Shown: positions 1-64,000 of the stretch, piece after piece | Layout of the letters: each line of letters opens with the position of its first letter | Numbering within the stretch: position 1 is the first letter of the stretch | From: Eledone cirrhosa | Taxonomy: Eukaryota | NCBI GenBank assembly: GCA_964016885.1 | Contig: OZ024764.1 | Location: 17,980,001 to 18,044,000, forward strand | Direction: 5' to 3' | Length of the DNA: 64,000 bases | Position numbers and translations under genes: made by a program | Notes under the pieces: model-generated | What the model saw: only the letters and a program-made list of their open reading frames with translations | Database searches by the model: none | Told to the model about the DNA's origin: nothing

Positions 1-3000
1 TGCAGAAATGGCTTCTAAATGCAGGGAACTCATTAATTCGATGGAAATAGTAGTGTATATGCAATATTTAATAGAGATACGGCTTCTACAGGACTAAAAC
101 TCATTAATATGATGGGTATTAGTAGAGTATATACCATATTTAATACAGAAATGGCTTCTAAATGCATAAAACTCATTTATTCGATGGAAATAGTAGTGTA
201 TATGCAATAATTAAGGCAGAAATGACTTCTACAAGAGTAAAACTCATTAATATGAGGGATATTAGTAGAGTATATGCCATATATAATGCAGAAATGGCTT
301 CTAAATGCAGGGAACTCATTAATTCGATGGAAATATTAGTGTATATGCCATATTTAATACAGAAATGGGTTCTAAAGACAAGAACTCCTTTAATTCCAAT
401 CAAATAGTAGTGTATATGCAATAATTAATGCAGAAATGGCTTCTACAAGAGTAAAACTCATAAATATGAGGGATGTTAGTAGAGTATAGGCCATATTTAA
501 TATGGAAATGGCTTCTAAATGCAGGGAACTCATTAATTCGATGGAAATATTAGTGTATATGCCATATTTAATACAGATATGGATTCTACAGGACTAAAAC
601 TCATTAATATGAGGGGTATTAGTAGAGTATATGCCATATATAATACTGAAATGGATTCTAAATGCAGGGAACTCAGTAATTCGATGGAAATAGTAGTGTA
701 TATCCAATATTTAATAGAGATATGGCTTCTACAGGATTAAACTCATTAATATGATGGGTATTAGTAGATTATAGGCCATATTTAATACAGAAATGGGTTC
801 AAAAGGACTAGACCTCTTTAATTCCCATCAAATAGTAGTGTATATGCAATATTTAATAGAGATACGGCTTCTACAGGACTAAAACTCATTAATATGATGG
901 GTATTAGTAGAGTATATGCCATATATAATACAGAAATGGCTTCTAAATGCAGAAAACTCATTTATTCGATGGAAATATTAGTGTATATGCAATAATGCAA
1001 TAATTAAGGCAGAAATGACTTCTACAAGAGTAAAACCCATTAATATGAGGGGTATTAGTAGAGTATATGCCATATATAATGCAGAAATGGCTTCTAAATG
1101 CAGGGAACTCATTAATTCGATGGAAATATTAGTGTATATGCCATATTTAATACAGAAATGGCTTCTAAAGACAAGAACTCCTTTAATTCCAATCAAATAG
1201 TAGTGTATATGCAATAATTAATGCAGAAATGGCTTCTAAAAGAGTAAAACTCATAAATATGAGGGATATTAGTAGAGTATATGCCATATTTAATATGGAA
1301 ATGGCTTCTAAATGCAGGGAACTCATTAATTCGATGGAAATATTAGTGTATATGCAATATTTAATACAGATATGTCTTCTACAGGAATAATACTCATTCA
1401 TATGAGGGGTATTAGTAGAGTATATGCCATATATAATACAGAAATGGCTTCTAAATGCAGGGAACTCATTAATTCGATGGAAATATTAGTGTATATGCCA
1501 TATTTAATACAGATATGGCTTCTACAGGACTAAAACTCATTAATATGAGTGGTATTAGTAGAGTATATGCCATATATAATACAGAAATGGGTTCTAAAGG
1601 ACTAGACCTCTTTAATTCCCATCAAATAGTGGTGTAAATGCAATATTTAATACAGGAATGGCTTCTACAGGACTAAAACTCATTAATATGAGGGTTACTA
1701 GTAGAGTATATGCCATATTTAATACAGAAATGGCTTCTAAATGCAGGGAACTCATTAATTCGATGGAAATAGTAGTGTATATGCAATAATTAAGGCGGAA
1801 ATGACTTCTACAAGAGTAAAACTCATTAATATGAGGGGTATTAGTAGAGTATATGCCATATATAATGCAGAAATGGCTTCTAAATGCAGGGAACTCATTA
1901 ATTCGATGGAAATATTAGTGTATATGCCATATTTAATACAGAAATGGGTTCTAAAGGACTAGAACTCTTTAATTCCCATCAAATAGTAGTGTATATGCAA
2001 TATTTAATACAGAAATGGCTTCTACAGGACTAAAACTCATTAATATGAGGGTTATTAGTAGAGTATATGCCATATTTAATACAGAAATGGCTTCTAAATG
2101 CATAAAACTCATTTATTCGATGGAAATAGTAGTGTATATGCAATAATTAAGGCAGAAATGACTTCTACAAGAGTAAAACTCATTAATATAAGGGGTATTA
2201 GTAGAGTATATGCCATATATAATGCAGAAATGGCTTCTAAATGCAGGGAACTCATTAATTCGATGGAAATATTAGTGTATATGCCATATTTAATACAGAA
2301 ATGGGTTCTAAAGACAAGAACTCCTTTAATTCCAAACAAATAGTAGTGTATATGCAATAATTAATGCAGAAATGGCTTCTACAAGAGTAAAACTCATTAA
2401 TATGAGGGATATTAGTAGCGTATATGCCATATTTAATATGGAAATGGCTTCTAAATGCAGGGAACTCATTAATTCGATGGAAATATTAGTGTATATGCAA
2501 TAATGAATACAGATATGGCTTTTACAGGACTAATACTCATTCATATGAGGGGTATTAGTAGAGTATATGCCATATATAATACAGAAATGGCTTCTAAATG
2601 CAGGGAACTCATTAATTCGATGGAAATAGTAGTGTATATGCAATATTTAATAGAGATACGGCTTCTACAGGACTAAAACTCATTAATATGATGGGTATTA
2701 GTAGAGTATATGCCATATTTAATACAGAAATGGCTTCTAAATGCATAAAACTTATTTATTCGATGGAAATAGTAGTGTATATGCAATAATTAATGCAGAA
2801 ATGGCTTCTACAAGAGTAAAACTCATAAATATGAAGGATATTAGTAGAGTATATGCCATATTTAATATGGAAATGGCTTCTAAATGCAGGGAACTCATTA
2901 ATTCGATGGAAATAGTAGTGTATATGCAATATTTAATACAGATATGGCTTCTAAATGCAGGGAACTCATTAATTCGATGGAAATAGTAGTGTATATGCAA

Positions 3001-6000
3001 TAGTTAAGGCAGAAATGACTTCTACAAGAGTAAAACTCATTATAATAGGGGTATTAGTAGAGTATATGCCATATATAATGCAGAAATGGCTTCTAAATGC
3101 AGGGAACTCATTAATTCGATGGAAATAGTAGTGTATATCCAATATTTAATAGAGATACGGCTTCTACAGGACTAAAACTCATTAATATGATGGGTATTAG
3201 TAGAGTATATGCCATATTTAATACTGAAATGGCTTCTAAATGCATAAAACTCATTAATTCGATGGCAATATTAGTGTATATGCAATATTTAAGGCAGAAA
3301 TGACTTCTACAAGAGTAAAACTCATTAATATGAGGGGTATTAGTAGAGTATATGCCATATATAATGCAGAAATGGCTTCTAAATGCAGGGAACTCATTAA
3401 TTCGATGGAATTATTAGTGTATATGCCATATTTAATACAGAAATGGGTTCTAAAGGACTAGAACTCTTTAATTCCCATCAAATAGTAGTGTATATGCAAT
3501 ATTTAATACAGAAATGGCTTCTACAGGACTAAAACTCATTAATATGAGGGTTATTAGTAGAGTATATGCCATATTTAATATGGAAATGGCTTCTAAATGC
3601 AGGGAACTCATTAATTCGATGGAAATAGTAGTGTATATGCAATATTTAATACAGATATGGCTTCTACAGGACTAAAACTCATTAATATGAGGGTTATTAG
3701 TAGATTATATGCCATATTTACTATGGAAATGGCTTCTAAATGCATAAAACTCATTTATTCGATGGAAATAGTGGTGTATAAGCAATAATTAAGGCAGAAA
3801 TGACTTCTACAAGAGCAAAACTCATTAATATGAGGGGTATTAGTAGAGTATATGCCATATATAATGCAGAAATGGCTTCTAAATGCAGGGAACTCATTAA
3901 TTCGATGGAAATATTAGTGTATATGCCATATTTAATACAGAAATGGGTTCTAAAGACAAGAACTCCTTTAATTCCAATCAAATAGTACTGTATATGCAAT
4001 AATTAATGCAGAAATGGCTTCTACAAGAGTAAAACTCATAAATATGAGGGATATTAGTAGAGTATATGCCATATATAATACAGAAATGGCTTCTAAATGC
4101 AGGGAACTCATTAATTCGATGGAAATATTAGTGTATTTGCAATATTTAATACAGATATGGCTTCTACAGGACTAATACTCATTCATATGAGGGGTATTAG
4201 TAGAGTATATGCCATATATAATATAGAAATGGCTTCTAAATGCAGGGAACTAATTAATTCGATGGAAATAGTAGTGTATATGCAATATTTAATAGAGATA
4301 CGGCTTCTACAGGACTAAAACTCATTAATATGATGGGTATTAGTAGAGTATATGCCATATTTAATAAAGAAATGGCTTCTAAATGCATAAAACTCATTTA
4401 TTCAATGGAAATAGTAGTGTATATGCAATAATTAAGGCAGAAATGACTTCTACAAGAGTAAAACTCATTAATATGAGGGGTATTAGTAGAGTATATGCCT
4501 TATATAATGCAGAAATGGCTTCTAAATGCAGGGAACTCATTAATTCGATGGAAATATTAGTGTATATGCCATATTTAATACAGAAATGGGTTCTAAAGAC
4601 AAGAACTCCTTTAATTCCAATCAAATAGTAGTGTATATGCAATATTTAATACAGAAATGGCTTCTACAAGACTAATACTTATTAATATGAGGGGTATGAG
4701 TAGAGTATATGCCATATTTACTATGGAAATGGCTTGTAAATGCAGGGAACTCATTAATTCGATGGAAATATTAGTGTATATGCAATATTTAATACAGATA
4801 TGGCTTCTACAGGACTAATACTCATTCATATGAGGGGTATTAGTAGAGTATATGCCATATATAATACAGAAATGGCTTCTAAATGCAGGGAACTCATTAA
4901 TTCGAAGGAAATAGTAGTGTATATCCAATATTTAATAGAGATATGGCTTCTACAGGATTAAACTCATTAATATGAGGGGTATTAGTAGGTTATATGCCAT
5001 ATTTAATACAGAAATGGGTTCTAAAGGACTAGACCTCTTTAATTCCCATCAAATAGTAGTGTATATGCAATATTTAATACAGGAATGGCTTCTACAGGAC
5101 TAAAACTCATTAATATGAGGGTTACTACTAGAGTATATGCCATATTTAATACGGAAATGGCTTCGAAATGCAGGGAACTCATTAATTCGATGGAAATAGT
5201 AGTGTATATGCAATATTTAATAGAGATACGGCTTCTACAGGACTAAAACTCATTAATATGATGGGTATTAGTAGAGTATATGCCATATTTAATACAGAAA
5301 TGGCTTCTAAATGCATAAACCTCATTTATTCGATGGAAATAGTAGTGTATATGCAATGATTAAGGCAGAAATGACTTCTACAAGAGTAAAACTCATTAAT
5401 ATGAGGGGTATTTGTAGAGTATATGCCATATATAATGCAGAAATGGCTTCTAAATGCAGGGAACTCATTAATTCGATGGAAATATTAGTGTATATGCCAT
5501 ATTTAATACAGAAATGGGTTCTAAAGACAAGAACTCCTTTAATTCCAATCAAATAGTAGTGTATATGCAATATTTAATACAGAAATGGCTTCTACAAGAC
5601 TAATACTTATTAATATGAGGGGTATGAGTAGAGTATATGCCATATTTACTATGGAAATGGCTTGTAAATGCAGGGAACTCATTAATTCGATGGAAATATT
5701 AGTGTATATGCAATATTTAATACAGATATGGCTTCTACAGGACTAATACTCATTCATATGAGGGGTATTAGTAGAGTATATGCCATATATAATACAGAAA
5801 TGGCTTCTAAATGCAGGGAACTCATTAATTCGAAGGAAATAGTAGTGTATATCCAATATTTAATAGAGATATGGCTTCTACAGGATTAAACTCATTAATA
5901 TGAGGGGTATTAGTAGGTTATATGCCATATTTAATACAGAAATGGGTTCTAAAGGACTAGACCTCTTTAATTCCCATCAAATAGTAGTGTATATGCAATA

Positions 6001-9000
6001 TTTAATACAGGAATGGCTTCTACAGGACTAAAACTCATTAATATGAGGGTTACTACTAGAGTATATGCCATATTTAATACGGAAATGGCTTCGAAATGCA
6101 GGGAACTCATTAATTCGATGGAAATAGTAGTGTATATGCAATATTTAATAGAGATACGGCTTCTACAGGACTAAAACTCATTAATATGATGGGTATTAGT
6201 AGAGTATATGCCATATTTAATACAGAAATGGCTTCTAAATGCATAAACCTCATTTATTCGATGGAAATAGTAGTGTATATGCAATGATTAAGGCAGAAAT
6301 GACTTCTACAAGAGTAAAACTCATTAATATGAGGGGTATTTGTAGAGTATATGCCATATATAATGCAGAAATGGCTTCTAAATGCAGGGAACTCATTAAT
6401 TCGATGGAAATATTAGTGTATATGCCATATTTAATACAGAAATGGGTTCTAAAGGACTAGAACTCTTTAATTCCCATCAAATAGTAGTGTATATGCAATA
6501 TTTAATACAGAAATGGCTTCTACAGGACTAAAACTCATTAATATGAGGGTTATTAGTAGAGTATATGCCATATTTAATACAGAAATGGCTTCTAAATGCA
6601 GGGAACTCATTAATTCGATGGAAATAGTAGTGTATATGCAATATTTAATAGAGATACGGCTTCTACAGGACTAAAACTCATTAATATGATGGGTATTAGT
6701 AGAGTATATGCCATATATAATACAGAAATGGCTTCTAAATGCAGAAAAGTCATTTATTCGATGGAAATAGTAGTTTATATGCAATAATTAAGGCAGAAAT
6801 GACTTCTACAAGAGGAAAACCCATTAATATGAGGGATATTAGTTGAGTATATGCCATATATAATGCAGAAATGGCTTCTAGATCCAGGGAACTCATTAAT
6901 TCGATGGAAATATTAGTGTATATGCCATATTTAATACAGAAATGGGTTCTAAAGACAAGAACTCCTTTAATTCCAATCAAATAGTAGTGTACATGCAATA
7001 TTTAATACAGAAATGGCTTCTACAGGACTAATACTTATTAATATGAGGGGTATGAGTAGAGTATATGCCATATTTACTATGGAAATGGCTTGTGAATGCA
7101 GGGAACTCATTAATTCGATGGAAATATTAGTGTATATGCAATATTTAATACAGATATGGCTTCTACAGGACTAATACTCATTCATATGAGGGGTATTAGT
7201 AGAGTATATGCCATATATAATACAGAAATGGCTTCTAAATGCAGGGAACTCATTAATTCGATGGAAATATTAGTGTATATGCCATATTTAATACAGATAT
7301 GGCTTCTACAGGACTAAAACTCATTAATATGAGGGGTATTAGTAGAGTATATGCCATATATAATACTGAAATGGCTTCTAAATGCAGGGAACTCAGTAAT
7401 TCGATGGAAATAGTAGTGTATATCCAATATTTAATAGAGATATGGCTTCTACAGGATTAAACTCATTAATATGAGGGGTATTAGTAGATTATATGCCATA
7501 TTTAATACAGAAATGGGTTCTAAAGGACTAGACCTCTCTAATTCCCATCAAATAGTAGTGTATATGCAATATTTATTACAGGAATGGCTTCTACAGGACT
7601 AAAACTCATTAATATGAGGTTTACTAGTAGAGTATATGCCATATTTAATACGGAAATGGCTTCTAAATGCATAAAACTCATTTATTCGATGGAAATAGTA
7701 GTGTATATGCAATAATTAAGGCAGAAATGACTTCTACAAGAGTAAAACTCATTAATATGAGGGGTATTAGTAGAGTATATGCCATATATAATACTGAAAT
7801 GGCTTCTAAATGCAGGGAACTCATTAATTCGATGGAAATAGTAATGTATATGCAATATTTAATAGAGATACGGCTTCTACAGGACTAAAGCTCATTAATA
7901 TGATGGGTATTAGTAGAGTATATGCCATATTTAATACAGAAATGGCTTCTAAATGCATAAAACTCATTTATTCGATGGAAATAGTAGTGTATATGCAATA
8001 ATTAAGGCAGAAATGACTTCTACAAGAGTAAAACTCATTAATATGAGGGGTATTAGTAGAGTATATGCCATATATAATGCAGAAATAGCTTCTAAATGCA
8101 GGGAACTCATTAATTTGATGGAAATATTAGTGTATATGCCATTTTTAATACAGAAATGGGTTCTAAAGACAAGAACTCCTTTAATTCCAATCAAATATTA
8201 GTGTATATGCAATAATTAATGCAGAAATGGCTTCTACAAGAGTAAAACTCATTAATATGAGGGATATTAGTAGAGTATATGCCATATTTAATATGGAAAT
8301 GGCATCTAAATGCAGGGAACTCATTAATTCGATGGAAATAGTAGTGTATATGCAATATTTCATACAGATCTGGCTTTTACAGGACTAAAACTCATTAATA
8401 TGAGGGGTATTAGAAGATTATATGCCATATTTACTATGGAAATGGCTTCTAAATGCAGGGAACTCATTAATTCGATGGAAATATTAGTGTATATGCCATA
8501 TTTAATTCAGAAATGGGTTCTAAAGACAAGAACTCCTTTAATTCCAATCAAATAGTAGTGTATAGGCAATAATTAATGCAGAAATGGCTTCTACAAGAGT
8601 AAAACTCATTAATATGAGGGATATTAGTAGAGTATATGACATATTTAATATAGGAAATGGCTTCTAAATGCAGGGAACTCATTAATTCGATGGAAATAGT
8701 AGTGTATATGCAATATTTAATACAGATATGGCTTCTACAGGACTAAAACTCATTTATATGAGGGTTATTAGTAGAGTATATGCCATATTTAATATGGAAA
8801 TGGCTTCTAAATGCAGGGAACTCATTAATTCAATGGAAATAGTAGTGTATATGCAATATTTAATAGAGATACGGCTTCTACAGGACTACAACTCATTAAT
8901 ATGATGGGTATTAGTAGAGTATATGCCATATTTAATACAGAAATGGCTTCTAAATGCAGAAAACTCATTTATTCGATGGAAATAGTAGTGTATATGCAAT

Positions 9001-12000
9001 AATTAAGGCAGAAATGACTTCTACAAGAGTAAAACTCATTAATATGAGGGGTATTAGTAGAGTATATGCCATATATAATGCAGAAATGGCTTCTAAATGC
9101 AGGGAACTCATTAATTCGATGGAAATATTAGTGTATATGCCATATTTAATACAGAAATGGGTTCTAAAGACAAGAACTCCTTTAATTCCAATCAAATAGT
9201 AGTGTATATGCAATAATTAATCCAGAAATGGCTTCTACAAGAGTAAAACTCATAAATATGAGGGATATTAGTAGAGTATATGCCATATTTAATATGGAAA
9301 TGGCTTCTAAATGCAGGGAACTAATTAATTCGATGGAAATATTAGTGTATATGCCATATTTAATACAGAAATTGGTTCTACAGGACTAAAACTCATTCAT
9401 ATGAGGGGTAATAGTAGAGTATATGCCATATATAATACAGAAATGGCTTCTAAATGCAAAAAACTCATTTATTCGATGGAAATAGTAGTTTATATGCAAT
9501 AATTAAGGCAGAAATGACTTCTACAAGAGTAAAACTCATTAATATGACGGGTATTAGTTGAGTATATGCCATATATAATGCAGAAATGGCTTCTAGATCC
9601 AGGGAACTCATTAATTCGATGGAAATATTAGTGTATATGCCATATTTAATACAGAAATGGGTTCTAAAGGACTAGAACTCTTTAATTCCTATCAAATAGT
9701 AGTGTATATGCAATATTTAATACAGAACTGGCTTCTACGGGACTTAAAACTCATTAATATGAGGGTTATTAGTAGAGTATATGCCATATTTAATACAGAA
9801 ATGGCTTCTAAATGCAGGGAACTCATTAATTCGATGGAAATAGTAGTGTATATGCAATAATTTAATAGAGATACGGCTTCTACAGGACTAAAACTCATTA
9901 ATATGATGGGTATTAGTAGAGTATATGCCATATATAATACAGAAATGGCTTCTAAATGCAGAAAACTCATTTATTCGATGGAAATAGTAGTTTATATGCA
10001 ATAATTAAGGCAGAAATGACTTCTACAAGAGTAAAACTCATTAATATGAGGGGTATTAGTTGAGTATATGCCATATATAATGCAGAAATGGCTTCTAGAT
10101 CCAGGGAACTCATTAATTCGATGGAAATATTAGTGTATATGCCATATTTAATACAGAAATGGGTTCTAAGAAAAGAACTCCTTTAATTCCAATCAAATAG
10201 TAGTGTATATGCAATATTTAATACAGAAATGGTTTCTACAGGACTAATACTTATTAATATGAGGAGTATGAGTAGAGTATATGCCATATTTACTATGGAA
10301 ATGGCTTGTAAATGCAGGGAACTCATTAATTCGATGGAAATATTAGTGTATATGCAATATTTAATATAGATATGGCTTCTACAGGGACTAATACTCATTC
10401 ATATGAGGGGTATTAGTAGAGTATATGCCATATATAATACAGAAATGGCTTCTAAATGCAGGGAACTCATTAATTCGATGGAAATATTAGTGTATATGCC
10501 ATATTTAATACAGATATGGCTTCTACAGGACTAAAACTCATTAATATGAGGGGTATTAGTAGAGTATATGCCATATATAATACTGAAATGGCTTCTAAAT
10601 GCAGGGAACTCAGTAATTCGATGGAAATAGTAGTGTATATCCAATATTTAATAGAGATATGGCCTCTACAGGATTAAACTCGTTAATATGAGGGGTATTA
10701 GTAGATTATATGCCATATTAATACAGAAATGGGTTCTAAAGGACTAGACCTCTTTAATTCCCATCAAATAGTAGTGTATATGCAATATTTAATACAGGAA
10801 TGGCTTCTACAGGACTAAAACTCATTAATATGAGGGTTACTAGTAGAGTATATGCCATATTTAATACGGAAATGGCTTCTAAATGCAGGGAACTCATTAA
10901 TTCGATGGAAATAGTAATGTTTATGCAATATTTAATAGAGATACGGCTTCTACAGGACTAAAGCTCATTAATATGATGGGTATTAGTAGAGTATATGCCA
11001 TATATAATACAGAAATGGCTTCTAAATGCAGGGGAACTCATTAATTCGAAGGAAATAGTAGTGTATATCCAATATTTAATAGAGATATGGCTTCTACAGG
11101 ATTAAACTCATTAATATGAGGGGTATTAGTAGGTTATATGCCATATTTAATACAGAAATGGGTTCTAAAGGACTAGACCTCTTAATTCCCATCAAATAGT
11201 AGTGTATATGCAATATTTAATACAGGAATGGCTTCTACAGGACTAAAACTCATTAATATGAGGGTTACTAGTAGAGTATATGCCATATTTAATATGGAAA
11301 TGGCTTCTAAATGCAGGGAACTAATTAATTCGATGGAAATATTAGTGTATATGCCATATTTAATACAGAAATTGGTTCTACAGGACTAAAACTCATTCAT
11401 ATGAGGGGTAATAGTAGAGTATATGCCATATATAATACAGAAATGGCTTCTAAATGCAGGGAACTCATTAATTCGATGGAAATATTAGTGTATTTGCAAT
11501 ATTTAATACAGATATGGCTTCTACAGGACTAATACTCATTCATATGAGGGGTATTAGTAGAGTATATGCCATATATAATATAGAAATGGCTTCTAAATGC
11601 AGGGAACTCATTAATTCGATGGAAATAGTAGTGTATATGCAATATTTAATAGAGATACGGCTTCTACAGGGACTAAAACTCATTAATATGATGGGTATTA
11701 GTAGAGTATATGCCATATTTAATAAAGAAATGGCTTCTAAATGCATAAAACTCATTTATTCGATGGAAATAGTAGTGTATATGCAATAATTAAGCAGAAA
11801 TGACTTCTACAAGAGTAAAACTCATTAATATGAGGGGTATTAGTAGAGTATATGCCTTATATAATGCAGAAATGGCTTCTAAATGCAGGGAACTCCATTA
11901 ATTCGATGGAAATATTAGTGTATATGCCATATTTAATACAGAAATGGGTTCTAAAGACAAGAACTCCTTTAATTCCAATCAAATAGTAGTGTATATGCAA

Positions 12001-15000
12001 TAATAATGCAGAAATTGCTTCTACAAGAGTAAAACTCATAAATATGAGGGATATTAGTAGAGTATATGCCATATTTAATACAGAAATGGCTTCTAAATGC
12101 AGGGAACTCATTAATTCGATGGAAATAGTAGTGTATATGCAATATTTAATAGAGATACGGCTTCTACAGGACTAAAACTCATTAATATGATGGGTATTAG
12201 TAGAGTATATGTCATATATAATACAGAAATGGCTTCTAAATGCAGAAAACTCATTTATTCGATGGAAATAGTAGTTTATATGCAATAATTAAGGCAGAAA
12301 TGACTTCTACAAGAGTAAAACTCATTAATATGACGGGTATTAGTTGAGTATATGCCATATATAATGCAGAAATGGCTTCTAGATCCAGGGAACTCATTAA
12401 TTCGATGGAAATATTAGTGTATATGCCATATTTAATACAGAAATAGATTCTAAAGACAAGAACTCCTTTAATTCCAATCAAATAGTAGTGTATATGCAAT
12501 ATTTAATACAGAAATGGCTTCTACAGGACTAATACTTATTAATATGAGGGGTATGAGTAGAGTATATGCCATATTTACTATGGAAATGGCTTGTAAATGC
12601 AGGGAACTCATTAATTCGATGGAAATATTAATGTATATGCAATATTTAATACAGATATGGCTTCTACAGGACTAATACTCATTCATATGAGGGGTATTAG
12701 TAGAGTATATGCCATATATAATACAGAAATGGCTTCTAAATGCAGGGGAACTCATTAATTCAAAGGAAATAGTAGAGTATATCCAATATTTAATAGAGAT
12801 ATGGCTTCTACAGGATTAAACTCATTAATATGAGGGGTATTAGTAGGTTATATGCCATATTTAATACAGAAATGGGTTCTAAAGGACTAGACCTCTTTAA
12901 TTCCCATCAAATAGTAGTGTATATGCAATATTTAATACAGGAATGGCTTCTACAGGACTAAAACTCATTAATATGAGTGTTACTAGTAGAGTATATGCCA
13001 TATTTAATACGGAAATGGCTTCGAAATACAGGGAACTCATTAATTCGATGGAAATAGTAGTGTATATGCAATATTTAATAGAGATACGGCTTCTACAGGA
13101 CTAAAACTCATTAATATGATGGGTATTAGTAGAGTATATGCCATATTTAATACAGAAATGGCTTCTAAATGCATAAAACTCATTTATTCGATGGAAATAG
13201 TAGTGTATATGCAATAATTAAGGCAGAAATGACTTCTACAAGAGTAAAACTCATTAATATGAGGGGTATTAGTAGAGTATATGCCATATATAATGCAGAA
13301 ATGGCTTCTAAATGCAGGGAACTCATTAATCGATGGAAATATTAGTGTATATGCCATATTTAATACAGAATGGGTTCTAAAGACAAGAAACACCTTTAAT
13401 TCCAATCAAATAGTAGTGTATATGCAATATTTAATGCAGAAATGGCTTCTACAAGAGTAAAACTCATTAATATGAGGGATATTAGTAGAGTATATGCCAT
13501 ATTTAATATGGAAATGGCTTCTAAATGCAGGGAACTCATTAATTCGATGGAAATAGTAGTGTATATGCAATATTTCCTACAGATATGGCTTCTACGGGAC
13601 TAAAACTCATTAATATGATGGGTATTAGTAGATTATATGCCATATTTACTATGGAAATGGCTTCTAAATGCAGGTAACTCATTAATTGGATGAAAATATT
13701 AGTGTATATGCAATATTTAAGGCAGAAATGACTTCTACAAGAGTAAAACTCATTAATATGAGGGGTATTAGTAGAGTATATGCCATATATAATGCAGAAA
13801 TGGCTTCTAAATGCAGGGAACTCATTAATTCGATGGAAATATTAGTGTATATGCCATATTTAATACAGAAATGGGTTCTAAAGGACTAGAACTCTTTAAT
13901 TCCTATCAAATAGTAGTGTATATGCAATATTTAATACAGAACTGGCTTCTACGGGACTAAAACTCATTAATATGAGGGTTATTAGTAGAGTATATGCCAT
14001 ATTTAATACAGAAATGGCTTCTAAATGTAGGGAACTCATTAATTCGATGGAAATAGTAGTGTATATGCAATATTTAATAGAGATACGGCTTCTACAGGAC
14101 TAAAACTCATTAATATGATGGGTATTAGTAGAGTATATGCCATATATAATACAGAAATGGCTTCTAAATGCAGAAAACTCATTTATTCGATGGAAATAGT
14201 AGTTTATATGCAATAATTAAGGCAGAAATGACTTCTACAAGAGTAAAACTCATTAATATGAGGGGTATTAGTTGAGTATATGCCATATATAATGCAGAAT
14301 GGCTTCTAGATCCAGGGAACTCATTAATTCGATGGAAATATTAGTGTATATGCCATATTTAATACAGAAATGGGTTCTAAAGACAAGAACTCCTTTAATT
14401 CCAATCAAATAGTAGTGTATATGCAATATTTAATACAGAAATGGCTTCTACAGGACTAATACTTATTAATATGAGGAGTATGAGTAGAGTATATGCCATA
14501 TTTACTATGGAAATGGCTTCTAAATGCAGGGAACTCATTAATTCGATGGAAATAGTAATGTATATGCAATATTTAATAGAGATACGGCTTCTACAGGACT
14601 AAAGCTCATTAATATGATGGGTATTAGTAGAGTATATGCCATATATAATACAGAAATGGGCTTCTAAATGCAGGGAACTCATTAATTCGAAGGAAATAGT
14701 AGTGTATATCCAATATTTAAATAGAGATATGGCTTCTACAGGATTAAACTCATTAATATGAGGGGTATTAGTAGGTTATATGCCATATTTAATACAGAAA
14801 TGGGTTCTAAAGGACTAGACCTCTTTAATTCCCATCAAATAGTAGTGTATATGCAATATTTAATACAGGAATGGCTTCTACAGGACTAAAACTCATTAAT
14901 ATGAGGGATACTAGTAGAGTATATGCCATATTTAATACGGAAATGGCTTCGAAATGCAGGGAACTCATTAATTCGATGGAAATAGTAGTGTATATGCAAT

Positions 15001-18000
15001 ATTTAATAGAGATACGGCTTCTACAGGACTAAAACTCATTAATATGATGGGTATTAGTAGAGTATATGCCATATTTAATACAGAAATGGCTTCTAAATGC
15101 ATAAAACTCATTTATTCGATGGAAATAGTAGTGTATAAGCAATAATTAAGGCAGAAATGACTTCTACAAGAGTAAAACTCATTAATATGAGGGGTATTAG
15201 TACAGTATATGCCATATATAATGCAGAAATGGCTTCTAAATGCAGGGAACTCATTAATTCGATGGAAATATTAGTGTATATGCCATATTTAATACAGAAA
15301 TGGGTTCTAAAGACAAGAACTCCTTTAATTCCAATCAAATAGTAGTGTATATGCAATAATTAATGCAGAAATGGCTTCTACAGAGTAAAACTCATTAATA
15401 TGAGGGATATTAGTAGAGTATATGCCATATTTAATATGGAAATGGCTTCTAAATGCAGGGAACTCATTAATTCGATGGAAATAGTAGTGTATATGCAATA
15501 TTTCCTACAGATATGGCTTCTACAGGACTAAAACTCATTAATATGAGGGGTATTAGTAGATTATATGCCATATTTACTATGGAAATGGCTTCTAAATGCA
15601 GGTAACTCATTAATTCGATGGAAATATTAGTGTATATGCAATATTTAAGGCAGAAATGACTTCTACAAGAGTAAAACTCATTAATATGAGGGGTATTAGT
15701 AGAGTATATGCCATATATAATGCAGAAATGGCTCCTAAATGCAGGGAACTCATTAATTCGATGGAAATATTAGTGTATATGCCATATTTAATACAGAAAT
15801 GGGTTCTAAAGGACTAGAACTCTTTAATTCCTATCAAATAGTAGTGTATATGCAATATTTAATACAGAAATGGCTTCTACAGGACTAATACTTATTAATA
15901 TGAGGAGTATGAGTAGAGTATATGCCATATTTACTATGGAAATGGCTTGTAAATGCAGGGAACTCATTAATTCGATGGAAATATTAGTGTATATGCAATA
16001 TTTAATACAGATATGGCTTCTACAGGACTAATACTCATTCATATAAGGGGTATTAGTAGAGTATATGCCATATATAATACTGAAATGGCTTCTAAATGCA
16101 GGGACTCAGTAATTCGATGGAAATAGTAGTGTATATCCAATATTTAATAGAGATATGGCCTCTACAGGATTAAACTCGTTAATATGAGGGGTATTAGTAG
16201 ATTATATGCCATATTTAATACAGAAATGGGTTCTAAAGGACTAGATCTCTTTAATTCCCATCAAATAGTAGTGTATATGCAATATTTAATACAGGAATGG
16301 CTTCTACAGGACTAAAACTCATTAATATGAGGGTTACTAGTAGAGTATATGCCATATTTAATACGGAAATGGCTTCTAAATGCAGGGAACTCATTAATTC
16401 GATGGAAATAGTAATGTATATGCAATATTTAATAGAGATACGGCTTCTACAGGACTAAAGCTCATTAATATGATGGGTATTAGTAGAGTATATGCCATAT
16501 ATAATACAGAAATGGCTTCTAAATGCAGGGAACTCATTAATTCGAAGGAAATAGTAGTGTATATCCAATATTTAATAGAGATATGGCTTCTACAGGATTA
16601 AACTCATTAATATGAGGGGTATTAGTAGGTTATATGCCATATTTAATACAGAAATGGGTTCTAAAGGACTAGACCTCTTTAATTCCCATCAAATAGTAGT
16701 GTATATGCAATATTTAATACAGGAATGGCTTCTACAGGACTAAAACTCATTAATATGAGGGTTACTAGTAGAGTATATGCCATATTTAATACGGAAATGG
16801 CTTCGAAATGCAGGGAACTCATTAATTCGATGGAAATAGTAGTGTATATGCAATATTTAATAGAGATACGGCTTCTACAGGACTAAAACTCATTAATATG
16901 ATGGGTATTAGTAGAGTATATGCCATATTTAATACAGAAATGGCTTCTAAATGCATAAAACTCATTTATTCGATGGAAATAGTAGTGTATAAGCAATAAT
17001 TAAGGCAGAAATGACTTCTACAAGAGTAAAACTCATTAATATGAGGGGTATTAGTAGAGTATATGCCATATATAATGCAGAAATGGCTTCTAAATGCAGG
17101 GAACTCATTAATTCGATGGAAATATTAGTGTATATGCCATATTTAATACAGAAATGGGTTCTAAAGACAAGAACACCTTTAATTCCAATCAAATAGTAGT
17201 GTATATGCAATAATTAATGCAGAAATGGCTTCTACAAGAGTAAAACTCATTAATATGAGGGATATTAGTAGAGTATATGCCATATTTTAATATGGAAATG
17301 GCTTCTAAATGCAGGGAACTCATTAATTCGATGGAAATAGTAGTGTATATGCAATATTTCCTACAGATATGGCTTCTACAGGACTAAAACTCATTAATAT
17401 GAGGGGTATTAGTAGATTATATGCCATATTTACTATGGAAATGGCTTCTAAATGCAGGTAACTCATTAATTCGATGGAAATATTAGTGTATATGCAATAT
17501 TTAAGGCAGAAATGACTTCTACAAGAGTAAAACTCATTAATATGAGGGGTATAGTAGAGTATATGCCATATATAATGCAGAAATGGCTTCTAATGCAGGG
17601 AACTCATTAATTCGATGGAAATATTAGTGTATATGCCATATTTAATACAGAAATGGGTTCTAAAGGACTAGAACTCTTTAATTCCTATCAAATAGTAGTG
17701 TATATGCAATATTTAATACAGAAATGGCTTCTACGGGACTAAAACTCATTAATATGAGGGTTATTAGTAGAGTATATGCCATATTTAATACAGAAATGGC
17801 TTCTAAATGCAGGGAACTCATTAATTCGATGGAAATAGTAGTGTATATGCAATATTTAATAGAGATACGGCTTCTACAGGACTAAAACTCATTAATATGA
17901 TGGGTATTAGTAGAGTATATGCCATATATAATACAGAAATGGCTTCTAAATGCAGAAAACTCATTTATTCGATGGAAATAGTAGTTTATATGCAATAATT

Positions 18001-21000
18001 AAGGCAGAAATGACTTCTACAAGAGTAAAACTCATTAATATGAGGGGTATTAGTTGAGTATATGCCATATATAATGCAGAAATGGCTTCTAGATCCAGGG
18101 AACTCATTAATTCGATGGAAATATTAGTGTATATGCCATATTTAATATAGAAATGGGTTCTAAAGACAAGAACTCCTTTAATTCCAATCAAATAGTAGTG
18201 TATATGCAATATTTAATACAGAAATGGCTTCTACAGGACTAATACTTATTAATATGAGGAGTATGAGTAGAGTATATGCCATATTTACTATGGAAATGGC
18301 TTGTAAATGCAGGGAACTCATTAATTCGATGGAAATATTAGTGTATATGCAATATTTAATACAGATATGGCTTCTACAGGACTAATACTCATTCATATGA
18401 GGGGTATTAGTAGAGTATATGCCATATATAATACAGAAATGGCTTCTAAATGCAGGGAACTCATTAATTCGATGGAAATATTAGTGTATATGCCATATTT
18501 AATTCAGAAATGGGTTCTAAAGACAAGAACTCCTTTAATTCCAATCAAATAGTAGTGTATATGCAATATTTAATACAGAAATGGCTTCTACAGGACTAAT
18601 ACTCATTAATATGAGGGGTATGAGTAGAGTATATGCCATATTTACTATGGAAATGGATTCTAAATGCAGGAACTCATTAATTCGATGGAAATATTAGTGT
18701 ATATGCCATATTTAATACAGAAATGGGTTCTAAAGACAAGAACTCCTTCAATTCCAATCAAATAGTAGTGTATATGCAATAATTAATGCCGAAATGGCTT
18801 CTACAAGAGTAAAACTCATTAATATGAGGGATAATTTAATATAGGAAATGGCTTCTAAATGCAGGGAACTCATTAATTCGATGGAAATAGTAGTGTATAT
18901 GCAATATTTAATACAGATATGGCTTCTACAGGACTAAAACTCATTTATATGAGGGTTATTAGTAGAATATATGCCATATTTAATATGGAAATGGCTTCTA
19001 AATGCAGGGAACTCATTAATTCAATGGAAATAGTAGTGTATATGCAATATTTAATAGAGATACGGCTTCTACAGGACTACAACTCATTAATATGATGGGT
19101 ATTAGTAGAGTATATGCCATATTTAATACAGAAATGGCTTCTAAATGCAGAAAACTCATTTATTCGATGGAAATAGTAGTGTATATGCAATAATTAAGGC
19201 AGAAATGACTTCTACAAGAGTAAAACTCATTAATATGAGGGGTATTAGTAGAGTATATGCCATATATAATGCAGAAATGGCTTCTAAATGCAGGGAACTC
19301 ATTAATTCGATGGAAATATTAGTGTATATGCCATATTTAATACAGAAATGGGTTCTAAAGACAAGAACTCCTTTAATTCCAATCAAATAGTAGTGTATAT
19401 GCAATAATTAATCCAGAAATGGCTTCTACAAGAGTAAAACTCATAAATATGAGGGATATTAGTAGAGTATATTCCATATTTAATATGGAAATGGCTTCTA
19501 AATGCATGGAACTCATTAATTCGATGGAAATAGTAGTGTATATGCAATATTTAATACAGATATGGCTTCTACAGGACTAAACCTCATTAATATGAGGGGT
19601 ATTAGTAGATTATACGCCATATTTACTATGGAAATCGCTTCTAAATGCAGGGAACTCATTAATTCGATGGAAATATTAGTGTATATGCAATATTTAATAC
19701 AGATATGGCTTCTACAGGACTAATACTCATTCATATGAGGGGTATTAGTAGAGTATATGCCATATATAATACAGAAATGGCTTCTAAATGCAGGGAACTC
19801 ATTAATTCGATGGAAATATTAGTGTATATGCCATATTTAATACAGATATGGCTTCTACAGGACTAAAACTCATTAATATGAGGGGTATTAGTAGAGTATA
19901 TACCATATATAATACTGAAATGGCTTCTAAATGCAGGGAACTCAGTAATTCGATGGAAATAGTAGTGTACATCCAATATTTAATAGAGATATGGCTTCTA
20001 CAGGATTAAACTCGTTAATATGAGGGGTATTAGTAGATTATATGCCATATTTAATACAGAAATGGGTTCTAAAGGACTAGACCTCTTTAATTCCCATCAA
20101 ATAGTAGTGTATATGCAATATTTAATACAGGAATGGCTTCTACAGGACTAAAACTCATTAATATGAGGGTTACTAGTAGAGTATATGCCATATTTAATAC
20201 GGAAATGGCTTCTAAATGCAGGGAACTCATTAATTCGATGGAAATAGTAGTGTATATGCAATATTTAATAGAGATACGGCTTCTACAGGACTAAAACTCA
20301 TTAATATGATGGGTATTATTAGAGTATATGCCATATTTAATACAGAAATGGCTTCTAAATGCATAAAACTCATTTATTCGATTGAAATAGTAGTGTATAT
20401 GCAATAATTAAGGCAGAAATGACTTCTACAAGAGTAAAACTCATTAATATGAGGGGTATTAGTAGAGTATATGCCATATATAATGCAGAAATAGCTTCTA
20501 AATGCAGGGAACTCATTAATTTGATGGAAATATTAGTGTATATGCCATATTTAATACAGAAATGGGTTCTAAAGACAAGAACTCCTTTAATTCCAATCAA
20601 ATAGTAGTGTATATGCAATAATTAATGCAGAAATGGCTTCTACAAGAGTAAAACTCATTAATATGAGGGATATTAGTAGAGTATATGCCATATTTAATAT
20701 GGAAATGGCATCTAAATGCAGGGAACTCATTAATTCGATGGAAATAGTAGTGTATATGCAATATTTCCTACAGATATGGCTTCTACAGGACTAAAACTCA
20801 TTAATATGAGGGGTATTAGTAGATTATATGCCATATTTACTATGGAAATGGCTTCTAAATGCAGGTAACTCATTAATTCGATGGAAATATTAGTGTATAT
20901 GCAATATTTAAGGCAGAAATGACTTCTACAAGAGTAAAACTCATTAATATGAGGGGTATTAGTAGAGTATATGCCATATATAATGCAGAAATGGCTTCTA

Positions 21001-24000
21001 AATGCAGAAAACTCATTTATTCGATGGAAATAGTAGTTTATATGCAATAATTAAGGCAGAAATGACTTCTACAAGAGTAAAACTCATTAATATGAGGGGT
21101 ATTAGTTGAGTATATGCCATATATAATGCAGAAATGGCTTCTAAATGCAGGGACCTCATTAATTCGATGGAAATATTAGTGTATATGCCATATTTAATAC
21201 AGAAATGGGTTCTAAAGGACTAGAACTCTTTAATTCCTATCAAATAGTAGTGTATATGCAATATTTAATACAGAAATGGCTTCTACAGGACTAATACTTA
21301 TTAATATGAGGAGTATGAGTAGAGTATATGCCATATTTACTATGGAAATGGCTTGTAAATGCAGGGAACTCATTAATTCGATGGAAATATTAGTGTATAT
21401 GCAATATTTAATACAGATATGGCTTCTACAGGACTAATACTCATTCATATGAGGGGTATTAGTAGAGTATATGCCATATATAATACTGAAATGGCTTCTA
21501 AATGCAGGGAACTCAGTAATTCGATGGAAATAGTAGTGTATATCCAATATTTAATAGAGATATGGCCTCTACAGGATTAAACTCGTTAATATGAGGGGTA
21601 TTAGTAGATTATATGCCATATTTAATACAGAAATGGGTTCTAAAGGACTAGATCTCTTTAATTCCCATCAAATAGTAGTGTATATGCAATATTTAATACA
21701 GGAATGGCTTCTACAGGACTAAAACTCATTAATATGAGGGTTACTAGTAGAGTATATGCCATATTTAATACGGAAATGGCTTCTAAATGCAGGGAACTCA
21801 TTAATTCGATGGAAATAGTAATGTATATGCAATATTTAATAGAGATACGGCTTCTACAGGACTAAAGCTCATTAATATGATGGGTATTAGTAGAGTATAT
21901 GCCATATATAATACAGAAATGGCTTCTAAATGCAGGGAACTCATTAATTCGAAGGAAATAGTAGTGTATATCCAATATTTAATAGAGATATGGCTTCTAC
22001 AGGATTAAACTCATTAATATGAGGGGTATTAGTAGGTTATATGCCATATTTAATACAGAAATGGGTTCTAAAGGACTAGACCTCTTTAATTCCCATCAAA
22101 TAGTAGTGTATATGCAATATTTAATACAGGAATGGCTTCTACAGGACTAAAACTCATTAATATGAGGGTTACTAGTAGAGTATATGCCATATTTAATACG
22201 GAAATGGCTTCGAAATGCAGGGAACTCATTAATTCGATGGAAATAGTAGTGTATATGCAATATTTAATAGAGATACGGCTTCTACAGGACTAAAACTCAT
22301 TAATATGATGGGTATTAGTAGAGTATATGCCATATTTAATACAGAAATGGCTTCTAAATGCATAAAACTCATTTATTCGATGGAAATAGTAGTGTATAAG
22401 CAATAATTAAGGCAGAAATGACTTCTACAAGAGTAAAACTCATTAATATGAGGGGTATTAGTAGAGTATATGCCATATATAATGCAGAAATGGCTTCTAA
22501 ATGCAGGGAACTCATTAATTCGATGGAAATATTAGTGTATATGCCATATTTAATACAGAAATGGGTTCTAAAGACAAGAACACCTTTAATTCCAATCAAA
22601 TAGTAGTGTATATGCAATAATTAATGCAGAAATGGCTTCTACAAGAGTAAAACTCATTAATATGAGGGATATTAGTAGAGTATATGCCATATTTAATATG
22701 GAAATGGCTTCTAAATGCAGGGAACTCATTAATTCGATGGAAATATTAGTGTATATGCAATATTTAAGGCAGAAATGACTTCTACAAGAGTAAAACTCAT
22801 TAATATGAGGGGTATTAGTAGAGTATATGCCATATATAATGCAGAAATGGCTTCTAAATGCAGGGAACTCATTAATTCGATGGAAATATTAGTGTATATG
22901 CCATATTTAATACAGAAATGGGTTCTAAAGGACTAGAACTCTTTAATTCCTATCAAATAGTAGTGTATATGCAATATTTAATACAGAAATGGCTTCTACG
23001 GGACTAAAACTCATTAATATGAGGGTTATTAGTAGAGTATATGCCATATTTAATACAGAAATGGCTTCTAAATGCAGGGAACTCATTAATTCGATGGAAA
23101 TAGTAGTGTATATGCAATATTTAATAGAGATACGGCTTCTACAGGACTAAAACTCATTAATATGATGGGTATTAGTAGAGTATATGCCATATATAATACA
23201 GAAATGGCTTCTAAATGCAGAAAACTCATTTATTCGATGGAAATAGTAGTTTATATGCAATAATTAAGGCAGAAATGACTTCTACAAGAGTAAAACTCAT
23301 TAATATGAGGGGTATTAGTTGAGTATATGCCATATATAATGCAGAAATGGCTTCTAGATCCAGGGAACTCATTAATTCGATGGAAATATTAGTGTATATG
23401 CCATATTTAATATAGAAATGGGTTCTAAAGACAAGAACTCCTTTAATTCCAATCAAATAGTAGTGTATATGCAATATTTAATACAGAAATGGCTTCTACA
23501 GGACTAATACTTATTAATATGAGGAGTATGAGTAGAGTATATGCCATATTTACTATGGAAATGGCTTGTAAATGCAGGGAACTCATTAATTCGATGGAAA
23601 TATTAGTGTATATGCAATATTTAATACAGATATGGCTTCTACAGGACTAATACTCATTCATATGAGGGGTATTAGTAGAGTATATGCCATATATAATACA
23701 GAAATGGCTTCTAAATGCAGGGAACTCATTAATTCGATGGAAATATTAGTGTATATGCCATATTTAATTCAGAAATGGGTTCTAAAGACAAGAACTCCTT
23801 TAATTCCAATCAAATAGTAGTGTATATGCAATATTTAATACAGAAATGGCTTCTACAGGACTAATACTCATTAATATGAGGGGTATGAGTAGAGTATATG
23901 CCATATTTACTATGGAAATGGATTCTAAATGCAGGAACTCATTAATTCGATGGAAATATTAGTGTATATGCCATATTTAATACAGAAATGGGTTCTAAAG

Positions 24001-27000
24001 ACAAGAACTCCTTCAATTCCAATCAAATAGTAGTGTATATGCAATAATTAATGCCGAAATGGCTTCTACAAGAGTAAAACTCATTAATATGAGGGATAAT
24101 TTAATATAGGAAATGGCTTCTAAATGCAGGGAACTCATTAATTCGATGGAAATAGTAGTGTATATGCAATATTTAATACAGATATGGCTTCTACAGGACT
24201 AAAACTCATTTATATGAGGGTTATTAGTAGAATATATGCCATATTTAATATGGAAATGGCTTCTAAATGCAGGGAACTCATTAATTCAATGGAAATAGTA
24301 GTGTATATGCAATATTTAATAGAGATACGGCTTCTACAGGACTACAACTCATTAATATGATGGGTATTAGTAGAGTATATGCCATATTTAATACAGAAAT
24401 GGCTTCTAAATGCAGAAAACTCATTTATTCGATGGAAATAGTAGTGTATATGCAATAATTAAGGCAGAAATGACTTCTACAAGAGTAAAACTCATTAATA
24501 TGAGGGGTATTAGTAGAGTATATGCCATATATAATGCAGAAATGGCTTCTAAATGCAGGGAACTCATTAATTCGATGGAAATATTAGTGTATATGCCATA
24601 TTTAATACAGAAATGGGTTCTAAAGACAAGAACTCCTTTAATTCCAATCAAATAGTAGTGTATATGCAATAATTAATCCAGAAATGGCTTCTACAAGAGT
24701 AAAACTCATAAATATGAGGGATATTAGTAGAGTATATTCCATATTTAATATGGAAATGGCTTCTAAATGCATGGAACTCATTAATTCGATGGAAATAGTA
24801 GTGTATATGCAATATTTAATACAGATATGGCTTCTACAGGACTAAAACTCATTAATATGAGGGGTATTAGTAGATTATACGCCATATTTACTATGGAAAT
24901 CGCTTCTAAATGCAGGGAACTCATTAATTCGATGGAAATATTAGTGTATATGCAATATTTAATACAGATATGGCTTCTACAGGACTAATACTCATTCATA
25001 TGAGGGGTATTAGTAGAGTATATGCCATATATAATACAGAAATGGCTTCTAAATGCAGGGAACTCATTAATTCGATGGAAATATTAGTGTATATGCCATA
25101 TTTAATACAGATATGGCTTCTACAGGACTAAAACTCATTAATATGAGGGGTATTAGTAGAGTATATACCATATATAATACTGAAATGGCTTCTAAATGCA
25201 GGGAACTCAGTAATTCGATGGAAATAGTAGTGTACATCCAATATTTAATAGAGATATGGCTTCTACAGGATTAAACTCATTAATATGAGGGGTATTAGTA
25301 GATTATATGACATATTTAATACAGAAATGGGTTCTAAAGGACTAGACCTCTTTAATTCCCATCAAATAGTAGTGTATATGCAATATTTAATACAGGAATG
25401 GCTTCTACAGGACTAAAACTCATTAATATGAGGGTTACTAGTAGAGTATATGCCATATTTAATACGGAAATGGCTTCAAAATGCAGGGAACTCATTAATT
25501 CGATGGAAATAGTAGTGTATATGCAATATTTAATAGAGATACGGCTTCTACAGGACTAAAACTCATTAATATGATCGGTATTAGTAGAGTATATGCCATA
25601 TTTAATACAGAAATGGCTTCTAAATGCAGAAAACTCATTTATTCGATGGAAATAGTAGTTTATATGCAATAATTAAGGCAGAAATGACTTCTACAAGAGT
25701 AAAACTCATTAATATGAGGGGTATTAGTTGAGTATATGCCATATATAATGCAGAAATGGCTTCTAGATCCAGGGAACTCATTAATTCGATGGAAATATTA
25801 GTGTATATGCCATATTTAATACAGAAATGGGTTCTAAAGACAAGAACTCCTTTAATTCCAATCAAATAGTAGTGTATATGCAATATTTAATACAGAAATG
25901 GCTTCTACAGGACTAATACTTATTAATATGAGGGGTATGAGTAGAGTATATGCCATATTTACTATGGAAATGGCTTGTAAATGCAGGGAACTCATTAATT
26001 CGATGGAAATATTAGTGTATATGCAATATTTAATACAGATATGGCTTCTACAGGACTAATACTCATTCATATGAGGGGTATTAGTAGAGTATATGCCATA
26101 TATAATACAGAAATGGCTTCTAAATGCAGGGAACTCATTAATTCGATGGAAATATTAGTGTATATGCCATATTTAATACAGATATGGCTTCTACAGGACT
26201 AAAACTCATTAATATGAGGGGTATTAGTAGAGTATATGCCATATATAATACTGAAATGGCTTCTAAATGCAGGGAACTCAGTAATTGGATGGAAATAGTA
26301 GTGTATATCCAATATTTAATAGAGATATGGCTTCTACAGGATTAAACTCGTTAATATGAGGGGTATTAGTAGATTATATGCCATATTTAATACAGAAATG
26401 GGTTCTAAAGGACTAGACCTCTTTAATTCCCATCAAATAGTAGTGTATATGCAATATTTAATACAGGAATGGCTTCTACAGGACTAAAACTCATTAATAT
26501 GAGGGTTACTAGTAGAGTATATGCCATATTTAATACGGAAATGGCTTCTAAATGCAGGGAACTCATTAATTCGATGGAAATAGTAGTGTATATGCAATAT
26601 TTAATAGAGATACGGCTTCTACAGGACTAAAACTCATTAATATGATGGGTATTATTAGAGTATATGCCATATTTAATACAGAAATGGCTTCTAAATGCAT
26701 AAAACTCATTTATTCGATTGAAATAGTAGTGTATATGCAATAATTAAGGCAGAAATGACTTCTACAAGAGTAAAACTCATTAATATGAGGGGTATTAGTA
26801 GAGTATATGCCATATATAATGCAGAAATAGCTTCTAAATGCAGGGAACTCATTAATTTGATGGAAATATTAGTGTATATGCCATATTTAATACAGAAATG
26901 GGTTCTAAAGACAAGAACTCCTTTAATTCCAATCAAATAGTAGTGTATATGCAATAATTAATGCAGAAATGGCTTCTACAAGAGTAAAACTCATTAATAT

Positions 27001-27759
27001 GAGGGATATTAGTAGAGTATATGCCATATTTAATATGGAAATGGCATCTAAATGCAGGGAACTCATTAATTCGATGGAAATAGTAGTGTATGTGCAATAT
27101 TTCATACAGATCTGGCTTCTACAGGACTAAAACTCATTAATATGAGGGGTATTAGTAGATTATATGCCATATTTACTATGGAAATGGCTTCTAAATGCAG
27201 GGAACTCATTAATTGGATGGAAATATTAGTGTATATGCAATATTTAAGGCAGAAATGACTTCTACAAGAGTAAAACTCATTAATATGAGGGGTATTAGTA
27301 GAGTATATGCCATATATAATGCAGAAATGGCTTCTAAATGCAGGGAACTCATTAATTCGATGGAAATATTAGTGTATATGCCATATTTAATACAGAAATG
27401 GGTTCTAAAGGACTAGAACTCTTTAATTCCCATCAAATAGTAGTGTATATGCAATATTTAATACAGAAATGGCTTCTACAGGACTAAAACTCATTAATAT
27501 GAGGGTTATTAGTAGAGTATATGCCATATTTAATACAGAAATGGCTTCTAAATGCAGGGAACTCATTAATTCGATGGAAATAGTAGTGTATATGCAATAT
27601 TTAATAGAGATACGGCTTCTACAGGACTAAAACTCATTAATATGATGGGTATTAGTAGAGTATATGCCATATTTAATACAGAAATGGCTTCTAAATGCAG
27701 AAAACTCATTTATTCGATGGAAATAGTAGTTTATATGCAATAATTAAGGCAGAAATGAC
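1..27759 (+). repeat. Satellite DNA array, 71/72-bp monomers (about 385-390 copies), several monomer types, often as ~143-bp dimers; continues beyond the window's left edge
   Basis: Continuous tandem units such as CAGAAATGGCTTCTAAATGCAGGGAACTCATTAATTCGATGGAAATAGTAGTGTATATGCAATATTTAATA (71 bp), GAGATACGGCTTCTACAGGACTAAAACTCATTAATATGATGGGTATTAGTAGAGTATATGCCATATTTAATA (72 bp) and variants with AAGACAAGAACTCCTTTAATTCCAATC or AAGGACTAGAACTCTTTAATTCCCATC. Confidence 0.98.
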
Positions 27760-29413
27760 ATATACACTACTATTTCCATCGAATAAATGAGTTTTCTGCA
27801 TTTAGAAGCCATTTCTGTACTAAATATGGCATATACTCTATTAATACCCCTCATATTAATGAGTATTAGTCCTGTATAAGCCATATATGTATTAAATATT
27901 GCATATACACTAATATTTCCATCGGATTAATGAGTTCTCTGCATTTAGAAGCCATTTCATATTAAATATAGCATATAATCAACTAATACCCCTCATATTA
28001 ATGAGTTTTAGTCCTGTTGAAGCCATATCTGTATTAAATATTGGATATACACTACTATTTCTATCGAATAAATGAGTTCTCTGCATTTAGAAGCCATTTC
28101 TGTATTAAATATGGCATATACTTTACTAATACCCCTCATATTAATGAGTTTTAGTCCTGTGGAAGCCATATCCCTATTAAATATTGCATATACACTACTA
28201 TTTCCATCGAATTAATGAGTTCCCTGCATTTAGAAGCCATTTCCATATTAAACATGGCATACAAATACCCCTCATATTAATGAGTTTCACTCCTGTAGAA
28301 GCCATTTCTGCATTATTTATTGCATATACACTATTATTTCCATCGAATAAATGACTTCCTGCATTTAGAAGCCATTTCTGTACTAAATATAACATAAACT
28401 CTACTAATACCACTCACATTGATGAGTATTAGTCCTGTAGAAGCCATAGGTGTATTATATATTGCATATACACTAATATTTCCATCAAATCAACGAGTTC
28501 CTTGCATTTAGAAGCCATTTCCATAATAAATATGGCATATAATCTACTAATACTCCTTATATTAATGAGCTTTACTCTTGTAGAAGCCATTTCTGTATTA
28601 AATATTGCTTATACACTACTATTTCCATCGAATAAATGAATTCTCTGCATTTAGAAGTTATTTCCATATTAAATATGGCATATAATCTACTAATACTCCT
28701 CACATTAATGAGTTATACTCTTGTAGAAGCCATTTCTGCATTAATTATTGCATATACACTATTATTTCCATCGAATAAATGAATTTTCTGCATTTAGAAG
28801 CCATTTCTGTATTAAATATGGCATATAATCTACTAATACCACTCATATTGATGAGTATTAGTCCTGTAGATGCCATTTCTGTATTAAATATTGGATATAC
28901 ACTACTATTTCCATGAGTTCTCTGCATTTAGAAGCCATTTGTGTATTAAATATGGCATATACTCTACTGAGTTTTAGTCCTGTAGAAGCCATATCTCTAT
29001 TAAATATTGCATATACACTACTATTTCCATCGAATTAATGAGTTCCCTGCATTTAGAACCATTTCCATATTAAATATGGTATATACTCTACTAATACCCC
29101 TAATATTAATGAGTTTTAGTCCTTTAGAAGCCATTTCTGCATTAATTATTGCATATACACTACTATTTCCATCGAATAAATGAGTTTTCTGCATTTAGAA
29201 GCCATTTCTGTACTAAATATGGCATATAATGTACTAATACCATTCATATTGATTAGTATTAGTCCTGTATAAGCCATAGCTGTATTATATATTGCATATA
29301 CACTAATATTTCCATCGAATTATTGCCATTTCCATATTAAATATGGCATATAATCTACTAATACCCCTGATATTAATGAGTTTTACTCTTGTAGAAGCCA
29401 TTTCTGTATTAAA
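27760..29413 (-). repeat. Inverted, more diverged block of the same satellite
   Basis: Sequence switches to the reverse complement (CATATACACTACTATTTCCATCGAATAAATGAG...) at 27759/27760 and back at ~29414; more substitutions and small deletions than the main array. Confidence 0.95.
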
Positions 29414-29957
29414 CCTCAATACAGAAATGGTTTGTTAAGTGCTAAAGCTCATTAATTCGAAGGAAATAGTACATTATATGCAATATTTAATAAAGAAATT
29501 TCTTCTAAAGGACTAGAACTTTCAATTCAAAGGAAATAGTAGTATATATGTAATATTTATTACAGAAATGGCTTCGTAAACACTAGAACTCTTTAATTTG
29601 AAGAGTATTAGTAGAGTATATGCAATATTTAATACACAAATTGTTTCTAAAAGAGTAGAACTCTTCAGTTCTAAGGAAATATTAGATTGTATGCTATATT
29701 TAATACAGAAATTGCTTCTGAAGGAGTAGAACTCTTTAGTTCGAAGGAAATAGAGTATATACAATATTTAATACAGAAATGGGATCTCCAGAACTAGAAC
29801 TGTTACATTCTAAAGAAATGGTAGTGTATATGCAATAATTAATAATGAAATAGCTTGTACAAGTCTAGAACTCTTTAATCCAAAGGAAATAAAATAGTAT
29901 TTGCAATATTCAATACAGAAATGTCTTCTACAGTGCAACAACTCATTACTTCGAAGG
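29414..29957 (+). repeat. Highly diverged terminal monomers of the satellite (old edge layer)
   Basis: About 7-8 degenerate ~71-bp units retaining AATACAGAAAT...CTAGAACTCTTTAATTC..AGGAAATAGTAG. Confidence 0.88.
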
Positions 29958-31272
29958 CGTATACATCCCATAGGATCACCTAATCCCTCATCAAAGTGAG
30001 ATTAGCGAATGATAGAACGAATTTAGCCCGTATACTTCCCATGGGATCTCTCATGGCCAGCTAAACGTTTGTAAATACCTGGTTATAGGGCAAAAGTAAA
30101 GGCTCTAGGGGATATACGTCCCATAGGATTTCCTATGGTATGGCCAGATAAATCCTTGTCAATGCCAGGTTAGAGGGGAAAAGTAGTTTTCGGTCGTATA
30201 CATCTTTTAGGATCTTTGAAGACCTAGATGATTACAAATTGACCCTAAAAAAGAGAAATAATATTAAGAAAGGCATAAACTACACATCTTTTTGAAATTT
30301 AATCTAATTTATATTATTTTATTTTATTCTAAATTAATTTAATTTAATTTTGAATGTACGTTTATAATTATTAATTTTCATAGATTTTTGTAGCCGTCTT
30401 GGTAGTCTGGTGGGAAATCTTAGAGGTAGTGGAGCTCCTGCTCTAGGGTTCAATCCTGGATGTGAGATTTATGTAAAATTTCCATATAATCTTCTTCAAT
30501 TTTACTTTTACATCTCTTTGAAAAAAATTGAAAAATGTTACTGAAAATCCAAAAGTGTATTAATTTTATTTTATTTAGTTTCTAGTCTCGCCTTTATTTC
30601 CCCAACTTCCTTCTGCCGTCTGTTCAAGTATTGAACCAAGGTATTTGAACTTCTCCACTTGTTCCAGCCTCACACCTTGGCACCCTATGTTCGTTTCTAC
30701 CTTCTGTCAAGTTGTTGCCATTACTTTTGTCTTTTTGATGTTGATATCCAGACTATATTCCCTTGACATTCTATAAACTTTATCCAGCAGTGTTTGTAGA
30801 TTTGCTGGTGAGTTTGCTATGAGCAAACTCTGTAGTCAACATACCGCAGGTTGTTGATCTCATTCCCACCAACAGTAACCCCAATCCAGGAGAGAATATC
30901 TACTAACTTTCTCATCACCTGCTCAGAGTAAAGATTGCAAGCCAAATGCGACACCAGGCATCCCTGTTGAATTCCTCTGTTTACAGAGAACCATTCTGTA
31001 AGCTCTTTCTCTACTTTCACTGCAGTTTGTGCACAGGAATTTGTTTGCGCTAGGATCTCCTACAACCAGCTAAACCCTGGTAAATGCCTGCCTAGAGGGT
31101 AAAAGAAGCAGTTTTAAAGCATATACTTTCTATAGGATCTTCTAAACCCTTGTCAATGTGAGGTAAGAGGGTGAAAGAAGCAGTTTCAGACCATATTCTT
31201 CACAAAGGATCTCCTACGCCCAGCTAAATTCTTGTTAATGCAAGGTTAGAGAGTGAAAGAAGCAGTTTTAGG
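29958..31272 (+). repeat. Second degenerate tandem repeat (~70-85-bp units), split by AT-rich DNA and a LINE fragment
   Basis: Recurrent TATAC.TCCCATAGGATC...CCAGCTAAA.CCTTGT.AATGC.AGGTTAGAGGG..AAAG(A)AGCAGTTTT units at ~29958-30215 and ~31050-31272. Confidence 0.7.
30585..31035 (-). mobile_element. Degenerate LINE reverse-transcriptase fragment (RTE-like)
   Basis: Translation LTEWFSVNRGIQQGCLVSHLACNLYSEQVMR...GGNEINNLRYVDY, then after a frameshift LDINIKKTKVM...LEQVEKFKYLGS: non-LTR RT motifs. Confidence 0.85.
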
Positions 31273-31308
31273 TTGTATATATATATATATATATATATAT
31301 AAAGAGTA

Positions 31309-31616
31309 TTGGCCTTGCAATCGAAAGGTTGTGAGTTCAATTCTCAGACCGGGTGATGTGTTGTTTCCTTCAGCAAGACACTTTATTTCACATTGCTCCA
31401 GTTTACTCAGCTGTAGAAATGAGATGATAGGGACTGGGGTCCCTATCATTCCACTGTAAAGTGGTCGTGGAGGTGCCACGGCAACAAAGCACCCAGCACT
31501 CACTGTAAATGAGGTTGGTGTTAGGAAGGGCATCCAGCTGTAGAAATCAAGCCAGAATCAGTTCCCGTCCCACCCTTGCAAGCAGGGAAAAGCGGACGTA
31601 AAATGATGATGATGAT
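31309..31616 (+). mobile_element. CORE-type tRNA-derived SINE (family A), 5'-truncated
   Basis: B box GAGTTCAATTC; MIR/CORE-like GTTTCCTT(C/G)AGCAAGACACTTTATTTCACATTGCTCCAGTTTACTCAGCTGTAGAAATGAG; RTE-like tail ...AAGCGGACGTAAAA(TGA)n. Confidence 0.85.
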
Positions 31617-32010
31617 ATACAAATATTTATATATAGGTGGGTGTATAAATAAACTTCTGACCCCAAAAAAAAGAAAAGACAAAAAAGAAAAAAAAAGTCA
31701 AAACAAATTTTAAAAAACTTGGAGTCAAGAGAGACCCTTTTATTTACTGAAACATCTCTGGTGTAACAACTTTCCATATGGGAAGAAAGACCAAAAACAA
31801 TATACAGAAAAAGAAACTATAGAATTTTGTAGAGAATGGCATATGTGGATTGTAAGGGCAGGAAAGAGGGCTTGGGGAGGGTGTAGTCGTTCTTTAAACA
31901 GTTTGTACCCATACTTCCAACAAAATACTCTATTTGGAATCTAGGCATCCATAGAAGATTTGTAAGGGGGGGCGCGGTGTTGGTATACAAAGTTTCAGTG
32001 TTTTGGGGGC

Positions 32011-32049
<39 letters not shown>

Positions 32050-32051
<2 letters not shown>

Positions 32052-32535
32052 GCCCATCAGTATATTACTGGTACTTCATTGACCCTGTAAGGATGAAAGT
32101 CAAAGCTAACCTCAGCAGAATTTGAACTTAGAAGATAAAGGGTCATAACTCCATGCTGCAAAGCACATTGTCTGACGCTCTACCGATTCTACTGTCAATA
32201 ATAATAATGGTTTCTGATTTAGGCACAAGGACAGCAATTTTGTTTGGGGGGTTACTGGTCCTGGTCCTTTATTTTATCAACCCCATTAGGATAAAAGGCA
32301 AAGCTAACTTCGGCCAAGATTTGAACTCAAAGTGTAAAGGGCCGTAACTCTGTGCCGCAAAGAAGAGTGTCCGACGCTCTACCAATCACTGCCAATCTAC
32401 CGCCATTGATGGATTGGCAGAATCTGTAGAGCGTCAGGCGAAATATTTTGTGGTATTTAAGTTTCAGTTCTTTACATTCGGGGTCCAAACCCTGCCGAGG
32501 TGAAACCCTGTCTTTCGTTCTTCTGAGGGTCAAAC
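32050..32535. mobile_element. Cluster of a second tRNA-derived SINE family (family B): two minus-strand copies and one plus-strand copy
   Basis: Repeated TACTGGTACTT..TT.ATC.ACCCC.TAAGGATGAAAGGCAAAGCTAACCTCGGC..GATTTGAACTCA (reverse B box), also seen at 37594-37770 and 53575-53790. Confidence 0.7.
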
Positions 32536-33362
32536 CCTTCAGCATTTAAACTGTCCATATCCGGCCAGAATTCTCTCACCTCCTTCTGTTCAAACCAGCC
32601 ATAACTGGCAGCTCATACTTATGTTAAAGTATTGTTCTCAAAATAAATTATATCAAAATCTCATAGATTCGATATTATGTGAGGTAAAGTGTTTACCGTG
32701 GAGATACAATAGCATATATAGAGTAATGTAGATGTTAAAGGGTTCAGGGAATTAAAGGTACCAGTAAAAAACTGGGGGATCAATACAAACAAATTTCCTT
32801 CCTTCTCACCACCATACAGGGTTCAATGAATGAAACAAGAAGTACCAGTAAAATACTGGGGAGGATTTGATATAACCAGCTCTCCCCTCCCTCACTGCTA
32901 CCCTCCAGGGTTCAATGACTGAAACCAAAGGTACCAGTAAGACATTGGGAGGATTTGATATAACCAACCTTCTTTCTGGACTTCCCATGGCTTATGGGGG
33001 GGGGAGAAGGGGAACAGTAACTGATGTGGTGGGGGGCATAAATGGATAAATTGACACCCCCCTCCAGTTTTCACTGGTATTTCAGTATATCAACACACCT
33101 CCACCACCTCACACTGGGAGGGAAGGAGAGAAGGGGGTGAATGACCGTCACCTATGATGGAGTGGTGAGGGGTAGGGAGAGGAAGAGAGACAGAGGGGGT
33201 GAGAGGGTGAGAGAGAAACAGTTGTTTCCTTTTAAATAAAAGTTTCAAATAAATTTAAATTATGTAAATTGTTTAAAGAAGACAGCAAAGAATTTCTTGT
33301 AAATAAACAATACATATATATATATATATGTGTGTGTATATATGTGTATCTTACTTTGTATG

Positions 33363-33403
<41 letters not shown>

Positions 33404-33777
33404 ATGTGTCCTTATAAGTATACCTATCAATTAATTTAATTTCTTGTTATAGATCTAGATTCCTTGTGGTTTAAATAAGATTAGTATTTCTCATTAATAC
33501 CCTTACCCTAAAATTTTATTTTCCTTCGTTTTTAACATTATTCTTTAATAACATCTAATTTTCGTGTACCCTTCACCAGCTTGACCTCTTTTCATCCCCA
33601 AAGTATTCTTTCCATTCAAAACATAAGTATGCACTCCTCTACCCCTAAATTAAATTTCTACTACCACTATTCTATCAACTTGACCTCTAACTACTTCTCT
33701 ATTGGTCAATTCAAAACCTGTTCCCAAACAGACCTTTTATATTAAATCTTTGTTGGTTTTTTTTCAATAAATAAATC

Positions 33778-33933
33778 TCATCATTTCTGAGGACGGCTTG
33801 TATATGTGAAGGTATGTATATTTCCTCTGATAGTTTGTAATATTTTTACATAGATCTATATGATATACATACCAACTATATGATATACATACCAACACAC
33901 ATATACATCCTAGAAACAATCGGAAAATGATGA
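33778..33933 (+). ncRNA. Degenerate type I hammerhead-like motif with long stem II (Penelope-type remnant)
   Basis: TCATCATTT-CTGAGGA-[TGTATATGTG...CACATATACA]-GAAAC...AAATGATGA; cleavage site reads GGA instead of GUH, probably inactive. Confidence 0.4.
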
Positions 33934-33987
33934 ACTTTTTAATATAAGGAACTTGTTCTTTGTTTTTATTCATTGTTTTTATTAATT

Positions 33988-34036
<49 letters not shown>

Positions 34037-34183
34037 GTGTGTATATATGTATATATATATATATATATATGTGTGTGTCTATATGTGCATCTTACTTTGT
34101 ATGTATATAAATATATATATACATACATTACATGTTAGGTGTATGAAACTGTTTACACTATATATATATATATATATATATAT

Positions 34184-34261
34184 ACAGGGTATCCCCCAAG
34201 AATATATAAACACTTTAATTAGAATGCTGTTGATGTGTGTATACATTTTTTGGGGAGACCC

Positions 34262-34263
<2 letters not shown>
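34184..34263. mobile_element. Short Tc1/mariner-type MITE
   Basis: Imperfect terminal inverted repeats CAGGGTATCCCCCAAGAATATATA / TGTATACATTTTTTGGGGAGACCCTG in a TA context. Confidence 0.55.
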
Positions 34264-34335
<72 letters not shown>

Positions 34336-34498
34336 TATATATACATATGTGTGCATGTGTGTATATATATATATAAGGAATTTGTAGTTTACTTAAAGCA
34401 TTGTATATGGTATAAAGAACTCAAAGTTGGAAAGCCGCGACATTGCAGGTCTTTCCGTCCAAACCTGGATTGTCGTGGCTTTCTAACTTCGAATTCTT

Positions 34499-34586
34499 TA
34501 TATATATATATAATATATATAATATATAATATATATATATATATAATATATAATATATATATATATAATATATAATATATATATAT

Positions 34587-34619
<33 letters not shown>

Positions 34620-34800
34620 ATATATATAAATATAATATATAATATATATAAATATATATATATAATATAATATAATATATATAATATAATATATATAATA
34701 TAATATATATAATATATATATATATAATATAATATATATAATATATATAATATATATATATATAATATAATATATATAATATATATATATAATATATAAT

Positions 34801-34843
<43 letters not shown>

Positions 34844-34861
34844 TATATAATATATATATAT

Positions 34862-34897
<36 letters not shown>

Positions 34898-34985
34898 ATA
34901 TATATAAATATAATATATAATATATATAAATATATATATATAATATATATATATATAATATATATATATAATATATATATATATA
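34499..34985. repeat. Long (AT)n / (ATA) microsatellite
   Basis: About 490 bp composed only of A and T. Confidence 0.97.
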
Positions 34986-35229
34986 AAAGAACAACAACAA
35001 CAAAACAAAGATTACCAGGTAACTTTTTGTTACCTCATCTTAAAGTCCATTTTGCATTGTTTAGCCATCTCTATCTCTCTCAATGTTATATATTATATAC
35101 AATGCTTCAAGTAAACTATAGAATTATATATATATATTATATATATATATATATGTATGTATGTGTCAGTAGTCCACTCTAGCCATCTGTGTATATATAT
35201 ATATACATGCATGTATGTATATATAAGCG

Positions 35230-35306
35230 TCAGTAGTCCACTCTAGCCATGGTCGTAGAGAACAACATCTTCATCTTCTTCTTCTTTGTCGAATGAGGCG
35301 TAGAAC
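35230..35306 (-). CDS. RNF10: RNF10 terminal coding exon
   Basis: TTTAG acceptor; [24 protein letters not shown], matching the RNF10 basic C-terminus KKQKLLFSTS. Confidence 0.88.
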
Positions 35307-37951
35307 CTAAAGATAGAAATATATATATATATATAAATAAACTTACTGGTGGTGTGGTGTGGTGGTGGGGTGTAGTGGCAGTGTGGTGTAGTGTAGTGTA
35401 GTGGTGTGGTGTAGTGTGGTGTAGTAGGTGTGGTGTGGTGGTGTGGTGTGGTGTAGTAGCAGTGTGGTGTGGTGTGGTGTGGTGTAGTAGCAGTGTGGTG
35501 TAGTGGTGTGGTGTGGTGTAGTAGCAGTGCGGTATAGTGGTGTGGTGTAGTGTAGTAGTGTGGTGTGGTAGCAGTGTGGTGTAGTAGAGGTGTGGTGTAG
35601 CGGTGTGGTGTGGTGTAGTAGCAGTGTGGTGTAGTGTAGTGGTGTGGTGTGGTGTGGTGTAGTGGTGTGGTGTAGTAGGTGTGGTGTGGTGTGGTGGTGT
35701 GGTGTAGTAGCAGTGTGGTGTGGTGTGGTGGTGTGGTGTAGTAGCAGTGTGGTGTAGTGGTGTGGTGTGGTGTAGTGCAGTGTAGTGGTGGTGTGGTGTG
35801 GTGGCAGTGTGGTGTAGTGTAGTGGTGTGGTGTGGTGTGGTGTAGTGGTGTGGTGTAGTAGGTGTGGTGTGGTGTGGTGGTGTGGTGTAGTAGCAGTGTG
35901 GTGTGGTGTGGTGGTGTGGTGTAGTAGCAGTGTGGTGTAGTGGTGTGGTGTGGTGTAGTGCAGTGTAGTGGTGGTGTGGTGTGGTGGCAGTGTGGTGTAG
36001 TGTAGTGGTGTGGTGTGGTGTAGTGGTGTGGTGTAGTAGGTGTGGTGTGGTGTGGTGGTGTGGTGTAGTAGCAGTGCGGTGTGGTGTGGTGTGGTGTGGT
36101 GTGGTGTAGTAGCAGTGTGGTGTAGTGGTGTGGTGTGGTGTAGTAGCAGTGCGGTATAGTGGTGTGGTGTAGTAGCAGTGTGGTGTAGTGTAGTAGTGTG
36201 GTGTGGTGTAGTGTAGTAGTGTGGTGTGGTAGCGGTGTGGTAGCAGTGTGGTGTAGCGGTGTGGTGTCGTGTAGTGGTGTGGTGTAGTAGCAGTGTGGTG
36301 TAGTAGAGGTGTGGTGTGGTGTAGTAGAGGTGTGGTGTAGTAGAAGTGTGGTGTAGTAGAGGTGTGGTGTAGCGGTGTGGTATAGTGGTGTGGTGTGGTG
36401 GTGTGGTAGCAGTGTGGTATAATGGTGTGGTGTAGTGGTGTAGTGGTGTGGTGTGGTGTAGTGTGGTGTGGTGTAGTAGCAGTGTGGTGTAGTGGTGTGG
36501 TGTAGTAGAGGTGTGGTGTGGTGGTGTGGTGTGGTGTAGTGTGGTGTGGTGTAGTGTGGTGTGGTGGTGTGTGGTGTGGTGTAGTGGTGTGGTGTGGTGT
36601 AGTAGAGGTGTGGTGTAGCGGTGTGGTGTGGTGTAGTGTTAGGAGTGGAACCTGGAGATAGAAATATCATCATCATCATCGTTTAACGTCCATCTTCCAC
36701 GCTTGCATGGGTTTGGACGGGAGTTTTCCCACTTGAGGCAAGAGTGGTTGTCTTGCTCGCATAGGACTGTCTGGCGGGTTTTCTACGGCTGGATGCCCTT
36801 CCTAACACCAACCACGTTTACAGTGTGGACTGGGAGGTTTTTTACCGTGTTGCCTACACGGCCACATTACAGCGTGTACTGTGTGTTTTTTTTGTCGTGA
36901 CACCTACACGACCTCATATATATATATCATTTCATTTTACGTCCGCTTTTTCCCTGCTTGCAAGGGTGGGACGGGAACTGATTCTGGCTTGATTTCTACA
37001 GCTGGATGCCCTTCCTAACACCAACCTCATTTACAGTGAGTGCTGGGTGCTTTTTTTGCCGTGGCACCTCCACGACCACTTTGCAGTGGAATGATAGGGA
37101 CCCCAGTCCCTATCATCTCATTTCTACAGCTGAGTAAACTGGAGCAACGTGAAATAAAGTGTCTTGCTCAAGGAAACAACACATCACCCGGTCTGAGAAT
37201 TGAACTCACAACCTTTCGATTGTAAGCCCAATGCTCTAACCACTAAGCCATGTGCCTCCATTATATATATAAATATATAACTGGATATATGAGAGGGGTG
37301 AATACAGATATAAGTATACAAGAAACCTATATCGGGCAAATAGCCCGATATAGGTTTGTTATTTTTATTGATTTATTACGTTAAATCGAGTCCAGCAAAC
37401 CATATTGTTTTAACCCTTTAATGTTCAAACCGGCTAAAACCAGCCAGAATTCTCTACCTCTTTCTGTTGAAACTGGCCACTCATACTGATGTTAAGATAT
37501 TGTTCTCAAAATAAATACTTTCAAAATCTCATAGTTTCGATATTATGTGAGGTCAACCCTTTACCATGAAAATATAATAGTATATATAAAATAATTGTTT
37601 CTACTTTTGGCACAAGGCCAATAATTACTGGTACTTTATTTTATCGACCCCGTAAGGATGAAAGGCAAAGTTAACCTCGGCGGGATTTGAACTCAGAATG
37701 GCAAGGGCCGTAACTCTATGCGTCAAAGCATGGCGTCCGACCCCCTACCGCTACTGCCAATCCACCGCATATAAAATAATGTGAATGCTAAAGGGTTAAA
37801 TTAGTATTTTTCAACCTAGCTAACTTGGACCACATGTATAGTTATATTTGTGTTAATCCTTCTCATATCTAATTATATTACACGACTCGAGAAGATTCCC
37901 TTCTTTCAGCTATTTAATTGTAAAAGACTACTTTGAGTTTTTAACTCAATC

Positions 37952-37988
<37 letters not shown>

Positions 37989-40900
37989 TTGTTATATATT
38001 ACTCACTACCATGACTGGATCTTAACCATCTACTATGTCAGGGTATGTCATGCATCATGTTATTTTATCTGATGAGGACGTACTGTTGAAGTTAGCTCAG
38101 TACCTCTGAAATATGTATAATAAAATATACTTGATCACAATGAAGTTCTATTTTTGTTAATATTTTGAATAAATATATATATATATATACTTAGTGGTGG
38201 TGTAGTGGTGTGGTGGCGTGGTAGCGGCGTGGTGGTGTGGTATAGAGTTTTATAGAATGTCATGGTATGGAGTAGTGTTGTGGTGGCAGTAAGGAGTGGT
38301 GTGGAGTAGTGTTGTGGTGGTAGTATGTAGTGGTATGGAGTAGTGTTGTGGTGGTAGTATGTAGTGGTATGGAGTAGTGTTGTGGTGGTAGTATGTAGTG
38401 GTATGGAGTAGTGTTGTGGTGGTAGTATGTAGTGGTATGGAGTAGTGTTGTGGTGGTAGTATGTAGTGGTATGGAGTAGTGTTGTGGTGGTAGTATGTAG
38501 TGGTATGGAGTAGTGTTGTGGTGGTAGTATGTAGTGGTATGGAGTAGTGTTGTGGTGGTAGTACCTGTGGTATGTCTGAGGGTATCCAATGCTGCACAAA
38601 AGGAGTTGTTGTAGTTAGGTACACTACCATCAGAGTCACTTATTTCACTGTCTGACCCATACTTGTGGCCGTGCCCTGCCCCGGGGCCACGCTGCGCTGG
38701 TGGTGCACCTGCTCCAGCTGGGCCACACACACTCACTTGGTTCCGGCGGAGTTTCCCACTCTTCAACTTCTGTAAAACATGAAAATATAAAAACATTAGT
38801 TACTGTGGTGGTGTAGTGTAGTGTAGTGTAGTGGTGGTGTGGTGTAGTGGTGGTGTGGTGGTGGTGTAGTGTAGTGTAGTGTAGTGGTGGTGTGGTGTAG
38901 TGGTGGTGGTGTAGTGTAGTGTAGTGGTGTGGTGTAGTGTAGTGGTGTGGTGTAGTGGTGGTGTGGTGGTGGTGGTGTGGTGTAGTGTAGTGGTGGTGTG
39001 GTGTAGTGGTGGTGGTGGTGTAGTGTATTGGTGTGGTGTAGTGGTGGTGTGGTGGTGGTGGTGTAGTGTAGTGGTGGTGTGGTGTAGTGGTGGTGTGGTG
39101 GTGGTGGTGTAGTGCAGTGTAGTGGTGGTGTAGTGTAGTGGTGGTGTGGTGTAGTGTAGTGGTGGTGGTGGTGTGGTGTAGTGGTGGTGTGGCGGTGGTG
39201 ACATAGTGGTGTAGTATGTAGTAATAGTTGTGTACTGGTGGTGGTGATGTGTTGTGGGATGAACACCAATGTCACACAGCTTACCTGGGCAAACGATGTC
39301 CGGTTTTCCTCGTTAACAGGTGGTAGTGGTGGTGGTAGTGGTGAGGTGTTTCCTGGAAACAACAAACAATAATAATAATAATACCATCATCATCATCATC
39401 ATCATCTTATATCAATTTTTCTATGGTTTAAAGTTAGCACCTCGCCTCATCTCCAGTTTTACCTGAAGATCTTGTGAACACATGTGAAACTCCGGAGTAA
39501 CATTCACCACAACCGTTTAGTATTTACATTACTCTATATTTACTATATTTATTGTCTGTGTGTATATCATGACTCATACACTCTTCACTTTCCTGACATT
39601 TGTACATTTTTCTATGTACCATACATGCACCTTTGATGAGTTGTAGTGCACCTGAGCACTGTACACAATTTTCATTATATTATATACTAGTGTATTTTCA
39701 CAGTAAAGTCCTTATCTCACATAATATTGAATCTATAAGATTATATATATATAACAACCAATCGAAAGGTTGTGAGTTCAATTCTCAGACCGGGTGATGT
39801 GTTGTTTCCTTGAGCAAGACACTTTATTTCACATTGCTCCAGTTTACTCAGCTGTAGAAATGAGATGATAGGACTGGGGTCCCTATCATTCCACTGCAAA
39901 GTGGTCGTGGAGGTGCCACGGCAAAAAAGCACCCAGCACTCACTGAAAATGAGGTTGGTGTTAGGAAGGGCATCCAGCTGTAGAAATCAAGCCAGAATCA
40001 GTTCCCATCCCACCCTTGCAAGCAGGGAAAAGCAGACGTAAAATGATGATGATGATGATGATATAACTGATGATGAGAACAAATCGTACGAAAGATCCTA
40101 ACTTGTGACCCACCTTTTTTCTTCTTCTTCAGCTTATTACCTTTACCTGAATACTCAGGTGTGGGGTCAGGTGACGGCAGGTCAAGGGTCACTGGTAGGT
40201 CAAAGGTGGGGTCACCGGTGACCAACTGGGGGAAGGATGTTTGAGGGTGTTGCTGCATGCTGTGTATCTCAGCTGCAGAACTCATCACAATTGTGACTGG
40301 GCCTGGAACATAGAGAAGGAAAGTTACTTCCACCACCTCATGAATACTTCAACACATACACTACATACTATACCACTACTGTACTACAATACATACACTA
40401 CATACTATACCTCCACCTCAATACTACAACATATACACTACATACTATACCACCACTTCAATATTACAACACATACACTACATACTATACCACCACTTCA
40501 ATATTACAACACATACACTACATACTATACCACCACTTCAATATTACAACACATACACTACATACTATACCACCACTTCAATATTACAACATATACACTA
40601 CATACTATACCACCACTTCAATATTACAACACATACACTACATACTATACCACCACTTCAATATTACAACACATACACCACCACTTCAATATTACAACAC
40701 ACACTACATCATATACACTACTACCGTACTACAACACATACACTACCTCACACGACCACTATACTATAACACATACACCATACCACTATACAACCCACAC
40801 ACCACCATACCACACCACACAAGCCACACACCACCACACCACTACACTACAACACACCACCACACTACTACACTACCACCACTATACTACACCACACACC

Positions 40901-41850
40901 ACTACACTACAACCCACACACCACCACACCACTACACTACATACCTGGTCTATATTTGCTGTTTTCCTCTTCAATCATCTTCAATCTTTGTTTCTCCTGC
41001 CTCACTTTTCTCTGACGACACCTAGCTCTATTCTTGATGATATCTGTAATATATTGGGGAAACTATGTACAATACATATACATACATATATACATACATG
41101 GTGGCTGCCACCTCGTTTTCGAGTACGGCCACTACTTTATATCCATGTAGGAGAACCCCTACCGATGCGCTGAACGAGTGTGACTTGTTAGTCCAGCCAG
41201 CGACTTGAAAACTCTGGTACAAACACAACACTTGTGACAACTATTGACACATAGTGCTGGGCCCATGGTACCATGTGACGACAAGTGCAGAGAGATCTCC
41301 AGATATAAAGCAATGCCTGTGCCGTGAAGCTTTTATAGTGAGCAAAGGCACTGCACAAAGCCAGTCCCACTCTCTTAACCAAGATGATATTTACCAAAAA
41401 GAAGAACAAGTCAAGATCATTGGATACCATCAGGGTTGCAGGTGTTATGTCAGAGTTTTCTCCTAGAATTCTGCCTTGATAAAGGCTAAGGGGTCATCTT
41501 TCCCGGTGATTTTGGATGGCCATTGACTCTTAAGAGCTCCTTTGCCCTTTGACAGGTTTTGTTTTTAGTCCTGCAGGATGTCCAAAGTCACCCTCCTCAC
41601 CAAGAAACCTTGGTGGGGTTGCCAGTTTAGTCGCCAACGACCCGACCATGGGACAGGTTGTACTGGAATACATGTTACCAGTAGCACCAAATGCTGACAT
41701 ACGGTTGTTCCGTATAACCATGTCCATTACGAGCTGAGGATCTGCTAAGGTGAAACAATTGGTGAACTAACTGTTGTGTAACCACTTCTACCTAACTCGT
41801 CCCATAGACTGAGCGCTCTACCACTACGGATATTACCTTCCAGTGTTCTA

Positions 41851-41904
<54 letters not shown>

Positions 41905-42041
41905 AGTTAATATGAAAAATATATGATCAACACTAATGTGTTTTTATTGCAAATTGACAATAATTTAGCCAGATAGAAATACCTTAATTCAGATACATAT
42001 AGTCTGCCTGTATCTGCCTGTATGAAAACTCTAAATTATAT

Positions 42042-42078
<37 letters not shown>

Positions 42079-44537
42079 TTTTTTTTTTTTTTATGAAATA
42101 TATACAAGGAAGATTAATCCATTTATGAGGTATCTATTTTTGAAGTTCTAGTTAAACTTTAATTAGCTACCTACATAGCTATGTGTGCTTACACACTTTT
42201 ACAAATTATCCCCCGTGATTGTTTCATATGTTTATTTTAGATATATATATATATATATGTCAATCAATTTCTAGTTGATATATATAATTATATATATATA
42301 TAAAAGGTAAACAGAAATAACAACACAATCAGTACAGTATATGGAAGGGATATATTAGGTTAACGCTTGAAATAGCAGGAAGAGGGTTTTAACGTTTCGG
42401 GGACACACACATGATGATGTTTACAAGTAAGAACAGTAACAACAACAACAACAACAGCAACATACCACTGAACTCCTTCAGAGTGTCCTTGGAGACCACC
42501 GGTGGACTGAGTAAGACTTCAACAACTTTAAACTCCACACTGAGGGGAAGATGGTTTAAATACCGCAGCCTGTTTCGTAGTTCCTGGAACAAAACACAAC
42601 CCTGGTCAGACACAAGTATGGAGTACCTTGGATTGCTAGAAATAGCAGTCAAATATCTCCAGTGATCACACACTATAGTTCTTTGTTTTTTAAAAGTGTT
42701 TCTATCTTATTCTTTTACCAACAATCTACCTATCTGTTTATTCATCTGTCTGTCTACATATCTATCTACCTGTCGCTCTACCTAGAAGTTTGTCTATCTA
42801 CCTGTCGCTCTACCTAGAAGTTTGTCTATCTACCTGTCGCTCTACCTAGAAGTTTGTCTATCTACCTGTCGATCTACCTAGAAGTTTGTCTACCTACCTG
42901 TCGCTCTACCTAGAAGTTTGTCTATCTACCTGTCGCTCTACCTAGAAGTTTGTCTATCTACCTGTCGCTCTACCTAGAAGTTTGTCTATCTACCTGTCGC
43001 TCTACCTAGAAGTTTGTCTATCTACCTGTCGCTCTACCTAGAAGTTTGTCTACCTACCTGTCGCTCTACCTAGAAGTTTGTCTATCTACCTGTCGCTCTA
43101 CCTAGAAGTTTGTCTACCTACCTGTCGCTCTACCTAGAAGTTTGTTTACCTACCTGTCGCTCTACCTAGAAGTTTGTCTACCTACCTGTCGCTCTACCTA
43201 GAAGTTTGTCTATCTACCTGTCGCTCTACCTAGAAGTTTGTCTACCTACCTGTCGATCTACCTAGAAGTTTGTCTACCTACCTGTCTGTCTGTCTACCTA
43301 TTTGTCTATCTATCTACCTACCTGTTGCTCTACCTAGAAGTTTGTCTACCTACCTGTCTGTCTACCTATTTGTCTATCTATCTATGTACCTGTTGATCTA
43401 TCGATTTATCTATCTATCTACATATGTACCTGTCTGTTTACCTATCAATCTACCTACCCATGTCTATTTACCTATGAGCCTGTCTATCTCCCGCTCGCCA
43501 TACCTATCTATCTACCTACCTGTCTGTCTGTCTATCAATTCATCTATCTCTCTCTGTACCTGTAATCTATCTGTCTGTCTATCTGTGTATCCGTCAGTGT
43601 CTGTCTGTTCTTATCACTAACCGGAGGGTCCAGCAAAACAACAGAGCCCACATAGTTGTAGTAGTAGTGGCAGTAGCAGTAGCAGTAGTTAGTTACCTGT
43701 GCCATAGCTATACTCTCCACCTCAAGTACTGTAGTAGTAGTAGTAGTTACCTGTGTCATAGCTATACTCTCCACCTCAAGTACTGTAGTAGTAGTAGTAG
43801 TTACCTGTGCCATAGCTATACTCTCCACCTCAAGTACTGTAGTAGTAGTAGTAGTTAGTTACCTGTGTCATAGCTATACTCTCCACCTCAAGTACTGTAG
43901 TAGTAGTAGTAGTAGTAGTAGTTAGTTACCTGTGTCATAGCTATACTCTCCACCTCGACAATGGTGGCAACAATTGAGTCGGGGCTGTTCTCCAAGCTGC
44001 CATATTGCCAAGCAAGACACCTGGCGTTCACAGCATGTAAATAGATTGGCTGACCATCAGAAGCTGCGAGGTGAGTAAAGAATAAAAAAAATGGATGTTA
44101 TCATCATCATCACCATATATATATATACAATATATATACAATATATATATATATATATATTATATATATACAAGCATAGATGAGTTGAGAGAGAAACTGT
44201 GTATAAGAGGGATAGGCTGTAGTGACCAGGAGAGAAGACTGAGATGGTATGGACATGTGATGCACATGGAGGATGGCCGCTGGGTTAAGAAGTGCCAAGA
44301 AATTCCAGTAGAAGGAAGACGTGGTAGAGGAAGACCACAATAAACATGGGCGGAGGTGGTGAGAACAGACCTAGGATTGGTGAAACTCACAGAGGAGATG
44401 ACGAAGGACCGTGACAAGTGGAGAGATGCTGTGCTGAATAGGACCCGTCCCACCCTTGCAAGCAGGGAAAAGCGGACGTAAAATGATGATGATGATATAT
44501 ATATATACAATATATATATAATATATATATACACATA

Positions 44538-44568
<31 letters not shown>

Positions 44569-45522
44569 AGCGGGCCCTCCATACATTTGAAGCACATGAG
44601 ACACGAGAACCTCTTTAATCTTTTGTTCCCCGTGTAACGAGATAAGGTTAAAGTGTGACTAACGAGGTGAAGGTAAAACGCTGCAACATACCTTGATAAA
44701 AGTAAAACGTATCCTTCACCGTGTTGGCCTGCATGCCTCTCCTGTGTTCCTGTTTCTCTTCTGTGGCGTGGTGAGGAAGTTCAAGGGACAGGGCTGCCAT
44801 CTCTGTCGGCATAGTTTCATAGTCAGTCAGATTGGTCACTATTGGACCACCACAGCCTGTTAGAAGGGCAGCGGATATCGGAGCAGTCTCGGACAGCATG
44901 GCAGTGGATATCGGAGCAGTCTCGGACAGCATGGCAGCGGATTTTGGAGCAAGGTCAGACAGCATGGCAGCGGATTTTGGAGCAAGGTCAGACAGCATGG
45001 CAGCGGATTTTGGAGCAGTCTCAGACAGCATGGCAGCGGATTTTGGAGCAGACTCAGACAGCATGACAGCGGATTTTGGAGCAGACACAGACAGCATGAC
45101 AGGGGAAGTCGGAGCGGTCTCTGTGTCTGACAGCGTGGCAGTGGAAGAAGGAGCGCTGTCAGACAGCATGACAGGGGAAGAAGGACTGGTGTTAGACAGC
45201 ATGACAGCAGATGTCAGAGACTCTGGTTGCTGGGAACTTTCATTGTCAGGCAAGCAAGCTGTTGGCAGCCTGGCACCAGGTGTCACCTTGTCATCGAAAG
45301 CATCAATGTATTCTGTCATGGCCTGTGGGGGGTGGAGGAAAGGGAGAGAAAGAGAAGTGAATGAAAAGGTAAGACAATTCTCTATTAAGTTCATATAAAT
45401 AAATATATATATAGACATACATATACATATATGATCTAGACAAGCCAGGAAGCTGATATATATACACATGCACACACACACACAATTTATTCCATACACG
45501 TTGTATATATATATATATATGT

Positions 45523-45562
<40 letters not shown>

Positions 45563-48500
45563 ATGTATATATATATATATGTATGCATATCATCATCATC
45601 ATTTCATTTTACGTCCGCTTTTTCCCTGCTTGCAAGGGTGGGACGGGAACTGATTCTGGCTTGATTCTACAGCTGGATGCCCTTCCTAACACCAACCTCA
45701 TTTACAGTGAGTGCTGGGTACTTTTTTGCTGTGGCACCTCCACGACCACTTTGCAGTGGAATGATATGAACTCCAGTCCCTATCATCTCATTTCTACAGC
45801 TGAGTAAACTGGAGCAATGTGAAATAAAGTGTCTTGCTCAAGGAAACAACACATCACCCGGTCTGAGAATTGAACTCACAACCTTTCGATTGCAAGGCCA
45901 ATGCTCTAACCACTAAGCCATATGTATCTGAAAACCTGGTGCTGACCTTAGAAGAAGCCAGTAAGGGTTCTGGTTCTTTGCTGAGGGTGTCATCAAGTTT
46001 CAAGTTACCAAAGTTGCTCTGGAGACACTGCTGAGCTTCATCGGTGTGAGGCTGCGTTAAATTAGCAATCCGCACCTACAGGAAGTTGATATAGAAATAT
46101 TTGATAAAGAATTACCAACATGGACATCTACATCTCTTTCGACACTAAACTAGCTCTGGTTCTACGAAACAAAAGACAAAACCACCCATTTGAAAGGGTT
46201 GTTATTTAAATTAATATCTTCCAACATAATTTTATACAAGATTCAATATGGGAATCATATGTTAAGTTACTGCCTTAGTAATCGAATAATAATTTTAGTA
46301 AATCCCTCCAAATTCTTCATTAACCAGTGATTTTACCTGTAGTAAAGAGTGGTAGTACTTGTATTAGTATTAGCAATAGTAGTAGTAGTAGTAGTATTAG
46401 TGGTGGTAGTGTATATATATATATATAGGGTGAAAGCAAAATTCTTTGTTTAAACTTTAAAAAAAATATATATATATATATATAAATACACACACACACA
46501 GATAAAGAAAGAATTTAGCTATAAAATAACTGAAAGCATGTGTGATAAGCCTAGTTCCCTCCTATAGACCCAGTATATATATACAGCTATGTGTTCATGT
46601 AAAATATAACCATATCAAAATAACAAAACGTGATTATCTCCCTTGTTCCACAAATTTACTTCTTATACAAAGACATGTTCAGGGCAGATATCAGCGGTTT
46701 AACCCTTTAGTATTTACAGCCTGGCCCAAACTAGCCCTGGTTCTATGAAATAAAATCACCCATTTTAAAGGGTTACTATTTAAATTAAAATCTCCCAACA
46801 TAATTATATATCAGCACCCTATGTTAAGTTACTGTCTTAGTAATGAAATATTTAATAATTTTAGTAAATCACTCAAAATTCTTCATAAATTAATTGCAAT
46901 ATATGGTTCCTATTTAAATTGAATACCTTATACAATAAGTTGACGACCCTTAAAGGCGGAAAAAGAAGTTGCCATCAACCGCTACATATATATATATATA
47001 TATAGTATATAATCACAGCTTGTGTATGGTATTAAAAGAAATGTTATTTTGGTTAGTAAAAAGTTTGAAAATATAAAAACAATCTCACCTTTTGTTGTTC
47101 CATTGCAGATTCTATGAAACAGACCTCAGATTCCTGGTGAACAGACCGGAACAAGAAGGAGGAATGAGATGAGGAAAATAGAGACAGTCGGACATTTTTA
47201 TCTTTCTTAACCCTTTAGCATTCACATTACTCTATATATACTATTATATTTTCATGGTAAAGGCTTTACCTTGCATAATTATCTCACATAATATCAAATC
47301 TATGAGATTTTGAAAGTATTTATTTTGAGAACAATACCTTAACATCAGTATGAGTGGCCGGTTACAGCCAGTTTTGGCCAGTTTGAAAATTAAAGGTTTA
47401 AAACCAAAAAAGTTTTTAACCCTTTAGCATTTAAACCAGTCGTAACTGGTCAGAATTCTCTCACCTCTTTATGTACAGTGGTCAGGTGCACTACAACTCA
47501 TCAAAGGTGCATGTATAGTACATAGAATAATGTATAAATGTCAGGAAAGTAAACAGTGTATGAGTCATGATATACACAGATACAATAAATATAGCAAACA
47601 TAGAATAATGTAAATACTAAAGGGTTAAACCATTCTAAATATCATACACAGGAATATTGTCGATGGCCAGAATCTCTCACTTTCTGGTCAAACCAGCCGT
47701 AACTGGCCACTCATACTGATGTAAAGGCATTGTTATCAATATAAATAATATCAAAATCTCATATTCCATAAAGCCTTTACCACAAAAATACAATAGTAAA
47801 TATAGAGTAATGTAATGCTAAAGGTTAAACAATAAAGTTATACATGTAAAGTGTTGTTTAGTAAATTTTAATAATTACACCTATTTCTAGGGTGGTAGAG
47901 ATACTCTGGACAATGCAGAGAGCACAATATGTCCACATTATCAAACCACAACTGCACCTTATGACATGCATTACTGCATGTCAGTGTGCAGTGTGTATAT
48001 ATATATATATATATAACAAAGAAAGTGTGGTAAGGAACACGATGGACCATAACACACCAGAGTACTCGATACTTAGAGTTGTAGAGTGGGTAATAGGGAA
48101 AGAGTCAGGACCCCGACGGTTGAACTCCGGTCGTTTCGACAGCTAGATCTGAACTAAACCAGTAATATATACAGGTTTAGTTCGGATCCAGCTGTTGAAA
48201 TGGCCCGAGCTCAGCTGTCGGGGTCCTGACTTTTCTTATATATATAAGGCCAGCCACCTAGGGCACAGACCAGAGAGGTGCATTACTGAATCTTAAAGGA
48301 TCACAGTTTTATACAGGGCTGATGCTACCATTAAGGCCAACTAGGGCAGCCACAGACCTCAGAGAGGTTCATATTTCAGGAGAAAGTTCCAGACTGTAAA
48401 CCTACCTCAGCGTTAGACATCTGTAGAAGCAGTTCTTTGTCCTCGATGTCTGTCACCAGTTCCTGGACATCATGTGTGGAGGCCAGCAACACTTTACTGA

Positions 48501-49960
48501 AGCACACTTTCTCAGTTTCTGAAAACAACAACAAATAAGTGAATTGTTTTTTTATTTATCAAAGGCTTACTAATCAGTAATCAGAAGCAGGTAAGTATAA
48601 AAGCCAAATTTGCTATCTTCAGTTCGGTATTCATGCCAACCCTTACCTATGGTCATAAATCTTGGTTAATGACCAATAGAATGCGATCGCGAATACAACC
48701 GGCTGAAATGGGATTCCTCCGAAGGGACATTACATGATAAAGTGCGTAACTAGGAGATGAGAGAGTCACTCCAGGTAGAGCCGCTACTTCTCCAAATTGA
48801 GAGGATCACAGCTCTGATACTAAAAAGGGATTTGGTTAGAATGTTTCAGCAAAGAATCACTGGACAGGTTTTATGGGCAAAACCAACCGGCAAGAGACCC
48901 AGGGGTAGACCCCGAGTAAGATGGTTGGATAACATCCAAGAGACACTAACACACATATATATATATATATACATACATACATACATATGTTCTGAAGAGA
49001 TTGTTTTGGTAAAAACAGGAGCAAACAGGAGAAAGTCCCCAACAATCGCAGTTTTTATAAACATAACAAAATAAAATGCTGAGGTTACATAAATTGTTTA
49101 ATCATTATAATTATTTCCATGGTTCTCTATACAATCGAGAAGTCCTTCATGTATTTGTTGTTATCCTGATATTTATATACTGCCAGCAGCATATCCATAA
49201 ATCCGATTTCATCTGAGGATACCATTCTCATAACAACAAATGCATGAATAGTTATAATGATTAAACGATTTATGTAACCTCAGCATTTTATTTTGTTATA
49301 TATATATATTATATATATTTTCTCAGTGCTTAAAAACCGGAAGTTTGGTTTTGTACATTGGTTGTATAAATAAATATCTTTATTTTCTCACCTTTAACAT
49401 TGCATGGTTTTGAAGGCGGTCCTTGCCAACCAGCCCTAGCAACCGGTATCGTACTACCTTTCTGCCGTCTCATTAGGGTCAGACATATCTTGTCCCCTGT
49501 TTGGTACCTGGTCACTTCAGTTGTTTTCACACTGTCAGAACAAGAAACATAATATTAAATTAAATTTTTTAAAAGTAGGTTGACTTAACCCTTTAGTATT
49601 TACATTACTCTATATTTACTATTGTATTTTAGTGGTAAAGGCTTTATCTCACATAACATCCAATCGTAACGGTCCATAACAAAGCATGGTGTCTGACACT
49701 CAGCCAATACACAGGGGTAGCTAAGAGAAAACAATTGACTGGAACAAGAATTTGAATTGCTATACAGAAATAATATAATATAATATATGTCACTCCACTG
49801 TACATCAATATATACATATGTATCTGTATGTCTCTTGCGTTGGAAAGGAAGTCATTTATGTGTACAAATATTGAAAAATGCTCCGAAGACTCCCAGCCTA
49901 GGTTTGGATGAAACAATTGTAAGTGAATAAATGCTTTGAACATAGCTTTGATTCTTGTGA

Positions 49961-50012
<52 letters not shown>

Positions 50013-53000
50013 GAGTCTGACCATGTCATTAGTGCCCAGAATCTCTACACCCACATTCTTGAGGGACGCATATATATACACACACACAAACACACAATAA
50101 CAAATGAAAGACAACTGACCTCTTCAAATCCTTCTGATAAATTGGTTCGTTACATATTGGACAGCGATGCCATTTCTTCTCAGACAAGGCAAGATAATGT
50201 AGGATACAAGACCAGCAGTAGATGTGACCACATTTCGTGATTTTACCTGTAGTAAAGAGCAGTAGTACTTGTATTAGTAATAGTAGTAGTAGTATTAGTG
50301 GTCGTACTATATATATATATATAAATAAAATATATATATTGTTTTATATATATATATATCCTATGTTGGATGAAAGCAAAATTCTTTGCTTAAACTTTAA
50401 TCTGTTAATTAAATAAATAAATAAATATATATATAAATATACACACACACAGATAAAGAAAGAATTTAGCTATAAGACAACTGAAAGCATGTGTGATAAG
50501 CCTAGTTCCCTCCTATAGACCCAGTATATATATACAGCTATGTGTGTTCATGTAAAATACAACCAACTCAAAATAACAACAAAACGTGATTATCTCCCTT
50601 GTTCCACAAATTTACTTCTTATACAAAGACATGTTCAGGGCAGATATCAGCGGTTTAACCCTTTAGTATTTACATTACTCTATATTTACTGTTGTATTTT
50701 TGTGGTAAAGGCTTTACCTTACATAATATCTCACATAATATCGAATCTATGAGATTTTGAGAACAATACCTTAATATATTTCTGACATCTCTCTATATTT
50801 ACTGTTGTATTTCTGTGGTAAAGGCTTTATCTTACATAATTATCTCGCATAATATTGAATCTATGAGATTTTGATATCATTTATTTTGAGAATAATACCT
50901 TAACATCAGTATGAGTGGCCAGTTACAGCTGGTTTGAACAGAAAGAGGTGAGATAATTCCTGCCATCCACAGTGTTCCTGTGTATGATGACATTTAGAAA
51001 AGCTTAGGGGGGTGCGAGAGAGAGAGGAGATGTTTACAGTGATTAGTCCTTACCTGCCATTGGACGACTGAGACAAATGGGACAGAGAGGCAGCTCAGGT
51101 GACGACATGCGCTGAAATTTAAAAGAAAGATAAATAAAAAATAAACAATTGACCTTGAAAAGTTATCAGAGGTGAAATTCAACAATCATAGAAAGAAGGG
51201 GGTGTGAGAGAAATTGGGGGAGGAGGAGAAAAGGATGGGGAAAATAGAGAGAGAGAGAGTTGTGAGGTAGAGAGAGAGAGAGATTTGAGGAAGGGGAGAA
51301 AATGGTTAGAGAGAGTGGTGGGAGAAGAGAAAGAAAGAAATTGGAAGAGAGGGAGAATAATAGTTGAAGAGTGGAGGGGGAAGAGAGATTGGTCAGAGTT
51401 AGAGAGAGAGGGGGTCGGGGAGAAGGAGGAGGCAGACCTCAGTGCCTCCCCCTCACCCCCAAGATACTCACCACTTGTTCAATAGTGTCCCAGTCAAGGG
51501 GTTTATCAGGGTCAGTGGTATGGATGCTGTAATCTCCAGAGTCTTTCACAACAAACTGGCAACTAGAGAGAAACACAGGAAAACATTTGAGATGGTGGAA
51601 CCCGTATACAGCTAGGTGGATTGTGGCTTAATACAATAACCTGTTTTAACTTATACGCTGAGCTCTTGCCAAACCCATCCAACAGTGGAACCATGTTTTG
51701 GAGTCCGACCCATCTATATATATATATAGATATATATAGGAAAAAGTATGACCCCGACGGGGTACCAAGACACATTGATACGCTCTCATCAGATAAAATA
51801 CAAAATTTGTTTTATAAATAGTAACATACCCGGGAAACCAGACCTTATCAGTTCAGGTTCCGTTTGGATAGTGAAAGAAAAAGAAAAAAATTTCAAATCT
51901 TTAGGATGGTTACCGAATTATATACATTTGGAAAATGATAGAGCAAAAGGTGCCAAACTTTGGTATCAAAAGCTACCACTCACTGAGCCACAGAAGACGC
52001 TGCCAGCTACCACCAATCAACAAAAAGGCTGGCCAGGCAGCAAAAACCCTGCGAGAGTCAAGTCTGTTGGTTCGAGGGGCACAACTATTCAACTCCATTC
52101 CGGTACATGTCAGAAATCTATCAGGATGCAGTGTGGAATCATTCAAATTGCAGCTGGATAGATACTTAAGCACCATTAGAGATGAACCCCATCTCCCAGG
52201 ATATACACAACGAGCACAAACTGACTCAAACTCGCTCCTACACATGTCAAAATTAAACAGAGAATCCAACCTGGCAATCACACCAGACTCTGAGGGTGGA
52301 GTCTTCGACTTGGCCTGAGCATGGACTCAAACTCAAATGAAATGAAATGAAATGAAATGGATATGTAAATGAAGTATAAGCTTAGACTGAAAAAATTATT
52401 ATATTTAGACGCTAGGTAAATTTAAATAATTATTAGGATACTTTATAAAAAAAGAAGAAAAAGAGAGGCTAATATTAGTATTAGGGTGCAAGTAGATTTA
52501 AAAATTAAAAATGTGTTGAAGTGGTAGAATACTAATCCAAAAATTTAAAATATATAGATATATATACACACACATAAATATATGGTTATATATCACACCC
52601 TATCATTTCTATATCCTAAATTCTAATTTACCGTTCGTTATATTTCGATGTTCTGAAATATATGAAATGACAAGAGCTTATTAATTTTACAGATTTTTTC
52701 CAACTCCTCTGCTTATTAAATTTTGCTAATCTATCTCCAGCGAAATTTTATTGAAAGTGATTCATATTGAAACATCAACTGGAGAATCTAATAATAATTT
52801 TATTTTACATTAACTCTTTAGCATTTAAACCGGTCGTATTCTCTCACCTCTTTCTGTTCAAACCTGCCGCAACTGGTCACTCATACTGATGTTAACGTAT
52901 TGTTGTCAAAATAAATAATATCAAAATCTCATAGATTCGATATTATGTGAGGTAAAGACTTTACTGGAAAAATACAATAGTATATATAGAGTAATGTAAA

Positions 53001-56000
53001 TGTTATGCGAGATATTATGTGAGGTAAAGCCTTTACTGTGAAAATACAATAGTATATATAGAGTAATGTAAATGTTATGTGAGATATTGTGAGGTAAAGC
53101 CTTTACTGTGAAAATACAATAGTATATATAGAGTAATGTAAATACCAAAGGGTTAAAAAACAGAACATTACAAGAAATCCCATATTTATGAATGTACACA
53201 AAACAATTACCCATTTCCCACCCCCCTGCTTATAAAAATTTAAGCAAATGTCCAACTCCCTACCCCGCTATTATTTGGGACTCGAGAGAAGATGAATAGC
53301 TGAGTTTGAGGGGTGGTGTCAACTTACTTTGCTTGCAGATACTGTTGTTTGTTGAAGATCGGCCCAACGTATCTTGGTCTGCGCACGAAATGGTGGTAGG
53401 CGGCAGAGCGACCACGTCGAGTGCCATAATCGAAGTTGATCATGTGACTGAGGTCATTCTGGTTCAAGATGGAATCCAATTCAGCCTCCATTTGATCTGC
53501 TACCTGGAAAGGGACACACAGACAGAGAGATAATAATTAGACCTAGACACACAGACAGACAGAGAGATAATGATTGTTTGTAATTTAGGCCCAAGGCCAA
53601 CAATTTGAAGGGGAGGGGAAAGTCAATTAAATCAACCCCAGCGCATTACTGGTACTTTATTTTATCAACCTCGTAAGGATGAAAGGCAAAGCTAACCACG
53701 ATAGGATTTGAACTCAGAACATAAAGAGCCTTAACTCTATAACTATACGCTGTAAAGAATGTTGTCCGATGATCTACCGATTCCACTGACAATCCATCAC
53801 CCTTATAATAATAATTGAGTCTACATTTGGTACTTCTTCACCAACAATCAAAACATGGCCACACCAGTGCAGTCTTCTCTCCTGCACACTACATCTCTCT
53901 CAGCCCAGGTCATCCCCAACTGTAGCTTCCTTCCACTGGAAACTCCTGGCACTTCTTCACCCAACAATCATCATCCATACACATCACATGTCCATACCAG
54001 CAGAACCCTCTCTCCTGTACACTACACCTAATTCCTCTTATGTCCAGGTCTTCTTCAACTGAAGCTTCCTTCCACAAGGAACTCCTGGCAGTTCTTCACT
54101 CGACAATCACATGTCTATACCAGCAGCAGAACCCTCTCTCCTGTACACTACACCTAATTCCTCTAAACCAAGGTCTTCTTCAACTGGGGACCTGCCACCA
54201 CACACACACACACACACAAACAGCCCCCCACCCCACCCCAAGACAAGACACACAAACAGAGTGATACTCACCTCATTTCTCGACTTGTCATTAAAATTGC
54301 CTCTAATTCGAGGTCTTTTATCACTGGCTGACCTGTTCTTTTGAGGTGCAGGTTTCTTGGTGGGGTTACCTTCCTGGTATATACGACCCCCATTTTCTTT
54401 CTTCTTGTTATTGCGTTGAAATCGGACATTGTCTGAAAAAATAACAAATAATCTATCAACATCATCATGTAAGTGTGGTTGGTGTTAGGACGGGCGTCCA
54501 GCTGTAAAATACCCAGCTAAATTTACAGTCCTTGTCGGAGCAAGGTGCAGTATGGCCAACTCTGGCCAGGCTTGCCTCCCGGTTTGGACAACCTGTCTAA
54601 CCCATGCAAGTATGGAAAAATGGGCACTAAATTTGATGATGAAGATCATCATCAAATTTCAACGTACTTCAGACGAGGAGAGGTAGCTAGCAACAGATAT
54701 CCTGGTTGGCCCAACTGGATGTCGACCCCAGTACAGTCCTTCACTATCCAGGTGTTAGCCTCACACTGAGGGAGTAGGTACCCATGAGTTGACCATACAC
54801 AGGTGTCAGCCAATTCAAGACAGTTGCCATGGCACCACAGAAAACAACAGAACACATACCGAGTGAGTACCCAGAGTCCCGCGCACCTGAGAGTGTGGTA
54901 CTAACACAAACCCTAACTCCACTATCATGAGGCGCAGTTACAGTTACCCACCCTGTATATATACAGATATAATTTTATCATACACTTTGGCTGTTTAATG
55001 CAGTGATATATATATGGGTACACAAGAGATGTAGCGGGATCTCAGGAAGCTTAATTAAGAATGTAGGATTCACATGCAGCAGCTGTGCTGAAACAGCAAG
55101 CAGCAAACAGCCACAGGAAACAAGTACCACCAATCTCTGGGAGGGCCCTGTAGAAACAGTAGACAGCTTCTGCTACCTAGGTGACCGAATTAGCAACGGA
55201 GGTGGGTGTTCAGAAAGTACAATAACTAGGGTAAGAACGGGATGGAAGAAGTTTAGGGAACTACTGCCACTGCTAGCTGCAAAAGGCTTCTCCCTCAGAA
55301 TGAAAGGCAGACTGTATGATGCGTGTATCCGAACAGCGATGTTGCATGGTAGTGAGACCTGGGCGCTGAAGGTGGAAGACTTATGTAGATTAGAGAGAAA
55401 CGAAGCCTGCATGCTCTGATGGATGTGTAATAGTAATATACGCGAACGACAAAGCATAAATGAATTGAGAGAGAGACTGAGCATAAGAGGAATCAAATGC
55501 TGTGTGCAGGAGAGGCGGTTGCGCTGGTATGGACATGTGATGCGTATGAAGGATGACAGCTGCATAAAAAGGGGCAGAGCACTAGAAGTTGATGGAAACC
55601 GCAGAGTGGGGAGACCCAAGATGACCTGGGATGAGGTGATAAAAGCCGACCTTACCCAATTACACCTCTCAAAGACAATGACACACGACCGTGACTTCTG
55701 GCGTCACGCAGTAATACAGAGTACCCGACCTCCCATGGGTACATGCTGAAAGATATAAACAATATGCCCCCCCCCCCCCCCCCACCGCAAGGTGGTCGTG
55801 GAGGTGCCACGGCAAAAAAGCACCCAGCCCACACTGTAAAGTGGACGTGTAGGCGCCACGAAAAAGCACCCAGCACTCACTGTAAATGAGGTTGGTGTTA
55901 GGAAGGGCATCCAGCTGTAGAAATCAAGCCAGATCAGTTCCTGTATGAGCAAGGCATGGTCAGCCGACCAGACACTGCACACAACAGGACAACCCGTCTA

Positions 56001-56053
56001 ACCCATGCTAGCGTGGAAGAACGGACGTAAAACGGTGATGATGATGATGATGA

Positions 56054-56094
<41 letters not shown>

Positions 56095-56435
56095 GAAATG
56101 AGATGATAGGGACTGCGGTCCCTATCATTCCACTGCAAAGTGGTCGTGGAGGTGCCACGGCAAAAAAGTACCCAGCACTCACTGTAAATGAGGTTGGTGT
56201 TAGGAAGGGCATCCAGCTGTAGAAATCAAGTCAGAATCAGTTCCCGTCCCACCCTTGCAAGCAGGGAAAAGCGGACGTAAAATGATGATGATGATGATGA
56301 TAAACGTGTGTATATATATATACATACATATATGTATGTATATATATATGTCGTAATGTAATGGTGTAAATATATACGCCTATAATTACACACCAACACA
56401 AACACAACTATATGGAGCATAGCCAAATACCAGAC

Positions 56436-56476
<41 letters not shown>

Positions 56477-56501
56477 CACACACACATATATATATAGCAC
56501 T

Positions 56502-56549
<48 letters not shown>

Positions 56550-57029
56550 TATATAGACCAGATTAAGGTGGCTGTCGTGTTCACTATATACACACATATA
56601 TATGGAACATCCAAATGTCACGTATACACAGATATATATATATATATAGACCCACCTTTAGAAACTACACACATTTATACACACTACCACAACATACACA
56701 CATATATATATACACTACCATATCCGTATACACACACATATATATATACACACAACAAACTACACACACATATATATAGACATATATACACACCATATAT
56801 ATATATATATATATATATACATACAGACACACATATATATATACCATATACACACCAGACTACTCTCACAACATACATACAGGTATATATACACTCACAT
56901 ATATACAGAGACACACCTTTAATTAAGTCACAACTCACCTGATTTCCTATCCACGGGGTTAGTCTTTAGAGGAACAGGAGAATTTCTGTTGACCAGTTTC
57001 TTGTCCATATTTCTGGCCTCTTCCAGCAT
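35230..57029 (-). CDS. RNF10: RING finger protein 10 (E3 ubiquitin ligase), whole gene span, 18 coding exons, 2619-nt CDS, ~872 aa
   Basis: Manually spliced exons keep frame with GT-AG boundaries and give RNF10 hallmarks in order: [31 protein letters not shown]3HC4 [85 protein letters not shown]. Confidence 0.93.
35347..36640. repeat. Complex GT-rich minisatellite (GTGTG/GTAGT/GCAGT modules)
   Basis: About 1.3 kb of mixed 5-mer units with longer internal duplications. Confidence 0.95.
36928..37260 (-). mobile_element. Full-length CORE-type tRNA-SINE (family A)
   Basis: Reverse complement begins TGGAGGCACATGGCTTAGTGGTTAGAGC (A box)...GAGTTCAATTC (B box), then CORE domain and RTE-type tail; a related partial copy lies at ~36668-36912. 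Confidence 0.88.
37410..37799. mobile_element. TTAA-flanked MITE (piggyBac-like) with a nested family-B SINE (~37594-37770, minus)
   Basis: TTAACCCTTTAATGTT...ATGCTAAAGGGTTAA ends; interior matches the copy at 61403-61613. Confidence 0.75.
38061..38127 (+). ncRNA. Type I minimal hammerhead ribozyme motif (Penelope-type)
   Basis: Stem I TATTTTAT/ATAAAATA, core CTGATGA, stem II GTACTG/CAGTAC, GAAA, short near-palindromic stem III TATGTA, then TA. Confidence 0.6.
38270..38562. repeat. 34-bp minisatellite
   Basis: Unit GGAGTAGTGTTGTGGTGGTAGTATGTAGTGGTAT, about 8 copies. Confidence 0.92.
38565..38769 (-). CDS. RNF10: RNF10 coding exon 17
   Basis: [14 protein letters not shown]...[30 protein letters not shown]; ACAG acceptor, weaker GTACTA donor. 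Confidence 0.8.
38804..39215. repeat. GT-rich minisatellite (GTGGT/GTAGT)
   Basis: Low-complexity tandem units inside the RNF10 intron. Confidence 0.92.
39285..39352 (-). CDS. RNF10: RNF10 coding exon 16
   Basis: [23 protein letters not shown]; CCAG acceptor, GTAAGC donor. Confidence 0.85.
39760..40061 (+). mobile_element. CORE-type SINE (family A)
   Basis: Near-identical to 31309-31616, with (TGA)n tail. Confidence 0.85.
40147..40302 (-). CDS. RNF10: RNF10 coding exon 15
   Basis: [30 protein letters not shown]...PEYS; CCAG acceptor, GTAAAG donor (alternative in-frame donor 6 nt further). Confidence 0.75.
40345..40940. repeat. 40-bp minisatellite grading into CA-rich low-complexity repeat
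   Basis: Unit CATACTATACCACCACTTCAATATTACAACACATACACTA at exact 40-bp spacing from 40441. Confidence 0.92.
40945..41043 (-). CDS. RNF10: RNF10 coding exon 14 (basic coiled coil)
   Basis: [33 protein letters not shown]; ACAG acceptor, GTATGT donor. Confidence 0.88.
41100..41840 (-). mobile_element. Internally deleted non-LTR element remnant with C-terminal C2H2 finger and tRNA-like 5' end
   Basis: Minus strand encodes [25 protein letters not shown] (C2H2 finger, like those ending RTE-type ORFs) and ESGTGFV (endonuclease-like); 5' end GGTAATATCCGTAGTGGTAGAGCGCTCAG. Confidence 0.5.
42466..42583 (-). CDS. RNF10: RNF10 coding exon 13
   Basis: [39 protein letters not shown]; CCAG acceptor, GTATGT donor. 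Confidence 0.94.
42766..43352. repeat. 32-bp minisatellite followed by (CTAT/CTGT)n
   Basis: Unit CTACCTGTCGCTCTACCTAGAAGTTTGTCTAT, about 16 copies. Confidence 0.95.
43690..43956 (-). repeat. Five tandem copies of the RNF10 exon 12 3' end plus splice donor
   Basis: GAGGTGGAGAGTATAGCTATG(A/G)CACAG|GTAACT(AC)TACTAC... at spacings of 67, 58, 54 and 54 bp. Confidence 0.93.
43930..44063 (-). CDS. RNF10: RNF10 coding exon 12
   Basis: [45 protein letters not shown]; GCAG acceptor, GTAACT donor. Confidence 0.93.
44170..44495 (+). mobile_element. RTE-clade LINE 3' end
   Basis: [14 protein letters not shown]...[23 protein letters not shown]...[17 protein letters not shown], then 3' tail and (TGA)n. 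Confidence 0.88.
44692..45322 (-). CDS. RNF10: RNF10 coding exon 11 (contains an 11-aa tandem repeat)
   Basis: [11 protein letters not shown]...([11 protein letters not shown])n...VKDTFYFYQ; CACAG acceptor, GTATGT donor. Confidence 0.9.
45588..45921 (-). mobile_element. CORE-type SINE (family A)
   Basis: Near-identical to 36928-37260. Confidence 0.85.
45947..46075 (-). CDS. RNF10: RNF10 coding exon 10
   Basis: [43 protein letters not shown]; GTAG acceptor, GTCAGC donor; phase 0-0. Confidence 0.75.
47089..47133 (-). CDS. RNF10: RNF10 coding exon 9
   Basis: [15 protein letters not shown], matching the conserved ESCFIEAA motif; CCAG acceptor, GTGAGA donor. Confidence 0.88.
47208..47828. mobile_element. 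Cluster of TTAA-flanked MITEs in both orientations
   Basis: Several TTAACCCTTTAGCATT / AATGCTAAAGG(G)TTAA termini with the shared interior TCATACTGATGTTAAGGTATTGTT...ATCAAAATCTCATAGATT. Confidence 0.75.
48406..48518 (-). CDS. RNF10: RNF10 coding exon 8
   Basis: [38 protein letters not shown]; TTCAG acceptor, GTAGGT donor. Confidence 0.9.
48560..48940 (+). mobile_element. Degenerate RTE-like LINE 3' fragment
   Basis: [11 protein letters not shown]...[12 protein letters not shown]...[16 protein letters not shown]...[18 protein letters not shown]. Confidence 0.8.
49392..49531 (-). CDS. RNF10: RNF10 coding exon 7
   Basis: [30 protein letters not shown]...; ACAG acceptor, GTGAGA donor. Confidence 0.9.
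50120..50246 (-). CDS. RNF10: RNF10 coding exon 6 (RING core)
   Basis: [43 protein letters not shown]; ACAG acceptor, GTCAGT donor. Confidence 0.95.
51054..51111 (-). CDS. RNF10: RNF10 coding exon 5 (RING start)
   Basis: [19 protein letters not shown]; TTCAG acceptor, GTAAGG donor. Confidence 0.92.
51472..51562 (-). CDS. RNF10: RNF10 coding exon 4
   Basis: [30 protein letters not shown]; CTAG acceptor, GTGAGT donor. Confidence 0.93.
51860..52358 (+). mobile_element. CR1/L2-like LINE 3' end with (TGAAA)n tail
   Basis: [16 protein letters not shown]...[39 protein letters not shown]...NSLLH; tail AAATGAAATGAAATG. Confidence 0.82.
52811..53156. mobile_element. TTAA-flanked MITE with internal tandem duplication
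   Basis: TTAACTCTTTAGCATTT...ATACCAAAGGGTTAA; ~70-bp GAGGTAAAG..TTTACTG..AAAATACAATAGTATATATAGAGTAATGTAAAT repeated three times. Confidence 0.75.
53328..53503 (-). CDS. RNF10: RNF10 coding exon 3
   Basis: [26 protein letters not shown]...[10 protein letters not shown]; CCAG acceptor, GTAAGT donor. Confidence 0.9.
53860..54190 (-). mobile_element. Tandemly duplicated RTE 3'-region fragments
   Basis: CAGCAGAACCCTCTCTCCTGTACACTACACCTAATTCCTCT occurs twice plus a diverged copy; reverse translation [12 protein letters not shown] matches the RTE at 55423-55749. Confidence 0.6.
54272..54432 (-). CDS. RNF10: RNF10 coding exon 2
   Basis: TTTTCAG acceptor, GTGAGT donor; [16 protein letters not shown]...[27 protein letters not shown]. 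Confidence 0.82.
55005..55748 (+). mobile_element. RTE-clade LINE 3' portion with Cys/His insert
   Basis: [11 protein letters not shown]...FTCSSC...[15 protein letters not shown]...[16 protein letters not shown]...[20 protein letters not shown]...[11 protein letters not shown]...[11 protein letters not shown]; one internal stop. Confidence 0.9.
55785..56300 (+). mobile_element. Two partial family-A SINE 3' halves
   Basis: GTGGTCGTGGAGGTGCCACGGCAAAAAAG...GGAAGGGCATCCAGCTGTAGAAA...GGACGTAAAA(TGA)n at ~55790-56057 and ~56091-56300. Confidence 0.8.
56939..57029 (-). CDS. RNF10: RNF10 coding exon 1 ([30 protein letters not shown])
   Basis: ATG preceded by in-frame TAG; donor G/GTGAGT; phase 1 matches the next exon; second ATG (MDKK) at 57008. 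Confidence 0.72.
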
Positions 57030-57444
57030 CTACTGTAGTAGCTGCCCTTTCTTTAATGCCCGGGCCCCTCACGGGACAGTAAACCAGCCCCTCAGGCCAA
57101 AAACTGCAGCCAAGGGCGCTGCCCCACTCTCCTTCTGCAAGGCTTTTAAAAACACTGGATCTTTGTAAAAACACCATTTTCTTTTAAAACTCCATCCTTG
57201 AAACTAACCGAATATATAATGTCTCTTGTGTATATATATATATATAATATATATATAATTATATAGACCCAAAGGGTGGAGGGAAGAATTCCTTTGGTTG
57301 GGAGTCGGGATTTTATGTTTCTTGGAGTTTCTGTGTCTCTAGGAAAATATGTCGGGTTTTTAGTAGAGTTTTAGTGAGAAATTACTGGACTTTTGAAATA
57401 TTTCTTGAGGAAGAGAAGGAAATAAGTTACAGGAGGGCTTCCTG

Positions 57445-57489
<45 letters not shown>

Positions 57490-57551
57490 CAGAGATAGGC
57501 CCTTCCTCAGAAGTCCTAACTATGCCCTTGGTATGGGAGGGGTTCCTGGTA

Positions 57552-57597
<46 letters not shown>

Positions 57598-57684
57598 TAG
57601 AGAAGGGAGAGAGAGCTCCTTCCTCTCAGGTCCTAAGTGGTTCAACTGAAAATCCTGTGTGGTTTGGTATGAGAGGGGTCCCTG

Positions 57685-57744
<60 letters not shown>

Positions 57745-58439
57745 GGTTAGGTAGGTCCTTCCTCTGAAGTCCTAACTATGCCCTGAAAATCCTGTGTTGT
57801 GTGGTTTGGTTGGTTTGTTGTGGTCTCTGGATAAAAGTAGAAAAAATTGGTACAGCTCCTGGGGTGTGTCAGAAGGGGCAAAGATCTGGGGGTAGGGATT
57901 ATGTAAATTGTTTTAAGATTAACAGAGTAAGGATGGGGACACGAAGAGATCCTTCAGGACAGGATCCCGAGGTCCGATCGTGTGTATATATATATATATA
58001 TATAGGCCAGTGTGTATATTATATAATATATATATGTTCTAGTGTAATGTATATATATATGATTGTTTACGTGTATATATGTGTATATATATAGAGAGAG
58101 AGGGATAGATAGATCTATATATACGTATATGTGTGTATAGTGTATATACACACACTATATATATATTTATATATACACTACGTGTATATATAAATGTGTG
58201 GTATGGTGTGTATATATAGATCTACTTATATATGTATATGTATATATATATGTGTGTGTGTAGTGTATACACACACTATGTATATATATTTATATACACC
58301 CTACGTGTATATATATATATGTATGTATATATATATATGTGTAATGTGGGGTATTTGAAACTTTCCTAGGGGCGTCGTCCTGTTGCAAATTGCTAGTGCA
58401 AGACCGCTGGGTGTTGTTTGTTGTTGGGGGTACCTTGCG

Positions 58440-58940
58440 GTGTTTGTGGCTGACCAATCCGGGGCGGCCCCTTGTCTCACTCACACTCCAGACTTCACTC
58501 TTCTTTCTTCTTCTGCTTCTCTTTCTCTTTCTCCTTCTTCTTCTTCACCTTCGTCTCTTTCTTTCTTCTCGTTCCTGCGAGACTTCCTGCGAGATTTCGA
58601 GCGAGATTTCTAACCAGTTCATTCTTCTACTTCTTCTCTTTCTCTTTCTTCTTCACCGTCTTCTTCACTTTTTTCTTCTTCTTCAGCTTCTTTTTCACCT
58701 TCGTTATCTCTTTCTTATTTTTTCACTTAACGAGACTTCCTGCGAGACTTCTAACGAGTTCACTCTTCTTATTCCCTTTCTTCTTTTTCTTCTTATTCTT
58801 CTTTTTCTTCTTCTTTTTCTTTTTTTCTTTCTTCTTCTTCATCTTCTTCTTTACTTTCGTCTTCTCTTTTTTTTTCACTCAACGAGATTTCCCGCGAGAC
58901 TTTCATGTCTGTTACGTCACATCTGACGTCACGCCAACAA
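58440..58940. promoter_or_regulatory. Probable promoter / non-coding first exon region of RNF10, possibly bidirectional
   Basis: CpG-containing island in otherwise CpG-poor DNA; CCAAT and GGGGCGG near 58455-58468; perfect CRE TGACGTCA 58924-58931 plus TTACGTCA; minus-strand donor GTGAGT at 58479-58484. Confidence 0.55.
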
Positions 58941-59392
58941 AACATATTTGAAAATATTTTTCCTCTCTTGAACGAAAACAAACGAGGTGCTGCTTTTATT
59001 TTCATTTATTTTTAGGGTATTTTTAAGGGTTCCTTTTATTTTCATTTATTTTTAGGGGATTTTTAAGGGTTCCCTTTTTCTTTTTAAACCTTGTAAATAT
59101 ATATATATATGTATATATACAAGGTGTCCCAAATAAATGGGGCCCTAACAGGTACTACTGCTCCAGAGCAGACCCGGGGGTGATAACAACTAAGGGGTAA
59201 CCCCCACGTAACCCCAAGGTCCCAGAACCTCCGGACAGGGACCTTGCCACTAGATGAAGTTTAATGTCATACACAGGGAATGAAAAAAAAATCTCGGGAA
59301 TTTTTCCCCGCCCTATATATATATATATATAACCGCCACACCACCCCCGCTTCCCCACGGCCTGTCACAGGCCCCTAGCCCTAATCCCTGGT

Positions 59393-59533
59393 CAGTGGTT
59401 CCCAAAGTGCGTTCTGTATAGCGGTAGGAGTATATTTATATTACGACCATATAACATTATTAGACTTTGGAGTTCCCTCAAAACTTTCTGAACCAAAAAG
59501 GGTTCCGCGTTTGAAAAAGTTTTTGAAACCCTG
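59393..59533. mobile_element. Possible hAT-type MITE
   Basis: CAGTGGTTCCCAAA...TTTGAAACCCTG imperfect terminal inverted repeats. Confidence 0.4.
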
Positions 59534-59763
59534 TCCTAGGGCCCACCCCTCAGGCCTGTCTATTTAAAGTACGGACTTTCAATGTTTACTAATACTGTTA
59601 ATTGATTTCATTATACATTTTACAAATGCTATATATATATATGTCGAAACGGCCGGAGCTCAGCCTTCGGGGTCCTGACTCTTCCTATTACCCACTCTAC
59701 TACCCCAAGTATCGAGTACTATGGCGGGTTATGGCCCACCTGGTATTTTACCGTACCCTATCT

Positions 59764-59822
<59 letters not shown>

Positions 59823-60201
59823 ATCAATAAAAGATCCGAGGCCATATTCAGTTGATTCAGCTTTATTTAAAATCCATTTTATATATTTCGCGGAGGATTA
59901 TCAGTTATGATTGCCCAGGCTCATATATATATATTTATTGTTATACTTTGGGAGGGTCATGCTGCCATTAGAAACACATGCACCTGTTGAATTTCACTTC
60001 AGTTTATTATAAGTTTCTGGTTGGTAGAAACAACCATTATCATCAATATCTGTTTCAACACACGTTTTCAGATGAGAAATCTCACAAAACAAATTCAAAA
60101 ACGAATACATATATATAAGTTTATCCCAGGTTCAATCAGGTGTAACCACTGTAAGTAAGGTACTCAATACAAAGCAGAGTGTAAATATTTAATATAGAAA
60201 A

Positions 60202-60252
60202 GGCTTCTACAGGACGAGAACTGTTTCATTCAGGAGAAATCATCAGGAAGCC
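60202..60252 (-). ncRNA. Type I hammerhead ribozyme motif, homologous to the satellite monomer
   Basis: Minus strand GGCTTC-CTGATGA-TTTC TCCT GAAT-GAAA-CAG TTCTCGTC CTG-TA-GAAGCC: perfect 6-bp stem I, intact CUGAUGA and GAAA core, stem III CAG/CTG, GUA cleavage triplet; stem II is weak. Confidence 0.72.
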
Positions 60253-60318
60253 GACTGTCCAAGTAAAACAGTTCTAGTCTTGTAGAAGCCTTTTCTATAT
60301 TATATATATATAATATAG

Positions 60319-60700
60319 ATGATGAAGATCTTACAGGCTTATGGAATCCCCAGGAAGATGGACCTGATATCACTGCTCTACACCAACACCAAAGCCCAAG
60401 TCATTACACCTGATGGGATGACAGAGTTCTTTGAGATACTGGCTGGAGTGCTCCAGGGAGATACATTGGCTCCCTACCTTTTTATCATCGTAGTGGACTA
60501 TTGTATGCGCCTTGCACTGGAGAAACACCAGGACTCTGGCTTTACTGTAGCACCGGCTCAGAGCAGAAGAGTTAAGGTGAAAAAGATATCAGATGCTGAA
60601 TTTGCCGACATAGTTTTGGTGACAAATACAATGAAGGGGGCAGAGGTGGCGACTGTGTCGATGAGTGTGGGGCTGAGAATGAATGAGACTAAAACAAAAT
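60319..60700 (+). mobile_element. LINE reverse-transcriptase fragment (RTE-like)
   Basis: KILQAYGIP...LYTNTKAQVITPDGMTEFFEILAGVLQGDTLAPYLFIIVVDYCMR...DAEFADIVL...VGLRMNETKTK. Confidence 0.88.
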
Positions 60701-60862
60701 ATATATATATATATATATATAGTTATGTAATAAACAACATAAGGCAATTATTCCATTTACCAGTGGTTTCTTAAAAGCAAAAAATTTTGCTTTCAATCAT
60801 CAGAATGAAAAAATCCTGGTCTGTTTATTGAATTTGGATTTTAAAAACATATATATATATAT

Positions 60863-60923
<61 letters not shown>

Positions 60924-60962
60924 TTGACTACATTATCTAAAATATCTTATGTCTTCTTTCAG

Positions 60963-61080
60963 AATGGAATCTTATGATGAATTTGATGATGCCTCCCCGC
61001 TCCATAGCAAATATCACAACATTATGACAGAAGAGGAGTACGAGAAACAAGGTTGTTTGGAAACCCACAAAGCACTTGGT
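60963..61080 (+). CDS. Exon of an uncharacterised gene (MESYDEFDDASPLHSKYHNIMTEEEYEKQGCLETHKALG)
   Basis: TTCTTTCAG acceptor, ATG at 60964, GTAAGG donor in phase 0; TEEEY..QG..ET.KAL..L resembles the NEMP/TMEM194 C-terminal motif. Confidence 0.7.
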
Positions 61081-61116
61081 GTAAGGAAACCCAGTATTCT
61101 ATAACTGTATACATCA

Positions 61117-61157
<41 letters not shown>

Positions 61158-61172
61158 CATACATACATACAC

Positions 61173-62646
61173 ACAGAGGGTGGGGCGTAAGTTTTGAAGC
61201 AAATAAAAATGCTTTTAATAACAAAGCTACTAACTTTATTGACCAGCAATATATGTAATTATACATAAATACGTTTAGAATATAATGTGTAGAGTTTATT
61301 CAAAATGTCCCCCCCCCCCCCCCGTCATGCAGCAATGACAGCCTCTAACCTCCATCGAACATCTTTCACCAAAGCACACAACATCAGTAAAGATGCCTTT
61401 AACCCTTTAACATTTAAACCGGCCAGAACTCTCTCACCTCTATCTCTTCAAACCAGCTGTAAACAGCTGCTCATACTGATGCCAAGGTATTGTTCTTAAA
61501 ATGAATAATATCAAAATCTCACAGATTCAATATTTATGTAAGATATTATGTAAGATAAAGCCTTTACTGTGAAAATACAATAGTAAATATAGAGTAATGT
61601 AAATGCTAAAGGGTTAAATTATCAACTGTCTTGTGGACTTTTGAACAGGCTTTTTCTTCAAGGATATACCAGACTGAAAAGTCTGTATAGTTCAAATCAG
61701 GTGAACAAGGAGGGCATATTTCTTTTGACTAGAACCTCGGAAGATGGTCTCTACACCAACATTGTGTGATATTTGCTGTATGGGAGGTGGCTCCATCTTC
61801 TTGGAAGGTCCACAGATAATCATTTCCAAAATGATAAGTTTTAGAAGCAAGCATAGGCTCCAGAATACCATTTATGTAAGATTGGGAGCTGATTTTTGTC
61901 CTTTCTTCTACAAAAATGAGAGGAGACTTCGAAGATGATGAAACAGCCCCCCCCCCCCCCCCCAGACCATAACAGAAGCTGGTTTCATTGTATGGAATAC
62001 AGATATTTGGTCAACACTGATGGCCGTGCCATTTTTCCAATGACTCGATCATTTCTTTGGTTGTATGTCTGCTCAACTGAAAATCCCTTCATCTGACCAG
62101 ACAATTTCCTCCACCATGCCACGTTTCATTTCTTTATGCAGATTCTTGCTTCTCTGTAGCATTTTTTGTTTTCTCTTTTCAGAAAGGGTTTATCTCTTTT
62201 GAAGGGTGAAGGAAGACATTTCCAAGTCTCAGGGCTTACTTGGACCTCTTTTTCCATTTTTCTCATGGACCTTTTCAGATTTCTTTTTCCCCATTCTCAA
62301 ACGGCTTTAATGAGATTAAGAGTCTATTTAGTTCATGATCTTCCACTTCTGGGTCCATCCATCAAATCTCTTTACATTTTAAAATGCTTCACAGCTTTCC
62401 AAACGGTATTTTGAAATAAAAAGTAACTTTGCAATATCCGAAACTGACCTCCCTGTGTGATGAAGTTTGAGTATCCTTTCTCTATTGGATGACATTCAAA
62501 TCCTTTAAGAAATTCAAACAAAGTTCAGTATGTTTACATAGACTAATGTTTTAACAGGAAAATAAAAGAAGATTAATGATACACTTACAACACTTTTAGA
62601 AATCAAATTTCAAAACTTTGCTTCCGAACTTATGCCCCACCCTGTA
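61173..62646 (-). mobile_element. Degenerate full-length Tc1/mariner-superfamily DNA transposon
   Basis: TIRs (CAG)AGGGTGGGGCGTAAGTTTTGAAGCAAA / TTTGCTTCCGAACTTATGCCCCACCCTG; broken transposase on minus strand with IVWSDE, VMVWG, WTFQEDGATSHTA, PPCSPDLNYTDFSVWYILE motifs. Confidence 0.88.
61403..61613. mobile_element. TTAA-flanked MITE (piggyBac-like) nested in the transposon
   Basis: TTAA|CCCTTTAACATTTA...TAAATGCTAAAGGG|TTAA. Confidence 0.82.
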
Positions 62647-62775
62647 TATGACCACCACAACACTATCACCTACACTACACCACTATATCCCACACTACAA
62701 CACTATATAACCACTACCACCTACACTACAACACTATATAACCACTACCACCTACACTGCCTCTCTCTATTACAG

Positions 62776-62880
62776 GATCTAATGGACTATATTGATCAGA
62801 ATCCAAAGATGTATCAATCGATTCTTCAAAATAAAAGAACACAAGAATATGAGAACTCATCTTATTTCTCCTTCGTGAAG
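62776..62880 (+). CDS. Next exon of the same gene (DLMDYIDQNPKMYQSILQNKRTQEYENSSYFSFVK)
   Basis: CTCTCTCTATTACAG acceptor, AAG/GTAAAT donor, 105 bp, in frame with the previous exon. Confidence 0.72.
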
Positions 62881-63852
62881 GTAAATATACTCCGAGTATC
62901 AATATGTGGTGATGTGTGTGGTGTGGCATGGTGGTGTGATGTGTGAGGTTGTGGTGTGTGTGGTGTGGCGTGGTGGTGTGATGTGTGAGGTTGTGGTGTG
63001 GTGTGATGTGTGAGGTTGTGGTGTGGTGGTGAGATGGTTTGTATTAGAATATTCTGTCCTTGTGTGTGGGATGGACTGGGTATATATATATATATATTGA
63101 GATGTAGCAACTCCAACCTAACACCAACCACATTTACAGTGTGGACTGGGAGCTTTTTACCATGTTACCTACGTGACTACATTAAAGCGTGGACTGTATT
63201 TTTTAAAATATATATATATGCATATGTGTGTGTGTGTGTGTATACATATGTGTGTGTGTATATATACATGTGTGTGTGTATATATATACACATATATGTG
63301 TGTGTGTATATACATATATATGTGTGTGTGTATATATACATATATGTGTGTGTGTGTGTATATACATATATATATATATATGTGTGTATGCGTGTTTGAA
63401 TATAATTTGTCCATCTCATGTCTTTCCTTCATCTGTTTACCTTGTTTTAACCTCCCACATTGTACAAAATTTTCTCTACCATCGGTATGTAGGTCTGACT
63501 GCAATGTCAGCATCTACCATCTCTTCTGTCACTGTCATAACCAACCTTCTATGTATGCCTGTGTCGTTAATAGGCCAAACTACTCTCCACCATCGGTATG
63601 TCGGACTTACTGCCCTGTCATGTCAGCCAACAAGAATGCAATCAAAAGATCAAAGAACTGAAAATGAATATGTCCCGAGCCTTTAACTATGCTCAAGGTA
63701 AGTCAACTGTGTCCATTTTGCCCCTTCTTAGTTTTCTATTTCTACCCCAGTTCACCTACAGACACAGTTAGGGCCCAGTCAACACAGAACCACCTGTTAC
63801 AGCGGGTTAACAGGGTCAACACTACCAACTTCACCTATATATATATATATAT

Positions 63853-64000
63853 GTTGTAGCAGGTAAACTTAACAGGTAGGAAAAACTACGTATGCAATAG
63901 ATGTACAGGGAAATTTGACAGAAGTCGCAGTGATAGACACATTTTTCAAATGCAGGTGGGTTCTATAGAAGTGGTTGATAGCATCCGGTACCTAGGTAAT
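63853..64000 (+). mobile_element. RTE-like LINE fragment running off the window
   Basis: YVCNRCTG...GGSIEVVDSIRYLGN, same region as the RTE at 55005-55748. Confidence 0.6.

Follow-up and report, generated by a model that had tools for sequence, protein, structure and literature searches.

Type I hammerhead ribozymes have been described in the pLTRs of Penelope-like elements (PLEs) by Cervera and De la Pena 2014 (PMC4209133), and the family reported here shares with them the type I core in the pLTRs, thousands of dispersed single motifs, pairs of motifs on opposite strands, a palindromic loop III suited to dimers and an extra base after A9. For pLTR hammerheads with such a loop, action as dimers and weak cleavage in vitro are described in the same paper. 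With the Hydra-clade PLEs (10.1101/2021.04.23.441226) the family has in common a C-terminal GIY-YIG domain, the DKT motif, a CxCx5C linker, the hammerhead, insertion into (TA)n, an inverted 5'-truncated copy and a tail at one end; the insertion shape with its inverted 5'-truncated copy is the one given there by Craig et al. Tandem repeats have also been traced to PLE termini. Animal non-LTR retrozymes and the hammerhead satellites of newts, Schistosoma and Dolichopoda (PMC7229834) share with the satellite studied here an apparent tandem derivation from the PLE pLTR region, and the birth of retrozymes by a step from pLTR to tandem has been proposed in a preprint (10.64898/2026.07.22.740005). 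Penelope elements have been given as a source of satellites (PMC12692304; also for Harttia), and, as in transposon-derived satellites in general, a sub-sequence of one element appears here to have been tandemised into arrays.

The window analysed in this work is a stretch of 64,000 nucleotides from Eledone cirrhosa on contig C25 of a 3.0 Gb genome; its features are collected in Table 1. The main satellite block has a dimer period of 143 and higher periods of 357 and 500 (TRF, autocorrelation). Read on the minus strand, its unit corresponds to the 3' half of a pLTR hammerhead plus part of the tail. The size of 30 kb previously given for the satellite was too small: the array at 1-29957 runs about 19.5 kb further upstream of the window, to a total of at least ~49 kb. 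Arrays of the same satellite were found on C1, C8, C9, C13, C18, C20-22, C24-26 and C28, that is, on at least 12 chromosome-size contigs, and the junction motif of the monomers had 806 exact matches genome-wide (control 0). Contigs from two sequencing runs of one organism cover the satellite (729 + 49 contigs); for a second organism the comparison extended to 2 gapped contigs.

Table 1. Features of the window (position 1 is its first nucleotide)
Feature	Position	Strand	Evidence
Satellite, main block, 71/72-nt units	1..27757	+	TRF, autocorrelation, 399 window monomers scored
Satellite, inverted block	27759..29413	-	TRF, alignment
Satellite, terminal block, more diverged	29418..29957	+	TRF, alignment
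Direct arm of 5'-truncated Penelope-type element (pLTR 3' end + tail), beside short (TA)n	60118..60265	-	85% identity over 130 nt to L283 pLTR
Stretch homologous to one satellite monomer (68 nt; 71 nt in donor subfamily)	60172..60239	+	alignment
Type I hammerhead	60202..60252	-	sequence, fold energies, covariation
Inverted arm, further truncated, tailless, followed by (TA)n	60266..60301	+	34/36 match, usual Penelope insertion shape

Several arrays lie close to contig ends, on C1 (1.1 Mb), C9 (0.2 Mb), C13 (46.8 of 47.3 Mb), C26 (1.2-1.8 Mb) and C28 (2.5 Mb), and other arrays are internal to contigs, not near the ends. A second satellite of short period adjoins many arrays (flanks of L043, L122, L126, L309, L310 and L312, on C22 and C24). 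It has the words AAATGGCT and AAATGACTAAAA in common with the 71-mer and may be a daughter repeat of it. Identical flanks were seen among arrays (L033, L035, L042, L052; L057, L129; C18 5-11.8 Mb), which points to segmental duplications within C18 as well as between C18 and C25.

The 69 nt that the preliminary description had quoted as a solitary hammerhead, ancestral to the satellite, were located at 60184-60252. Their gapless match over 55 nt to satellite monomers was reproduced: the best score, 44/55, was obtained at 29763 in the terminal block, which thus contains the monomer nearest to the dispersed element, and 409 further places reached at least 33/55 (mostly 37-41; one of them is the element's own inverted copy). 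Dinucleotide shuffles did not exceed 35/55 (mean 28.4, n=300), and the local score of 55 against the array consensus dimer was reached by none of 2000 shuffles, the maximum being 31. The truncated inverted copy was also confirmed (60266-60301 against 60191-60226, with the identity listed in Table 1), and the shape formed by the two arms recurs in 30 fetched loci. Its inverted ends in TA might suggest a MITE, but this reading was rejected: copies differ in their point of inversion, one arm carries a tail, and longer copies reach the pLTRs.

On the minus strand the motif has the type I order. Stem I consists of 6 bp (60252-60247 with 60207-60202), followed by the CUGAUGA box (60246-60240), a stem II region (60239-60228) in which stem II has only 3 bp over a U-U pair, GAAA (60227-60224), stem III (60224-60209; 4 bp with an 8-nt loop) and the UH box (60209-60208). 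The predicted cut site is after 60208. Of the claim that this is a complete type I hammerhead, the boxes (CUGAUGA, GAAA and GUA), stem I and stem III stand, stem II not having been listed there; the minimum free energy (MFE) fold, on the other hand, is not a hammerhead (z -0.17; -9.0 kcal/mol for the hammerhead fold versus -11.2 for the MFE fold). An Rfam search returned no hammerhead family at the gathering threshold or at E<=10, and the miRNA-model matches at the element reflect its inverted repeat only. A change in loop III private to the window copy disrupts the palindrome of the family. Since it halves the predicted energy of the stem III dimer (-5.9 kcal/mol versus -12.8 in the autonomous copy), the window copy may be a poor ribozyme.

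Several other repeats were noted in the window. Another type I hammerhead-like motif, unrelated to the element, runs from 60803 down to ~60750 on the minus strand, with CUGAUGA, a long stem II, GAAAC, a short stem III, GUA and a 7-bp stem I; a similar copy in L141 indicates that it belongs to another dispersed family. Directly to the right of the element, at 60337-60705 on the plus strand, there is a LINE-type reverse transcriptase fragment (RVT_1 E 0.0013), which by its motifs we take to be RTE-like. It was considered as a part of the element and discarded, its motifs not being Penelope-like and no link to the hammerhead family being found. A tRNA-derived SINE-like repeat at 37193-37250 on the minus strand (Rfam tRNA, 32 bits) is repeated in many loci, and similar repeats lie at ~31450, 39760-40065 and 45560-45920.

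The hammerhead is far from solitary. Besides the second motif ~550 nt away, its core had 26,475 exact matches genome-wide (reversed control 0), and a DNA search gave 3190 candidates, of which the 40 scored places besides the window itself were 83-89% identical. In the 30 fetched loci a tailed direct arm adjoins (TA)n and then flips, at variable points, to a shorter inverted arm; 25 of these loci have the tail on the direct arm, and 3 have it on the other. Pairs of cores on opposite strands and at most 50 nt apart numbered 15 among the first 100 matches listed, indicating that insertions often break just 5' of the core. The window's own subfamily is non-coding and has a fixed end ~445 nt from the tail in most of the 30 loci, where an attempt to walk 5' from it to an open reading frame also stopped. 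The window element is a truncated inverted insertion of this ~445-nt non-coding subfamily.

Subfamilies vary in loop II and at position 7, and they carry compensatory variants of stem I (GGCTTC/GAAGCC, AGATTC/GAATCT and AGCTTC/GAAGCT). Covariation was assessed on 27 distinct rows of 29 aligned sequences, namely 28 of 50 picked copies plus the window copy; subfamilies with a bulged stem, and copies that had indels or were cut at their ends, were excluded. In this set 95.4% of the cells are paired, and in two pairs of stem I both partners are replaced (GC/AU and CG/AU). Stem I lay outside the pattern used to pick the copies; that pattern predetermined stem II and most of the core, which are uninformative for this reason. 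The three hammerhead helices are compatible with the observed covariation, which is informative for stem I, where the compensatory changes reflect few events. Further minimal hammerhead families were noticed in L012, L014, L020, L081, L118, L139, L147, L154, L181 and other loci; in L154 the hammerhead directly follows the end of a GIY-YIG ORF.

The link to Penelope proteins was found as well. Among 20 regions around a GIY-YIG frame, 12 from the first 30 loci (partly picked for nearby family sequence) and 8 chosen for long frames, 19 contain an exact family core and all 20 contain family sequence; in the 19 the cores occupy the direct and inverted pLTR positions. A search with the GIY-YIG fragment of L157 led to 150 scored near-identical copies, many of them in long open frames. 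The full plan is seen in L283, with an inverted hammerhead at 203, a hammerhead at 1752, a frame of 758 codons at 1792-4065 and a hammerhead at 6452, so that a single ORF with reverse transcriptase and C-terminal GIY-YIG lies between pLTRs. The YRDD and GIY-YIG-like motifs of this frame were read by eye; Pfam gave GIY-YIG with E 0.026, below the cut-off, and no match to RVT_1, and a PDB search with the L283-type ORF returned nothing meaningful. Two motifs of the Hydra clade, SDKT (the DKT motif) and CNCLNKEAC (the CxCx5C linker), are present in P0001. In the CCHH region of the endonuclease, inspected by eye, the core contains two Cys, and the final His is seemingly replaced. The inverted 5'-truncated copy, the tail at one end and the (TA)n target of that clade were likewise found. 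Judged by its motifs, the autonomous member of the family is a probable Hydra-clade PLE. The pLTR of the autonomous L283 is the reference for the window element in Table 1 and is 83% identical to that of L169, a copy whose loop II reads CUUC; the CUUC-loop subfamily yielded no autonomous copy of its own. The Hydra-type element of L253-L302 is abundant (61,799 candidates), with 98-100% protein identity among 150 scored, and is very young; a long region rich in (TA/TG)n separates its stop codon from the 3' pLTR. PLE ORF fragments in L070, L078, L083, L149 and L154 were rejected as partners, being unlinked to the window-type hammerhead.

The CUUC-loop sister subfamily appears to be the donor of the satellite. 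Its core had 830 exact matches and the motif with its tail word TAGTAG had 413 (control 0 in both cases), and loop and tail word occur together on one copy, L147/L169. Counted from the TAGTAG word up to the CUGAUGA box, which is not included, L169 has 71 nt, exactly the monomer length; the monomer junction falls directly before the box, and a 1-nt microhomology bounds the 71-nt donor stretch there. When the consensuses of 24 arrays (1304 monomers) were projected on the columns of L169, in which small indels could be hidden, the best identities were 69/71 (C24, 8.90 Mb), 69/71 (C24, 3.77 Mb) and 68/71 (C22, 20.69 Mb), and the series continued through 67 and 65 down to 59/71 in the window array. 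The C24 and C22 arrays are thus nearer to the dispersed family, and some of them retain GAAAC. A founding locus, in which the tail would be joined to an array or an array to a core, was not found among the fetched loci. In the CUUC-loop subfamily (L133-L162) the 5' strand of stem I has one extra U (bulge) relative to other subfamilies.

L169 and the window copy differ at 13 sites; at 12 of these, including a 3-nt indel, the monomers agree with L169, and the remaining site is a change private to L169. The preliminary description had proposed the window copy itself as the ancestor; on these sites it would be a cousin of the donor instead. The broader proposal, that the satellite arose from a hammerhead-bearing Penelope terminus, was supported by the analysis: the dispersed family, the RT/GIY-YIG link and the intermediate arrays were all found. 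Both the 69/71 identity to L169 and the arrays on many chromosomes are what a transposon-derived satellite presents.

The fate of the ribozyme core had been described as loss by mutation, CTGATGA changing to CTACTA and GAAA to TAAA/TAAT. Only the second change could be upheld. CTACTA is the reverse complement of the donor tail word TAGTAG, which means that the CUGAUGA box and the 5' strand of stem I lay outside the duplicated piece; as the word lies exactly one monomer length before the start of the box, the box was cut off by the junction. In agreement with this, a CUGANGA box in register at the monomer start was found in 0 of 1304 monomers (8 loose matches lie elsewhere in the unit). GAAA did decay: it is retained in 19 of the 1304, with 8/18 in the C22 20.69 Mb array and 0/399 in the window, and the whole 3' half of the hammerhead is intact in 5. 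At the array ends neither a pLTR tail nor a following core was found, apart from two spurious matches inside arrays. Array orientation switches in both directions, several arrays have common flanks or adjoin another short satellite, and the flanks are not consistently (TA)n; the two-way switches and common flanks point to growth at the DNA level. The satellite unit probably had no ribozyme activity from its birth onwards, and it probably spread at the DNA level.

In a tree of 72 columns, the bootstrap of which had not settled, the 24 satellite consensuses all group with dispersed copies of CUUC or CUUU loop in one clade (99/83); the window array belongs to a derived subclade (99/94), and the window copy is placed outside the larger clade. 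By the AU test on the same columns, a clade of satellite plus window copy was not rejected (p 0.08). Satellite monophyly is compatible with the data (AU p 0.80), and the one-clade satellite tree was 8.45 lnL better than the tree from the free search. Monomers diverge by 13-20% from their own array consensus, compared with ~10% (median 6%; 24/30 usable) for donor-subfamily copies, ~7% (29/30 and 22/30 usable) in the window's subfamily and 2.7% (33/33 usable) for the autonomous pLTR. The comparison of monomers with donor copies runs against a simple timing from element to satellite; the excess could reflect a faster satellite clock, a long-lived conserved master, or the choice of young copies by exact patterns.

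Taken together, and as far as sequence comparison can tell, we consider it very likely that the satellite is a tandemised 71-nt piece of the pLTR of a hammerhead-bearing Penelope-like element, which probably lacked CUGAUGA from the start and probably never cleaved itself. The Penelope-like family has type I hammerheads in its pLTRs, its truncated and non-coding subfamilies leave the more than 26,000 cores, and the CUUC/TAGTAG sister subfamily contains the 71-nt stretch that equals the ancestral monomer. A single duplication of this stretch may have founded the satellite, either by a jump of the reverse transcriptase close to the hammerhead, a frequent break point of insertions, or through DNA repair. 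Arrays would then have expanded and spread as DNA through inversion, segmental duplication and unequal exchange; the GAAA box and the stems, being free of constraint, decayed as the arrays grew.

The same units might instead descend from a tandem of intact hammerheads, a small retrozyme that was amplified first and lost its core afterwards through point mutation and homogenisation. The decay of GAAA along the gradient by point change is what such a history would give. We nevertheless regard it as unlikely, given that the junction word is the donor tail word, that the unit length is exactly the distance from word to core, that the unit is too short to include the 5' strand of stem I and that the box is missing throughout; a founder of greater length, later shortened by a precise deletion, would be needed, and none was seen in the arrays examined. 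Spread of the satellite as RNA by means of Penelope enzymes, in the manner of a core-less non-autonomous retrozyme, is very unlikely: it could draw on the inverted blocks of several arrays and on the part of the pLTR 3' end included in the unit, yet the switches occur in both orientations, no array end has a pLTR tail, the flanks are common between arrays or consist of another satellite rather than consistently of (TA)n, and the monomers are 13-20% diverged.

Descent of the satellite directly from the window copy or its subfamily, with local seeding of the nearby array, is still less probable and is largely refuted by the diagnostic sites, which with their 3-nt indel favour the other subfamily. 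The AU test leaves this grouping standing and the copy lies 30 kb from the array, but with about one core per 110 kb a copy at most 30 kb away is unremarkable, and the window array is among the most derived, the most ancestral ones being on C22 and C24. The opposite direction, in which the element took up a monomer of the satellite and derived its hammerhead from this monomer, would fit the greater distance of monomers than of dispersed copies from their consensus; we give it almost no credence. Across all subfamilies, the autonomous and distant ones among them, the stretch is collinear with the flanks on either side, and the satellite has no catalytic box, which favours the direction from element to satellite; moreover, the satellite is nested in the diversity of the element, beside one subfamily. 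The origin from a core-less pLTR piece thus remains the reading that we prefer.

The unit holds the 3' strand of stem II, GAAA, stem III, the cleavage triplet and the 3' strand of stem I, exactly the substrate half of a split hammerhead. Hammerheads split into two strands are familiar from in vitro work. Conceivably, though we rate the chance as slim, transcripts of the least decayed arrays are cut in trans by RNA of Penelope termini, or serve as decoys or sources of small RNA. If so, the satellite would regulate, or be processed by, a parent retroelement with more than 26,000 termini. With only 5 of 1304 halves intact and a stem II of 3 bp, any role in trans would be mostly past.

Compared with the described systems, the family and its satellite differ in several respects. 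In the PLE hammerheads of PMC4209133 stem II has 6-8 bp with G10.1-C11.1, whereas here it has 3 bp over U-U; the stem III of 4 bp with an 8-nt loop is a further difference from them. Relative to the Hydra-clade PLEs, the 3' region is long and rich in microsatellites (~2.4 kb from the stop codon to the 3' hammerhead in L283), and the unit therefore exceeds the '<3 kb' stated in 10.1101/2021.04.23.441226. Retrozymes are described as having a complete hammerhead in each ~300-nt unit (PMC7229834, 10.64898/2026.07.22.740005); the satellite has units of 71 nt without CUGANGA and, lacking complete hammerheads, falls outside the definition of non-LTR retrozymes. It is neither a new ribozyme class nor a functional ribozyme satellite, and it is of modest size. 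In searches of mainly openly available literature, no report of this repeat or of a half-hammerhead satellite was found. Penelope-derived satellites are already known; what appears to be new is the origin at base level and the exclusion of the core. Relative to other transposon-derived satellites, in the accounts available, the donor subfamily, both breakpoints and the graded arrays can be resolved here to the base, and the piece is half a ribozyme. Satellite birth is usually deduced from patchy homology, whereas here donor, breakpoints and a series of arrays from 69/71 to 59/71 coexist in one genome. A Penelope terminus with its whole hammerhead gives rise to retrozymes; one with a junction that leaves out CUGAUGA would give an ordinary DNA satellite. 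This contrast makes it testable whether the integrity of the ribozyme decides between spread at the RNA level and spread at the DNA level.
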